Shown here: positions 1-64,000 of the stretch, piece by piece
How the letters are laid out: each line of letters starts with the position of its first letter
How positions within the stretch are numbered: position 1 is the first letter of the stretch
Assembly: GCA_963695545.1 (NCBI GenBank)
Contig: OY968796.1
Span: 608,001-672,000 of the forward strand
Length of the DNA: 64,000 nt
Direction of reading: 5' to 3'
Source: Terriglobia bacterium
GTDB taxonomy: Bacteria > Acidobacteriota > Terriglobia > Acidiferrales > UBA7541
Notes under the pieces: generated by a model
Databases searched by the model: none
What the model was told of the DNA's origin: nothing
The model's input: the letters and a program-made list of their open reading frames with translations, nothing else
Position numbers and translations under genes: made by a program

Positions 1-1557
1 CGCAACGTAAGCTTTGGCAAGGCTCCGCAGTGTGAGCAAGTCGTCCGGCTGCAACGCCAGTGCAATCTTGAGGTGCTCGATCGCCTCCGCGCTGCGATTC
101 GATTCAACCAGCGCATTCCCCAGATTGAATTGCGCGGCCTCGTAGCTCGGGTCGATCGCAACTGCCGCAAGATCGTGCTCGATGGATGCAGGAAGGTCAC
201 CGGCCTGCTGATACGCCAGCGCCAAGCCCGCTTGCAACCGCGCTGAATTCGGCGAAGCTAACACGGTAGCCTGATACAAACGCAAATCGTCGTGGAACAT
301 TGGGATGCGCCGCTCAATCTTCACGATGCAAAAAGCCAGCACGACCCCGAGGGCGCCCCACGCAACGCCGCGCGCCGGCTCAGTTCGCGCTCTCCGCAGC
401 AACCGCATCCAAAGCCACGCCGCGCAAATCGCAAATCCAAGCGACGGAATATAAAGATAGCGCTCGGTAAAATAATTCTCGCCGACCGCGTTGATATCGA
501 GAGCCGGCGCGAGAATGAGCAGAAACCACGCCACCGCGAACGCCAGCAGCGGCTGTCTTGCGCGCAAAAGAAACGGCAGCGCCACGAGCAACGCGAACAG
601 CAGCAGCGCCGCTACCGACGTGCGATTGAGCACAACCGTCGGCGGCGCGAAATAGAAAAAGTTGAAGCGCAAAGGCAGAAGCAGCTTGCCCACGTAGTGC
701 GCCAGCACGACGGGAACCGCGAAGGCAAGTTGCGCGGGCCGAAGGTGTAGATACGGCGCCGAACTCGGCGTAAATGCCCCCAGCGCACGCCAGCGCAACG
801 CGAAGTAAATCGCCAGCGCCGCGGCAAATGGCGCAATGCCCGGCCAAGCTTTCCAAAGTTGCAGCAGCGGCCGGCGCCGGTAGAAAAACTCATAAGACAA
901 AAGCACCAGCGGAAATAGCAGCGCCGTTTCTTTCGTCAAAAGTGCGGCGAGAAATGCGATCGCAGAGAGAGCAATCAGCCACCACGCGCGCCCGCCGCCG
1001 GCAGAGCGGGCCTTGTGATACGCCAGCATCGCGAGAAACAACAGCAGCCCGCAGATCAAATCAGGCAACGCCGCTACCCAAACGACCGCCTCCACATGCA
1101 TGGGATGAAGCGCGAACAAAAGGCATGCCCAAAACGCCAGATCCCAATCCGCCAGGCTCAGCAGCAGAAAATACGCCGCGACAATCGCGCCGGCGTTGAC
1201 GCAAACATTCACCAAATGCCAGGCCCACGCGCGATCGCCATAGATCGCGTATTCCGACGCGTAGACCATTAGTTGCAGTGGCCGGTAGTAATTGCTTAGA
1301 TGACTGCCGGCGAATCCCCAGGCATCCGTCGTGAAATATTCCGGCAGAGAATGCGAATCCGTCACAAAGTTATTGCGAAGAATTTGCAGATCGTCGTCCG
1401 CCACGAATCCATTGCGCAGAGCATTCGCGTACACCGCGAGCGACACGCCGAGAAGTACCAGCACCGGCCACCATCGAACGGGGGATGCAGCCGCCACCGG
1501 CCCCGCCGCGGCCACAGCGGGTTTATTTTTGGCGCGGGAATTTTGTCGACGCGACAT
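1..1557 (-). CDS. TMTC-like membrane glycosyltransferase (GT-C) with C-terminal TPR repeats; 3' end runs off the window
   Basis: Not in the ORF track; translated by hand from ATG 1557: MSRRQNSRAK..GFVADDDLQI..YYRPL..LHPMHVEAVVW..ERYLYIPS, then TPR helices (AQFNLGNAL..EAIEHLKIALALQP). Confidence 0.8.
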   Translation of the reverse strand, partial: MSRRQNSRAKNKPAVAAAGPVAAASPVRWWPVLVLLGVSLAVYANALRNGFVADDDLQILRNNFVTDSHSLPEYFTTDAWGFAGSHLSNYYRPLQLMVYASEYAIYGDRAWAWHLVNVCVNAGAIVAAYFLLLSLADWDLAFWACLLFALHPMHVEAVVWVAALPDLICGLLLFLAMLAYHKARSAGGGRAWWLIALSAIAFLAALLTKETALLFPLVLLSYEFFYRRRPLLQLWKAWPGIAPFAAALAIYFALRWRALGAFTPSSAPYLHLRPAQLAFAVPVVLAHYVGKLLLPLRFNFFYFAPPTVVLNRTSVAALLLFALLVALPFLLRARQPLLAFAVAWFLLILAPALDINAVGENYFTERYLYIPSLGFAICAAWLWMRLLRRARTEPARGVAWGALGVVLAFCIVKIERRIPMFHDDLRLYQATVLASPNSARLQAGLALAYQQAGDLPASIEHDLAAVAIDPSYEAAQFNLGNALVESNRSAEAIEHLKIALALQPDDLLTLRSLAKAYVA

Positions 1558-1689
1558 CGGCGCTCATTCTAGCGAGAAAAATCAACGCGGGCGAACCTTG
1601 GAATCGAAACTCGAGCCACGCGCCCCTCGCGCGTAACGCCGCGCCGCAGCTTGACGCGCTCAACCCTTTCGCTTAGAACTGATTCGAGC

Positions 1690-2541
1690 ATGCAACGCAT
1701 CCTTTCGACCTACCTCTTCGTCCGGCGCAAGCTCGGTCCGCCAATCATCGAAGCTGCGGCGCAGTCGGGCTTCACGGCGATCGAGCTATTCTGCTCGCGC
1801 TGGCATTTCGATTATCAATCGCCGACCGAAGCGCGCGCTCTCGGCGCGTGGCTCGACGCGCACGGACTCTCGCTGCACGCAGTCCACGCGCCCACGCAAC
1901 GCGATCAAGGCCCATCGCGCGAAAGCGGCTCGCCGATTGCGATCTCCGATCCCGAACGTGTGCGCCGGCTTGAAGCCGTGGACGAAATCAAGCGCGCGCT
2001 CGATCTCGCCGAATGCGTGCCCTTCAGGCTCCTCGTTTTGCACGTCGCCGGCTCGCGCGATCCCGACGAGCCGCGCCGCTGGGACGCCGCATTCAATTCC
2101 ATCGAGCATCTCGCGCTTTTCGCCAAACAGCGCGGCGTCGCGGTCGCGCTCGAAAACACGCCCGGCGAAATGCCCACGCCCGCGAATCTCCGCCGCTTTC
2201 TCGACCAAACGCGCCTCACCGACGTGCGTTTCTGTTTCGACGTCGGCCACGCGCACATGGGCGGCGGCATCGCCGTCGCGCTCGAGTCCATGCGCGATCG
2301 AATTGTCACCGCGCACATCCACGATAATCACGGCGAAAAGGACGAGCACCGTCTGCCCTTCGACGGCACCGTCGATTGGCCCGCCACGCTCGCCGCGCTG
2401 CCGCCGGAGACGCCGCTCGTTCTCGAATTGCGCGCGCCCGAAGTTCCGCTCGGCGCCGATCCGCCCGAGCCCGCCGCGCAGCTCGATGCCGCGCGCGCCG
2501 CGCTCGACCGCGTCGCGCAGGCACAGCCCGCGCGCGCCTGA
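1690..2541 (+). CDS. Sugar phosphate isomerase/epimerase (xylose isomerase-like TIM barrel)
   Basis: Motifs ALENTP, FDVGHAH, HIHDNHG..DEH, LE. ATG 1690 preferred over the TTG at 1651. Confidence 0.85.
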
Positions 2542-2554
2542 GGCAATCCCGATC

Positions 2555-3856
2555 ATGCCCATCGTGACCATCGAAGACGCCGGCCGCCACGCAGGAGAAG
2601 AAATCACGCTGCGCGGCTGGCTTTACAACATGCGCGAATCCGGCAAATTGCTCTTCCCGATTTTTCGCGACGGCACCGGACTCATGCAAGGCGTCGTCTC
2701 GCAGAAAGAGCAGCCCGATGCGTTTGAAGCGCTGCGCGGCCTGCCGCAGGAATCGAGCCTGATCGCCACCGGCATCGTGCGCCCCGAAGCGCGTGCCCCC
2801 GGCGGCTACGAACTCGGCGTCACGCAAATCGAAATCGTCAGCCGCGTGCCCGATGGCGAGCCTTATCCAATTCAATTGAAAGAGCACGGCGTAGATTTTC
2901 TTCTCGACCGCCGCCACCTGTGGATTCGCACTCCGCGCCAAGCCGCCATTCTGCGCATCCGCGCCGAAGCCATCCGCGCCGCGCGCGATTACATGGACAA
3001 TCAGGGCTACACGCTCACCGACGCCCCGATTTTCACTCCGGCCGCGTGCGAAGGCACCACCACGCTCTTCGAGGTCGATTATCTCGACGACGAAAAGGCC
3101 TACCTCACGCAGTCCGGCCAACTCTACGTGGAAGCCTTGGCTATGGCGCTCGGCAAGGTCTATTGTTTCGGCCCCACGTTTCGCGCCGAAAAATCCAAAA
3201 CGCGCCGCCATCTCACCGAATTCTGGATGCTCGAGCCCGAAGCCGCTTACGCCCATCTTGAAGACATGATGACGCTCGGCGAAGGTTTGGTCAGCCACAT
3301 GGTGCAATCCGTCGTCGAGCGTCGCGCGCGCGAACTCGAAGTTCTCAAGCGCGACGTCGCCAAGCTCGCCGCCGTCCGCGCCCCCTTCCCGCGCATCAGC
3401 TACGACGAAGCCGTCGCCATCCTGCAAAAAAATGGCAAGCCGACAAAGTGGGGCGACGATTTCGGCGGCGATGAAGAAACCGTGCTCTCCTCAAGCTACG
3501 ATCGCCCCGTGATGATTCATCGCTATCCCGCCGCGATTAAAGCTTTCTACATGCAGCCCGACGCCGCGCGCCCCGAACTCGCTCTCGGCTTCGATATGCT
3601 CGCTCCCGAAGGCTACGGCGAAATTATCGGCGGCGGCGAACGCATCGCCGATTACGATCTTCTGCTTCGACGCCTGCGCGAAAGCAATCTCCCCGAAGAA
3701 GCTTTCGGCTGGTACATCGACTTGCGCCGCTATGGCGGCGTTCCCCACACCGGCTTCGGCCTCGGCCTCGAACGCACCGTTGCGTGGATATGCGGTACCG
3801 AGCACATCCGCGAAGTGATCCCCTTCCCTCGCATGATTTATCGCGTTTATCCTTAG
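2555..3856 (+). CDS. asnS: Asparagine--tRNA ligase
   Basis: OB-fold start (ITLRGWL), [46 protein letters not shown]. True start MPIVTIED. Confidence 0.95.
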
Positions 3857-3884
3857 CAGGCCACACCGCGGACCGATTCGCACC

Positions 3885-4799
3885 ATGCCACAAAAAATTC
3901 GCATCATCGGCGTACCAATGGACCTCGGCCAAAGCCGCCGCGGCGTGGATATGGGCCCCTCCGCCGTGCGCGTAGCCGGCCTCCTAAGCCGCCTCAAGCA
4001 ACTCGGCCACCAAGTCGACGACATCGGCAACGTCGCCGTGAAGCAGCCCGAAGAACAACACTTCGGCGAAAAGCACGCCAAGTATCTGCGCGAAATCGCC
4101 GAAACCTGCCGCGGCCTCGCCGAAATCACCGAGCATTCTCTCGAAGAGGGTTTTCTCCCCGTCGTCCTCGGCGGAGATCATTCGCTCGCCGCAGGCTCGG
4201 GCTCCGGCGTCGCGAGCTTTTTCCGCAAGCAGGGCAAACGCGTCGGTTACATCTGGCTTGACGCCCACGGAGATATGAACACGCCTGACGGCTCGCCCTC
4301 AGGCAACGTGCACGGCATGCCGCTCGCCGCGCTGATGGGCCACGGCCCCGCGGACCTCGTCGATCTCTGCGGATTTCATCCCAAGATCGAGCCGCGCAAC
4401 GTCGTGCTCGTCGGCGTGCGCGAACTCGACGCCAAAGAGCGCCGCCTGATCAAGGATTCCGGCGTGCACGCCTTCACCATGCGCGATATCGATGAACGCG
4501 GCATGCGCGAAGTGATGAGCGACGCCATTCGCATTTCGACCGACGACGATGCCGCCGGCGCCGTCGTCAGCCTCGATCTCGATTTCGTCGATCCGTCCGA
4601 CGCACCCGGCGTAGGCACGCCCGTTCGCGGCGGCGTAACATATCGCGAAGCGCATCTTGCGCTCGAAATGATCGCTGATAGCGAAACCATGGTTTCGCTC
4701 GAAGTCGTCGAAATCAATCCCGTGATCGACGAGCACAACAAGACCGCGCTCTTGGCCGTCGAGCTGATCCTCTCCGGCCTTGGCAAGAAAATTCTGTAG
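3885..4799 (+). CDS. rocF: Arginase
   Basis: GGDHS, DAHGD, SGNVHGMP, SLDLD..DP..APGVGTPV motifs. Confidence 0.95.
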   Translation: MPQKIRIIGVPMDLGQSRRGVDMGPSAVRVAGLLSRLKQLGHQVDDIGNVAVKQPEEQHFGEKHAKYLREIAETCRGLAEITEHSLEEGFLPVVLGGDHSLAAGSGSGVASFFRKQGKRVGYIWLDAHGDMNTPDGSPSGNVHGMPLAALMGHGPADLVDLCGFHPKIEPRNVVLVGVRELDAKERRLIKDSGVHAFTMRDIDERGMREVMSDAIRISTDDDAAGAVVSLDLDFVDPSDAPGVGTPVRGGVTYREAHLALEMIADSETMVSLEVVEINPVIDEHNKTALLAVELILSGLGKKIL

Positions 4800-5103
4800 C
4801 GCGCCAGACGGCGGTCGGTGAGAACTTATGTTCACGTGGTGGCTGTAGTGGGTCACGTAGCGGAGGCCTTCAGGCCTCCATCTTGGTTTTGCTTTCTGCA
4901 GCGCGCCGCGGCCACGGATCGGTGAGAACGAATGTTCGCGCAAAGGGCTGTTCTGGATTATGTAGCGGAGGCCTTCAGGCCTCCATCTTGGTTTCGCTTT
5001 CTGTAGCGCGCCGCGGCCGCGGACCGGTGGGAACCTATGTTCGCGCGAAGGCTGCGTGGGTTATGTAGCGGAGACCTTCAGGTCTCCATCCTGGTTTTGC
5101 TTT
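4793..5103 (+). repeat. Three tandem ~104-bp units, each with a GTAG-headed REP-like hairpin (family A)
   Basis: GTAGCGGAG(G/A)CCTTCAGG(C/T)CTCCATC at 4857, 4962 and 5065; linkers are similar to one another. Confidence 0.9.
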
Positions 5104-5147
5104 AAACGCTCATGCCATCATCGAAATTTCGCGCGCCAAACTCATCC

Positions 5148-5233
5148 AGCCCCGTAGGGGCGGCACATTTTAGCCCAGGGCGGAAGCCCTGGGTACGAAT
5201 TGCCAAAAGGCAAAGCCCCGTAGGGGCGACACA
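5148..5233 (+). repeat. REP-like element family B (AGCCCCGTAGGGGCG / AGCCCAGGGCGGAAGCCCTGGG)
   Basis: Three hairpins; an inverted copy lies at 63920-63997. Confidence 0.85.
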
Positions 5234-5325
5234 GTCTTTACGTGAGAACCGTGGTCCCGCGCACCAAGATTATCGACCCATAAGTACGACACATCGCGCT
5301 AGCGGCGAACGGAGAACGAAATTAA

Positions 5326-6474
5326 ATGACCCAAGATAAAAAACGCCTGCGCATCGGCATCCTCTTCGGCGGCCGATCCGGCGAACACGAAGTCTCGCTC
5401 AATTCCGCCGCGTCCGTGATCGCCGCGCTCGATCCCGCGCGCTATGAAGTCGTGCCCATCGGCATCACCAAAGAAGGCCGCTGGCTCGCCGGCTCGTCCG
5501 CGCAGAAACTTCTGCCCGAAGTCCTGCGCACCGGCCAACGAGTCATGCTCGGCGCGGACCCCAATGTCGGCGCGCTCCTCCCGCTCGATAAAAACCAACC
5601 CGGCCTGCACGTCGACGTCGTCTTCCCCGTCCTCCACGGCACCTACGGCGAAGATGGCACCGTGCAGGGCCTGCTCGAACTCGCCGATTTGCCCTACGTT
5701 GGCTCAGGCGTCATCGGCTCGGCCGTCGGCATGGATAAGGACATGCAAAAGCGCCTCTTCCTCCAGGCCAAGCTCCCCGTCGCCGATTTCCTAGCCGTCA
5801 CCCGCGCTCGATGGAAACGCGAACCGCAAAAAATTCGCCGCGAGATCGAAAAGAAATTCCGCTACCCCGTTTTCGTCAAACCCGCCACGCTCGGCAGCTC
5901 CGTCGGAATGACCAAAGCGCACAATCGCGCCGAGCTCGTTCAAGCGCTCAATTTTGCCGCCGAGTTCGCGCAAAAACTGATCGTCGAACGCACCATCCGC
6001 GGCCGCGAAATCGAACTCTCCGTTCTCGGCAACGAGCAAGCCCGCGCCTCCATCCCCGGCGAAATCGTTCCTCACCGTGAATTTTACGATTACGAAGCGA
6101 AGTATCTCGAAGAAGGCACGCGCCTGATCATCCCCGCGAAACTTTCAAAATCCCAAGTGATGCGTTTCCAGGACCTGGCTGTTCGCGCATTTCACGCCGT
6201 CGAAGCCCTGGGTCTCGCCCGCGTCGATTTCTTCCTCGAGCGCGGCACAAACCGCATCTACTTGAACGAAATCAACACCATCCCCGGCTTCACCTCCATC
6301 AGCATGTATCCCAAACTCTGGGAAGCCTCCGGCCTTTCCTACCGCGCCCTGCTCGACGAGCTGATCGAACTCGCTCTCGCGCAGCATCGCGAAAAACAGC
6401 GCACCAAGTACACCATCGAGTTGCCCTCGGATTCCTTGCCGCCCGGTCCGTCCGCCGACGCGCTCAAGAAATGA
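5326..6474 (+). CDS. ddl: D-alanine--D-alanine ligase
   Basis: GGRSGEHEVS, LHGTYGEDG, FVKPATLGSSVG, FYDYEAKY, NEINTIPG. Confidence 0.96.
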   Translation: MTQDKKRLRIGILFGGRSGEHEVSLNSAASVIAALDPARYEVVPIGITKEGRWLAGSSAQKLLPEVLRTGQRVMLGADPNVGALLPLDKNQPGLHVDVVFPVLHGTYGEDGTVQGLLELADLPYVGSGVIGSAVGMDKDMQKRLFLQAKLPVADFLAVTRARWKREPQKIRREIEKKFRYPVFVKPATLGSSVGMTKAHNRAELVQALNFAAEFAQKLIVERTIRGREIELSVLGNEQARASIPGEIVPHREFYDYEAKYLEEGTRLIIPAKLSKSQVMRFQDLAVRAFHAVEALGLARVDFFLERGTNRIYLNEINTIPGFTSISMYPKLWEASGLSYRALLDELIELALAQHREKQRTKYTIELPSDSLPPGPSADALKK

Positions 6475-6490
6475 ACCGCAATTGAACACT

Positions 6491-6531
6491 GGGTGCCGCG
6501 CCCTCCGGTTCTGAGCGTGCGGGTTTTGACT
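6491..6531 (+). repeat. REP-like hairpin family C (GGGTGCC...GGTTTTGACT)
   Basis: Related copies at 9306-9347, 50925-50965 and 50979-51028. Confidence 0.6.
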
Positions 6532-6547
6532 GTCCTCCGCGTGCGCA

Positions 6548-6834
6548 GCATTCGAATGAATTTCCACAGCCTTTTCGAATAACCACGAAGTACATGTTGA
6601 CATGCATAACATCGACGTGCTATGATTCGGCGTGCTTCGCGAATCCCTACCTTCGCCGCCCGAGAAACTTCTCGCCTTCTCCCGCGCATTCTCACTTTTC
6701 ACCCGTAACCCTTCCGGAATCAACACTTCTGAAAAACGCCATTTTAAATCCACTAGAATCAACACTTCTGGCGCAAAGGACTTAAAGTCGAGCAGAATCA
6801 ACACTTCCATAAAACACCCCGGGGGTAGGGGGGG
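6548..6834 (+). other. Dispersed promoter-bearing intergenic element, copy 1, with three 39-nt-period GAATCAACACTTC repeats
   Basis: Head nearly identical to 31711-31743; internal repeats at ~6717, 6756 and 6795; CCGGGGGT tail. Confidence 0.8.
6597..6626 (+). promoter_or_regulatory. Sigma70-type promoter TTGACA-N18-TATGAT with extended -10 TG
   Basis: Near-consensus match inside element copy 1. Confidence 0.7.
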
Positions 6835-7114
6835 CTCCGCCCCGCGATGCATCGGTTTTTTCGATCATCGCCGAACCGCGGCTTCTCTCGATCGGCGTCC
6901 CGACGGTGTCGGTGTGCGGCGCCATGAATAAAATCAGCGGCGGCGCAACATTCGGGCGCGCGCGCAAGTTTGACCGCCCCCGCGCCGCCGCGTTAACCTT
7001 ACGGTTCGCATTTGATCGCAATATCGATCGCGGCCCGCGAATTGCGCCCTTGCCGTCGGCGCGGATACCTGAAATTCACGAACGTCGGCCGAATCGGCCC
7101 TCGGTGAGGACGAG

Positions 7115-8203
7115 ATGAAAGGTTCGCGCTTCTGGATTTTTCTGGGCGTGCTCTTCGTGGTCGGTGTAATCGTCTACATCACCACCACTCCGCACTCGCG
7201 CGACATTCCGCTCGTCGGCATCGTCACCACCAACGATGCCATCGTCAGTTCGCAGGTCACCGGCCGCATCGCGAAGCTCTACGTCGATGAAGGCTCCGAG
7301 GTAAAGACCGGCCAATTGATCGCCGAGCTCGATCCTACCGATCTCCAGGCCCAACTCGCCTCCGCGCAGGCCAATGTCGCCGCGCTCGCCGCCAAAGTGC
7401 AATCGGCCCACGCCACCACCACCATGACCGACGCCCAAACTTCCGCCGCCATCGCGCAGGCCCAAGCCACGCTGGCTTCGTCGCGCGCCGAACTTGCGCA
7501 ATCGCAAGCCAATCTTCAGCTCGACAAGGTCACCTACGATCGCGACGAAGGACTCTTCAAAGGAGGCGCGCTCGCCGCGCAGGACCGCGACAATGCCGAA
7601 TCCGCCTACAAAGCCGCTCAGGCCGCCGAGCAAGCCGCCGAAGCCCAAGTGAACGCCGCCGCGGACGCGCTAAAATCCGCGCAAGCCAATCGGCAGGAAT
7701 TGAACGTGCAAGTAAGCGACACCGCTTCGACGCAGGCGCAATTGGCCCAGGCTCGCGCCGAAGTCGCGCAGGCGCAAACCCAACTCGGCTATACGAAAAT
7801 CGTTTCCCCGCTCGACGGCGTCGTTTCCGTGCGCGCCGCGCTGCAAGGCGAAATCGTCCAGGTCGGCGCGCCGATCGTCACCGTGGTTGACATTGACCAT
7901 CCTTGGGTCGAGGCCGACGTGCAGGAAAGTTTCGAGGACGATATTCAGTTCGGCCAGAAACTGAAAGTCCAACTGCCCTCGGGCGACGAACTTGAAGGCA
8001 CGGTCTATTACAAGGCCGTCCAGAACGACTACGCCACGCAGCGCGACGTCAGCCGCACCAAGCGCGACATCAAAACTTTCGCCATCAAAGTCTCCCTCCC
8101 GAACCCCGGCCGCCGTCTGTTCGAGGGCATGACCGCCACCGTCCTTCTGCCACCGCCCCCGTCTCAAAAGAACTGGCTCGAACGCCTCCTGGCGATCCTG
8201 TGA
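7115..8203 (+). CDS. HlyD-family efflux membrane fusion protein
   Basis: N-terminal TM anchor, lipoyl halves (VTGRIAKLYVDEGSEV; IVSPLDGVV), long Ala/Gln coiled coil. Confidence 0.92.
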   Translation: MKGSRFWIFLGVLFVVGVIVYITTTPHSRDIPLVGIVTTNDAIVSSQVTGRIAKLYVDEGSEVKTGQLIAELDPTDLQAQLASAQANVAALAAKVQSAHATTTMTDAQTSAAIAQAQATLASSRAELAQSQANLQLDKVTYDRDEGLFKGGALAAQDRDNAESAYKAAQAAEQAAEAQVNAAADALKSAQANRQELNVQVSDTASTQAQLAQARAEVAQAQTQLGYTKIVSPLDGVVSVRAALQGEIVQVGAPIVTVVDIDHPWVEADVQESFEDDIQFGQKLKVQLPSGDELEGTVYYKAVQNDYATQRDVSRTKRDIKTFAIKVSLPNPGRRLFEGMTATVLLPPPPSQKNWLERLLAIL

Positions 8204-8228
8204 CGCCCCGGCCCCGGAGCACGCCGCG

Positions 8229-9215
<987 letters not shown>

Positions 9216-9305
9216 AGCGCTAGTGGAATTTCGCGCGCCTCGACTCGGCAGTATCGCTCGAAAGCGCGCTCCTACGTTCACTTCGGTGCCCAGCACACTG
9301 CGCGA

Positions 9306-9347
9306 GTGTGCCCCACACGTCGGTTTTACGTGTGGGGGTTTTGACTT
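9306..9347 (+). repeat. REP-like hairpin family C inside the efflux operon
   Basis: CCCCACACGT-CGGTTTT-ACGTGTGGGG followed by GTTTTGACTT. Confidence 0.65.
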
Positions 9348-9383
9348 CGGCTTTAATCGATCGCGTGGAGCGTTCCGCCTCAC

Positions 9384-10502
9384 ATGAGGTTCTATCGCAT
9401 CTCCGCCCTGATCGAACGCGACATGCGGAAGTTTTTCCGCAGCCCGGCGCTCATGAGCGTCGCGATGGTCGCCCCGTTGTTGCAGCTCGTGGTCCTTGGC
9501 TACGCCTTCGGCGGCGAAATCCATGGCGTGAAAATCGCGGTGGTCGACAACGATCACCAGAACGGTGCGCGCGTAGTCGAAGAGCATATCGACGCGATCG
9601 AAGCCAACGCCGGTACGTTCCGCGCCGTGTATTACGACTCGCTCAGCGACGCGACCATCGATCTGCGCACAGGTTTCGTTCGCGCCATCGTCTACATTCC
9701 TCCCGATTACTCGCGCCGGGTGGAGCATGGCGATAATCCCAAGCTCGTGCTTGTCGAAGACAATTCCGACGCCGAGATCACCAGCGCAATCTCCGCGCGC
9801 CTCCAAAGCGTCGTACAAGATGTGAACGCGCCGCCGGAGACCCCGCGCTTGCCGCAGCAGGTAAGCCTTCAAATGGTCGAGCTTTACCCGTATATCGAGT
9901 ACATCAAATATTTACTGCCCGGCGTGGTGGCCATCTCGATTTTCGTGGTGGCCATGATCGGTGGCGGCATCGTCTTCATCGACGATAAGTCGCGCGGCCT
10001 GCACGAAGGTTATCTCGTCACGCCCGTGCACAAATTAGAGCTCGTCTTGGGCCTGGTGCTTTCCGGCGCGATCAAGGGCGTGATGGCCGGCACCACGGTC
10101 GCCATCATCGGCGGCCTGATCGCCGGCATCGATCGCATTTGGGATCCGCTGCGTCTGGTCTACGTTGTTGTGGTGATCGCCGCCGGCTCGCTCACAATGA
10201 TTAGCTTCATGTTCCTCACGATGGTGCGCGTCAGCGATCCGCTGGTGCCGCGCGCTGTGTTCGGCGTGCTCAATACGCTGCTGTTTTTTCCATCGGGCGC
10301 CGTTTATCCGGTTGAAGGGTTTCCTGTGTGGCTGCGCTGGATTTCGTGGGTCGATCCGCTCAGCTACATCGTGCACGCGCTCAAGAATCTTTTTCTGAAG
10401 AATACCGGGTTCATGGGCATATATTCGGACGTGGCGGTGCTGTTGGGTTATTCATTGTTTTTCATATTGATGTGCAACGCGCTGTTCAAACGGCAAATCT
10501 AA
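9384..10502 (+). CDS. ABC-2 permease
   Basis: One N-terminal TM, a periplasmic domain, then five TMs; follows the ATPase. Confidence 0.92.
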   Translation: MRFYRISALIERDMRKFFRSPALMSVAMVAPLLQLVVLGYAFGGEIHGVKIAVVDNDHQNGARVVEEHIDAIEANAGTFRAVYYDSLSDATIDLRTGFVRAIVYIPPDYSRRVEHGDNPKLVLVEDNSDAEITSAISARLQSVVQDVNAPPETPRLPQQVSLQMVELYPYIEYIKYLLPGVVAISIFVVAMIGGGIVFIDDKSRGLHEGYLVTPVHKLELVLGLVLSGAIKGVMAGTTVAIIGGLIAGIDRIWDPLRLVYVVVVIAAGSLTMISFMFLTMVRVSDPLVPRAVFGVLNTLLFFPSGAVYPVEGFPVWLRWISWVDPLSYIVHALKNLFLKNTGFMGIYSDVAVLLGYSLFFILMCNALFKRQI

Positions 10503-10577
10503 CCTGGCGTCAGCGCCATCGCGAACTGCGATCGGACGTGACGACTGAGCGCGACGTTCAAGCACAAGGAGCGTTCT

Positions 10578-11027
10578 GTGGGATTGCTCGACGCCGACCA
10601 CCAAAAGCCACCATCGAAGCGGTTGCGCTACGTCGTCAGCGGCCTCGCGCTTCTGATTCTCGTGGGTATCGGCCTATGGTTTGCTTTCCGATACGAACCC
10701 GAGAAACGCGTGGTCGAGAATTTCATGAACGCGGTCGTCGCCGGAAATTTTCAGCAGGCTTATCAAATATGGCATCCGCATTCCAGCTATCCCTACGGCG
10801 AATTCCTCGAAGATTGGGGAACGCAGGGTTATTACGGCCCAATTTTAAGCTATCACGTGGAATCGGCCACCGAGCCGGACGGCGGAAGCGGCGTGATCGT
10901 GACCGTCGAAGTCAGCCCGTTTTCGCCCTATCCCGACGCGAACGATCCGAAAAGCGGCCGCACCAAGGAAGTGCAGATTTGGGTGGAGCGCTCGGACAAA
11001 TCGCTAAGCTTCCCGCCGCCGTCTTAA
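10578..11027 (+). CDS. Hypothetical single-TM protein
   Basis: AAGGAG RBS, GTG start, one TM followed by a soluble domain. Confidence 0.75.
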   Translation: MGLLDADHQKPPSKRLRYVVSGLALLILVGIGLWFAFRYEPEKRVVENFMNAVVAGNFQQAYQIWHPHSSYPYGEFLEDWGTQGYYGPILSYHVESATEPDGGSGVIVTVEVSPFSPYPDANDPKSGRTKEVQIWVERSDKSLSFPPPS

Positions 11028-11094
11028 CGATTTTGCGCGCCAAAAGCGATAGCGCGCTCGCGCGCTATCGCGCGCTGGCGCAGCGCCGGATGCG

Positions 11095-12183
11095 TTAGCT
11101 GAGTTCGCGAAGCGCCGCGGACAATTCCACCGGCGAAAGCGTGGCCGTGCCGAGCTTGCCGACCACGATTCCGGCGGCGATGTTCGCAAGACGCGCGGCA
11201 TCGGCAATGCGCGCCCCCGCCGCAATTCCGAGCGTCAGCACGGAAAGCACGGTGTCGCCTGCGCCAGTGACGTCGAAAACTTGCCGGCCCGCCGCGGCGC
11301 GGTCCACACCCGGCAATCCCACGCGCGCGTAGCTGACTTCAAAACTCGTCGCGGGAATATGCAGCGCGTGCGGAGCGGAATCCTCGAACACCGTCATGCC
11401 GCGTTCGCCGCGAGTGATCACCACGGCGGCGCAGCCAAAGTGCGCGAGCAGCGCGCGCCCCGCTTCTTCCAGTGAATCGTCTCCGGCGAGAGAACGTGTG
11501 ACGAAGAACCCCGCTTCCTTCGCGTTGCACACGATGGCCGTCGCGCCGCGATACGCGAACAGGCGCGACGTCTTCGGCTTGACCAGCGCGCGCACGCCGC
11601 GTCGATTGGCCTCTGCGAGCACGCGCTCCGCGAGCGCGTCGGTGACGACTCCCTTGTCGTAATCGGGCACCACCAGCGCGTCCAATCGCGGCAGCGCGAC
11701 CTTGATGCGGCGAATCAAGCGCTCTTCCAGCGCCGGAGCAAGCGGCGCGCGGCGCTCGCGATCCACGCGAACCACTTGCTGATGCCGCGCGATGATGCGC
11801 GTCTTCACGGTGGTGATGCGCGTCGCGTCCTCGAGCACGCCCTTGGCGCCGATTCCCTGCGCGGCAAAACATCGTCCCAAAGCCGCGCCCGCTTCGTCGG
11901 CGCCAATCACGCCGAACACTTCAACCGCCGCGCCCAGCGCCGCAAGATTCGCGGCGACGTTGCCCGCGCCGCCAAGCACTTGCGATTCCGACGTGAAATC
12001 CACCACCGGCACCGCGGCTTCGGGCGACATCCGATCCGCCGAACCCCACAGGTAGCGATCCAGCATCAAATCGCCAACCACGCCGATGCGGCGTCCGCGA
12101 AACGAGCGGATCAATCGCTCGAGTCGCGCTCGCGACGATTTGTTTTCAGATGCCGCCGCGGCGCGGCGGGATTTAGGACTCAT
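11095..12183 (-). CDS. rfaE1: D-glycero-beta-D-manno-heptose-7-phosphate kinase (HldE kinase domain)
   Basis: VVGDLMLDRY..RMSPEAAVPV, GGAGNVAANL, DYDKG, DVTGAGDT, VGKLGT. Confidence 0.9.
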   Translation of the reverse strand: MSPKSRRAAAASENKSSRARLERLIRSFRGRRIGVVGDLMLDRYLWGSADRMSPEAAVPVVDFTSESQVLGGAGNVAANLAALGAAVEVFGVIGADEAGAALGRCFAAQGIGAKGVLEDATRITTVKTRIIARHQQVVRVDRERRAPLAPALEERLIRRIKVALPRLDALVVPDYDKGVVTDALAERVLAEANRRGVRALVKPKTSRLFAYRGATAIVCNAKEAGFFVTRSLAGDDSLEEAGRALLAHFGCAAVVITRGERGMTVFEDSAPHALHIPATSFEVSYARVGLPGVDRAAAGRQVFDVTGAGDTVLSVLTLGIAAGARIADAARLANIAAGIVVGKLGTATLSPVELSAALRELS

Positions 12184-12373
12184 CGGATTTTGTTTCGTCG
12201 ATCTGGGCTTCGTCGGCCAACATCACAGGAAAACCGTCGCGAATCGGATAAATGCGCCGGCAAGTTTTGCAGCGCAGCGCTTCGCGATCGATCATTTGCT
12301 GGACGGGCGTGCGGCACACGGGGCAAACCAGGCGCGCCAGCAATTCGCGGTCAACAAGCACAGCAACTCCCAC
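12173..12373 (-). CDS. Trm112-family protein
   Basis: LVCPVCR..LRCKTC..YPIRDGFPVML. Confidence 0.88.
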   Translation of the reverse strand: MGVAVLVDRELLARLVCPVCRTPVQQMIDREALRCKTCRRIYPIRDGFPVMLADEAQIDETKSDES

Positions 12374-12459
12374 ACGACCCGAAGGGCCTGCGGCTCACGA
12401 CTCTAGCAGAGAGCTTTTCGCAGAAGCAACCGGCGCAGCTCGGTGCCGCCGAACTCAGC

Positions 12460-14574
12460 TCAGCGAGCCGGCCCAATGCGCAGCACAACCTCGTTCGTCC
12501 AGATGGTTCCCGGCAAAAGGTGCGCAGTCCAAACCGGCATGATCTGGGAACCTTGGTAGACGCGCTCAAATCCATCTTCGGATTCGGAAACGGTCTCGAT
12601 CGGCGCGACCCAGAAATGTTTGGCTTCGCGTGCCTCAATAACCACCGCGACATTCTGCCAGCCGTCCACCACGCGCAGCGACGGTCCCGACGCAATCCCG
12701 ATCCACGCGAGGCGGTGATCGCCGTCGGCGGTTTGAAAGAGGCGGTCAGGCTCGTCCGGCGCGAGAAAGTTCAGGACGATTTCGATGCCGGCCTCGAACT
12801 CCGCCGAGGAGGTGCCGACCAGCGACATCTCGACCGCGCAACGAACCTCGAAGCCGGGACCGGCCGGCGCAAAGTCGAATCGTTTGAGAACGTGCAGCGT
12901 GCCCTGGCCCACGGTCGCTTCGGCCGTCGCGATCACGCGCCCGCCGGTGACTTCCTCGATGCGATACGCGCCCCCGGCGAACGCCGCGTGCTCTTGAAGA
13001 CGCAGAGCGTCGTAGTCATCGAGCGTTTTGTGCGGCGGAAACAGCACGAGGCGGAACGCGTGGCGCGGCCAGCGGTCGTATCGAAGCCGGCGCTCGAGAC
13101 CTTCTTCCTTGGCGCGCGTGCGATCGTGAATCGAAGTGACCTCGGATGCGGTTCCGCTCGAAAGGGCGCGCAAGCGATCGTGATACGCCTCGGGGCGACG
13201 CATCATCGAATTGATCAGCGTGGCCCCGGCTCGGCGATCGTCGAGCGCGGCGATAGTTGCGCCGTCGCTGGGCTTCACGAGCGCGGAAAATCGCGGCGAC
13301 GTGACGATCACTTCGTCGGCGCCGTCGGAATCGAAATCTGAGGTCGTCGCGCAGACCTCGTGCTGGCCGCGACCGCGGACCGATTCAGCGAGCGTTTCGG
13401 CGCGGATCGCCTCGCGCCACAGCGCAGTGCGCAGGTGCGGCGCGTAGACACCGCCGAAAACGCCGTGCCAGTAGGCGTCGTTGCACTGCCCGCGCAGAAC
13501 ATGTGTTCGCGCTTCGGCCAGTTTTTGCGCGGCGGCGGCGCCGCGACGGCGGTGGCCCAACAGTTCGATTTCGCGCGAAGCGCGCAGCATTTTCTTGTTC
13601 AGGAGATTCGATTCGGCGTACTTGCTGAAAAACCCGCGCCAAAAATTCCCGGAAAGAAACTGCAGCACTTCCGGTTCGTTCGCGAAACGCTGCCGAACAT
13701 TATGGAAGCGCATGCGAGCGGCGGTGGGAAGCGCCCACTCCATCATTTCGGTGTACGAGGCGGCGGGCAGATCGGCGCGGCCGAGAGGCGCGTGCGTTGC
13801 AAGATATTCGCCCGGAGGCACAACCGAAAGCCACGACGATTCCACCTCGAGCGCGGAGAAGAAGCGGTCGAGCCAGCCGTTTGTATAGCAATGATCGTAG
13901 GTGCCCGGCCAGGAGCCAAATTTTTCGAGATCGTCGCCCATCGCGGCCATTCCGTCGGGATGGCGCGAAGAGGAATCGCGCAGAAACCCCACGACTTCGC
14001 CGACGTCGCGGAACGGCACAAGGTAGCGCAACGCCTGCAAGCCCGGAACGAGCTTGACGTTGTGGCCGCCGTCCTCAGCGACATAGCAGCCGAACATCTG
14101 CTCCGGCTCGAAGCCTGCGGAAAGAAAATGGCTGTCGTCCACCAGCGTGTATTCCACGCCCGCAGCTGCGAGCGACGACGGCAATTGTGGCTCCCACACG
14201 CGCTCGGCGAGCCACGCGCCGCGTGGACGCTTTCCGAAGTAGCGCTCGAGGAACGCGGCGAGACGTTCGATTTGTTCGCGCTGGTCCGCAAGCGGGATGG
14301 AGATCAAAATCGGTTCGTAGAATCCGCCGCCGACGAGCTCGATCTGCCCGCGCGCGGCCATCTCCGCGAGCTGCGCGAAATATTCCGGATGCGTCGCGGA
14401 CAACCATTCAAGCAAAGGTCCGGAATAGTGCAGGCCAATGCGAACACCCGGGTGCCGCGCCAGGCATTCAATAAACGGCAAATACGACTGGCGATAAGTG
14501 CGCTCGAAAACCGCGTCAAAATTGCCGACGGGTTGATGCGCGTGTATCAGCAGAACAAAGTGGAACTTCGGCAC
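12460..14574 (-). CDS. GH57 4-alpha-glucanotransferase/amylase
   Basis: HAHQP, GAWLAERVWEP, DDLEKFG, QCNDAYWHGVFGG, C-terminal SEDGFERVYQG. Confidence 0.92.
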   Translation of the reverse strand: MPKFHFVLLIHAHQPVGNFDAVFERTYRQSYLPFIECLARHPGVRIGLHYSGPLLEWLSATHPEYFAQLAEMAARGQIELVGGGFYEPILISIPLADQREQIERLAAFLERYFGKRPRGAWLAERVWEPQLPSSLAAAGVEYTLVDDSHFLSAGFEPEQMFGCYVAEDGGHNVKLVPGLQALRYLVPFRDVGEVVGFLRDSSSRHPDGMAAMGDDLEKFGSWPGTYDHCYTNGWLDRFFSALEVESSWLSVVPPGEYLATHAPLGRADLPAASYTEMMEWALPTAARMRFHNVRQRFANEPEVLQFLSGNFWRGFFSKYAESNLLNKKMLRASREIELLGHRRRGAAAAQKLAEARTHVLRGQCNDAYWHGVFGGVYAPHLRTALWREAIRAETLAESVRGRGQHEVCATTSDFDSDGADEVIVTSPRFSALVKPSDGATIAALDDRRAGATLINSMMRRPEAYHDRLRALSSGTASEVTSIHDRTRAKEEGLERRLRYDRWPRHAFRLVLFPPHKTLDDYDALRLQEHAAFAGGAYRIEEVTGGRVIATAEATVGQGTLHVLKRFDFAPAGPGFEVRCAVEMSLVGTSSAEFEAGIEIVLNFLAPDEPDRLFQTADGDHRLAWIGIASGPSLRVVDGWQNVAVVIEAREAKHFWVAPIETVSESEDGFERVYQGSQIMPVWTAHLLPGTIWTNEVVLRIGPAR

Positions 14575-14774
14575 GCGGCCACCACGCTTGGGATTCTCTT
14601 AGGATGATTGCGCCGCGGGAGGATCCTCAGCGCACGAGACGCTCGAGGGCCCGGCCCCGGCGGCAAACTTCGGGCGGCCTCGTCGGGGAGACCAAAAGAA
14701 ACGGCGGAGCGCCAGGGCCCCGCCGTCATCACGATGCTCGCGAGTTGCAGCGGATGGTGCCGCGAATCCGGCGG

Positions 14775-15041
14775 CTACGCTTTCTTCTCGTACCAATCGG
14801 AGTTCACTTTCGTGAAGCTCGACCATTTCTCAGGAAGATCCTCGAGCGCAAAAATCGCGGTCACCGGGCAAACCGGCACGCAGGCTCCGCAATCGATACA
14901 TTCTACGGGGCTTATGTAGAGTTGCGGCTCGGCCTCGAAGGTCGGCTCATCCTTGCGCGGGTGGATGCAGTCCACCGGACAGACATCCACGCAGGCCGTA
15001 TCCTTGGTTCCGATACACGGCTCAGCGATTACGTAGGCCAT
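14775..15041 (-). CDS. Ferredoxin (7Fe/4Fe-4S dicluster type)
   Basis: CVDVCPVDCIH..CIDCGACVPVCP. Confidence 0.95.
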   Translation of the reverse strand: MAYVIAEPCIGTKDTACVDVCPVDCIHPRKDEPTFEAEPQLYISPVECIDCGACVPVCPVTAIFALEDLPEKWSSFTKVNSDWYEKKA

Positions 15042-15119
15042 CGCGTGTCTCCTTAGCAGCCAGACCAGCCTGCTTCACCGAATTTGCGCTGCAAACCGCC
15101 GCAAACAGGTCGAAAAAAG

Positions 15120-15148
15120 TTTATATCACCAAACTCGGAGGCGCACAA
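15120..15148 (-). promoter_or_regulatory. Putative sigma70 promoter of the ferredoxin gene (TTGTGC-N17-TATAAA, extended -10)
   Basis: Motif and spacing only. Confidence 0.4.
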
Positions 15149-15311
15149 GTCACCCGACCCAGGCCCGATTTGGGACCCTATGCCTAGGCTACATTCTAGC
15201 AGGTACGCGGTGGCGACGCCCTGCAGCCGCTAACGCACAATCCGAGGCGGCACTGCGGCGTTAGCTACGACAACCACCGGGATATTGCGGCTTCGGGGCC
15301 GGGGTCGCGCT

Positions 15312-15929
15312 CTAGTAGCACAGGCCTACGATTTTGCGAACGTGCTCGGGATGCTCCCCTTCATTGAGAAAAAAATGCGCGACGTCGGCGCGCGAGATCG
15401 AGCGCGCTTTACCCGGCAGCGAGCCGTCGGCAATTTGATAGGACTCGGTTTTCGGACCATTGGTCAGGCGCGGTGGACGCGCGATCGTCCAATCGAGGCC
15501 GCTTTCCATCACGAGCTTTTCCATTTCGCGCGAATCGTTGAGGCCGTGCCGGAGGATGTAACTGATGATGGGAGTTAGAACGGGAGGGCCCACGTCCGGA
15601 AATAGCAGCGCGGCCGATAGCATCAGCAGCCGGCGCATGCCGCCCGCCTGCATGGCTTGAATCACGCACTTGGCCGAGGCCGCGATCAATGGCGTGGCTT
15701 TTAGATCGCGATGACCGAGCGTGGAAATCACCACGTCCTGGGCCACGAGCACGCGCGCAATTTGCTCGGCGTTGGTCACATCTCCACCGTGTACCACGAG
15801 GGCGGGATTACGAACGGTGATTTTCTGAGGCGAGCGAACCAGCGCAGTGATGACGTGTCCGCGCGCCAACCCCTGCTCAATTAAGGCGCGGCCTGTGCCT
15901 CCGGTTGCGCCTAAGAGAAAGATATTCAT
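15312..15929 (-). CDS. NAD(P)H-binding oxidoreductase (flavin reductase/NmrA-like)
   Basis: GATGGTG, LDWTIARP, ISRADVA. Confidence 0.9.
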   Translation of the reverse strand: MNIFLLGATGGTGRALIEQGLARGHVITALVRSPQKITVRNPALVVHGGDVTNAEQIARVLVAQDVVISTLGHRDLKATPLIAASAKCVIQAMQAGGMRRLLMLSAALLFPDVGPPVLTPIISYILRHGLNDSREMEKLVMESGLDWTIARPPRLTNGPKTESYQIADGSLPGKARSISRADVAHFFLNEGEHPEHVRKIVGLCY

Positions 15930-15949
15930 GATCGGCCCCTCGCGAGCTC

Positions 15950-16504
15950 TTAGGTCTTCCGTTTGCTGATGTCGCAAAGCATGTCTGAATGGATGTTCAG
16001 GCCGATGTTGGTCATGTTGTAGACGTGTTCGCTGGCGACCAGCCAGACGATTTCGCAGATCGCGCGTTCGGAATAATGGCGGGACATCCGCGCGAAGGTT
16101 TCCGGATTAATTTTCTTGTCGCGCGTCAGCTCGGTCACATAGTCGAGCGCTGAGCGTTCTGCCTCGGAGAAAAGAGGGCTGGTGCTGTGTTCATCGAGCG
16201 CGTCGAATTTGGCTTCATTCATCGACGCTTTGATCGCGAACGACCGGGCGATGTCTATGCAGAAAAGGCAGACGTTGATGCGCGCCACCTGATGGCGGAT
16301 GAGCATCGCGGTTTCCTTCGGGAGCAGCAGCTTCTTATCGAGCGAGCCAATTTTCCCGTAGAACATGCCGAAGGCGAGCGGCATCCGCGCGGAAAATACC
16401 TTTAGCGGCGTGAGCACTTTGCCGAATTGCCGGCGCGTCGCGGCATACACAAACTTCATCATCAGCCCACGCGGCTTTTCAATCGGTGGAAGGAAGGTAT
16501 CCAT
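15950..16504 (-). CDS. Carboxymuconolactone decarboxylase/AhpD-like protein
   Basis: Start MDTFLPP; VARINVCLFCID, FSEAERSALDY. Confidence 0.85.
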   Translation of the reverse strand: MDTFLPPIEKPRGLMMKFVYAATRRQFGKVLTPLKVFSARMPLAFGMFYGKIGSLDKKLLLPKETAMLIRHQVARINVCLFCIDIARSFAIKASMNEAKFDALDEHSTSPLFSEAERSALDYVTELTRDKKINPETFARMSRHYSERAICEIVWLVASEHVYNMTNIGLNIHSDMLCDISKRKT

Positions 16505-16509
16505 TGCGG

Positions 16510-17070
16510 TCACGCCTCCAATTCCAGTGTGCGCGGACGACGGAAGGTCTGCACGCTGACGACAAGCCCGGCAAGCGTCGCGCACGCAAGGACCACCAAG
16601 CTTGGCACCAGAGCCGGCTTTCCCGTCATCAGGTATACAATTCCGAGGGCCAGCGCCAATCGAATTCGCAGCGACGCGACGAGCAACGGGTCGTGCGCCA
16701 GGGTGCGGAGCCCGATTGGCACCGGGCCCGCGCCCTCGAGGTGTACGGCGCGAATTCTGCGCAGTCGGCGGCCGGTGACCGCTCCACCCAGTGCGCCGAT
16801 GATGACGAGGGCGGCGAGCGAGGGCACGATCCAACCGACGCTCGCGCGGCCGATTTTTGCCGCGAGATAACCTCCGGTGAGCAGAACCAGCGCGCCCGAG
16901 GAGCCGAACAGAATGGGAACGCTGCGAAGAGCGCCGATCGCGGCGCGAAAATCGGCGGCGGCGGCCGCTTTGCGGAACAACGCCGTGGAGACCCATTCAA
17001 GTCCGAGGCCGACGAAAATACCCATGGCGGCGACAATGTGCAGGAACAGGATGACCGAGTAAAACGTCAT
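16510..17070 (-). CDS. Membrane protein, DUF2269-like
   Basis: LFLHIVAA..LLTGGYL..YLMTGKP, 4-5 TMs, AGGAGG RBS. Confidence 0.75.
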   Translation of the reverse strand: MTFYSVILFLHIVAAMGIFVGLGLEWVSTALFRKAAAAADFRAAIGALRSVPILFGSSGALVLLTGGYLAAKIGRASVGWIVPSLAALVIIGALGGAVTGRRLRRIRAVHLEGAGPVPIGLRTLAHDPLLVASLRIRLALALGIVYLMTGKPALVPSLVVLACATLAGLVVSVQTFRRPRTLELEA

Positions 17071-17146
17071 GTGTGCCTCCTTAGAAACAAGCTGCGCGCC
17101 GTTTGAATATAGCTTACTATACTGAATATGTCTAGATATAGCTAAA

Positions 17147-17782
17147 ATGAAAAAACAACCACAACGTCGCTATCGTTCGACTCACCGCGACCAGCAGGCG
17201 GACCAGACCCGCCGGCGCATCGAGGATGCCGCGCTGCGCCTTTTCTTGCGCAAAGGCGTCGAAGAGACGACCATGCATGCGATTGCGCGCGAAGCCGGCG
17301 TGGCCACGCCGACGGTTTATTCCGTCTTCAAATCGAAACGCGGAATCGTGGAGGGGCTGATCGAACGCGCCCTGTTCACGCCGGCCTACGACGCCCTGGT
17401 GCGCGAAGCGTTGGGCTCGCACGATCCAGCCACGCGGCTGCGGTACGCCGCGCGAATCGCGAGGGGGATTTTCGATTCGCTGCGCGGCCAGGCGAAATTG
17501 CTGCGCGCTGCGAGCGCGATCGTGCCCGATCTGATGCGCGATAAGGAGCGCATGCGATTCGAGCGGCAGGCGGGCCTGGTGGATCTTCTGGTGCGAGCGA
17601 ATGCGCTTCGCCACGGCGTCGATCGGGGCGCGGCGCGCGACATCTTGTGGACGCTTACGAATCGGGAGAACTATCGAAATCTGGTCGGAGAGCGCGGCTG
17701 GAGTTCGCAGCACTACGAAGATTGGCTGGGCGACACGCTGGTCGCCACACTGTTGAAACCGAGACGCGCAAATTCCAAATAA
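17147..17782 (+). CDS. TetR/AcrR-family regulator, divergent from the three-gene operon
   Basis: TTMHAIAREAGVATPTVYSVFKSK helix-turn-helix. Confidence 0.93.
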   Translation: MKKQPQRRYRSTHRDQQADQTRRRIEDAALRLFLRKGVEETTMHAIAREAGVATPTVYSVFKSKRGIVEGLIERALFTPAYDALVREALGSHDPATRLRYAARIARGIFDSLRGQAKLLRAASAIVPDLMRDKERMRFERQAGLVDLLVRANALRHGVDRGAARDILWTLTNRENYRNLVGERGWSSQHYEDWLGDTLVATLLKPRRANSK

Positions 17783-17866
17783 ATATGCATCGCGGCATTC
17801 AGCGCCGCGACCGCGTTAGAATAATCGAGTGCGTTCCGGCCAGATGCAGGAACGCGGAGGATTTCG

Positions 17867-18589
17867 ATGCTGCGCACGAACGGAAATAAAATCACCTGGC
17901 TCGGCCATGCGAGCTTCGCCTTCACGACGCCGAGCGGCAGCGTGACCCTGATCGACCCATGGCTTGCGGGCAATCCCGCGTGCCCGCCGGCGCTCAAGAA
18001 ACCGGCGCGCGTGGACGCGATGCTGATCACGCACGGCCACGGCGATCACTTCGGCGACGTGCTGCCGCTGGCGCGCGCGCACAAACCAAAAATCGCCGCG
18101 ATCTACGAAACCGCGAACTGGTTGGAATCGCAGAAAATTGAAAACGTTACGGCGATGAGCAAGGGCGGCACGGTAAAGCTGGGCGAAATCGAAGCCACCA
18201 TGGTGAATGCGTTTCATTCAAACGGCATCGATTCGGGCAAGCCAGACGAGCCCATGATTTATGGCGGCGAGCCGGCGGGCTTCGTCGTGCGCATGCCCGG
18301 CGGCCTCGCGATTTATCACGCGGGAGACACATGCGTGTTCGGCGACATGAAGATCATCGGCGAGCTGTACCGGCCAGACGTCGCCTGCCTGCCAATCGGA
18401 GACCTATACACGATGGGGCCGCGCGAAGCGGCTTACGCGATTCGCTTACTCGGAGTACACCACATGATCCCGATGCATTACGGCACATTCCCGGCGCTCA
18501 CTGGCACGCCCGACGCCTTGCGCGCCGAAACGAAAGGCATTCCGGAGCTTGAGATTCATGTGCTCAAGCCCGGCGAATCGCTTGGCTAG
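17867..18589 (+). CDS. Metal-dependent hydrolase, MBL fold (UPF0173-like)
   Basis: WLGHA, THGHGDH, HAGDT, PMHYGTF. Confidence 0.92.
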   Translation: MLRTNGNKITWLGHASFAFTTPSGSVTLIDPWLAGNPACPPALKKPARVDAMLITHGHGDHFGDVLPLARAHKPKIAAIYETANWLESQKIENVTAMSKGGTVKLGEIEATMVNAFHSNGIDSGKPDEPMIYGGEPAGFVVRMPGGLAIYHAGDTCVFGDMKIIGELYRPDVACLPIGDLYTMGPREAAYAIRLLGVHHMIPMHYGTFPALTGTPDALRAETKGIPELEIHVLKPGESLG

Positions 18590-18631
18590 GCGCGAGATCA
18601 AAAACTTCAAAGAAGAAAGAGAGAGAATCCA

Positions 18632-19264
18632 ATGCCGGGAGAAATCCTGAACGAAGCGGTTGAACGTTATCTCGAGGATCTGTTGCCGCCGCGCGATGCA
18701 ATCGTCACGGAGATGGAAGCATTAGCGAAACGTGACTCGCACCCTATCGTGGGACCTGTGGTAGCGCGCTTGCTGGCACTGATGACGCAAATTTTAGACG
18801 CGAAACGGATTTTCGAGTTCGGTTCCGCCATCGGCTATTCCACGCTATGTTTTGCGCGAGCTGCGGGATCTGGCGCGGAGGTGCATTACACGGACAACAA
18901 TCCGGAGAACGCCGCGCGCGCGAAGGAATTTCTGACGCGCGCGGGCGTGCTCTCGCGCGTGCGTTTCCACGTGGGCGACGCGCTCGCGTCGTTTCGGCAA
19001 ACGCGCGGCGGCTTCGATTTGATTTTCTGCGATCTCGACAAGAAGCAATATCCCGCCGCGTTGCGATTGGCGCTGCCGCGCCTGAGGCACGGCGGTTTGT
19101 TCATCGCCGACAACACACTGTGGCGCGGAAGCGTAGCGCACGCGTCGGAAGAAGAACCCACGCGCACGATCCAAAAATTCAACCGCATGATTTATGCGTC
19201 GAAAGATCTGCTGCCGGTGATCGTGCCGCTGCGAGATGGCGTGACCATCTGCCGCAAACGCTAG
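18632..19264 (+). CDS. Class I SAM-dependent O-methyltransferase
   Basis: EFGSAIGYST, FDLIFCDLDK, ADNTLWRG. Confidence 0.92.
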   Translation: MPGEILNEAVERYLEDLLPPRDAIVTEMEALAKRDSHPIVGPVVARLLALMTQILDAKRIFEFGSAIGYSTLCFARAAGSGAEVHYTDNNPENAARAKEFLTRAGVLSRVRFHVGDALASFRQTRGGFDLIFCDLDKKQYPAALRLALPRLRHGGLFIADNTLWRGSVAHASEEEPTRTIQKFNRMIYASKDLLPVIVPLRDGVTICRKR

Positions 19265-19294
19265 CGCAAGCGCGCAGCGTGGCTCACGCGCGCT

Positions 19295-20221
19295 TCAGTG
19301 CTTTTCCACTTCGAGGAAGCGCTCCGCATCGAGCGCGGCCATGCAGCCGGAACCCGCGGCCGTGACGGCCTGGCGGTAATGCCGATCCTGAGCGTCTCCC
19401 GCGGCAAACACTCCCGGCACATTCGTGTGGCTGCCGCGATTTGTGATCAGGTAACCTTCGGCATCCATATCGAGCTTGCCGCGAAAGACCTTGGTGTTCG
19501 GGTCGTGGCCGATGGCGACGAAGATGCCTTCGACCGGCAGCGTCGACTTCTCGTTGGTCTCCACGTTGTGCAAGTCGATCGCTTCGACCGCGCCCTTCTC
19601 AACGCCGTGCACCTTGTCGACCACGGCGGGCGTGATGATGTGAACCTTTTCATTCGCCCGCGCGCGCTCCTGCATGATCTTTGAGGCGCGGAATTCATTG
19701 CGGCGGTGAATCAGATGCACGCGGCTGGCAAACTTGGTGAGGAAGTTGGCCTCTTCGATGGCCGAATCGCCGCCGCCAACGACAGCGATATCCTTGCCCC
19801 GAAAAAAATATCCGTCGCAGGTCGCGCAGGTCGAAACGCCGCGGCCCATGAGCTGCCTTTCACCTTCGAGCCCCAGTAGTCGCGCCACCGCGCCCGCGGC
19901 GACGATCAGCGTTTCGGCCTGATAGGTTTCCGATCCAGCGGTGATCGCGAACGGACGGCGCGACAAATCCACCTCGCTGACGGCGCCGGCGCGAAACTCC
20001 GCGCCAAAACGCTCGGCCTGCTTGCGCATGTTGTCGATCAGCTCGGGTCCCAAAATGCCGTCGGGAAATCCCGGATAGTTTTCGACCATCGTCGTCAGCG
20101 TGAGCTGGCCGCCAGGTTCGTAACCATCGATCACGACCGGCTTCAGACTAGCGCGCGCGGCGTAGATCGCCGCGGTCAAACCGGCGCAACCGCTCCCGAT
20201 GATCACTACTTTCTCCGCCAT
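19295..20221 (-). CDS. trxB: Thioredoxin-disulfide reductase
   Basis: GSGCAG, CATCDG, GGGDSA, GVFAAGD, YRQAVTAAG. Confidence 0.96.
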   Translation of the reverse strand: MAEKVVIIGSGCAGLTAAIYAARASLKPVVIDGYEPGGQLTLTTMVENYPGFPDGILGPELIDNMRKQAERFGAEFRAGAVSEVDLSRRPFAITAGSETYQAETLIVAAGAVARLLGLEGERQLMGRGVSTCATCDGYFFRGKDIAVVGGGDSAIEEANFLTKFASRVHLIHRRNEFRASKIMQERARANEKVHIITPAVVDKVHGVEKGAVEAIDLHNVETNEKSTLPVEGIFVAIGHDPNTKVFRGKLDMDAEGYLITNRGSHTNVPGVFAAGDAQDRHYRQAVTAAGSGCMAALDAERFLEVEKH

Positions 20222-20396
20222 GAAATTCCTTTCCCTTGGTTTCTTCGCGGGACAGCGCATTAGATGCGCCAGAATCGAGTTTAGCATCAGGCGCATTCGG
20301 AGCAAACTCGTCCCCGCGTGCCCCGAAGCTGGCGGCAAAGGTCCGAGTGCGCGATAATGCCGGGCGGTCACGATCTTCGATTCCAAGGAGAATCAT

Positions 20397-20921
20397 TTGG
20401 CGCGCACCCCAGGAACGTACGCAGTGTTCGATACTTCGCTCGGCACGATCGTCATCCGGCTGTTCGAGAAGGAAGCCCCGAAAACCGTGGCGAATTTCGT
20501 GGGCTTGGCGGAAGGAACTGTCGAGTTTCGCGACGCGCGGACCGGCAAAAAAGAGAAGCGCCCGTTTTACGATGGCCTGACGTTTCATCGCGTAATTCCC
20601 GACTTCATGATTCAAGGCGGCTGCCCGCTGGGCACGGGTACCGGCGATCCGGGCTACCGTTTCGCCGACGAATTTCATCCTTCGCTCAAGCACGACGGTC
20701 CCGGAAAGCTTTCCATGGCGAATTCAGGACCCAACACCAACGGCAGCCAATTTTTCATCACCGTTGCGGCCACGCCGTGGCTCGATCGTAAGCACACGAT
20801 TTTCGGCGAGATCGTCGAGGGACAGGACGTAGCCACGAAAATCTCGGAGACGCCGCGCGATTCCGGCGACCGGCCCAGGCAACCTGTGCTGCTGAAAACC
20901 GTGCGCATCGAGCGAGTTTAG
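20397..20921 (+). CDS. Cyclophilin-type peptidylprolyl isomerase
   Basis: FHRVIPDFMIQGG, SMANSGPNTNGSQFFIT; AAGGAG RBS with TTG start. Confidence 0.95.
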   Translation: MARTPGTYAVFDTSLGTIVIRLFEKEAPKTVANFVGLAEGTVEFRDARTGKKEKRPFYDGLTFHRVIPDFMIQGGCPLGTGTGDPGYRFADEFHPSLKHDGPGKLSMANSGPNTNGSQFFITVAATPWLDRKHTIFGEIVEGQDVATKISETPRDSGDRPRQPVLLKTVRIERV

Positions 20922-20953
20922 GCGAGCGCGGGCCGCTTCGCCGCGGAGCTTCT

Positions 20954-21322
20954 TTGCTGACGCCTGCTCACATGTTTCGGATGCTGAACGAACTGGTCTT
21001 CATCCTTCTAGGGGGCCTACTCGTGTGGCTGGGCCTTACGAACCATTTTTTCTTCGATCCGCGCAAGCCGGCATGGCTGTTGATGGGCGCGGTGCTGTTG
21101 ACTTGGGGAACAGGAAGCTATTGGCGTTCTTCGCGCATCCCGGTGCGAACTTGGCGACTTGTCATGCGAATCCGGGGCGCTACGCTTGGCCTGCTGGGCG
21201 CGCTGATGCTTTCGATGGCTTGGCTCGAGTTTCGCTGGACGGGCGCAGCCCTCGCCGCCGCGGGCATCATCCTGATCCTCCGCGGTGTGGCCAGTGCAGC
21301 GCTCTTTCTCGGAACCGCTTGA
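20954..21322 (+). CDS. Hypothetical membrane protein
   Basis: About four hydrophobic segments, operon-like position. Confidence 0.7.
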   Translation: MLTPAHMFRMLNELVFILLGGLLVWLGLTNHFFFDPRKPAWLLMGAVLLTWGTGSYWRSSRIPVRTWRLVMRIRGATLGLLGALMLSMAWLEFRWTGAALAAAGIILILRGVASAALFLGTA

Positions 21323-21340
21323 CCATCGCGAGGGAGAAAG

Positions 21341-21817
21341 ATGGAAGCGAACACGAAAAAGAAAGTTTTGCGCCTGATTCCTTACGGGCTGTTCGTGGCC
21401 ACTTCGCGCGCGGATCAGAAATTCGGCGCAGGCACAATCAACTGGGTGACGCAGTCGTCGTTCGCGCCTCCGTTGGTGGTTGCCTGCATCAAAGCGGACA
21501 GCACGCTGCACGAAGTGATCGCGGCTTCGCGCGTGTTCGCGCTGCACGTGCTCGCAAAAAACCAAAAAGATATGGCCACCGCGTTTTTCAAGGGAGCGCA
21601 GCCAGAAGGCGACAAACTGAACGGCTATCGCTTTGAAAGCGGCGCAACGGGAGCGCCGATCCTGCTCGATGCGCCGGCGTGGTTTGAATGCCGCGTGGTG
21701 AACGAAATTGGCGGCGGCGACCACACAATCTTTGTCGGCGAAGTGGTGGAGGCCGGCTCCCGCCGCGACGAAGAGCCGCTGACGCTGCATGACACGGGTT
21801 TTTTCTACGGCGGTTAG
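21341..21817 (+). CDS. Flavin reductase family protein
   Basis: IPYGLFV, QSSFAPPLV, GDHTIFVGEV. Confidence 0.92.
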   Translation: MEANTKKKVLRLIPYGLFVATSRADQKFGAGTINWVTQSSFAPPLVVACIKADSTLHEVIAASRVFALHVLAKNQKDMATAFFKGAQPEGDKLNGYRFESGATGAPILLDAPAWFECRVVNEIGGGDHTIFVGEVVEAGSRRDEEPLTLHDTGFFYGG

Positions 21818-21874
21818 ACGCGGGAAGAACCGCCCCGTTGCCGGAATTCCAGGATCGTCCGAAAGGAGCCAATC

Positions 21875-22312
21875 ATGTTCAAGGAATTCAAAGAATTCGC
21901 CATGCGCGGAAATGTTCTGGATATGGCTGTGGGCATCGTGATCGGAGCGGCCTTCGGCGGAGTGGTCACATCGTTCGTTGGCGACGTGCTGATGCCGCCG
22001 ATCGGCAAATTGCTGGGCCATGCGGACTTCTCGAATTTGTTCATCAGTTTGAATGGACAGCATTACGACACCGTGGCGGCCGCGAAAGCGGCGGGCGCGG
22101 CTACGCTGAACTATGGCCTGTTCATCAACGCGGTGGTCAATTTTGTTATTGTGGCCTTCGCGATTTTTCTATTGGTGCGCGCGGTGAACCGCATGCGGGA
22201 ACCGGCGCCGGCCCCGGCCGCGACGACGCGGGAATGCCCGCGCTGTCTTTCAAGCGTGCCGCTTAAGGCCACGCGCTGCGCGTTTTGCACTTCGGACTTG
22301 TCGCCTTCCTGA
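21875..22312 (+). CDS. mscL: Large-conductance mechanosensitive channel
   Basis: [35 protein letters not shown]. Confidence 0.96.
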
Positions 22313-22354
22313 TTTTCGCCGGCTCCGAGTGGAGCGCGTACGCGACACGCGAGG

Positions 22355-24628
22355 TCAAGTTTTCGGCGGCGGTTCGCACTTAGCGCGATTGCTGCCCAAG
22401 TGGTCGCGCAGCCGCGCGACAATTTCGGCCTCCTGGCCGTTCGCCATGTTTTTCTTCACTTCGTCCAGCGCGAAGTGCACCACATCGTGGTGGTGCAATT
22501 CCTCCGGCGCAAGCAGATCGCTGAAGCGCAGCCAAAGCTGGTGCACCAGGCGCACTTCGTTTGAGGTGAGGTTCGGCGAGTGCGGACCCAGGAGGAAAAA
22601 TTCCTTTTCTCCGGTGGGCGTAAATATCTCCACATTGAAGGGTGGCCGCGGATCGGGCAGCGCTTCCCAGGCGACGCCGATCTGACGCGCCTGCTCGGCG
22701 GCGGTGAATTTGGTGGAGTGTCCCAAGACGATCGTCGAAGATTGCAGCCCGACGGCCGCGCGCACGATGCCGTCCCACGGGTCGGTCGCGCCCACCACGG
22801 CCAGGCGTATGGATTTCCCGCTGCGCTCCGCCAAAGCCAGCGCCTGCGTGAAAAGATACTGCTCGACGCTGCCGAACAATTGTTCGGCATCGAGCTCGCT
22901 TTCGCCCGAGGCGGCCCGGCGCAACACGCGCAGATGCAGGACGACGACGTCGCGGCGCTCCGGTTTGACGCGATCGAGCACCGCCGCCAGGTGATACATC
23001 GCGTGGTAATTGCTCACCGGCACGAGCACGTTCCCGGGACGGCAATCCACGCTCTCCGGCGAAAGCTCCTTCTGCGAAGCCACATTGAATTGATCCAACT
23101 CGACATGGGCCGCGCCTTTGTACTTCTTCCGCGTGTAGTGCTCGGACACTTCAAACACGCCGAACAGTGCGAACGAGAAAATCAAGCCCGCAATCGTCGC
23201 GTCGGGTTTGGTGAACAGATTCACGACGGCCATGGTGAGCAACACCAACGTGATCAGGCCGAGCCCGAGTGGAATTTCCACGCCGCCAATTTTGAAATTG
23301 AGCGGCACTCGATATTCGCGCCCACCGGGATGCGTGTAGCGCAGCACAAGCACCGCGATCCCTTTTGTCGCAAAGCTCCAAATCACACCGAACGCGTAAA
23401 GGTTGCCGAGGAACGTAACATCGCCGCGGCTCGCAACGATGGTGACGATTTGCATGATCACAATCATGTTGATGAGCCGGTGCGAAGTGCCGTACTTGCG
23501 GTGCGGCTGGCGGAACCAATCGCTCAGCACGCCGTCTTCGGAGACCCGGTTGAGCACGCCGTTCGATCCAATGATGGCCGTATTCACCGCGCCCGCCAGG
23601 ATCAGCGTCCCCACGGCAACCACGAACACGTGGAATAGCAGGCGCAGCTTATACGGACCCGCCAGGTTCATCGCCAGCCCGCCGATCAGGTTTTCCAGGA
23701 AGTGCTGGCGAATCGCGTCGGGAATCAGCATCACGGCGAAGATCGAAACCATCGACGTGAATACCATGCTGTACACGAAAATGACTGCGCCCGCCTTTTT
23801 TAGATTCGGCAGCTTGGGGTGTTCGATCTCGCGATAGACCTGGGCCAGCGATTCTTCGCCGCTCATGGCCAGCACGGAATGGCCCAGGCCGACGAAAATC
23901 GCAATCATCGGAATCATGGCGACGATGTGAGTGCCATAGAGCCATCCGAGCGAGTGCCGGTCCATGACCACGTTGCGCGGCCACGGCGCCGGCGGCAAAG
24001 GCGCATGGCGAATCCAAGCGGTGTAAGTGCACCAGACGATCAGGATCACCACCATAACGGTGGTGATCTGCATGATCCGCAGCGCCTTGTGGCTCGATTC
24101 CGGAATGCCTTTAATGTTCAGCCACCAGAAATAGCAGGTGATCAGAATAGCGACCGTCGCAGCGGTGGCGTTCACCGGCAACGCTAGATGGATGCCGGCA
24201 TACGCCAGCATTTCGTTGATCACACCCCCTAGATACTGTCCTGCGGAAACGCCGCTGATCGGGCCAGTGAGGACGTAATCGAACATCAGCGCGGAAACGG
24301 AAAATTTCGCCAGCGTGCCGCCCAGCGCTTCTTTCACCACGCGATAAACGCCGCCGCGCACGAACATGCTGCAGCTTTCGACGTAAATCGCGCGCACGCA
24401 GTACGAGAAAATCATGATGCCCAGCACAAACCAGGGCGCGGATTTACCGATGAACTCCTCGGCCTCGCCGCCGGCGTAATACGCCGACGACGCCAAATCG
24501 TTCAGCACGATCGCGGCGGCGCGCCAATACGAAATGAACGTGAGCATGGCGGTGGTCGCCACAAGCACGCGAGGGATGGTTATGATGCGGGGAGATGCAG
24601 AACCGGGATCGCTTGGGGTCGAGGCCAT
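22355..24628 (-). CDS. APC-family permease with a cytoplasmic C-terminal (USP-like) domain
   Basis: About 12 TMs, DLASSAYY, LAMSGEESLAQ, soluble tail of ~250 aa. Confidence 0.88.
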   Translation of the reverse strand: MASTPSDPGSASPRIITIPRVLVATTAMLTFISYWRAAAIVLNDLASSAYYAGGEAEEFIGKSAPWFVLGIMIFSYCVRAIYVESCSMFVRGGVYRVVKEALGGTLAKFSVSALMFDYVLTGPISGVSAGQYLGGVINEMLAYAGIHLALPVNATAATVAILITCYFWWLNIKGIPESSHKALRIMQITTVMVVILIVWCTYTAWIRHAPLPPAPWPRNVVMDRHSLGWLYGTHIVAMIPMIAIFVGLGHSVLAMSGEESLAQVYREIEHPKLPNLKKAGAVIFVYSMVFTSMVSIFAVMLIPDAIRQHFLENLIGGLAMNLAGPYKLRLLFHVFVVAVGTLILAGAVNTAIIGSNGVLNRVSEDGVLSDWFRQPHRKYGTSHRLINMIVIMQIVTIVASRGDVTFLGNLYAFGVIWSFATKGIAVLVLRYTHPGGREYRVPLNFKIGGVEIPLGLGLITLVLLTMAVVNLFTKPDATIAGLIFSFALFGVFEVSEHYTRKKYKGAAHVELDQFNVASQKELSPESVDCRPGNVLVPVSNYHAMYHLAAVLDRVKPERRDVVVLHLRVLRRAASGESELDAEQLFGSVEQYLFTQALALAERSGKSIRLAVVGATDPWDGIVRAAVGLQSSTIVLGHSTKFTAAEQARQIGVAWEALPDPRPPFNVEIFTPTGEKEFFLLGPHSPNLTSNEVRLVHQLWLRFSDLLAPEELHHHDVVHFALDEVKKNMANGQEAEIVARLRDHLGSNRAKCEPPPKT

Positions 24629-24634
24629 CTTCTC

Positions 24635-24692
24635 TTAGAAGTTCTTAACAGCTGTTTAGGAAGCTCTTAGATTCCGTTTAGGAATTGTTTAT
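24635..24692. promoter_or_regulatory. Six TTA(G/A/T) direct repeats at 10-11-bp period upstream of the APC permease
   Basis: Starts at 24635, 24645, 24656, 24667, 24678 and 24689. Confidence 0.5.
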
Positions 24693-24822
24693 GGTCACAT
24701 TTTTGGCGCGGGATGTCCACCCCGCGGAACAAGTTCGTTCGCGGACTCTGCGGCGAGGTGTATCGGGCTGATATTGTTGGCTCTTGCGGCGCGTTGGAGA
24801 CGTCGATCAACCGCGAATCAAA

Positions 24823-25230
24823 CTATGCGACGCCCGGGCCAAACTCGCGTTGGCAATCTTCGCACGGACAGATGGTGCGCAAGTAATCGTAACTGTAAAT
24901 TCCCGTCGAATGTCCATCCGTGAAATCGATCTGCAGCGCGTAATTGCCCATGGCATGGGCCGCGCGCGCCTTGGCCTTCGGCTTGAACATCGGCAACTCG
25001 AACGCCGGCGTGGGCGGCGCAGCGACCGCCTGCGGGCCCGGGTTTGCGGCAAATTCGGCCTTTTTCGCGCGCTCGTCATTGCACAGCGCGCACGGGCAAC
25101 GCTCCCGAAGGTAGACGAAATCGTAGTGGCTCGCGTGCCCGTCGGACCACACCACGTCCACGCCCGCGCCGCTTGAAACTTGCACCTTAATATCTGCGGG
25201 TTTTCTTCTGGGATCGATCGGAATGGGCAT
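24823..25230 (-). CDS. DUF971 (GBBH-N-like) protein
   Basis: WSDGH, LRERCPCALC, GNYALQIDFTDGHSTGIYSYDYL. Confidence 0.9.
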   Translation of the reverse strand: MPIPIDPRRKPADIKVQVSSGAGVDVVWSDGHASHYDFVYLRERCPCALCNDERAKKAEFAANPGPQAVAAPPTPAFELPMFKPKAKARAAHAMGNYALQIDFTDGHSTGIYSYDYLRTICPCEDCQREFGPGVA

Positions 25231-25232
25231 CG

Positions 25233-26306
<1,074 letters not shown>

Positions 26307-26307
26307 T

Positions 26308-27450
26308 TCATTCGCCTCGCAAGATTTCCGCAGGCCGCACTCGGCCCAGCAAGCGCAGCGGTAGCGCGCCCGCCAACGCCACGCCCACCGAAAGAATTAC
26401 GGTCGCGGGCAAAACTTCCCACCGCGGCGTCACCGCCATCCCGAACACGCTCTCGCCCACCCATTCCGCAAGACCGAGTCCTAAAACGTATCCCAACACG
26501 CCTCCGGCGAGACCGAGTGTGCCCGCCTCCGCCAGAAACAGCCGCACCACGCGCGACACAGGGCCGCCGATCGCTTTCATCAATCCGACGTCGCGCCGCC
26601 GCTCCACCGCCAGCGCGGCCATCGCAGCCAGCACGCACAGCGCCGTCAGCGCCAGAATCAAAGCCACAGTCCAGAACAACAATCCGTGAATTCGACCGAG
26701 CAGCTGACCTTCGGCCTCGGTGAGCTGCCGCACCGGCCGCACTTCGAGGCCCGGCAGCGCCGCCGCCAAGGTCGTTGTGAAGGAATCAAGCTGCTCCGGC
26801 GAACCCGTGACGTCCAACTCAACCAATCCGATGCGCCCCGGCAGGGCCGCCAAATCCTGCGCGACCGGCAAGTTCACGAATATCTGATTGTCTTCGGTGC
26901 CGCCCGCGTTCACCACGCCCGCGACGGTCAGCGAAACCGTCTGCGCGCCGGAATGCAAATCAACCTGGCTGCCCGGCGCCAAGCCAAGTTGCCGCGCGGC
27001 CGCGCGTCCAACCAAACAGCGCGCCGTATCGTCACGCGACGCGATCCATTGTCCTTCGAGCGTCCACCACGAATCCATGCGCGCCACTTCGTCGAGCCAC
27101 GTGCCCGCGACAATCACAGGACTCCCCGAAGTTCCACCGACAACTCCTACGACATAAAGAAATGGCGCCGCGGCCACCACAGCCGGCGTGCGCGCCGCGC
27201 CAATTTTGCTCATGACCCCCGCGCCGTCCAGCGTAGCTTGGTCCGAAGATCCTGGTGGCGACACGACGACGTTCGCGCCAAACGCGCGAAATTCATGCGT
27301 CAATTTTCGCTGCGCGTCCAGATCGAGACCCAGCAACGCCGAGCACACCGCCGCGCCGCTGGTGACCGCGATCAGCGCCAAAATCAGACGCCCGCGCCCC
27401 GCGCGCATCAATTGCCTAAGAATTCGCCAGAACATCGATCGCCGCGCCAA
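26308..27450 (-). CDS. MacB/FtsX-like ABC permease
   Basis: GANVVV, ERRRDVGLMKAIG. Start is TTG 27450 or ATG 27435. Confidence 0.9.
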   Translation of the reverse strand: MARRSMFWRILRQLMRAGRGRLILALIAVTSGAAVCSALLGLDLDAQRKLTHEFRAFGANVVVSPPGSSDQATLDGAGVMSKIGAARTPAVVAAAPFLYVVGVVGGTSGSPVIVAGTWLDEVARMDSWWTLEGQWIASRDDTARCLVGRAAARQLGLAPGSQVDLHSGAQTVSLTVAGVVNAGGTEDNQIFVNLPVAQDLAALPGRIGLVELDVTGSPEQLDSFTTTLAAALPGLEVRPVRQLTEAEGQLLGRIHGLLFWTVALILALTALCVLAAMAALAVERRRDVGLMKAIGGPVSRVVRLFLAEAGTLGLAGGVLGYVLGLGLAEWVGESVFGMAVTPRWEVLPATVILSVGVALAGALPLRLLGRVRPAEILRGE

Positions 27451-27459
27451 GATCGCCTC

Positions 27460-28788
27460 TCACTCCCCGTGCAAAGTTTCCGACGGCCGCACGCTGGCTA
27501 CACGCCGCAGCGGCAGGATACTTCCGAGAACAACCACGCTCGCCGCGAGAAATAGCACCACCGGCAGCAGAATCAGGCGATCCACCGGCGCCACGCCGAA
27601 CACGGCCTGTCCCACGATGCGCGCGAGCACGATGCCCAGCGCGTAACCCACTCCGCCGCCGACGAACGCAAGCAGCAATTGTTCGCCGAGAAAAAGAGCG
27701 CCGACCGTGCGCCGGTTCGCGCCCAGCGCCTTCATCAATCCAATCTCCGCCTGGCGCTCGAGCACCGTGGTCGCCGACGCCGCAGCCACCGCGAGTCCCG
27801 CCGCCAGCAGCGCCGCGAGCGTCACGAGCCACATCAGCGCGCTCACGTGATTCAGCAATTGCCCTTCGCCTTCCGCCACCTGCCGAATCGCGTGCACCTC
27901 AACGCCCGGCAATTCCTGCTGCATCTGCTGCGAGATTGACGAAATGTACGGCGAGCAATACCAGCGGTCATATTCCGCCGCCGACATGGTGTGCGGATCG
28001 CGCCGCGAGAACGCGTCTTCGGGTTTCGTCAGCGCGCTCACCAACAATCGCCGGTATTGCCCCGGCCGCGCGGCCAGCGTCTGCGCGATTTCCAGCGGCG
28101 CGAGCACGGCGTTGTCTTCGCGTCCGCCGGTCGAAACGATTCCGGTCACCGCAAGCGTCGCCGCGTGTCCGCCCGCTTCGATCGCGAGCTGATCGTCCAC
28201 TCGAATCCCCGCGCTGCGCGCCAAATTCTGCCCCACCACGCATTCCGCAGCGCCGTCCGCGAACCAGCGCCCCTCGACGCGCCACCACGGATCGGTGTCG
28301 GCCACGCCCGTCGCGAAAATAGTTCCATCGGGAACGCGCACCGCGTGCCGCACCCACGTGCCAATCAACACGGCGTGCACAGGCGGCGCGGGCGTCACCG
28401 AAGAATTCGCATCGGGAGCCGCGGCGGCGGCACCGCTCCCCGCGTCACTCCATTCCACCGGCACATCGAGAAACGGCGCAAATCCAATAATATTGTTGCG
28501 CCAGAAAATTGTCTTGAGGTTGCCGAGCTGATCCACCGGCAGATACGCGCCTTCATCCACCGGCCGGTAATCCACGCCGCCGATCTCCAGCGGCAGCGTA
28601 TCGGCGATCGGGGTGACCAGCAAATTCGCGCCCAGCGAGCGAAATTCTTTCTCCAGCCGGTCGCCCACGTCCAGCGCCACCGTTAGCGTGGCCGTGGTCA
28701 CGGCAATTCCCAGCGCCAGCGCCGTGGCCATCAAGGCCTTGCGTCGCGGTTTCCGTGAAAATGAATCGCTGATGATGCGAAAAAACAT
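27460..28788 (-). CDS. MacB/FtsX-like ABC permease
   Basis: Start MFFRII; LGANLLV, WYCSPYISSI, ERQAEIGLMKALG. Confidence 0.9.
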   Translation of the reverse strand: MFFRIISDSFSRKPRRKALMATALALGIAVTTATLTVALDVGDRLEKEFRSLGANLLVTPIADTLPLEIGGVDYRPVDEGAYLPVDQLGNLKTIFWRNNIIGFAPFLDVPVEWSDAGSGAAAAAPDANSSVTPAPPVHAVLIGTWVRHAVRVPDGTIFATGVADTDPWWRVEGRWFADGAAECVVGQNLARSAGIRVDDQLAIEAGGHAATLAVTGIVSTGGREDNAVLAPLEIAQTLAARPGQYRRLLVSALTKPEDAFSRRDPHTMSAAEYDRWYCSPYISSISQQMQQELPGVEVHAIRQVAEGEGQLLNHVSALMWLVTLAALLAAGLAVAAASATTVLERQAEIGLMKALGANRRTVGALFLGEQLLLAFVGGGVGYALGIVLARIVGQAVFGVAPVDRLILLPVVLFLAASVVVLGSILPLRRVASVRPSETLHGE

Positions 28789-28798
28789 GGCGGCGGAA

Positions 28799-30076
28799 TT
28801 AGCGCGGAACCTCACCTTCGGCGCTCGCCAGCGCCGGAACGTCCACCACAATATCCGCGCCCTCGACGCGTGACGGCACACCCACAGGGTTGCAGCCCCC
28901 GACTTGCCCAATCGTCGGAATGTAAATCGCGGAACCGCAATTGCGGCACAGCACGTTCGCGCCGTCCTGCCGGTAACCGGTGCGCCCGCAAATGCGGCAG
29001 GCATCGAGCGCCACGCCCCAGCCGGTTGGTTGGCGCACGATCAGAAAACGAATCTCCGAGCCCGCGGCCTCCAGGCGAAAAATGTGCAGGTTGCCGTCGC
29101 TCACTTCTGCCGTGGGAACGCGCACTTGCCCATCGGTCACGGTCAGCAACTCCGCCGGCGGCGCGGCCTCGGCCACGCGCGCGTAAACGAAGTCTGCCGC
29201 GAGCAGCAGGATCACCGCGACAAACGTGAACGCCGACGCGAACATCCAACGCCGTTGCGAGCGCCGCTCATACGCGATGCGCCGCCGCGCGGCGTCGCCC
29301 GTTGCGGCCGAGGACGCAGCATCGCTCGCGCCAGCCGCCGCAGGCTGCTTCCCCCATTCGCGCAGCACCAGCAGCGCCGCCACGCCCAAAATCACAGCGT
29401 AAAAAAAAACATCGTTGCTCACGATCGGACCGATCCAGGCCATTTCAACCCGGCTCGATGGGATCCACTGCGATTCGCTCAACTCGTGCAATCCGCTCAC
29501 CGCAAGCTGAATCGCGACAACAGTCAAAATGATGCTCGTAGCCGAAAAGAATTTCCCGAGCGGAACCTTCAGCGTACCTTGAAAGAAAAACGCTCCCACG
29601 GCCACGGCCAGCGCGAGACCCAGCGCGGTGCCGATCCACACTTCGAGCCCTTCGGTTGAAAGCTCCACGGCGCGCAAAATCAGAACCAGCTCCGCCCCTT
29701 CGCGCACCACCATCAAATAAACGAACACGCCCAGTCCGAGCCCCGCAGCCACGCCGCCGCGGCTCGCAAACCCGGCGACGCGCTTCTCGATGTGCCCGCG
29801 TAATTCCCGCGCCGCGTGGTTCATCCACGCGATCATGGTGACCACAAACACGGCGGCGCCAAGCAGCATCAGGCCCTCGAAACCATCTTCGCTGATCTGC
29901 CAGTGGTCGAGCGCGACGGCCACCGCCGCGCTCGAAAGCACAGCCAGTATCACGCCCGCCCACACGTATCGCGCCAGTTGCCGTTGCCCAATGCGGTTGA
30001 GATAAACGAGTACGATGCCCACAATCAGGGCAGCTTCGAGACCTTCGCGCAGTGCGATCAGCAGTGAGGAGAGCAC
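28799..30076 (-). CDS. FTR1-family iron permease fused to a Cys-rich DUF2318 domain
   Basis: Two RExxE motifs (LREGLEA, VREGAEL); C-terminal DACRIC..CRNC..GGCNP. Confidence 0.9.
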   Translation of the reverse strand: MLSSLLIALREGLEAALIVGIVLVYLNRIGQRQLARYVWAGVILAVLSSAAVAVALDHWQISEDGFEGLMLLGAAVFVVTMIAWMNHAARELRGHIEKRVAGFASRGGVAAGLGLGVFVYLMVVREGAELVLILRAVELSTEGLEVWIGTALGLALAVAVGAFFFQGTLKVPLGKFFSATSIILTVVAIQLAVSGLHELSESQWIPSSRVEMAWIGPIVSNDVFFYAVILGVAALLVLREWGKQPAAAGASDAASSAATGDAARRRIAYERRSQRRWMFASAFTFVAVILLLAADFVYARVAEAAPPAELLTVTDGQVRVPTAEVSDGNLHIFRLEAAGSEIRFLIVRQPTGWGVALDACRICGRTGYRQDGANVLCRNCGSAIYIPTIGQVGGCNPVGVPSRVEGADIVVDVPALASAEGEVPR

Positions 30077-30094
30077 GTTGAGGCTTGTCGGTCC

Positions 30095-30115
30095 AGTTGC
30101 AACTCATTAGCAACT
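30095..30115. promoter_or_regulatory. Fur-box-like inverted repeat AGTTGC-N9-GCAACT
   Basis: Lies between the promoter and the FTR1 start; minus strand reads TGCTAAT-G-AGTTGCA, resembling the 7-1-7 Fur box. Confidence 0.65.
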
Positions 30116-30124
30116 AGAATCGAC

Positions 30125-30153
30125 AGTTTACACGGATGTTGCGCCTCGGTCAA
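30125..30153 (-). promoter_or_regulatory. Sigma70 promoter of the iron operon, TTGACC-N17-TAAACT
   Basis: Near-consensus with ideal spacing. Confidence 0.65.
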
Positions 30154-30324
30154 GGTCACCGCGCTCCACGGGAGATCCCCCTGCTAAAGCCTGCAACCGA
30201 TGTTGCGCGCCTTACCCCGGAATCATTCGTTCACAGCGTGCTTGAATCAATGCATGATCCGGTTTAGCGTAAGCCTAACGTCGGATCCGCGATGCCTCTG
30301 CGCCAACAAAACTGTCGAGCAATC

Positions 30325-31590
30325 ATGCGCAACGCAAGATCTGTCGGCGCTGTCCTGGCCTTGCTTCTGGTTTCCGCCGCGCTGTCCCCCGCGCGAGCGG
30401 CCGGAAACCCCATGCTCCACGCCGTCGACGGCGCCGTCGTAGACGGCGAAGGAACGTCCGTCCAATTGCGCTGCGTGAACCTGAGTCCGTGGATCGATCC
30501 GGAGCCATATCTTGTGGGGCAGGCGTTACGCGCGACCACGCTCTCGCCGTCAGAATTGAAACAGAATCTCGCGGAACTTGTCGGTGCCGCCAAGGCCCAG
30601 GCCTTCTGGCGGCAATGGGAAGACAATTTTGTCACCGAAGCGGATTTCGCTCGGCTCAAACAGCAGGGATTCGATTGCGTGCGCCTGCCGATCAACTACA
30701 AGAATATTGCCGCGACATCCTCAAACGGCGCGATCGCGCTTGATGACGCCGGCCTCGCGCCCGTTGACCACGCCGTCGCGTGGGGCGCCGAGTACGGCAT
30801 TTACGTCATGCTTGACCTGCACGTCGCGCCCGGCGGACAGAACTCTGCCTCGACCGCCGCGGATGTGCCGTCGAACGACGCAGTTGCGCGTCTGTGGCAA
30901 GGTTCCAGCGCGCGCGAGAATCAGACCATCACCGTAGCGTTGTGGCGCGCACTCGCAACGCGTTATGCGAAGGCCAGCTCCATCGGTGGATACGACTTGC
31001 TCAACGAGCCCGCGCTGCCCTCCGGCACCTCTGCGGACGAGCTTCCTCGCCTGTACAACGCCATCACCTCCGCGATCCGCTCCGTTGACCCCAATCACAT
31101 GATCATTCTTGAAGGCAATCATTACGCTCACGAATTCTCTTTCTTTCCGCTGATCACCGATGCGAACGTCATGTACGAATTCCATGAATATTCGATTTTC
31201 AATTCCGCTTGGCGCTCGCCGGATCGGAACGCGCTCGAGCCCTTTCTGCAATTGCGCGCGCAGAGCCACAAACCTCTCTGGCTCGGCGAATTCGGCGAAG
31301 AGACCTTCGACTGGCAGACGCAGATCGTGCAACTGATGAAGGCCAACCGGATCGGTTGGGCGGTCTGGCCTTGGAAACGCATCGATCTCGGGAATAATCA
31401 TCCTGTGATCGAAACCATCGCCGTGCCGGACGCATGGGAAAAACTTTTTAAGTATCTCGTCGGCGCGTGGTTCAGCGCCAAACCCGCTCCGTCCGCCGCC
31501 GAACAAGCCATGGCGCAGATGCTCGAAGCCATCCGCACGCCTAATTGCCGTGAGAACGCAGCCTTGGCACGGTCACTCGCCGCGCAGTAA
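30325..31590 (+). CDS. Secreted glycoside hydrolase family 5
   Basis: Signal peptide; VRLPINY, LDLH, LLNEP (acid/base), FHEY, LGEFG (nucleophile). Confidence 0.92.
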   Translation: MRNARSVGAVLALLLVSAALSPARAAGNPMLHAVDGAVVDGEGTSVQLRCVNLSPWIDPEPYLVGQALRATTLSPSELKQNLAELVGAAKAQAFWRQWEDNFVTEADFARLKQQGFDCVRLPINYKNIAATSSNGAIALDDAGLAPVDHAVAWGAEYGIYVMLDLHVAPGGQNSASTAADVPSNDAVARLWQGSSARENQTITVALWRALATRYAKASSIGGYDLLNEPALPSGTSADELPRLYNAITSAIRSVDPNHMIILEGNHYAHEFSFFPLITDANVMYEFHEYSIFNSAWRSPDRNALEPFLQLRAQSHKPLWLGEFGEETFDWQTQIVQLMKANRIGWAVWPWKRIDLGNNHPVIETIAVPDAWEKLFKYLVGAWFSAKPAPSAAEQAMAQMLEAIRTPNCRENAALARSLAAQ

Positions 31591-31710
31591 CGCCACGCAC
31601 CCGGCAATCGCCTTTTGTCTCGCGATTGACTCGCGATGGCCCGTCCCTTATCTCCCGTTTCGAACAAGGACCGGCAAAATGTCTTTCCGATCTGCATCTT
31701 CCGTCACCCT

Positions 31711-32079
31711 GCATTCGAATGAATTTCCACAGCCTTTCGAATAGAATTGTTGATAAGTAATATTGACACAAGCGGCATATTTGCGATACACTCATCTCGT
31801 GAACTGCAATCGCGCGTCCTCGCTTCCCGCCGTGACCCGAGCGCGCCCGCTCCGCGGATTCGAGTACGTTGCTCCGCACCCACACCGAAGCACTGAAACT
31901 CATCCTTCCATCGCACCATTCTCGCGTCGCAAACCATTTATTTTCAATTCATTGCAAAAGAGTGCGCATCTTATTGAAACAACTGAGAATCAACTATCCT
32001 GTTTTCACACTCATCCACACTCTTTTCCTGTATCCCCTTTGTTTGCCACTCTTACGCAAAACATGCCGGGTGTGTATAG
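31711..32079 (+). other. Dispersed promoter-bearing intergenic element, copy 2
   Basis: Head matches 6548-6581; body matches the reverse complement of 63421-63573; promoter TTGACA(31763)-N18-TACACT. Confidence 0.8.
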
Positions 32080-32263
32080 AGGCGATTCTCGCCACAAACC
32101 TAAAGTGCTGCCTGAGAATTGCGCGGCAACTCGCGGAAGCCTCGCGCCATCAATCTCTTACAGCGTCCGTTCCGTTGTGCGGGGCGCTGCCCGGTTCCCT
32201 GCGGATCACTCGCCGGGATATTTCACGCTGGCGCTTTCCGCTGCCGCTACAATAGCTCCTCGG

Positions 32264-35200
32264 ATGTCTCGCGACGCAATTCGGATCGTCAGGGCGTTCT
32301 GCGCAGTCATGTCCGCGCTCGCGCTCGTTGTTTCGCTCGGTGCGCAACCGGCCCTCGCTCAGACAACTGCTCCGCCCGCTGCTTCCTCGGCCTCGACCGC
32401 AAACCCATCGCCAAAATCGGCGCTGCCCGCACCCGACGCGCGCAAGGCCCGCGAAGCCTACGAAGCGGGCCGCCGCGCCGAGCAGTCTCTCGACTGGCAG
32501 ACCGCCTACTCCGCCGAATCCGAAGCGGCCGAATTCGCACCCGATAACAAGGAATATCAGTTGCGGCGTTACCTCGATCGCTTCGTGCTCGTGCAGCAAT
32601 TTACCGACCGCGCCGAACGCGAACAAATCGCCGGCCAATCCTCCGCCGCGCGACAAGATCTCTTGCAAGCGCTCGCGCTCGACCCCGACTACTCGGTCGC
32701 GCAAGAGCGCTTGCAGCAACTAGAGCCTTCGAGTCAAGTCGCACCGCCCACTCCGGATGCAGCTCTCGCCGACATTCCCGAAATCCGGCCGCGGCCCGGG
32801 ACGCGCAGCTTCGATTTCAACGGCCAAACCCGCGCCGCGTATCAGGAGGTCGCCGCGCAATTCGGCCTCGTGGCGCAGTTTGATGCCGACCTTCCCGATC
32901 ACCCCGTGCGCCTGCGCCTGGACGCGGTCGATTTCCAAACCGCGATGAAAGTGCTGGGTGCCGCGACGCACACGTTCTGGCGTCCGATGGACGCGCAAAC
33001 ATTTTTCGTGGCCGACGACACGCCGGCCAAGCGCCGCGATTACGCGCCCGAGATCGAACGGTCATTCATCCTGCCCGACACCATCACCCCGGAAGATATG
33101 AACGAGACCGTGCGCATGATTCGCGAAATCGCCGGCGTCAATCGTGCCACGCTTGACACCGGCTCGCGCCGCCTGACGGTTCGAGATACGCCCCAGCACG
33201 TCGCTCTGGCCCAGGCGCTGCTTGGCGAAATCGAGCAGCCGCGCGGAGAGTTGATGCTCGAAATCGAAATCCTCGAAGTCGACCACTCGCTCACGCGCCA
33301 GCTCGGCGTCTCGCCGCCGACCTCTCAATCCGTCTACGCCCTGACGCCCAGCGAGGCTCAAGCAATCTCGCAAGCCGAATCAAACGGCACGCTTCTGCAA
33401 ACCATCGAAAGCATCTTCACCGGCCTTGGCCTGATTTCCGCCACCGGCGGCGCAAGCGCGGTGCTCCCCGCGCTCCTCGCATTCGGCGGCGGAAAATCCA
33501 TTTTCTTCGCGCCGCTTCCGAGCGCCTCAGCCAATTTCTCGGAAACCATCTCCCATGTGCGCAGCGCCCAGCGCCTCTTGCTTCGCGCCGAAGACGGCCA
33601 GAAAGTTTCCTTCTTCTCCGGCGCGCGCTACCCGGTGTCGCTCGCCAACCTCTCGGCAAATCAATCGGTTTCTCCCACCTCGCTCGGCACCGGCATTCTC
33701 ACCGGCACGCTGCCTACCACCGAATATGCAACGGGCACGGACCCGGTGGCAGTCATCGCAGCGGATTTCAACGGCGACGGCTATCCCGATATCGCCTCCA
33801 CCAACCAATCCGCGGACACCGTTTCGATCCTGCTCAATTCCACCGACGGTTCATTCGCCACACACGTGGATTATCCCGCGGGCACAGGCCCCGCCGGTCT
33901 TGCGACCGCCGATTTCAATGGAGATGGCAAGCCGGACCTGGCCGTGGCTGATTTCACAGGCAATACCGTTTCGATTCTCCTCGGCAACGGCGATGGAACA
34001 TTCCAGACGCCCATAACTTTCCCGGCGGGCACGGGACCAGTGGCCGTGGCCACGGGCGTCTTCAACAATGCCAGCGGACATGTGGACCTGGCTGTCGTCA
34101 ATCAAACCGCGGGCACCGTATCGATCTTTCCCGGCAATGGTGACGGCACATTCGGAACGAAAACGGATTACCCGGTGGGCACTTCGCCATCGGGAATCGC
34201 CGTCGCCGATTTCAACGGCGACGGCAATCTCGATCTGGCGGTGTCGAACCAGGGATCGAACACCGTTTCGGTCCTGCTCGGCAATGGAGACGGCACATTC
34301 CAAGCCAAGACTGATTACACCGTCGGCGCCGCGCCATCCGCCGTCGTCTCCGCAGATTTCAATTTGGACGGCCACCCGGATCTAGCCGTCTCAAATCAAA
34401 CCGACGGCACGGTTTCGATTCTGCTCGGTTTGGGCAACGGCACATTTGGATTCCAGACCACCTTCGCCGCCAACGCCGACCCGACGAGTCTTGTAACCTC
34501 GGACTTCAATAACGACGGCCGCCCTGACCTCGCGGTCTCTAACGCCAGCGCCAACTCCATCTCGATTCTGCTTGGAAACGGCGACGGCACATTCGTAGCT
34601 CCGCTCAGCTTCGGCACGTCGAGCTCGCCAGTTGCGCTGGCCGCGGCCGATTTCAACGGCAATGACTTGATCGACGTGGCCGCGGCGTCGTCGTCAGCGA
34701 ACGCCGTCACCGTGGTTACAAACTCGACGACCGCTCTTGGCTCGGCAAATTCGTCTTTCGTGCCGTACCCGAGCGCGTCGTACGTGGATCTCGGCCTTGG
34801 CGTGCACGCCACACCGCACATCAATGACGCCGGCGAAGTGACGCTCGATCTCCAGTTCGAGATCAGCAGCCTCGCCGGAGAATCCATCAACGATATTCCA
34901 GTCATCAGCAACCGCAGCGTCGAACAAACCGTTCGCGTGCGCGAGAATCAAACGTCGATCATTTCAGGGATCGTGCAGTCGAGCGAGATGGGCGCCATCA
35001 CCGGCTGGCCGTGGGTCGCGCAGCCCGATGCCGCGAGCGCCCTCGCCAGCAATCACAATCAGCAGAACAGCGAAACCGATCTTCTGATTCTCGTCACGCC
35101 GCGCGAAGTGCGCTTGGCGGAGCATCCCGAGCACTCGATCTACGCGGGCGCCGGAGAACCGGGCGGCGCACCGGGAGTCGCCGCGCCTGGCCCCCAAATT

Positions 35201-35383
35201 CCCGCGCCCGCGAGCGTTCCGAGCGCCCCTCAGCCGCCTGGCCCGCCCCCCGCCACGAATAATCCGGGCCCGACGACCGAGCCTGGCACTACCCCCGCGC
35301 CGGCGACGAACGCCGTTCCACCCGGCAATACTGTAACGCCCGCCAATCCCGAACCACCGACCAGCAATCCCAACGGCCCGTGA
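32264..35383 (+). CDS. Secretin (GspD/PilQ-like) with an inserted FG-GAP repeat domain
   Basis: Signal peptide, TPR-like region, N-domains, LMLEIEILEV, GARYPV, 7 FG-GAP repeats, DLGLGVHATPHI, PVISNRSVEQTVRV, LLILVTP, Pro-rich tail. Confidence 0.85.
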   Translation: MSRDAIRIVRAFCAVMSALALVVSLGAQPALAQTTAPPAASSASTANPSPKSALPAPDARKAREAYEAGRRAEQSLDWQTAYSAESEAAEFAPDNKEYQLRRYLDRFVLVQQFTDRAEREQIAGQSSAARQDLLQALALDPDYSVAQERLQQLEPSSQVAPPTPDAALADIPEIRPRPGTRSFDFNGQTRAAYQEVAAQFGLVAQFDADLPDHPVRLRLDAVDFQTAMKVLGAATHTFWRPMDAQTFFVADDTPAKRRDYAPEIERSFILPDTITPEDMNETVRMIREIAGVNRATLDTGSRRLTVRDTPQHVALAQALLGEIEQPRGELMLEIEILEVDHSLTRQLGVSPPTSQSVYALTPSEAQAISQAESNGTLLQTIESIFTGLGLISATGGASAVLPALLAFGGGKSIFFAPLPSASANFSETISHVRSAQRLLLRAEDGQKVSFFSGARYPVSLANLSANQSVSPTSLGTGILTGTLPTTEYATGTDPVAVIAADFNGDGYPDIASTNQSADTVSILLNSTDGSFATHVDYPAGTGPAGLATADFNGDGKPDLAVADFTGNTVSILLGNGDGTFQTPITFPAGTGPVAVATGVFNNASGHVDLAVVNQTAGTVSIFPGNGDGTFGTKTDYPVGTSPSGIAVADFNGDGNLDLAVSNQGSNTVSVLLGNGDGTFQAKTDYTVGAAPSAVVSADFNLDGHPDLAVSNQTDGTVSILLGLGNGTFGFQTTFAANADPTSLVTSDFNNDGRPDLAVSNASANSISILLGNGDGTFVAPLSFGTSSSPVALAAADFNGNDLIDVAAASSSANAVTVVTNSTTALGSANSSFVPYPSASYVDLGLGVHATPHINDAGEVTLDLQFEISSLAGESINDIPVISNRSVEQTVRVRENQTSIISGIVQSSEMGAITGWPWVAQPDAASALASNHNQQNSETDLLILVTPREVRLAEHPEHSIYAGAGEPGGAPGVAAPGPQIPAPASVPSAPQPPGPPPATNNPGPTTEPGTTPAPATNAVPPGNTVTPANPEPPTSNPNGP
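33715..34720 (+). repeat. Seven ~49-aa FG-GAP/VCBS coding repeats
   Basis: DFNGDGxxDLAV..NTVSILLGNGDGTF units. Confidence 0.9.
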
Positions 35384-35451
35384 TCGCTGGCGGCGCCAAG
35401 CTGCCCGCGCGTTTCCATCTCGATTTCAATTTGTCGCGATGCGCGCAGCGT

Positions 35452-36426
35452 TCACGGCTCGGCTTCGAGCACCACCACCGGCCGATACGTCCGCGGCACA
35501 ACGGCTTGCGCGATCGCGATCAGGCGCTGCTGCTGATTGAAAACGCGCAGCCGCGCCGGCTGCCACTCGCCGGAATCGAGTTCCGCCGGTCCTTGTTGCG
35601 TCGCCGGCGCGCGCCCCGGCTGAAGCTGCGCCAGTTGAATCGTGAAATTCGTGCCGTGACGCACGCGGTGCTCGATCGCGGGCGCAACCGTCACGCTCGG
35701 CAAATTCGGCAGCAGGCGCTCGAGCGGCAAAACCCATTCCGCGGCGCGGCCCTCGCGCGCGGCCTGCTCGAATGTTTCGAGCTTCACCGCTTGATCGAGA
35801 GTAAACTCGCCAACGGCCGTGCGCACAATCGCGGAAAGATGCGCGCCGCAACCGAGCGCTTCTCCCATTTCGTGCGCGAGCGAACGAATGTAGGTTCCCG
35901 ATGAACACTCCACCGTGAAGTGCGCGCTCGCGCCTTCGACTTCAAGCGCGCGAAATTCGTAGACTTCCACTTCCGCGGCCTCGAGCTTCACGGGCTTATT
36001 TTCGCGCGCGAGTTCGTGCGCCGGGCGGCCCTGGATTTTTTTCGCGGAATAGGGAGGCGGCATTTGCGCGAATCGTCCCACGCGCGCCGCGGCCAGCGAT
36101 TCGATTTGCGCGCGATCGAGTTGCGGCGCTACGTCCGGACCGAGCGCCGCACCGTCGGCGTCGTACGTATCGGTCGCAAAACCGAAACGAAACGTCGTGT
36201 CGTAGCGCTTGCGTCGCCCTGCGTAAAACTGCGCGAGCCGCGTCGCCCGGCCCAGCAACAGCACCAGCACGCCGGTCGCCAGCGGATCGAGCGTCCCGAG
36301 ATGTCCCACCTGCCGGAATCCCAACGCGTGCCGCACGGCTTCGACAACATCGTGCGAAGTCGGTCCGCCCGGCTTGTCAACGACCAGCGCACCGTCGATG
36401 GACGCGGGCTGCCGCTTTCTAGGCAT
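35452..36426 (-). CDS. truB: tRNA pseudouridine(55) synthase
   Basis: DKPGGPTSHD, GHLGTLDPLATG, CSSGTYIRSL. Confidence 0.96.
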   Translation of the reverse strand: MPRKRQPASIDGALVVDKPGGPTSHDVVEAVRHALGFRQVGHLGTLDPLATGVLVLLLGRATRLAQFYAGRRKRYDTTFRFGFATDTYDADGAALGPDVAPQLDRAQIESLAAARVGRFAQMPPPYSAKKIQGRPAHELARENKPVKLEAAEVEVYEFRALEVEGASAHFTVECSSGTYIRSLAHEMGEALGCGAHLSAIVRTAVGEFTLDQAVKLETFEQAAREGRAAEWVLPLERLLPNLPSVTVAPAIEHRVRHGTNFTIQLAQLQPGRAPATQQGPAELDSGEWQPARLRVFNQQQRLIAIAQAVVPRTYRPVVVLEAEP

Positions 36427-36480
36427 GATTTGGAGTCACGAAGGCTGCAGAATTTGCGGAGAGCAAGCGCGCCGTCAACA

Positions 36481-36843
36481 TCAAGGCGCAGGCGGCTTCT
36501 TTGCCTCGCGCAGCAATTCTTCGATTCGTTGGCTGTATTGGTCCGAGCGGTCGATCACGAAATTCAATTCCGGCGCGCGCCGCAACCGCAGCCGCGAAGC
36601 CAGTTCGTGCCGGATGTAGCCGGACGCGGCGTTTAGTCCCGCGAGCACGCGTTTATCTTCGGCTTGGTCGCCGCGCACGCTCACGTACACGCGCACCAGC
36701 TTCAAGCCGTGCAGCATGCGCACTTCGCTCACAGTCACCGCGGCATCCAGGCGCGGATCCATCAGCTCGCCGGCGAGCATCGAGCCCAACTCGTGGGCGA
36801 TCTCCTCGGCAACCCGTTCGTGACGATGTCCTGCAACAGTCAT
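36481..36843 (-). CDS. rbfA: Ribosome-binding factor A
   Basis: RHERVAEEI..DPRL..SGYIRHELASRLRLRRAPELNF; exact start uncertain. Confidence 0.92.
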   Translation of the reverse strand: MTVAGHRHERVAEEIAHELGSMLAGELMDPRLDAAVTVSEVRMLHGLKLVRVYVSVRGDQAEDKRVLAGLNAASGYIRHELASRLRLRRAPELNFVIDRSDQYSQRIEELLREAKKPPAP

Positions 36844-36955
36844 ATTCACCGTCCGCAACAGCCGGACTCCCCTTACGGGCAACTTTTGCTCCTGCGAACT
36901 TTCTCGCACGGAGACTTTCGCTGTCAAAACAATTCTCTCTTTTTTCTTAGTAAAT

Positions 36956-37237
36956 TCACAACAACTCCAATTCGTGTCCCACAAGATCGCGCCCCAGCAC
37001 GCGTTCGGATTCCTCAAAAATTGTGCGCAGTGATTGTTCGAGGTGCCCCGCGTTGTTCGAGAGCGTCGCCACGCCGATTGTCGCGCGCTGCCATGCATCT
37101 TGCCCGTCCAGTTCCGCCACGGCCACGTTGAATCGCGCGCGAAGTCGATCCTTCAGGCTGCGCAGCACCTGGCGCTTATCCTTCAAAGAGTGCGCGTCCG
37201 GGATATAAATTTCCAGGGTGAGCAACCCGATCGGCAT
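36956..37237 (-). CDS. DUF503 family protein
   Basis: SLKDKRQV..FNVAVAE..QDAWQR; typical position between infB and rbfA. Confidence 0.9.
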   Translation of the reverse strand: MPIGLLTLEIYIPDAHSLKDKRQVLRSLKDRLRARFNVAVAELDGQDAWQRATIGVATLSNNAGHLEQSLRTIFEESERVLGRDLVGHELELL

Positions 37238-37315
37238 TCGCGCTCCCTGGTGAGAGGAATCTTGCGGTAGACGAAGCAAACTCAGCGAAACAGCCGGCTC
37301 TCGCGAACCAGGCGA

Positions 37316-40189
37316 CTACGCGCTCGCCTCCGCCAAGGCGACCTTCTGCAAATTGAAGCACTCGAGCACGTCGGCCACTTTGAGGTCGTTGAAATTCGCC
37401 ACGCCCACGCCGCACTCAAAGCCCGCGCGCACTTCGCTCGCGTCATCCTTGAAGCGCCGCAGCGAACTCAGCTTACCGGTGTAAACCACCGCTCCGTCGC
37501 GCACCACGCGCACCTGCGCGTCGCGCTTCAGCACGCCATCCAGCACGTAACAACCGGCAATCATCCCCACGCCCTTGATGCGGAACGTGTCGCGCACTTC
37601 GGCGCGGCCCAGATGCGTTTCCTGGAACACCGGCTCGAGCAATCCGGAAAGCGCCTTCTTGATTTCGTCCGAGACTTCGTAAATTACCGAATGCGTGCGA
37701 ATGTCCACGTTTTCCTGCTGCGCCAGCTCCGCCGCTTTGCGCTCCGGCCGCACGTTGAACGCGATCACGATTGCGTTTGACGCCGAAGCCAGCAGCACGT
37801 CGGTCTCGGAAACCGCGCCGACGCTCGCGTGAATGATCTTGAGCTTCACCTGATCGGTCGATAGCTTCGGCAGCATTTCTTCCAGCACTTCCACCGAGCC
37901 TTGCACGTCGGCCTTGATCACCACCGGCAATTCCTTCACTTCGCCCACGCGCAACTGCTCGTGCAATTGATCGAGCGTGATGCGCGCGCCGGAAGTTTTC
38001 GCGAGCGCGGCGTCGCGAATTTTCGTTTGCCGGTAATCGACGATGTGCCGCGCCTTGGCCTCGTCGGTCACTTGCAATGGATCGCCCGCTTCCGGCACGC
38101 CCTGCAATCCCAGCACTTCGACCGGCGTCGATGGACCAGCCTCTTTCACGATGCGGCCTTTGTCGTCAAACATCGCGCGCACTTTGCCGTACACCGCGCC
38201 GCAGATGAAAACGTCGCCCGTGCGCAGCGTGCCGCCTTGCACCAAAACCGTGGCCACGGGTCCGCGCCCTTTGTCCACGCGCGATTCAAGCACCGTGCCC
38301 GTCGCCGGAGCCGTCGGGCTGGCGCGCAGCTCGCGCAAATCGGAAACCAGCAGAATCATCTCCAGCAACTTGTCGAGATTGGTCCGTTGCTTCGCGGAAA
38401 CTTCCACGGTCACCGTGTCGCCGCCCCAATCTTCGGGCATTAGTCCACGATCGGCCAACTGGCGCTTCACGCGCTCGGTTTCCGCGCCGGGCTTGTCAAT
38501 TTTGTTGATCGCAACAATGATCGGAACGCCCGCGGCCTTGGCGTGATCGATGGCCTCTTGCGTTTGCGGCATCACGCCATCGTCAGCCGCCACGACCAGC
38601 ACCACGATGTCCGTGACCTTCGCGCCGCGCGCGCGCATGCGCGTGAAGGCTTCGTGGCCCGGCGTGTCGATGAAAACGATGCGCCGTCCGTTCACCGTCA
38701 CTTGCGACGCGCCGATGTGCTGCGTGATCCCCCCGGCCTCGCCCGCGGCCACTTCGGTTTGGCGAATGGCGTCAAGCAAACTGGTTTTGCCGTGATCAAC
38801 GTGGCCCATCACGGTCACCACCGGCGCACGCGGCTCAAGGTCGGAGGCCTTATTCTCCTTGGCGTTTTCCTTCGCCGTGTCCTGCACCACTTCTTCCTCG
38901 AACGAAATCACATTCACGATTCCGTTAAAGGCTTCGGCCAAACTCGTGGCCATCGGAACATCGAGCGCCTGGTTGATGCTGGCGAAAATTCCGCGATCCA
39001 GCAGCGTCTTCAAAACATCCTTCGCGCGCACGTCCAGCTTTTCGGCCAGATCGCGCACCGTGATTCCTTCGGTGATCGTCACTGGACGCGGCTCGCGCGG
39101 CGGAGCCGCCGGAGCGCGCTCCACTTGTGCCGTGCGGCGCTCGCCGACGCCCGCGCGCGTGCGCACCGGATGCAACTTGCGTTCGCCTTCTTCAAATCGC
39201 CGCTCGAGCGTCGGCCGCGCACGCGCCGCGGGCTTGCGTTCGTAAATCGGCTTGCCCGGCTCAGCCTTCGGCGGAACTCGATCCGGTGGAAGCAACGGCC
39301 CCGGCCGCCCGCCGCCGCCACTCGGCCGCTGACCAGGCCGCGAAGGCACAAACCCGGGCCGAACGCCTGGCGCGCCGGGACGCATCGGCGGCCGTGAAGG
39401 CACAAAACCGCCCGGTCGCACGCCGGGATTGACTGCTCCGGATCGCGCCGCCATCGGCGCGCCGCCAGCCGCAGGTCGCGCGGCAGTGGGATGAATTCGT
39501 GCTCCAGCCGCGGGCGCTGCGCTCACCGGGGCAGCAGGCCTTTGCGGCGGCAGCGGATTTGGCCTGCCGATCGCGGGCGGAGCCGGCGTTCTTGATCGCG
39601 TAGGCGCGGGAGTCGTTTGGCCCGAAGCAGCGGGTCGCGCGGCAACAGTGCCCGGCGCCGCAGGTCTCGCTGGGATAGCGCCATGTGCCGCGGGTCTAGC
39701 GGGAGCGGCGCCGGGCGCTGAAGGTCTGGTTGGAATTGCCGCCGGAGGGCCGGGCTTCGCCGGTGCCGTGGAGGCTGGCGCAGCCGGTGGCTTCGCAGCG
39801 GGCGCGGCTGCCGGAGGTGGCGCAGCGGTTGCCGCAGGAGTCGCTGCAACTGGCACGGCCGCTGCCGGAGCCACTGGCGTCGGCGCAGCGGCAGGCGCGG
39901 GCGGCGCTACAGCCGGCACGGGCGCCGCGGGCGGCCGCATGCGCGCGGCTTTGGCAGCCGCATCCTTCGCGGCTTTATCCGCGATGGCTTTTGCTTCCGC
40001 CGCGGCTTCGGCGTCAGCCATCTGCCGAAAATGTTCTTTGACTTTCTCTGCGGCGGATACATCGATCGAACTCGAATGCGTTTTCTTTTCGGTGACGCCG
40101 GCTTCCGGCAAATAATCCAGAATTGCCTTGGCCTTCACCTCGAGTTCGCGGGCCAGCTCGTTGATGCGAATTTGCGGTTGATCGGACAT
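37316..40189 (-). CDS. infB: Translation initiation factor IF-2
   Basis: [29 protein letters not shown]; long Pro/Ala-rich linker. Confidence 0.98.
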
Positions 40190-40198
40190 CCGTTGAAG

Positions 40199-41767
40199 TT
40201 ATTGGTCCCCTTCGCCCTCGCCGCTTGCAGGCGCTTCGGCTGACGCGTTTTCGTTCCCAGTTTCCTCGGCGGGCGGCTCGGAAGTTTCCGTGGCTTCGGG
40301 AGCGTCCGTTACTTCGGGCGATTCGGCCGCTTCGGCGTCAATCGCCGCCTGGTCGAGCGCTTCCTGCTCGCTCGGCGTTTCTGTTTCGCCAGCCGCATCC
40401 GCACCTTCAGGCGCAGCTTCTTGTGCTTCGCCTGTAGCTTCACCTTCCGTAGCGGCCTCGACTTCGCCTTCCTGCGCAGCTTCCGCCGCAGCCGCTTGCT
40501 GTGCTTCGAGGTCCTGGAAATATGCGGCGACCGCAAGCTGTATCTTCTCGACCATCTTTTCGCCGATGCCCGGAATTTCCATCAGTTGCTCGGGCGTCAT
40601 GTCCGCGAGCTTTTCGATCAAGGTGATGCCGTGCGCCTCGATGCGCTCGATTGTCTTCGGACCGATGCCCTGCAACTCGGAAAGCGGCGTGCCCGGAGCG
40701 GTGAGCGCGGCCATCTGCGCTTCAATCTCCTGGCGTTTTTCTTCTTCGCTCTTGATGTCCACGTTCCAGCCGATCAGCTTGCTGGCCAGGCGAACGTTCT
40801 GGCCCTTTCTGCCGATCGCGAGCGAAAGCTGCGTATCCTCGACGATGATCTCGAGGTGCTTGGTCTCCGGATCGATGATCTGCACGCGCGTGACCTTCGC
40901 GGGCGAAAGCGCCTTCTGCGCGAACGTCACCGTATCTTCGGAGTACGGAATGATGTCAATTTTTTCGCCGTGCAATTCGCGGATGATCGACTGCACGCGC
41001 ATGCCCTTCATGCCCACGCACGCGCCGACCGGGTCGACGTCCTTATCGCGGCTGGCGACCGCGATTTTCGTGCGCTCGCCGGCCTCGCGCGCCGCGGCGC
41101 GAATCTGCACCGTGCCGTCGTAAATTTCCGGCACTTCCATCTCGAACAATCTCTGCACCAGCACGGGATCGGCGCGCGACACAACCACTTGCGGCCCCTT
41201 GGCCGCGCGATCCACGCCGCGAATCACCACGCGCAAACGCTCGCCGATGTTGTAAGTTTCCAAACGCGATTGCTCGCGCCGCGGCAAGCGCGCTTCCGCG
41301 CGGCCCAGGTCCACGATCACGTCCGGACCCTCGACGCGCTTCACGATGCAATTCACCAGCTCGCCCGTGCGGCCGTTATATTCGTTAAAGATCGTGTCGC
41401 GCTCGGCTTCGCGCACCTTCTGCATGATCACTTGCTTAGCGGTTTGCGCGGCGATGCGCCCGAGCACGTCCGTCGGCTTGGAAAACAAAATTTCGCCGCC
41501 CACCTCCACGTCCGGATGGGTCTTGCGCGCTTCGGCCAGAGTGACTTCCTTTTTCGGGTCCGTCACTTCGTCGACCACCAGGCGCGCCGCAAAAACGTCG
41601 ATTTGTCCCGTGTCCGGATTGAATTTCGAGCGCAGCTCTTCCTCGGTCTTGTAATACTTTCGCGCAGCCACAACCATGGCGTCTTCAATCGCCGCCACGA
41701 TAATCTCGGGCTCGATGTGCTTTTCCCGGCTGATCTGCTCGATGGTCTGATACAACAAACTTGCCAT
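40199..41767 (-). CDS. nusA: Transcription termination factor NusA
   Basis: GRIAAQTAKQV, S1 and KH domains, AIGRKGQNVRLA, HhH and acidic tail. Confidence 0.98.
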   Translation of the reverse strand: MASLLYQTIEQISREKHIEPEIIVAAIEDAMVVAARKYYKTEEELRSKFNPDTGQIDVFAARLVVDEVTDPKKEVTLAEARKTHPDVEVGGEILFSKPTDVLGRIAAQTAKQVIMQKVREAERDTIFNEYNGRTGELVNCIVKRVEGPDVIVDLGRAEARLPRREQSRLETYNIGERLRVVIRGVDRAAKGPQVVVSRADPVLVQRLFEMEVPEIYDGTVQIRAAAREAGERTKIAVASRDKDVDPVGACVGMKGMRVQSIIRELHGEKIDIIPYSEDTVTFAQKALSPAKVTRVQIIDPETKHLEIIVEDTQLSLAIGRKGQNVRLASKLIGWNVDIKSEEEKRQEIEAQMAALTAPGTPLSELQGIGPKTIERIEAHGITLIEKLADMTPEQLMEIPGIGEKMVEKIQLAVAAYFQDLEAQQAAAAEAAQEGEVEAATEGEATGEAQEAAPEGADAAGETETPSEQEALDQAAIDAEAAESPEVTDAPEATETSEPPAEETGNENASAEAPASGEGEGDQ

Positions 41768-41792
41768 TGCCCCTCGCTCTCGAATCTTGCCG

Positions 41793-42320
41793 CTAAAACT
41801 CGACTACCAACTGCGCTTTGCGAATCGCTTCGATCGGCAGCGCGATTCGCCGCCCGGCCACATCCATTGCCACTTGCCCGTCCGCAAATCCCGCCAGGCG
41901 CCCGTCGAAAAACGTTTGCCCTTCGACCGGCGCAAACGTCGAGATGCGCGCACGCCGCCCCGCGAAGCGCTCAAATTCCGCCGGCTTCGCCAGCTTGCGG
42001 TCGAGTCCCGGCGAGCTCACTTCGAGGACGTAGCTCGGCCCGGGCACCAGATCCTCGACATCCAAAATGACGCTCAGTTGATGGCTGACCGCTTCGCAAT
42101 CGCGGTGGCCGACGCCTTCAGTCGTGCCAGGCTCGGCCAACTCATCAGAGGTCAACGACTCATCCGCAGCAACTGCGTGGTTCGCCTTTGCAGGCTTGTC
42201 AATGTAGACGCGCAGGAAGCGCTGCTTCCCTACCTTCCACTCCACGTCCACAATTTCGAGACCCAGCGAGCGAGCTACGCGCTCGGCCGCCTCGCGAATC
42301 CGCTCGACGTCCACACCCAT
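41793..42320 (-). CDS. rimP: Ribosome maturation factor RimP
   Basis: LRVYIDK, DCEAVS, YVLEVSSPGLDR. Confidence 0.96.
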   Translation of the reverse strand: MGVDVERIREAAERVARSLGLEIVDVEWKVGKQRFLRVYIDKPAKANHAVAADESLTSDELAEPGTTEGVGHRDCEAVSHQLSVILDVEDLVPGPSYVLEVSSPGLDRKLAKPAEFERFAGRRARISTFAPVEGQTFFDGRLAGFADGQVAMDVAGRRIALPIEAIRKAQLVVEF

Positions 42321-42351
42321 GACGCACTTGCCTCGCCGCGGTCCCCGGGGA

Positions 42352-42378
42352 ACAAAAAAGTGGGCTCTCGCCCACTCG
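42352..42378 (-). terminator. rimP-leader hairpin with U-tract (attenuator-like)
   Basis: Minus strand GAGTGGGC-GAGA-GCCCACTTTTTTGTT between promoter and rimP. Confidence 0.8.
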
Positions 42379-42410
42379 AACGTGCGACCCAGTTCACCGC
42401 AGCAAAAACC

Positions 42411-42439
42411 AGTATAAACGCCCTTACTGGGAAAATCAA
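42411..42439 (-). promoter_or_regulatory. Sigma70 promoter of the rimP operon, TTGATT-N17-TATACT
   Basis: Near-consensus with ideal spacing. Confidence 0.7.
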
Positions 42440-42495
42440 GGAAGGCAAAGGGATGCCGGCGGCGTCAGTTTCACCGGGTGCCCGGCGCAGGACAA

Positions 42496-44031
42496 CTACT
42501 CCATCGGAACAAATTTCGCGGCGCAGGCCTGCACATCCGCATCGAGGCCCGCGCCGGAGGTCGCCGTCTGCCCAGTTACCGTGACGCCAGTGCCGCTGAA
42601 TTGCAGATTTGTGCCGCGTCCCGTGACCGTGATGTGGCTGAACTGACTGTGCACCTGAGCCGGCGTGATGCCGTTCACGATCACACCATCGAGCGTAACT
42701 TCGGTGATGTGATCCGCGTCCTTGCCCGCGATCAGCACGTCGCCCGCCGTCGTGTCCGTCACGTTCTGCAAAGTAATGGCCTTGTAATCGGGAATTAAAT
42801 TGCCAGTGATGCCAGGATCGGTGAATCCCTCGATCGTCTGATTATTGTAGAACGGGCTGATCGCAATCGGCACAGGCACATTGCGCATGCAAATATTGCG
42901 ATAGACAAGATCGTGCACGAGTCCGCCGCGCGCGGCATTGCTTTTAATGCGGATGCCGCTCGTGGTGTGATCCTCGGTTAACCCATCGACCAGCAGAAAA
43001 CTGTCGCCGGTATTCGTTTCACTGCCGATGGACATCCCATGCCCGCTGTAAAAATGATTGTCGAGCACGCTCATGTGCGTCACGCCGGTCTTGATGGCGA
43101 TGTTGTCGTCGCCGTTGTCGATCCAGCTTTTAGTGATCGTGATGTTTGTCGACGAGCCGGGATCGATGCCGTCGGTGTTGCGCGCGTCGGTGCCCGCCAC
43201 GGTCGGCGTCTGCAAATGCACGCCCCACGCCGTGAATCCGTTGGTTCCGCCCACCGAAACATGAAAGTTCGCCGAGTTGTGCAGCGTGATCCGGTACAAC
43301 ACGAATCCGTCGGCGTTCCGCGCCACAATCATGCGCTGGCTAAAGTAGCGCTGCTGCTTCGGCTCGGCCGCGCGCGCCATCTGCCACCAGGTGTAATCGT
43401 GTCCGACGATCACCGCGCCGCCGCGATCATCAATGATGCCGTCTCCCATAATCGCCGCATTCTTCACGTTCACAACCGCAATCAGCGGCTTGCAGAAACG
43501 CCCTTGCGGCATGGAGTTCGCGGTAGGAACGAACGACGCGCTGACAGCAGACATCGTGCCGCACAGCAGCGGTCCCGCACCGGACGGATCGGGATCAAAA
43601 TCTTTCGGATCGCGCGAAGCGTAGAGCGTGACGCCTTTGTCGACCAGCAACGTGACGCCGTCACGCAGTTCAATAGATCCAGTGAGAAAGGCATTGGGAA
43701 GCGGCGCTGCCCCACCCGGCGCGGCGGTCGGCGCGCCGAGCGCCAGTTCCACAGCTTCGCCGGGCTTGCAAGTGTCCAGCGCATTCTGAATGCGCGCCGT
43801 GTCGGTCGTGGTCTCGTATTCCGGCGGCAATATTTCCGCGTGGCCGAGTTTTTCGGCCGTGAGCACGACGCAAGTCGGCGGAATCGTGGGCTCGGTCACG
43901 GTCCGCGTATCCTGCCCGCGCAACGCCTGCGCGCCGAGCGCGAGCATAATCAGAACAACGACGCACCCAACGCAATGCCGCAACGTGGCGGCGCGGCGCG
44001 ATACGCCGCGAACAGAAAATGAACGGAACAT
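42496..44031 (-). CDS. Secreted GH28 polygalacturonase
   Basis: NTDGID, GDDNIAIK, GHGMSIGS, RIKS; AGGAGG RBS before MFRSF. Confidence 0.93.
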   Translation of the reverse strand: MFRSFSVRGVSRRAATLRHCVGCVVVLIMLALGAQALRGQDTRTVTEPTIPPTCVVLTAEKLGHAEILPPEYETTTDTARIQNALDTCKPGEAVELALGAPTAAPGGAAPLPNAFLTGSIELRDGVTLLVDKGVTLYASRDPKDFDPDPSGAGPLLCGTMSAVSASFVPTANSMPQGRFCKPLIAVVNVKNAAIMGDGIIDDRGGAVIVGHDYTWWQMARAAEPKQQRYFSQRMIVARNADGFVLYRITLHNSANFHVSVGGTNGFTAWGVHLQTPTVAGTDARNTDGIDPGSSTNITITKSWIDNGDDNIAIKTGVTHMSVLDNHFYSGHGMSIGSETNTGDSFLLVDGLTEDHTTSGIRIKSNAARGGLVHDLVYRNICMRNVPVPIAISPFYNNQTIEGFTDPGITGNLIPDYKAITLQNVTDTTAGDVLIAGKDADHITEVTLDGVIVNGITPAQVHSQFSHITVTGRGTNLQFSGTGVTVTGQTATSGAGLDADVQACAAKFVPME

Positions 44032-44267
44032 CGGACGCAGCCTCCTAGAGCTGCGGCGACAAGCTAACACACTTCGCCATGGCGCAAACCGAGCCGCACA
44101 AGAAGCGCGCGTCTACTGAGCGCCGCGTTGCGCAGAGCGCGTTGCTACCCGGACTGCGAGGAGCGCATCGCTTCACCGGGCGGCGCTTGCGCGCTCAGCG
44201 AGCTGGTCACCACTGCCAAGATCAGAAGCCAGGAGAGTTTTAGATTCCTTTTCACCGCAATTCTCCT

Positions 44268-45404
44268 TCAATTCTTAATTTCAGTCTGCAACGCCGGCTC
44301 GCCGGACTGCAAAATCACGTTGAAGCGCAGCCTGCCGAGCAGCGCTCCGCGCGGCGTCTCCACGTTCACGCGCCACGCCCCGGCTCTGATCTGGTTGGTC
44401 ATGGAAAACGTGCGGTAACCGCCGCCGCGCCCGCCGCTCAACGGCAACTCGATTCGATTCGTCGTGATCCAGCCGCGTTTTTCGTCGTAGGTCTGCCATA
44501 CGTGAACGATGTCCGTATGCAGCGACGTCGGAGAAAAAACCGCCGTGTACGCGTACACGGGCGCGCCCGCCACGCAGTGAAACTCGTCGGCACGCTTAAA
44601 ATATCCGAGCCAACTCGCCCGCTCGGATTGCACCACGTAATCGCCCTGCGCGTTGCGCGAGATCGAATGCTCCACGTCCGCGTCTCGCAGCGAAAGCGGA
44701 ATCGGCGGAATGAGATTCAGATAATACAAGATGTTGATCGCCAGGAAGATTCCCGCAACCGATATGAACAGCACTTTCCGCTCACGCGGATAGCTCACCG
44801 GCGCCGCGTGACGCAACACACGCAGAAAAAGCCGGAACAGCACGACGCTCAACGCGCCGCTCAAAAGAAAAATCAGCGGCCCCATTGTGTGCAGCACCAC
44901 CGGCACGATGAAAATCGCGAACGCAAATAGCGACAGAAAGAAAAAACTCGCCTGGAACTCCAGGCGCGCGTAATGCTTCTTCAGCGATTCATTTGCCAGA
45001 AACGCGGCCGCCAACAGAAGCAGAAACGGCCAGCTCGCCAGCAGGCTCCCGCTGCGGAAGTAAAACACCAGGAACGTGCTCAGCAGACCGCCGAACGAGA
45101 ATTGCAGCACGCCCACGATCCAGAGCGGAGTCTCGTGCGCGTCAGTCGCGTCGGAGGGTCCCGGCGTCCCGGGCGAAGCGAGCGCCGCGCTCGCCGCGCG
45201 GTTCGCAAGCACGATGCACGCGCCCGCGACGACCAGGTGAACGATCACCCACAAATTCTCCCAGAACATGTCGATGCGCTTCAGCGTCAGCGCGTCGAAC
45301 ACAAATCCGCCGAGAAGCGACAACGAAGAGAGCGGCCGCGCGATTCGGGTGTAACTGCTTCTCACATTCCCGAAAAATGTTCCGGTTAGATGTTCGGGGG
45401 GCAT
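44268..45404 (-). CDS. DUF2914-domain membrane protein
   Basis: Multiple TMs then IPPIPLSL, GGRGGGYRTFS, GAWRVNVET. Confidence 0.8.
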   Translation of the reverse strand: MPPEHLTGTFFGNVRSSYTRIARPLSSLSLLGGFVFDALTLKRIDMFWENLWVIVHLVVAGACIVLANRAASAALASPGTPGPSDATDAHETPLWIVGVLQFSFGGLLSTFLVFYFRSGSLLASWPFLLLLAAAFLANESLKKHYARLEFQASFFFLSLFAFAIFIVPVVLHTMGPLIFLLSGALSVVLFRLFLRVLRHAAPVSYPRERKVLFISVAGIFLAINILYYLNLIPPIPLSLRDADVEHSISRNAQGDYVVQSERASWLGYFKRADEFHCVAGAPVYAYTAVFSPTSLHTDIVHVWQTYDEKRGWITTNRIELPLSGGRGGGYRTFSMTNQIRAGAWRVNVETPRGALLGRLRFNVILQSGEPALQTEIKN

Positions 45405-45470
45405 TTTAATGGGCGTCGAAGCCGCGCGACCGGATCGCGCGCCGATTCTTCTCTCAGCTTCATTTCGTCA

Positions 45471-46235
45471 TCACGCTCGCGGGCCGAGCCGCGTCAATCC
45501 GCCGTCGACCAGAAGCATTTCCCCCGTCGTCGAACGCGCCTCGGCCACCAGATACAGCATTGCGTATGCTACGTCGTCCACCGTGGGCAGCCGTTGCAGC
45601 GGAATTCTCGTCAGTGCCTTCTCGTACATCTCCGCGGGCCAGTTCGCAAATTGCGTGCGCACGGATCCCGGCGCCACGGCATTCACGCGGATCTGCGGCG
45701 CGAGCGCCCTCGCAAGCGACATAGTCATCGTCGCTACGCCCGCCTTGGCCGCCGCGTACACGATCGAGCTTCCGCTTCCGGTGAGCGCCGCCACCGACGC
45801 ATTGTTCACGATCGACGAGCCTTCCTGCTTTCGCAGCAACGGCGCCGCTGCCCGCACACAATAGAAAACGCCGCGCAAATTCACGTCGAGCGTTTGGTCC
45901 CAGATATCGTCGGTCAGTTCATCCAACTTCTCATGCGCCACGCGATGCGTCCACCCCGCGTTGTTGATCAGCGCGTCAAGGCGTCCGAACTCCTCTTCCA
46001 CGCGCCGCATCATGGCGATCACTTCGGGTTCCTTCGCGACGCTGGCTTGAATCGCGATGGCCTTGCCGCCTTCGCTGCGAATCTGCGCGACAACTTCTTC
46101 GGCCTCATCGCGCGAGCGGCTGTAATTCACCGCCACGCCTGCACCTTCGCGCGCAAAGAGCACAGCCGCGGCGCGCCCCATGCCGGTCCCACCGCCTGTG
46201 ATCAACACAACTCGATCCTTAAGTCTCATTCCCAT
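45471..46235 (-). CDS. SDR-family oxidoreductase
   Basis: TGGGTGMG, NNAG, YAAAK. Confidence 0.95.
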   Translation of the reverse strand: MGMRLKDRVVLITGGGTGMGRAAAVLFAREGAGVAVNYSRSRDEAEEVVAQIRSEGGKAIAIQASVAKEPEVIAMMRRVEEEFGRLDALINNAGWTHRVAHEKLDELTDDIWDQTLDVNLRGVFYCVRAAAPLLRKQEGSSIVNNASVAALTGSGSSIVYAAAKAGVATMTMSLARALAPQIRVNAVAPGSVRTQFANWPAEMYEKALTRIPLQRLPTVDDVAYAMLYLVAEARSTTGEMLLVDGGLTRLGPRA

Positions 46236-46295
46236 GCCTCACCGTCGCTTCGAGTCCCACGATCTTCCGGCATTGCGTGTCAATTTAAAATTCCA

Positions 46296-47747
46296 TCAAT
46301 GGAGCTGATACGGCGTCGCGGGCGCGGGAATCGGATCGGGCAATTTGCCGGCGTCGATTTTCGCCGCGCCGGCAAGGCCAATTCCCGTTACGTTGTTGAT
46401 GTTCAGCAACGAACCCGTGAAGCCGGTGACTTTGACGTTGCTGATCACGGCATGCTTAATGTTCGCGAGGAAGATGCCCTTCGCGCAGGTGCCGGTGACA
46501 TTGGTGAGCGAAAAACCATCGAGCGGTTTCGCGGGAAGAATCGCGGTTCCATCAACCAGCACCGGAACATCCGCAACGCGAATATTCGAGAAGCGGAAAT
46601 TCTTGAGCGTCGGAATGCCTTCATCTCCCGGCACCGGAAACTCATCTTGAATGCCGCTATTGAGAATGTTGAAGCGCAGAAATCCACCGGTCATGCCGGA
46701 GACGTCGAGATCGTCGGCATAAATATCCTCGATGAATGCGCCGCGGCCGGGGCGGCTCTTGATGTAAATGGCAAAGGTTTTCGCGCCGGTAAATTTGCAA
46801 TGTTCGATGTGCACGCCGCGAATCCCGCCGGAGGTTTCGCTGCCGATGCCGATGCAGGCGTAGATCGCGTCAGCGAAGGTGCAATTGGTGATGCGCACGT
46901 CTTCGGTGGGGCGAAGAATCGTGTAGGCCTCTTCGCCGCGGCCGGATTTCAGCGAGATGCAATCGTCGCCGGTCGCGATGTCGCAGCCATCGATGAGCAC
47001 GTGCTTGCAGGAATCGATATCGATGCCGTCCCCATTGCCGCCGGTGCTGCGGATGGTGAGATTTTTGATCGTGACGTTTTCGCAGTACGTCGGATGGATC
47101 GACCACATCAATCGCATGCTGGTGGAGAAATCTTCCAGGCGAATATCGTCGCAGTTGATGAATTCAATCAAACAAGGATGGCGCAGCGGATTGTTAGTGT
47201 TCGGGCGACCTCCGAGCGCGGGATTGCCGATAATTTTTCCAGGTCCGACGATTCCGACGTTCTGCGAATCGATCGCTGAGATCAATCCGAGGTGGCCCTG
47301 AATCCAGTGCCCCTCCCAGCGCACTTGCGTAACGGGATAATCGGCGAAATCGGGCGTGCCGACGATGCTCGCGTCCTTGTCAAGCCGTAGCAGCGTGTTG
47401 CTGCGCAGCACGAGCGCGCCAGTGAAATAATTTCCGGCGGTCACCATCACTTCCCCGCCGCCAAGCACCGCGCAACGATCGATGGTTTGCTGGATCGCAG
47501 CCGTATCCTTATATAAGCCGTCGCCGGTCGCGCCAAAATCGCGGACGTTGAGCGTAACCTTCGGCTTCGGCGCAGCGGCCGAGGGCGCGGCATGCTGCGG
47601 CATCGCGGGCGCGGCCAGGGTGGCCGGTTTCTGCGTCTCCTGCGCGCGGCCAATTGCGCCGAGCGACGATAGTATCGGAGCCGCAAGCGCACCTTGCGCC
47701 GCCGTTTTCAAAAACTTTCTGCGCGCCAACAAATCATTCTTCATCAT
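46296..47747 (-). CDS. Tat-exported GH28 glycoside hydrolase
   Basis: ARRKFLK signal; FGATGDG, NGDGIDID, GDDCISLKSG, IGSE. Confidence 0.9.
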   Translation of the reverse strand: MMKNDLLARRKFLKTAAQGALAAPILSSLGAIGRAQETQKPATLAAPAMPQHAAPSAAAPKPKVTLNVRDFGATGDGLYKDTAAIQQTIDRCAVLGGGEVMVTAGNYFTGALVLRSNTLLRLDKDASIVGTPDFADYPVTQVRWEGHWIQGHLGLISAIDSQNVGIVGPGKIIGNPALGGRPNTNNPLRHPCLIEFINCDDIRLEDFSTSMRLMWSIHPTYCENVTIKNLTIRSTGGNGDGIDIDSCKHVLIDGCDIATGDDCISLKSGRGEEAYTILRPTEDVRITNCTFADAIYACIGIGSETSGGIRGVHIEHCKFTGAKTFAIYIKSRPGRGAFIEDIYADDLDVSGMTGGFLRFNILNSGIQDEFPVPGDEGIPTLKNFRFSNIRVADVPVLVDGTAILPAKPLDGFSLTNVTGTCAKGIFLANIKHAVISNVKVTGFTGSLLNINNVTGIGLAGAAKIDAGKLPDPIPAPATPYQLH

Positions 47748-47768
47748 TCCGTCTCCCATGGCCATTAC

Positions 47769-50021
47769 CTACGGCAATGCGATCGGCTGAACGTAGGCTC
47801 CGTTCCCGGCGGAATCCCACACCGTGAAGCGCACCCACTTCTTCCCGGTGGCATCGAAGGGAATGCTGAATTTCTTGGCGCCGAAGGGCAGCGTGTCCGT
47901 GAGATCGATAATTTTGCGGTCGACCGTGGTGCCGTCGCTCCAAACTAATTCCGCGAATTCAAGCGGGAACGTGTATTCGATCTCCGCGGTGTAAACGCGC
48001 TTGGCGCCCGTGCCCTCCACGCCCCAACTGTGGAAGAGCACTTCACCGGTAGTGCCGAAGAAGTTGCCGGCGCGAATGCCCTCCACGATCGGCGCCCAGC
48101 TTTCGTTGTACAGCGGCACGTGATCGAGCTTCAGATAATTCACGGCGAGCTGCGAGTACGTGTCGTCGTCGGGCCATTTCGTGTAGGTGTCGCCTTCGGC
48201 GATCAGGAACTTTGGCTTCGGCGCCCAGTTGCTTATGTCATCGCCAGCGCCAAAGCAGCGAACTTCGCACTCTTCCTTCTGCGATAAATCGACGGGCAAG
48301 GATTCCCACGACGCGCCGATGAAGCGATCGCTCACGAAAAAATCCTGATCCTTATACGCGTCGGGATAATCTTCGGAATTTTTCGTGCGCGGATGCGCGG
48401 TCCAGATGATGCCCTGCTCGCGATTCACCATGCTCAGAACGTCCGCGGCGGAGCCCAAGTGATAGACCGGTCCATAGGTCGGGTCGTTCTCCATGAAGGA
48501 TTGGCCGGCGGGGCGTGGATCCGCATGGGAAAAATAAATCGGCTTCGGCGTGAGCAAATACCAATGGCCGCCGAGGAATGAATTCACTTCTTCGGCGGGC
48601 ATCACCAGAAAATCCTTGTCCGAAACGCGCTGCGCGCCGTCGAAATAAACTTTTTCTTCCGCGAAGCGCACGGGCCCCGGATCGTTCGGATGCGAATCGT
48701 CGTGGAAATCGCCGAGATAGAGAATGTTCACGCCGAGGCCGCGGAACACGGCCACCCACGGCGGTTGATAATCGAGGCTGCCGCGATCGCGCAGCATCTC
48801 GTTGAAATCGAGATGAAAATGGCCGGAAACGACTTTGAATCCGGGCACCGGTTTGAAGACGTCGCCGTGCGTATAGGCCAGCACGGCCTTCTGTGTGGCG
48901 TCGGCGCGCGTGGCGCTCAAATAATAATAGACGGCCATGTGCTGCATGGTTCCCGGCGGCGCGTTGTAGAGCGCCCAATTTTCGGTTTCGGAGCGCGACA
49001 CGCCTACGCGCCGCGCCCAAACTGCGTCGGAAACGCCCCACGGATGATACCCCTCGGTTTTTTCCGGCATCATCACGCCGAGCGAGAAGGCGCTTTCGGT
49101 GTCCTTGCGGTAGTAAACGAATCCGAGATTCACGTCGTTCTCGCGCGCAAAGAAAAATTTGTGCGGCGGCGGGAAAACTGCCAGCGAGCCGCCGCCCGCA
49201 GCATCCAGGATTTCAAGATTATCGCGCGCGCGCACGTTCACCGGATCCGTGTTCGTCGCGCCGCCGAATGCATATTGCTGCCATTGCCGCGCGGTGTCGC
49301 GCCACTCGACGCGCGTCGCGCTACCGATCGCAAATCCTTTCAGGCCGGCTTTGTATATGTAGGCCACCGAAGGCTCGTCGGTTTTCGCGATGGCTTCCTG
49401 GCGCAGCAGATTCGATCCTTTGTACACGGTGAATTGCACGTGGCCAGAGAAAATTCCCAGCGTCATTCCGCCGAACCTTACGCTGACGCGGTCGCCGTCG
49501 GTCGAAAGCTTGCAAGTGTCCGTGTGAAACTCGGCCGACGCGCGCTGAATTTCTTCGGGCTTGCGCGGCAGATCGGTCGTGTCGCCGCCAGGATCGCCGG
49601 GGACGACCAGCGGAGCATCCCAAAACGTATTCCATTTGTCCGCGTCGATCCGCTCCGGCGTATCCAGATGAAATTGCTTCAAAATTTGCAATTGTTTATT
49701 GGAGATGCGCCGCTTCCCGGTGGTCACTTGGAACTCGGGCGAGAGATTTTTGCCCAGGACGACCCACGCGCCGCCCTTCGCTTGCGCCGCGAGCTCTCGC
49801 ACCACGGGCTGCCCATCGCGAATCGTGAATTGCGCGCGCAACTGCGCCCCCGCTTCGCCCTGCCACGTCAGCGTGACCACGCCCGCATTCGTCGTCGCCG
49901 TAATGCCATCTACAGCCTTGTAATCGTGGAGATCGCATGTCTGCGCGTTTGCCGGCGTGGGCGCGGCCGCGGTGGCGCCGCACAAAAGTGTCAGGCTCAG
50001 CGCTAGGGTGGAGAATTTCAT
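47769..50021 (-). CDS. Large secreted hypothetical protein with a PHP-like metal-binding C-terminal domain
   Basis: Signal peptide MKFSTLAL..; HFH, DFH, EE, GGHW, AHP, EGD motifs in PHP-like order. Family call tentative. Confidence 0.7.
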   Translation of the reverse strand: MKFSTLALSLTLLCGATAAAPTPANAQTCDLHDYKAVDGITATTNAGVVTLTWQGEAGAQLRAQFTIRDGQPVVRELAAQAKGGAWVVLGKNLSPEFQVTTGKRRISNKQLQILKQFHLDTPERIDADKWNTFWDAPLVVPGDPGGDTTDLPRKPEEIQRASAEFHTDTCKLSTDGDRVSVRFGGMTLGIFSGHVQFTVYKGSNLLRQEAIAKTDEPSVAYIYKAGLKGFAIGSATRVEWRDTARQWQQYAFGGATNTDPVNVRARDNLEILDAAGGGSLAVFPPPHKFFFARENDVNLGFVYYRKDTESAFSLGVMMPEKTEGYHPWGVSDAVWARRVGVSRSETENWALYNAPPGTMQHMAVYYYLSATRADATQKAVLAYTHGDVFKPVPGFKVVSGHFHLDFNEMLRDRGSLDYQPPWVAVFRGLGVNILYLGDFHDDSHPNDPGPVRFAEEKVYFDGAQRVSDKDFLVMPAEEVNSFLGGHWYLLTPKPIYFSHADPRPAGQSFMENDPTYGPVYHLGSAADVLSMVNREQGIIWTAHPRTKNSEDYPDAYKDQDFFVSDRFIGASWESLPVDLSQKEECEVRCFGAGDDISNWAPKPKFLIAEGDTYTKWPDDDTYSQLAVNYLKLDHVPLYNESWAPIVEGIRAGNFFGTTGEVLFHSWGVEGTGAKRVYTAEIEYTFPLEFAELVWSDGTTVDRKIIDLTDTLPFGAKKFSIPFDATGKKWVRFTVWDSAGNGAYVQPIALP

Positions 50022-50199
50022 ATCGCTCGCTCCTCGCAACGTGGCGCGGTTGATGGGCCGATTCGGCCCCAGAGTATACCGCGTCGCGCGGGCCGCCATA
50101 ATGCGTGGCGAGTGGCGAGTGACGCGACGGTGCGGCGCGGTCCGAAGCGGGCGTCAGCGGGAGCGCGGCCCGCCAACGCGAACGTCGAATTTGATGTTT

Positions 50200-50760
50200 T
50201 TCATTCACCATTCATAAGGCCTTCACTGTATTGCGGCGTCTTATGCAGCGTGGTCAAATCCATCGACCGGCCGGGGAACCGGATGGCGACACAGGAACGA
50301 GGAGACCGGGACATGTCTGAAATGGCTGAACCGCTTCCAACGAACGATCCAATCGAACTCCCTACACAAGATCAAATCGGACGAAGAGCCGACGGAATCC
50401 ATCTGGAGCGCGGCGGGCTCGATGGCGATGCAATCGCGGATCGCTCGGTCGCCAAGCAAGAATTGAAGGAACCCGCTGAAGACCTGTTCGAAATGGCTCG
50501 TCGCCGCTTTTTCACTCCACGTTCATAAAGCCTTCACTGTATTGCGGCATCTTATCCAGGGTGGTCAAATCCACCGACCGCCCGGGGATCCGGGCGGGAA
50601 CCTGCGAACGAGGTGAACGGGCATGTCCGAAAGCATCGAAACATATCCAACGCAAGAGCAAATCGAACGGCGGGCTTACGAACTTTATCTGCAGCGCGGC
50701 GGGCAGGATGGCGGCGACGTCAACGATTGGTTGGTGGCCGAACGAGAATTGAACGACTTG
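50200..50760 (+). repeat. Tandem duplication (~311-bp period) of a promoter plus DUF2934 gene
   Basis: TTCATAA(G/A)GCCTTCACTGTATTGCGGC..TGGTCAAATCCA at 50211 and 50522. Confidence 0.88.
50313..50528 (+). CDS. Degenerate DUF2934 protein, possibly a pseudogene
   Basis: PTQDQIGRRADGIHLERGG..DRSVAKQEL; lacks the conserved Y and W; GAGGAG RBS. Confidence 0.55.
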   Translation: MSEMAEPLPTNDPIELPTQDQIGRRADGIHLERGGLDGDAIADRSVAKQELKEPAEDLFEMARRRFFTPRS

Positions 50761-50919
50761 GTTCAACGACCGATCGATTCGCCGGCCGCTGACGCGCAGG
50801 ATTTGGCGCAGGCCGCGAACGGCGCGGCGGACGGGCAGCAGGTGGCAGACGCGGACAAAATGCTCGAGGATATGTACGCCCGCAGCAGGGCGATCGCGGC
50901 GGGCGCAGGAAGCGACTAA
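50623..50919 (+). CDS. DUF2934 domain protein
   Basis: EQIERRAYELYLQRGG..DWLVAEREL. Confidence 0.88.
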   Translation: MSESIETYPTQEQIERRAYELYLQRGGQDGGDVNDWLVAERELNDLVQRPIDSPAADAQDLAQAANGAADGQQVADADKMLEDMYARSRAIAAGAGSD

Positions 50920-50924
50920 GAGAG

Positions 50925-51028
50925 AGTCAAGAACCGCACCGTTGAAGACGAAGGGTGCGACGCGCGGGAAAAGGCTACGTCAAAAACCCCACGATCTCCC
51001 GACAGATCAGGGCGAACATGGCGCACCC
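50925..51028 (-). repeat. Two REP-like hairpins of family C
   Basis: Reverse complements end in GGTTCTTGACT and GGTTTTTGAC; the 50979-51028 copy begins GGGTGC. Confidence 0.6.
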
Positions 51029-51055
51029 AGAGGCGACGCGGAGATTCCTCGCTCC

Positions 51056-51280
51056 TTACGCTTCTTTGCTCGTAAGGTGCCAGGCGCCGCAATAGAGGCA
51101 TTTGTAGGTGCTGAGGTGAGCGGGGGCTCTCTCTTCGGACAGTATGTGGGCGGCGGCAGCGTTCGCTTCGGCTTCGTCGGCGTACATGCGTTTGCCCGAC
51201 GTGAGGCAGATTTTGGGTTGGTCCCACGGGACGGCGCCGGCGTCGCGGGAGAGATTCGGATTACGTCGGCGCCCAGGCAT
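51056..51280 (-). CDS. Small hypothetical protein with a putative Zn site
   Basis: AAAGAGG RBS; C..SGKRMY..YKCLYCGAWHLTS. Confidence 0.7.
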   Translation of the reverse strand: MPGRRRNPNLSRDAGAVPWDQPKICLTSGKRMYADEAEANAAAAHILSEERAPAHLSTYKCLYCGAWHLTSKEA

Positions 51281-51327
51281 CGGAACCTCTTTTGGCTGCA
51301 CGCTCGTCACGCCGGGAAAAATCGAGG

Positions 51328-51442
51328 AGAGATGCCTCCCTCCTTCGCCAAAGCTGCGGCGGGCAGGCGTCGCTGCGCTCCTCAGGATGACCACGAGGAA
51401 GGAAGGCCAGACTAAAGATGAAGGCCCGAAGGCCTCCGCTAC
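51328..51442. repeat. Cluster of REP-like elements including an inverted family A copy
   Basis: TCGCTGCGCTCCTCAGGATGAC; 51422-51442 is the reverse complement of CGTAGCGGAGGCCTTCGGGCCT. Confidence 0.6.
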
Positions 51443-51447
51443 GAACG

Positions 51448-51723
51448 CTAGCCGCCGGCGATTGAGGGGACCAGCAAAACTTTGTCGCCTTCCTGAAATT
51501 TGTAGGCCTCGCCGCCGAGGAAGCGGATATCTTCGTCGTTCACGTAGATATTGAGGAAGGGGCGGATTTGGCCCGCGTCGTCGCGCAGATGGCGAGCCAT
51601 TCCGGGGAAGCGCCCTTCGAGCTCCGCGAAAAGCTCGTTGAGCGTCGCGGCGGAGCAATCGAGCTGCGCCACGCCGTCTGTGAAGCGGCGCAGCGGCGTG
51701 GGGATTTCGACCGAAACGCTCAT
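51448..51723 (-). CDS. MoaD/ThiS-family sulfur carrier protein
   Basis: IPTPLR..NIYVNDEDIRFL..PSIAGG with C-terminal GG. Confidence 0.93.
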   Translation of the reverse strand: MSVSVEIPTPLRRFTDGVAQLDCSAATLNELFAELEGRFPGMARHLRDDAGQIRPFLNIYVNDEDIRFLGGEAYKFQEGDKVLLVPSIAGG

Positions 51724-52982
51724 CGCGCGGCTCCCGCGGCGCGCGCGACATTCAGCAGCCGATCCGAGTAGGCCTCGAACGCTTCAAGGCGCGGCGCGAT
51801 GGCTTCAAGCGTTTCCAATCGACCCGCCAGAGCGTCGGTGGTTTTCAGGCCATTGCCCGTGATGCACAGCACGGTGGTTTCTTCCGGGCTGATGCGGCCT
51901 TGCGCGAGCAGCTTTTGCGTGACGGCGGTGGTGACGCCGCCGGCGGTTTCCGTGAAGATGCCTTCGGTTTCCGCGAGCAATTCGATTCCTCCGACGAGAT
52001 CGGAATCGGAAACGTCTTCGGCCCAGCCGCCGCTATTGTTAATCGTGCGAATGGCGTAAAAGCCGTCGGCCGGATTGCCGATGGCGATCGAGCGCGCGAT
52101 CGTGGAGGGCTTCTGCGGCGTGAAGCGCTCCTGTTTATCTTTCACGGCGGTGGTGATCGGCGAGCAGCCCGTGGCTTGCGCGCCGAAAAAGCGCACCGGC
52201 TTCGCTTCCACCAGACCAAGCTGAGTGAGCTCGTCGAACGCTTTGCGAATTTTCGTGATCAACGCGCCGCCGGCCATTGGAACCACGACGTTATCGGGCA
52301 GGCGCCAGCCCAACTGCTCGGCGATCTCAAAGCCGACCGTCTTCGAGCCTTCGGCGTAATAAGGCCGCAGATTGACGTTCACGAATCCCCAGCGATTGCG
52401 CTCGGCGATCTGCGTGCACAGGCGATTCACCTGATCGTAATTTCCGGAGATGCGCACCAGATGCGCGCCGTAAATTTGCGTGGCCAAAATTTTCGCGGGC
52501 TCGATATCGGCAGGCACGAAAATCCAGGCCTCGAAGCCGCGGCGCGCGGCTTGCGCGGCCACGGCGTTAGCGAGATTGCCGGTGGAAGAGCAACTGACGA
52601 CGTCAAAACCGAATTGCCGGGCCGCGCTGAGCGCCACGGCCACCACGCGATCTTTGAAAGAAAGCGTGGGGAAGCAGACCGCGTCGTTCTTAACGTAAAG
52701 ATTGCGCGCGCCGAAGCGTTTGCCGAGACCGCGCGCGGGCACCAGCGGCGTAAAGCCGACCGGCAGCGAAGCGGATTCGTCCTCGACAACCGGCAGCAAG
52801 GCGCGATAGCGCCAAATGCTGTGCGGGCCCGCCTCGATCGAAGCTCGGGTCAGATTTTTCTGGATTGTTGCGTAATCGTAGGTGACTTCAAGAGGAGACA
52901 GACATTCGTCGCAGAACGAGCGGGCCTGATTGCCCCAGCGCTTTCCGCACTCACGACATCGCAATTCGTATAATTCAGCCAT
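51720..52982 (-). CDS. thrC: Threonine synthase-like PLP enzyme (possibly O-phosphohomoserine sulfhydrylase)
   Basis: N-terminal Zn ribbon, PTLSFKDR, SSTGN, NVNLRPYYAEGSKT, ITGNGLKT; 4-bp overlap with the sulfur carrier gene. Confidence 0.85.
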   Translation of the reverse strand: MAELYELRCRECGKRWGNQARSFCDECLSPLEVTYDYATIQKNLTRASIEAGPHSIWRYRALLPVVEDESASLPVGFTPLVPARGLGKRFGARNLYVKNDAVCFPTLSFKDRVVAVALSAARQFGFDVVSCSSTGNLANAVAAQAARRGFEAWIFVPADIEPAKILATQIYGAHLVRISGNYDQVNRLCTQIAERNRWGFVNVNLRPYYAEGSKTVGFEIAEQLGWRLPDNVVVPMAGGALITKIRKAFDELTQLGLVEAKPVRFFGAQATGCSPITTAVKDKQERFTPQKPSTIARSIAIGNPADGFYAIRTINNSGGWAEDVSDSDLVGGIELLAETEGIFTETAGGVTTAVTQKLLAQGRISPEETTVLCITGNGLKTTDALAGRLETLEAIAPRLEAFEAYSDRLLNVARAAGAAR

Positions 52983-53092
52983 ACTACCCTCCGCCTCGAG
53001 CCCCCAAGCGGCGCCGCCCCAGCCGATTGCGGCGGGGAAACAGCTCCCTATGAGGAAAACCCGATTTCTTGGCGATTTCCGCGGAGAGGACT

Positions 53093-53129
53093 AAAACAAA
53101 AATCCCTCCGCCAAAGTGCTCGGAGGGCT
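53093..53129 (-). terminator. Intrinsic terminator in the thrC leader (riboswitch expression platform)
   Basis: Minus strand CCCTCCG..CGGAGGG followed by ATTTTTGTTTT. Confidence 0.75.
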
Positions 53130-53156
53130 CAATCTACTTCGAGTCCACATCCTAGC

Positions 53157-53204
53157 CTTTTAGCAGTTTTTAACGTGGAGCAAGTCGCCTTAAATCGCCA
53201 CGTT
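53157..53204 (-). ncRNA. SAM-II-type riboswitch
   Basis: Minus strand AACGTGG-CGATTTAA-GGCGAC-TTGC-T-CCACGTT-AAAAACT-GCTAAAAG matches the SAM-II pattern (P1, GAUUU, UUGC, GCUAAA). Confidence 0.8.
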
Positions 53205-53376
53205 TGGTACGTTTAGTGCAGCCCCTTTATCGCACGGATCGGCCCCCGCGTCAAGCTATTTGCGCGGGAAGACAGCCGCGCCGGAGCCTTCGGGCGCGCC
53301 GTGACAAACGGCGGCAACGGCACTAGAATCAGGCGTTTTCGCACTTGCCCGCGCTGAAAACTGCGGGCTTCGATAT

Positions 53377-54549
53377 ATGACTACGTTCGCGGGCGTGGAT
53401 TTTCTCGAACTCGATTCGGAGCTCAGCGACGAGGAAAAGCTCGTCCGCGGCACGGCGCGACAGTTCGTCGACGACAACGTAGTTCCCATCATCGAAAAGT
53501 ATAATCGCGAGGCGGCATTTCCGCTGCAACTGGTGCCCCAACTGGCCGAGATGGGATTTTTCGGCGCGAACCTTACGGGCTACGGGTGCGCCGGAATGTC
53601 GAACGTGGCGTATGGTCTCGCGATGCAGGAGCTCGAGCGCGGCGATTCCGGGCTGCGCAGCTTCGTTTCGGTGCAGAGCGCGCTCGTGATGTATCCGATC
53701 CACGCGTTCGGCAGCGACGCGCAAAAAGATAAATGGCTGCCGCGGCTGCAGAGCGGCAAAGCCATCGGCTGCTTCGGGCTCACCGAGCCGCAATTCGGCT
53801 CGAACCCGGGCGGGATGCTCGCGCGCGCGGTGCGGCGCGGCGACCGCTACGTGCTGAACGGCGAAAAAATGTGGATCACCAACGGCTCGATCGCCGACGT
53901 GGCCGTGATTTGGGCGAAAACCGAAGACGGCGCCGTGCGCGGATTTCTTGTCGAGCGCGGCACGCCGGGTTTCAGCGCCAAGGACGTGCACGGGAAATGG
54001 TCATTGCGCGCGTCGGTCACTTCGGGGCTCACTCTGATCGATTGCGAAATTCCGGCGGCGAATTTGCTGCCAGGCGCGACCGGCCTTGAAGCGCCGCTCT
54101 CTTGCCTAACGCAAGCGCGCTACGGGATCGGCTGGGGAGTGCTGGGCGCGGCGATGGCGTGTTATCACACTGCGCTCGACTACGCGAAGACGCGCAAGCA
54201 ATTCGCCAATCGCCCGATCGCTTCGCACCAACTCGTGCAGGAAAAATTGGTATGGATGATTACCGAGCTTTCCAAAGCGCAATTGCTCGCGCTGCACTGT
54301 GGCCGGCTGAAAGATAAAGGCCGCGCCGATTTCGCGCAGATTTCGATGCTGAAGATGAACAACGTTTGGATGGCGCTGGAGAGCGCGCGCCGCGCCCGCG
54401 ACATTCTGGGCGCGAACGGCATCGTGGACGATTACTGCATCATGCGACACATGAACAATCTCGAATCGGTCTCGACCTACGAGGGCACGCACGACATTCA
54501 CGCGCTGATTATCGGCGCGCGCATCACTGGCATTCCCGCGTTCGAGTAA
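53377..54549 (+). CDS. Acyl-CoA dehydrogenase, glutaryl-CoA dehydrogenase-like
   Basis: ELERGDSGLRSFVSVQSALVMYPI, GCFGLTEP, TYEGTHDIH. Confidence 0.92.
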   Translation: MTTFAGVDFLELDSELSDEEKLVRGTARQFVDDNVVPIIEKYNREAAFPLQLVPQLAEMGFFGANLTGYGCAGMSNVAYGLAMQELERGDSGLRSFVSVQSALVMYPIHAFGSDAQKDKWLPRLQSGKAIGCFGLTEPQFGSNPGGMLARAVRRGDRYVLNGEKMWITNGSIADVAVIWAKTEDGAVRGFLVERGTPGFSAKDVHGKWSLRASVTSGLTLIDCEIPAANLLPGATGLEAPLSCLTQARYGIGWGVLGAAMACYHTALDYAKTRKQFANRPIASHQLVQEKLVWMITELSKAQLLALHCGRLKDKGRADFAQISMLKMNNVWMALESARRARDILGANGIVDDYCIMRHMNNLESVSTYEGTHDIHALIIGARITGIPAFE

Positions 54550-54571
54550 GTCTACCGAAAAATTCTGCGCG

Positions 54572-54619
54572 AAAAAAAGAGACGGCTCGCTCTTCCCGAA
54601 GGAAAAGCAGAGCCGTCTC
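54572..54619 (-). terminator. Intrinsic terminator for the XRE gene
   Basis: GAGACGGCTC..GAGCCGTCTC stem with a U-tract on the minus strand. Confidence 0.75.
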
Positions 54620-54691
54620 CAAGTTCGTGTTTTGGGCGCGGGCAATCGGTGGCGCGATCGCAAACTTGATCGCGTCCCGCCGCGCAAAACT

Positions 54692-55345
54692 TTAGCGGTG
54701 ATTCGCCGCAGCGGGCGGAGCCGGCCGGCGAATTCCCGTGCCGACCTGCACCGGACGCGGTTGCGGCATAGTGCGCAACTGAGCGGTGCCGCTCGAGACG
54801 TGATCGCCGATCGCCTGTAGCCGCTTGAGAATGGATTGCCACTGTTCCCAATCGAGCTGACGCAGGAACGGCCGCAATCCCTGGATGAACGGATCCTCGA
54901 GCAGCGCTTCCCCGTTCGATTCGGGGATGAAGAAGCGGCTCAAGCCGACGCCCAACGCCTCGGAGATTTTTTCGAGCGTGCCGAGGCTGGGGGTCATCTG
55001 CCCGCTTTCGATCCGCGACAAGTAGGACCGGGAAACCCTGGAGCGCGCCTGGAGCTGGCTTTGCGTCATCCCGCGCGATTCGCGCAACTGCCGGATGCGC
55101 TGCCCGATGTTCTCCACCGTCTCGCGGTTCGGCCACTTCTCGAAGAGCTGGCGGTCGTCACCCGGCAATTCCTGCGGCTCCGGCGGCGGGATGAGATATT
55201 CCAGCCGTGGCGGCAGCAGGCGCAGGCAACGACGACAGTTGCCGACGCGGGTGCGGTACTGCACAAGCCCGCACACTTTGCAGCGGATGACTTCGCGATC
55301 CAATTCGGCTTCTATTGTGCCTTTACTACCATTTTGTTCCGACAC
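54692..55345 (-). CDS. XRE-family HTH regulator with an N-terminal Zn ribbon
   Basis: CKVC..CRRC, then IRQLRESRGMTQSQL..SYLSRIESG..PSLGTLEKISEAL; GTG 55345 preferred as start. Confidence 0.9.
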   Translation of the reverse strand: MSEQNGSKGTIEAELDREVIRCKVCGLVQYRTRVGNCRRCLRLLPPRLEYLIPPPEPQELPGDDRQLFEKWPNRETVENIGQRIRQLRESRGMTQSQLQARSRVSRSYLSRIESGQMTPSLGTLEKISEALGVGLSRFFIPESNGEALLEDPFIQGLRPFLRQLDWEQWQSILKRLQAIGDHVSSGTAQLRTMPQPRPVQVGTGIRRPAPPAAANHR

Positions 55346-55638
55346 CGGTCCTCGCAGACTATTCCGGCATGCGGATATGAGGAACTCAATACTTCGAAGG
55401 GGAAAGGCAGAAGCTGGCGCGCCGCCAATACTGCCGTGGGCCCGGGATGTTGTCAAGTGGTTTTGTGAAAACTTTTTCGATTCTGTCCACATTGAAACAT
55501 ATTCTCCGTCCGTATGCCTGAGCCTCCGGGTCGCGCGTCGTCAGCATGGCCTTTCTTAGCGGAATGACCACGCGCACGGTCGGCGGCGAACGCTGGTACT
55601 TTCGTTCTATTGGCCGTTCGCGTCCTATATATAAGACT

Positions 55639-55650
55639 CCTACATGTAGG
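55639..55650. promoter_or_regulatory. Perfect palindrome CCTACATGTAGG, probable PadR autoregulatory operator
   Basis: Overlaps the RBS region of padR. Confidence 0.6.
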
Positions 55651-55660
55651 GAGGCAGCTC

Positions 55661-55993
55661 ATGATCGCGACAGGAATCAAACGCGGCACCGCGGAACTCG
55701 CGGTACTCAGCGTTCTCGGCGACGGGCCGCTGCACGGTTATCAAATGGCGCGGCGCATCGAACAGCAGACGCGCGGCGCGCTTCGCTTCACACTGGCTTC
55801 GCTGTACCCACTGCTTTACCGGATGGAGAAACGCGGGTGGGTGCGCGGCGCATGGGAAACGAGTTCTTCGGGACGACGGCGGCGTTGCTACAGCCTGACT
55901 CCGCAAGGAAAGAAGGAATTGGCGCCGATACGCAAGGAATGGGCGGATTTGTTTCGGGCGTTGCAGTGTCTCGCGGAGGCGCCGCATGCGTGA
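55661..55993 (+). CDS. PadR-family transcriptional regulator
   Basis: PLHGYQM..SLYPLLYRME..RRRRCYSLT. Confidence 0.93.
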   Translation: MIATGIKRGTAELAVLSVLGDGPLHGYQMARRIEQQTRGALRFTLASLYPLLYRMEKRGWVRGAWETSSSGRRRRCYSLTPQGKKELAPIRKEWADLFRALQCLAEAPHA

Positions 55994-56690
55994 TTGGCGC
56001 AAGCTCGTGGGCCGCGAACTTGCAGCGCTCGCGCTTGAATCGCGCGAGCGCGAGGACGTGATCGAGGAACTCGCGGCGCACCTTGAAGACATGTACGAAA
56101 ATTTGTGCGCGCGAGGGCTTGCGGAGGACGACGCGGCGCGATGCTGTGTGGACGAAGTAAACAACTGGCGGGAGCTTCGCCGCAACATTCTGATCGCTCG
56201 AAAGAAGGAAAACGTCATGCCTGACCGCGTCAAGCAATTGTGGTTGCCCTGCCTCTTAACGTTTGGACTTTTCCTGGGATTTAATGCCTTGGCCCCTTTA
56301 CTGATTTTCGGCCATGCGCACCAAATTGTCACCCATAACGGCATGCCACGAATGCTGCCGGCCGCGACGAGATTGATTCCCTGGCTTCTTTCGTGGCCGC
56401 TTGTTGGCGCAATCGGAGCTTTCTTTTCACGGCGCGCCGGCGGGACGTTGCGCGCGATGCTGTCATCCGCCATTTTCCCCGTCGTGCCATTTCTCGTCTT
56501 TTTCGCGGTGGGATTTCCCCTGGCTCTCGATATCCGCGATCCATTTGCCCGCGGTTACATGCTTTCTTCATTCCTTGGCGGGCTAGCCGTGTTCGTGTTG
56601 CTTCCCGCGGCCCTGCTGCTCGGCGGCGGATTGTCATTGCAACTTTTCCTGCCACGACGGCAGAGCAATCCCGGCGCCTTAGCTCAATAG
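55986..56690 (+). CDS. Membrane protein with an N-terminal permease-prefix-like domain
   Basis: EDVIEELAAHLED..GLAEDDA then four TMs; overlaps padR. Confidence 0.8.
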   Translation: MRDWRKLVGRELAALALESREREDVIEELAAHLEDMYENLCARGLAEDDAARCCVDEVNNWRELRRNILIARKKENVMPDRVKQLWLPCLLTFGLFLGFNALAPLLIFGHAHQIVTHNGMPRMLPAATRLIPWLLSWPLVGAIGAFFSRRAGGTLRAMLSSAIFPVVPFLVFFAVGFPLALDIRDPFARGYMLSSFLGGLAVFVLLPAALLLGGGLSLQLFLPRRQSNPGALAQ

Positions 56691-57476
56691 CTTCCGAATC
56701 TCGTCGAGGCGGCGGCAATCTTCGCAGCCTGGCGCGGGCTCGGGAGGATCGGCCAGATCGAAGAGCGCACGGGCGCGCGCGAGCAAATTCCTGATCCCTT
56801 GCGAGCCGTGCAGCGGAACATCTTTGCGGCGCGCGCGAAATTCCAACCACGCGCCGGAGCGATCGCGCGGCGCGGCTGCTCGCGAAGGGACGAGCACTGG
56901 CCCGGGCGCGGCGGGCGGCGCCGGGCCGGCCGCGACGCCAAACGCGGGATCGGTCTGTGGCTCGAAATAGATCAGAGAAAGATTGGTCACGGGGCCATAG
57001 CCCGTGGCTTCGGCGATGTGGGCGTATCCATTCAACTGCACTTCGTACACCGGCATTAGATCGTCCTGCGAGGCGGTGAGGCGCGCGGTTTTGTAATCCA
57101 CGATGTGGGTTGCGCCGTCGGCCATGCGCAGGATGTCGTCGGGCGTGCCGTGCAGGCGGATGCGCGTCTCGGGATCCTCGCGGAAAAAGCGGCTCCAATG
57201 CAGGTCTCTGCTGGGCACAAGCTCCGCGACCTCGCCAACATCGGGAAACCAATCGGGCAGGCGGCCATACAAATCGAAATGATTGCGCACGGCTTTCTTG
57301 GTGAACGAATCGATGGAGCTGAAAATGCCGGGCAAGCCCATCGCGAACGGCAATTTGCCTTCGCAACGCAACGTGATCCAGGCGCAACGCGCGCATGCCG
57401 AATCAAGCGCAATCGCGGCCAGCGTTCTGGGCGAAATGTTAAGAAGCGTCGTCATCTTTGCCGCCCGCTGCGCCAT
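56679..57476 (-). CDS. PD-(D/E)XK nuclease, RecB/Cas4-like
   Basis: GTPDD..IVDYKT..QLNGY; CARC near the N-terminus, CEDC at the C-terminus. Confidence 0.85.
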   Translation of the reverse strand: MAQRAAKMTTLLNISPRTLAAIALDSACARCAWITLRCEGKLPFAMGLPGIFSSIDSFTKKAVRNHFDLYGRLPDWFPDVGEVAELVPSRDLHWSRFFREDPETRIRLHGTPDDILRMADGATHIVDYKTARLTASQDDLMPVYEVQLNGYAHIAEATGYGPVTNLSLIYFEPQTDPAFGVAAGPAPPAAPGPVLVPSRAAAPRDRSGAWLEFRARRKDVPLHGSQGIRNLLARARALFDLADPPEPAPGCEDCRRLDEIRKLLS

Positions 57477-57687
57477 GCGCCCACGATTCGCCTAATGCGC
57501 GCCGCTGGTCAGAAGCCTCGCGCGTGCGGAGCGATCTCGCGTGCGCACATGGGATTGCGCGTCGCGATTACCACGGTGATAGATAGCACGCTTGGACCGA
57601 GCGGCGCCATCGAGAGGAGTGCGGAGGACTTGGCTTAGCGGCGGAACCGCTGATCCCCTCGCCAGTTGCGGATTCGGGTGAAGAGGC

Positions 57688-59034
57688 CTAGTTTTGCGGG
57701 TGAGATGCTTGAGAATTCCCCGACAGCTCCGCGACCACTCGCTCCAACTCGGGGCGGTTGGATACATTGCTGCCCGGTGCGAGCGCTCGTTTGAGCTCGG
57801 CAAGCGCGGCCTGCTTTTGACCAGTTTTGGCATAGGCAAGCCCCAGGTGCGCGGCAACGTCAGGGCTCGATGGGGCAAGAGTCTTGGCCACCTTTAGCGT
57901 GGACACGGCTTGAGAGTATTCACCCCGCTGGTACTGCACCCAACCCAAGGTGTCGCGCCCGTCGGCGTATTTCGGATCGCGCTTGACCGCGAGCTCGGCG
58001 AGGCGCAGAGCCTCATCCAGATCCTTGTCCTGATCCGCAAGGACCCACGCGATGTTGTTGCACGCCACCATGTTGTTGGGATCCGCCTTTAACGCCTGCC
58101 TAAAATCAGCGAGCGCCTGATCTGTGTGGCCTTCTCCCGCTTCGAGTTCCCCGAGACGGAGCGCGGCATCCGTGTTCGCGCCGTTAGCTTCCAAAGCCGC
58201 CTGGTATTGGGCCGCTGCGGAACGCGCGTCGCCTGCGGCGGCGTAGGCATTGCCCAAGATCGTCAACGTGGTCGAGTCGTGCGGGCTCTTGGCGAGCGCA
58301 GCTTGCAGTTGCTGTATCGCTTTTGGGGGCTCGTGATCGGAGAGATAGACATTGGCCAGCACCTGATAGGGCAAAAGGGTCTTGGGGTCCGCGGCCTTCC
58401 ATCCCTCAAGGACGTTCAGCCCATCGGCCTCGCGGTGCATCATCATCAGCGCATTCGCCTGGCCAAGATATCCCGCGGGCAGCTGCGGGGCGACTTCGGT
58501 AATCCCCTTGTACGCAGCAGCCGCGCCGGCGTAATCCTGGGTGGACTGCGCCATCACAGCCAGATAGAGGCGCGGCGTGATGTATTTGGGTTGCAGTTCA
58601 ACCGCGCGGGAAAACTCACGACGGGCCTGGTCAGGGTGCTTCTGCAAAAGTAAGACGACGCCCTTCATGTTGTGCGCCTCAGGCAGGTTATCCTGTCGCT
58701 TGAGCACTTCGTCGACCATGCGGTCCGCCTGGTCAAGCCGCTGTTGGGTGATCGCGATCTGCGCCCGCCCGAGCGTGGCATCGAATTCGCTTGGATCACT
58801 CGCCGCCAACTGCTGGAACAGCGCGTCCGCTTCTTTGAGCTGCCCCTTACCGAGGAGATCGACCGCCTGGTTGTACTTGGCGTTGGTCTCTTGCGTCGGC
58901 AGTGGCTTGAGCGTGTCAGGGATGGTATCGGCGCGCAGCGCGACAGTGGCCCACGAGAAGGCGCCGGCCAATACCAAACACGCGGCGCACGCAGCAAACG
59001 TGTGGCGATTCGGACGATTTGTGATGCGATCCAT
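57688..59034 (-). CDS. Exported TPR-repeat protein (PrsT-like)
   Basis: Tandem TPRs, NNIAWVL..DTLGWV; start uncertain. Confidence 0.85.
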   Translation of the reverse strand: MDRITNRPNRHTFAACAACLVLAGAFSWATVALRADTIPDTLKPLPTQETNAKYNQAVDLLGKGQLKEADALFQQLAASDPSEFDATLGRAQIAITQQRLDQADRMVDEVLKRQDNLPEAHNMKGVVLLLQKHPDQARREFSRAVELQPKYITPRLYLAVMAQSTQDYAGAAAAYKGITEVAPQLPAGYLGQANALMMMHREADGLNVLEGWKAADPKTLLPYQVLANVYLSDHEPPKAIQQLQAALAKSPHDSTTLTILGNAYAAAGDARSAAAQYQAALEANGANTDAALRLGELEAGEGHTDQALADFRQALKADPNNMVACNNIAWVLADQDKDLDEALRLAELAVKRDPKYADGRDTLGWVQYQRGEYSQAVSTLKVAKTLAPSSPDVAAHLGLAYAKTGQKQAALAELKRALAPGSNVSNRPELERVVAELSGNSQASHPQN

Positions 59035-59177
59035 GATGTACGCCGGACGATTCCAGCCAGGGGACATGTTACAGCGACTGATATTCCCGATGGCTCCGAA
59101 AAAAAACTTGGGGCGGCGTAATGTGCAATCTACGCCGCCCCTTGGTGTGTAGCAGCTCACAAGGAGCTGCAGCTAGA

Positions 59178-60302
59178 TTAGGCCGCGTTCGCCACGGTGC
59201 GGAACTTGCGGAGCAAGCCAAGCCCACAGAGACCGATGAGCATGAGGCCGAGCGATCCAGGTTCCGCGCCCGACATCGGCGGCGGCGCATTGAATCCGGC
59301 CAAGCCCTCGACGTCGAACACCTCCAGGAAGATGTTGTCGTCATAGGAGGAGTTTGAAGTGGTCAGGCTGATTGTGTTGCCGGCGAGGGGGTCGATCAGC
59401 GACGAGATATTGTACAGTTCATGATCGGTGTCGCTGTCCGTGTCGCCAATCGGCGTGACCGGATTGGAGTAAGCCGTGTCAATGGAGCCGTCGGAATTCA
59501 GCCCCAGAACACCGGCCGTGATCAGATCGCCGTTGGAGCAGCCTGTGGCGTTGGGTTCGGTTCCGCCATCTTGGCTCTCATCGCAGTTGCCGGCGGCGGA
59601 CGTGAGGGTGCTGCCATCGACCGTGATGGTTGAAGTCTGCTCGTTGTAAGAGCCATCCAAGTCGTAGCTGAACCCATCGCCGATTGACATGAGGACCGTG
59701 TCGCCAGCGGGGTTCGAGGCAAATTCAATACTCGATGTATCGCCGCCGCTGGCTGCTGCACCGTCAAGGATGCCAATCGAGTTCGTGGGCAGCGATGGGT
59801 TGGAGTAGACGACAACCAGCACTTCGCCGTCCTGGTACGCGGTGTCCGATTCGGTTACGGCGAAGTTGTAGACGGTCGATCCGGAAGAGAGGGCGCCTGA
59901 GGGATTAACTTCAGCCGCGACAATCGAGGTCACATTCGCGACACCGGCCTGCAGGTAAGAGGCGTCGGAGTTTGCGATCAAGGCCGTGTACGAGACTGAG
60001 TTGCCGTTGAGCGTGCCGCCGGCGTAGACGCTTGAGAAAACGTCACCGGCGGAATAGCCAGTTGCTTCAAACGTTCCGTTGAACGTTGAGGTGTACAGGT
60101 AGGCAGCGACGACGGTCGATCCATTCGGAACGTCAGCCGTCAGGCCGTCGGGTAGCGTCGATGCAGTTGAACCACCCGCATCAACGGAGACGCCGTCGTC
60201 CCCGGTGAAGGTGTACGCTGTGGTCAGCGTGGCCGACGCCGTTGACGTGTAACCCATCATGATGAGTAGCGCCAGGGCCCCAATCAGAGCTTTAAATCTC
60301 AT
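59178..60302 (-). CDS. PEP-CTERM-type surface protein
   Basis: Signal peptide, Ser/Thr/Asp-rich body, C-terminal AEPGSLGLMLIGLCGLGLLRKFR. Confidence 0.85.
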   Translation of the reverse strand: MRFKALIGALALLIMMGYTSTASATLTTAYTFTGDDGVSVDAGGSTASTLPDGLTADVPNGSTVVAAYLYTSTFNGTFEATGYSAGDVFSSVYAGGTLNGNSVSYTALIANSDASYLQAGVANVTSIVAAEVNPSGALSSGSTVYNFAVTESDTAYQDGEVLVVVYSNPSLPTNSIGILDGAAASGGDTSSIEFASNPAGDTVLMSIGDGFSYDLDGSYNEQTSTITVDGSTLTSAAGNCDESQDGGTEPNATGCSNGDLITAGVLGLNSDGSIDTAYSNPVTPIGDTDSDTDHELYNISSLIDPLAGNTISLTTSNSSYDDNIFLEVFDVEGLAGFNAPPPMSGAEPGSLGLMLIGLCGLGLLRKFRTVANAA

Positions 60303-60384
60303 CGCTTCCTCCAGTCAAAGTGTCGCAGGCGTCGGGGGACGAACAGCACTGCCGATTGAATGCAAGCTTGCCTAGTGACACAGG

Positions 60385-60400
60385 TGCAATCCGGGAACCA
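60385..60400 (-). promoter_or_regulatory. Sigma54-type promoter TGGTTCCCGGATTGCA
   Basis: GG-N10-GC spacing, about 80 nt upstream of the PEP-CTERM gene. Confidence 0.6.
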
Positions 60401-60902
60401 AAGCGGCACGACGAAAGCTGATGGCGAATGTCAGGCTATCCTCTAGATTGCAAATGATTTGACGATAGGCCGTTACTTCGGCTGTGGAAGGCCGACCGAG
60501 TGCGTATGCAAGTACTTGCAGCATGCGGGAAGGTCGGTGGAACATTAATGTTGTGCGGGCTTCTCGCCGCCAGACGCCGGAATCGCGCAGCGGCCCGACC
60601 ATCATGGAGGAATCCGGCCGGACCCTGAGGATCCGGGAGTCGGTTGCCAGCGGCGTGGGGGTCTGTTGGGGGCGATCGCGGGGGCCCGAATATTGCCATA
60701 TTCTTCGTCGTACTTCATCCGCCGCAGCCGCGCCACGCCTTCTACCCTCTTGCCAAAAAGCGGCACGAACCCGAGCGACGTGGGCAGACAGAGCGCAGAG
60801 TCGGTTAGACGCGCGGCGATCCGATTGAGAGCAGAGGTTTGTGGGTAAGCCCGTCAAAGTCATGTAGAATCCCGCTGGCATCGTGGAAAAAGGAGAACAA
60901 GC

Positions 60903-61859
60903 ATGGACGCGACATCGGGCGTAGTTCTGTTCCTGGGATTGCTCGTATTTCTCTTCGTGTTGAGCGTAATTTTCGGTTCGTTCTTCACTGTGCAGACTTC
61001 GCAAGTGGCGATCGTGCAGCGCCTCGGGAAGTTCGCGCGCGTCGCGGGACCGGGTTTGAACTGGAAGACGCCGCTGATCGAAACCGTGATTACGCGCATG
61101 AGCATGAAGGTGCAGCAATTCGACGTGCAGGTGGAAACGAAAACGCAGGACAACGTGTTCGTGCAGATTCCGGTCTCGATCCAATACAAAGTGATGCCGG
61201 ATGGCGTGGAGTCCGCGTTCTACAAATTGACGAACCCGGTGAAGCAGATCGAATCGATGGTTTACAACGTGGCGCTGGGCCACGTTCCAAAAATGAAGCT
61301 GGACGATACCTTCCTGAACCAAGCGGACATCGCGACCGACCTGAGGGACAATCTGGATGGATCGATGAAGGAGTACGGCTACTCGATCGTGAAAGTGCTG
61401 ATCTCGGACATCGTGCCGGACCAGAAGGTGAAGGCGGCCATGAACGATATCAACGCGGCGCAGCGGGAGCGGGAAGCCACGGTGTCTCGCGCGGAGACGA
61501 ATAAGATGCTGCTGGTGAAGCAGGCGGAGGCCGAGGCGGAATCGAAGCGGCTGCAGGGAGAAGGCATCGCGAATCAGCGCAAGGCCATCATTTCCGGGCT
61601 GAAGGATTCGGTGGAGGATTTTGCCAAGGCCGTGGCGGGCTCGACGCCACAGGACGTGATGCAACTTGTGCTGATGACGCAATACTTCGACACGCTCAAG
61701 GAAATCGCGGCGAACGATCACACCAACGCGATCCTGATCCCGCATACGCCGAATACGCTGACGGACCTGTTCGGTCAAATCCGGAATGCGCTGGTGACGG
61801 GAGTGGAACTCTCGAAGACGCCCGTCGTGGGTCCGGCAGTGGAATCGACCCATCGATAA
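60903..61859 (+). CDS. SPFH/Band 7 domain protein
   Basis: RLGKF, ETKTQDNVFV, AMNDINAAQR, TQYFDTLKEI. Confidence 0.93.
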   Translation: MDATSGVVLFLGLLVFLFVLSVIFGSFFTVQTSQVAIVQRLGKFARVAGPGLNWKTPLIETVITRMSMKVQQFDVQVETKTQDNVFVQIPVSIQYKVMPDGVESAFYKLTNPVKQIESMVYNVALGHVPKMKLDDTFLNQADIATDLRDNLDGSMKEYGYSIVKVLISDIVPDQKVKAAMNDINAAQREREATVSRAETNKMLLVKQAEAEAESKRLQGEGIANQRKAIISGLKDSVEDFAKAVAGSTPQDVMQLVLMTQYFDTLKEIAANDHTNAILIPHTPNTLTDLFGQIRNALVTGVELSKTPVVGPAVESTHR

Positions 61860-62009
61860 AACGCCCAACGAGACACGCGGGGTTCGTCTGATGTATCGAC
61901 GAAACGGCGCGCTCGAATCGTGCTCACAACGCATGCGCGCCGAGCCGCGGCGGTGGGCGGCAGAATCCAGCGCAACGCAGAAGGGCCGAGTGCACATCAA
62001 AGCTGTGTC

Positions 62010-63356
62010 GTGAAAATCGCTCTTCCATTCGTCACGCTTATTGCGATTGTATTCGGGGTCTCGATTTCGGCGCCATCGCGCGCGCGGCAGAGCGCGGCCG
62101 CATCGAGCGCGACCGGCTCGCCGACGTTCTACCGCGATGTGCTGCCGATTCTGCAAGAGCGCTGCGAGGCGTGTCACCGCGTGGGCGAGATTGGGCCGAT
62201 GCCGCTGGTGAGCTACGCGCAGGTGCGGTCGTTCGCACGGGTCATCGCAGCATCTGTCACGGCGCGCAAAATGCCGCCGTGGTTTGCCGATCCGCACGTT
62301 GGGCACTTCTCGAACGATCCGTCGCTCACGCCGAAGGAGATCGCGACGCTGGTAACGTGGGCGGAAACCGGCGCGCCTGCCGGCAATCCGCGCGACGCTC
62401 CCGCGGCGCCGCAATTTGCGCGCGGATGGATCATTCCGCAGCCGGATATTGTGTTTCGGATGCCAACGCCGGTGGCGCTTCCGGCCGAGGGCGACGTGCC
62501 CTATACATATGAAATCGTGCACACGGGATTCACCGAGGGCAAGTGGGTGAGCAAGTCCGAAATTCGGCCGACGAGCCGCGAGAATGTGCATCACGCAGTG
62601 GTGTACGTTCGCCCGCCCGGGTCCGATTGGCTGCGGCATGCGCGCATCGGGGTGCCCTTCACTGCGGCGGATATGACGGATGAGCAGGATCGCCTCGATA
62701 CGCACATGACGACGGCCGACATTTTGCTGGTCTACGCGCCGGGGAGTTCGCCGGACAACTGGCCGGCGGGCATGGCGAAATTTATTCCCGCGGGATCCGA
62801 TCTTGTATTTCAGATGCATTACACGACGCACGGTCATCGCGCCGTGGATCAGGCCAGCATCGGGCTGATCTTCGCGAAGCAGCCGCCGGAAAAGCGCGTG
62901 CTCACGCTGCAATTGACGAACGATTCCTTTGTGATCCCGCCCGGCGTGCCGGATTTTCGCGTGGAAGTGCACGGTTCGCTGCCGCAGGACGCGGAGCTGC
63001 TGAGTTTTTTTCCGCACATGCACCTGCGCGGGAAGCGATTTGAGTACAACATTCTGAATACGGATGGCTCGATCGATCCGCTGCTGCGCGTGAATTACGA
63101 TTTCTACTGGCAATTGAGCTATCGGCTGGCCGAGCCGATGCCGCTGAAAGCCGGGACGGTGCTGCAAGCCGTGGCGTGGTACGACAACTCGAAGGATAAT
63201 CCGCACAATCCCGATCCGGATTCCGCGGTTAGCTGGGGCGATCAGACTTACGATGAAATGATGGTGGGATTTTTCGATATCGCGGTGCCGGCGAACGTGG
63301 ATAAGGCGCACTACTTTATTCGCGAGATTTGTGGACCGACGGGGAATGCGCGATGA
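62010..63356 (+). CDS. Exported c-type cytochrome fused to a copper monooxygenase (PHM-like) domain
   Basis: CEACH, VHHA, QMHY, PHMHLRG, DEMM; start uncertain. Confidence 0.8.
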   Translation: MKIALPFVTLIAIVFGVSISAPSRARQSAAASSATGSPTFYRDVLPILQERCEACHRVGEIGPMPLVSYAQVRSFARVIAASVTARKMPPWFADPHVGHFSNDPSLTPKEIATLVTWAETGAPAGNPRDAPAAPQFARGWIIPQPDIVFRMPTPVALPAEGDVPYTYEIVHTGFTEGKWVSKSEIRPTSRENVHHAVVYVRPPGSDWLRHARIGVPFTAADMTDEQDRLDTHMTTADILLVYAPGSSPDNWPAGMAKFIPAGSDLVFQMHYTTHGHRAVDQASIGLIFAKQPPEKRVLTLQLTNDSFVIPPGVPDFRVEVHGSLPQDAELLSFFPHMHLRGKRFEYNILNTDGSIDPLLRVNYDFYWQLSYRLAEPMPLKAGTVLQAVAWYDNSKDNPHNPDPDSAVSWGDQTYDEMMVGFFDIAVPANVDKAHYFIREICGPTGNAR

Positions 63357-63420
63357 AAGGCGGGACGCGAAATTGTTGATTACGGGGGAGTTCGCAGGGC
63401 GCTCGAGTGGCAGCGAAACG

Positions 63421-63823
63421 CCTATATACACCCCCGGTATATTTTGCGAAAGAGCAGAAAACACGGGACTTGCAGCGAAAGAGTGCGGATGAGTGTGAAA
63501 AGAAAGCGTGTTAAAAATGTTTCTTATGAGTGAGTTGCGCACTCTTTTGCAATGGACTGAAAGCAAATGGTTTGTGGGCGCGGAAAATGTGGTGATGGAC
63601 ACGACGCGATCCGGTCGCAGGGGACAGAGAGTAGAGCGAGGCGGAGGAGAATTCGAATTGGTGAGGGCGAACACGTAAGAGGATAGCATTTGTGTCCAGA
63701 GTTGTCAATAACTAAATGAGTATTCGAAATAAATTTCGCGGACAAAAACGGGCGGAGGCAAGCTCCGCCCGTACAACTGCTTACGGAAACGGTCGGGCCT
63801 CGATTCCCTGCTCATTCGAATGC
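63421..63823 (-). other. Dispersed promoter-bearing intergenic element, copy 3
   Basis: GCATTCGAATGA, TTTCGAATA, TTGACA(63708)-N17-TATCCT; body homologous to 31931-32079. Confidence 0.8.
63743..63772 (-). terminator. Intrinsic terminator-like hairpin
   Basis: Minus strand ACGGGCGGAG-CTTGC-CTCCGCCCGT-TTTT. Confidence 0.7.
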
Positions 63824-63919
63824 GATCGCGGCAAGCTGGAGTGAGGGCGTCGGTGAACGATTTGAGACGGACTAATTCTTCCGGGATCGAAGTGGAGATC
63901 GCGCTCGGCGCTACGGCTT

Positions 63920-63997
63920 GTGTCGCCCCTACGGGGCTGAAAACATTTGGTAAAAAATAAAAAGGGGCTTCGTACCCAGGGCTTACGCCCTGGGCTA
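63920..63997 (-). repeat. REP-like element family B, inverted copy
   Basis: Reverse complement matches 5171-5232. Confidence 0.85.
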
Positions 63998-64000
63998 AGC

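Follow-up and report, generated by a model that had tools for sequence, protein, structure and literature searches.

A single origin of replication is the accepted rule for bacterial chromosomes. In lambdoid origin modules, a repressed promoter reads into a leaderless or short ORF that contains iterons inside its open frame, and transcription activates these lambda-type origins. In Bartonella, a run-off replication origin derived from a phage is coupled to BaGTA, according to the available part of PMC2697382. GTAs are held to package without defined start sites (available text of PMC6854486), and the accessible sections of the RcGTA and DsGTA papers (PMC6854486, PMC5786225) describe no discrete start sites or motifs and a TerS without DNA-binding domain, while regularly spaced two-way packaging peaks are proposed for DsGTA in the available text of PMC5786225. 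Here, a family of small oriented cassettes is described in a Terriglobia bacterium (genome G000), in which three copies lie in the stretch of 64,000 nucleotides that was analysed as a whole (the window).

Anatomy and extent of the cassette family

The copies of the window are found at 6548-6834 (copy 1, + strand), 31711-32079 (copy 2, + strand) and 63421-63823 (copy 3, - strand). An earlier note on this DNA had attributed to them a common ordered architecture, and both order and spacings were borne out at all three loci: the distance from TTTCGAATA to TTGACA is 15, 19 and 12 nt in copies 1, 2 and 3, the -35/-10 spacers measure 18, 18 and 17 nt, and the tail is present in each. The 12-mer that had been listed as shared, GCATTCGAATGA, is indeed present in all three (about 90 nt further upstream in copy 3 than in the other two), but in the whole 4.16-Mb genome it is restricted to them, the family-wide unit being TTCGAA. 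This hexamer, proposed as a pair of control sites, is borne by the elements in varying number, from one to three in each. Instead of one common body there are two, since copies 2 and 3 are alike and carry 10-bp inverted arms about 50 nt apart (type B), whereas copy 1 contains three 39-bp repeats (type A). The CGTG that had been placed at the transcription start site contains a GTG start codon, and across the family this position is occupied by ATG or GTG and, once, by TTG.

Copy 1 has a predicted operator region (6551-6581), in which TTCGAA at 6551-56 and 6574-79 surrounds ATTTCCACA at 6560-68, a nonamer with one mismatch to the DnaA-box consensus. It is followed by a predicted sigma70-type promoter (6597-6626; TTGACA at 6597-6602, extended -10 TGCTATGAT at 6618-26) and by a leaderless ORF with a GTG start (6632-6931, 99 aa) that has no stop across the direct repeats (A/G)GAATCAACACTT, three units at 6716, 6755 and 6794 with a 39-bp period (6716-6806). 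The palindrome GACTTAAAGTC (6779-89) lies within the repeat region, and the family similarity stops at the tail (6811-6834), made of an A-run, a C-run and a G-run. Copy 2 has TTCGAA at 31714-19 and 31736-41, a third one at 31659, ATTTCCACA at 31723-31, a predicted TTGACA at 31763-68 and the -10 TACACT at 31787-92; its leaderless GTG ORF (31799-35383, 1194 aa in total) is open across the body, whose arms are AAAGAGTGCG (31957-66) and CACACTCTTT (32016-25), and continues in frame with a downstream gene for a secretin-domain protein. Copy 3, on the opposite strand, has TTCGAA at 63815-20, 63723-28 and, downstream of the start, 63652-57, a predicted promoter in the same region (63652-63820; TTGACA at 63703-08, extended -10 at 63680-88), a GTG start at 63672-74, arms at 63538-47 and 63478-87, and a tail at 63421-45.

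The claim that the element is spread through the genome holds far beyond the window, with 111 elements in the single 4.16-Mb contig. Profile searches of this contig yielded 104 bodies (22 of type A and 82 of type B) and 103 promoter matches, which were merged into the 111 elements after subtracting two tails split off by IS insertions. The pattern TTCGAA-N10-40-TTGAC-N17-20-TAnnnT-N5-RTG has 85 matches in the genome and none in the reversed control, and is thus far above chance. The shared order runs from one to three TTCGAA, often with ATTTCCACA in either orientation, through TTGACA, an extended -10 and a start codon 5-6 nt after it, to a variable C-rich stretch, the repeat body and a G-run tail. 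A search for DnaA boxes in 82 upstream regions gave no perfect box, and boxes with one mismatch in either orientation in 40 of the 82 (9 in shuffles). The genes lexA and recA and two other repair-like genes are preceded by a GGCGAA-N5-GGCGAA-like direct repeat, an apparent SOS box (at 2228518 for lexA, 2212418 for recA, and at 1909295 and 1482352). Compared by motif and spacing, the cassettes differ from this apparent LexA box, with TTCGAA at spacings of 13-26 bp that are unlike the lexA/recA repeat.

Beyond this genome, the strict promoter pattern is present at least five times in 25 of 200 genomes of the bacterial family, spanning five genera, and in a sample of 300 other genomes of the phylum it occurs once in 17 and more than once in none. 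The same cassette layout with diverged repeats is found in G006 and G070, and composite bodies in G095, which belongs to another genus. Homologues of one cassette-linked protein carry the source labels Candidatus Acidiferrum or Acidoferrum. The family tallies take in G016, G024, G072, G091, G570 and G222, which are flagged as unpublished and on which no claim stands alone. That the element matches no RNA family was confirmed, with no Rfam covariance model matching any of 13 cassette loci at E up to 1; in an Rfam scan of the window the sole match, Acido-Lenti-1 at 5148-5193, lies outside the cassettes. Tandem REP-like palindromes are found beside this match (window 4850-5260), and REP-like units also occur upstream of copy 3 (63750-64000) and inside several cassettes, where they leave the frame open. 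Literature searches, which covered sources other than subscription journals and supplements, found no description of the cassette. The family is real and, as far as searched, undescribed, and the proposal of a dispersed, TTCGAA-bearing element with a (predicted) promoter of its own and no known family is supported.

Among 88 bodies with a promoter, automatic placement of the -10 gave a start codon in 78; the ten left out of the frame test include one false promoter, and in most of the others an ATG or GTG lies two bases upstream, as expected if the -10 had been misplaced. The start-codon frame is stop-free through the body in 71 of the 78 copies, against about 9 expected from dinucleotide shuffles, and contains 8 stops in all, against about 171 in the shuffles. 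The idea that all three sense frames are open was ruled out, because the other two hold 182 and 225 stops in the same copies and are almost always closed. In type B, the start-codon frame differs between copies and uses all three registers of the conserved body, and in type A one frame is kept in 15 of 17 copies, with a pN/pS of 0.68. The open frame, the freedom of register and this pN/pS together suggest that translation appears to be selected while the peptide mostly is not, which makes the cassettes an example of selection for translation independent of peptide sequence. They also account for hundreds of frame-shifting "hypothetical proteins" in databases (637 matches). Longer proteins ending in the type A peptide (8/18 matches examined) correspond to read-through into ordinary genes or to longer cassette ORFs, and none to a terminase.

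The proposal of an ncRNA is poorly supported, since the predicted transcript is a leaderless mRNA with a selected open frame, and compensatory changes were absent from all 18 predicted pairs in 13 type A bodies. Likewise, the type B arms of 78 copies show no compensatory pairs, their breaks being mostly mismatches, and the type B body folds better than shuffles (z -2.4) but its antisense strand does so equally (z -2.3). As far as their sequence goes, the repeats behave like DNA sites, with a 39-bp period in type A and inverted arms 49-50 nt apart in type B.

Even spacing and oriented GC skew

The cassettes are spaced more evenly than random placement predicts (CV 0.58 versus 0.99, with none of 10,000 random placements below 0.70), at a mean distance of 37 kb. 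They are also accompanied by an oriented GC skew, measured at synonymous or fourfold sites of newly made gene calls and read on the strand of the element. At fourfold sites, values rise from -0.32 at -2 to 0 kb through zero near +4 kb (+0.02 at 4-6 kb) to +0.17 at 10-12 kb; the profile is alike in genes on either strand, and the G-rich strand is also A-rich. Of the 111 elements, 104 have a negative skew at -6 to +2 kb. Of 85 skew minima, 74 lie within 12 kb of an element that points at them, compared with a mean of 29 and a maximum of 39 in shifted controls; an element points away in 6 of the 85. When the skew is predicted by a distance kernel from the positions of the elements, 42% and 50% of the held-out variance is explained, against 0 or less in shifted controls. 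In the window, the footprint of copy 1 (1-20000) is a residual synonymous skew of -0.3 to -0.5 at 0-8 kb, zero near 12 kb and +0.15 at 16-20 kb, and copy 3 shows its mirror image (50000-64000), with +0.4 at 60-64 kb and up to +0.64 just past the window.

The median position of the switch is 4.2 kb downstream of the cassette, spread over kilobases, and not at the site itself as expected for an origin of the oriC type. The profile is nearly the same whether the downstream genes run with or against the element, so that the skew is not a by-product of downstream transcription, and the offset of the switch is only weakly correlated with how far the co-oriented genes run (rho 0.23, p 0.036, n=84), which argues against priming at the end of the transcript. 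Copy age has no influence on the skew. Where neighbouring elements are more than 60 kb apart, the skew on the upstream side dies away by about 20-24 kb, before the midpoint, and a model of meeting forks fits slightly worse (0.40). The chromosome has a dnaA gene, but no replichore skew is centred on it (0.000 versus -0.005, with 53% of gene bases on the putative leading strand).

The skew profile is found again in G070, around its one pattern match, and in G095, at 19 loci of its 32 pattern matches (-0.44 at -6 to -4 kb and +0.16 at +8 to +10 kb). At the ddl locus, the orthologues that lie upstream of the copy-1 site have a skew of -0.31 in G000 and -0.20 in G056, in which the site is filled, versus +0.20 in G082, in which it is empty. 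In the region of copy 2, the skew is equally negative in G056 and G082, both without this copy, which a rearranged orthologue of copy 3 may explain. No skew switch is seen at dnaA in G355 and G018, and in G070 the switch lies 35-55 kb away from it. The G070 switch opens an 80-kb domain with +0.4 skew (G070:C1:6644000-6720000) that begins 35-55 kb before dnaA and spans it; in this genome the strict promoter pattern is matched once, and neither TerL nor the capsid gene was matched. Skew domains occur in G018 and G355 without any detected element of the family; in G355, from another family of the class, they have an SD of 0.15 per 4 kb (L106-L125), and, with the missing switch at dnaA, suggest that the loss of the replichore signature is wider than the cassette-bearing family. 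All three Acidobacteria genomes in table 1 of PMC3148964 have ten or more switches, and, together with the domains of G018 and G355, this indicates that the skew may be older than the cassette family. G018, of a genus without the cassette promoter, contains an AT-rich repeat family with CTAATCGCCACA units (L090:19530-19630, L093:18226-18327, L096:19772-19860), possibly an analogous cassette.

Proposed local DNA synthesis and rival explanations

On the anatomy, even spacing, oriented skew and open-frame selection without selection of a single peptide that have been shown here, we would tentatively build an explanation in which the cassettes are old, evenly spaced, DNA-level sites that launch local DNA synthesis. 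A protein complex would load at the cassette, and two-directional synthesis would start in a zone about 4 kb downstream and reach about 20-30 kb each way. The predicted promoter would be gated by a TTCGAA-binding regulator, and ribosomes on the leaderless ORF would carry transcription across the repeats, in the manner of the transcriptional activation of lambda-type origins; without them, the C-rich transcript would invite Rho. The repeats would bind a trans-acting protein, the best candidate being a protein with CCCH zinc fingers whose genes are found only behind cassettes. A change in the sign of the skew close to a site, with decay over 20-30 kb on either side, would be expected from strand-asymmetric synthesis that starts there, given G-rich leading strands; the G-rich strand is assumed to be the leading one in this lineage, and, if the C-rich strand leads, the cassettes would be terminus-like sites. 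On this ground local initiation is favoured over packaging starts, and, because the reach is limited, run-off synthesis agrees slightly better with the data than a complete replication from many origins. Against local synthesis stand the skew domains without element in G018 and G355, the copy-2 region of relatives without copy 2, the fading of the skew short of the midpoint and the lack of skew polarity at dnaA in the outgroups G355, G018 and G070. Moreover, type B copies without the TTCGAA-TTGAC pair are equally skewed (-0.30, n=12, versus -0.29, n=70), the zinc-finger gene accompanies only 4 of 111 copies, and we know of no bacterial origin that fires kilobases from its binding site.

A further-reaching version, possible but doubtful to us, is that in Acidiferrales about 100 start sites, evenly spaced and gated by transcription, form a lattice like that of eukaryotes, assembled from parts of phage terminases and origins, at which much of the inherited DNA would be made, by chromosome copying or by amplification and packaging, so that the signature of a single oriC has vanished.

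The explanation that survives best beside local synthesis, although rather unlikely, is that the cassettes are pac-like packaging starts. The zinc-finger protein would be a small terminase that has changed its target, binds to the repeats and brings in the large terminase (TerL) from a resident head-tail cluster or from visiting phages, the cut would be made a few kb downstream with packaging in two directions, and the skew would record strand-polar transfer and recombination. In its favour, G000 has one phage head-tail cluster (3.384-3.413 Mb) with matches to TerL (detected by PF03237; no PF03354 TerL and no PF04860 portal were found) and to a major head protein. TerL of this cluster is present in 129 of 192 genomes of the bacterial family, the order TerL-p97-portal is kept in 11 of 11 other loci examined and the capsid gene has 59-83% identity in 10 of the 11, so that the cluster is conserved and apparently kept by the host as in GTAs, its vertical descent being judged only from identity that tracks kinship. 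The cluster (G000:C1:3384000-3420000) has a strong predicted promoter with a terminator immediately after it, HTH, initiator-like and 129-aa genes upstream, and an IS3-like element between the portal and capsid genes; this initiator-like gene is found in 2 of 5 genomes. In G018, TerL is broken into pieces, and dense REP-like repeats and strong skew surround it (L078). The mean spacing of 37 kb is close to a headful, and two-way packaging from regularly spaced peaks is what the available text of PMC5786225 proposes for DsGTA.

The four CCCH zinc-finger genes of G000 are each found directly behind a cassette tail, and in relatives, by comparison of coordinates, many such genes lie a few hundred bases behind promoter matches. 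A C-terminal motif is common to three of the four proteins and to the product of a 92-aa gene in the head-tail cluster, whose C-terminal residues agree at 12 of 12 positions with one cassette zinc-finger protein and at 10 of 12 with another, whereas other six-frame ORFs (59,113) reach at most 7. This suggests, from the tails, either descent of the zinc-finger protein from a phage small terminase or contact with one. In the atlas, the 92-aa protein lies close to phage clusters and to DUF5681 (0.92-0.95), which is no more than a lead. It is a candidate TerS at most, since no copy of the gene turned up in the other 11 cluster windows and viral contigs yielded no relative; Pfam, PHROG and Foldseek gave no match. 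For the zinc-finger protein, the same three resources gave no family or fold match and viral and PDB libraries nothing at E 0.001 or better, and many members of its family end in a different tail. A single viral match to the zinc-finger alignment was set aside for lack of a coherent same-strand gene, and a single GTDB match because it covered 36 residues.

The distribution of the two components also speaks against packaging. The zinc-finger gene is present in 46 of 150 genomes of the bacterial family and in none of 82 from genera g2, g7, g8, g11 and g15, and yet g2, g7, g8 and g15 are mostly TerL-positive. Conversely, five genomes with cassettes and zinc-finger genes (G008, G064, G085, G032, G070) gave no TerL or capsid match, four of these being fragmented assemblies. 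In addition, a full cassette was absent from all 60 viral loci in which the promoter pattern occurs, TTCGAA is absent from the late promoter of the head-tail cluster, and we know of no route from packaging to a heritable skew of this size. The phage link is real in G000, judging from these genes, but may be one of ancestry and not of present dependence; the cassettes are possibly tied to a tamed phage, and local synthesis and packaging could be coupled, as in Bartonella.

It is less probable still that the cassettes are mobile promoter-leader units that switch on their neighbours and land in fixed orientation in skew domains of other origin. A similar predicted promoter precedes unrelated genes, as putative mobile promoters would; the downstream gene is co-oriented in 80 of 111 cases, the ORF sometimes continues in frame into ordinary genes (as in copy 2), atypical genes are enriched just upstream (46% versus about 14%), and skew domains exist in genomes without detected element. 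A 432-aa gene with a weak endoglycoceramidase match (30292-31590), upstream of copy 2, fits the excess of atypical genes. Nevertheless, 31 of the 111 elements face the next gene with unchanged skew, and neither the even spacing nor the conserved repeats nor the reversed skew at the empty site of G082 would be explained.

Non-autonomous transposon-like elements, evenly spaced through target immunity, are very unlikely, and the earlier proposal of a present-day mobile element is poorly supported. Several repeated, binding-site-like units, a sharp 3' boundary and filled and empty orthologous sites would suit such elements, but there are no young copies, nearest-neighbour identity having a median of 86% and a maximum of 91% in local alignments (n=96; aligned type B bodies reach 94%). 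Terminal repeats and target duplications are not in excess, direct or inverted, as own and swapped flanks of 88 copies give the same repeat lengths. Ten promoter matches have no body within 600 nt, none of them with a long element ORF ending in a body, and the skew would be left unexplained. Similarity between copies does not depend on the distance between them. Copies 1 and 3 are in orthologous placement in G056, whereas in G082 the copy-1 site is empty, as the earlier note had suggested looking for, with a junction too diverged to read, so that copies are still gained or lost over longer times and the family turns over slowly, as far as these sites indicate. At the copy-3 site, G082 has small foreign genes and an apparent remnant of the element, and copy 2 with its upstream 432-aa gene is missing from both genomes. 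Contigs of four DNA runs from one study contained no joint skipping copy 1, and those of two of them none skipping copy 2, contigs being unable to prove absence.

In two type A cassettes (G000:C1:343586-346849 and ~245280-247700), different transposons interrupt one and the same palindrome; they have terminal inverted repeats, a CTTAAAG duplication, cargo genes and a transposase that looks IS1595-like. REP-associated transposase genes, presumably RAYT-like, lie directly upstream of the elements near 1201009, 1426648 and 1474201, two of which are the most similar pair in the family.

Least probable are structured ncRNA genes or a small-protein family, for which the strong predicted promoter, the type B fold and the single type A frame could be cited and which the equally folded antisense strand, the uncompensated pairs and mismatched arms, type B peptides in all three registers, the type A pN/pS and the lack of an Rfam match oppose; for readings other than these five, a small probability is kept.

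Comparison with known systems

In a chromosome without an oriC signature, one defined cassette explains close to half of the strand asymmetry seen locally, and the family provides exact coordinates for tests of multi-origin replication, run-off amplification and site-directed packaging in a soil lineage that is abundant. By analogy, the cassette would work like a lambdoid origin or a pac module, though it could not be firmly placed in any of the families tested. It shares with the lambdoid origin module an operator, a strong predicted promoter and a frame, predicted to be translated, over direct repeats, but differs in being chromosomal, in having no initiator gene, in a switch about 4 kb away and in its approximately 110 copies. 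With the run-off origin of Bartonella, as described in the available part of PMC2697382, it would have in common local two-way synthesis, proposed here, from a site other than oriC in a genome with a conserved, domesticated head-tail cluster; there, a single phage-derived origin is involved, whereas here about 110 small cassettes, oriented and evenly spaced, carry a fixed mutational footprint. Like RcGTA and DsGTA in the accessible text of PMC6854486 and PMC5786225, this lineage has a conserved and apparently host-kept packaging cluster; unlike them, it has cassettes as discrete sites and a zinc-finger protein whose tail is shared. Finally, a repeated promoter before unrelated genes recalls putative mobile promoters and Correia, ERIC and REPIN elements (PMC3575422, available part), but those elements are mostly pairs of about 92% identity, and the cassettes form a large, old family, marked by repeats and an open frame under selection, evenly spaced and with a footprint in the skew.
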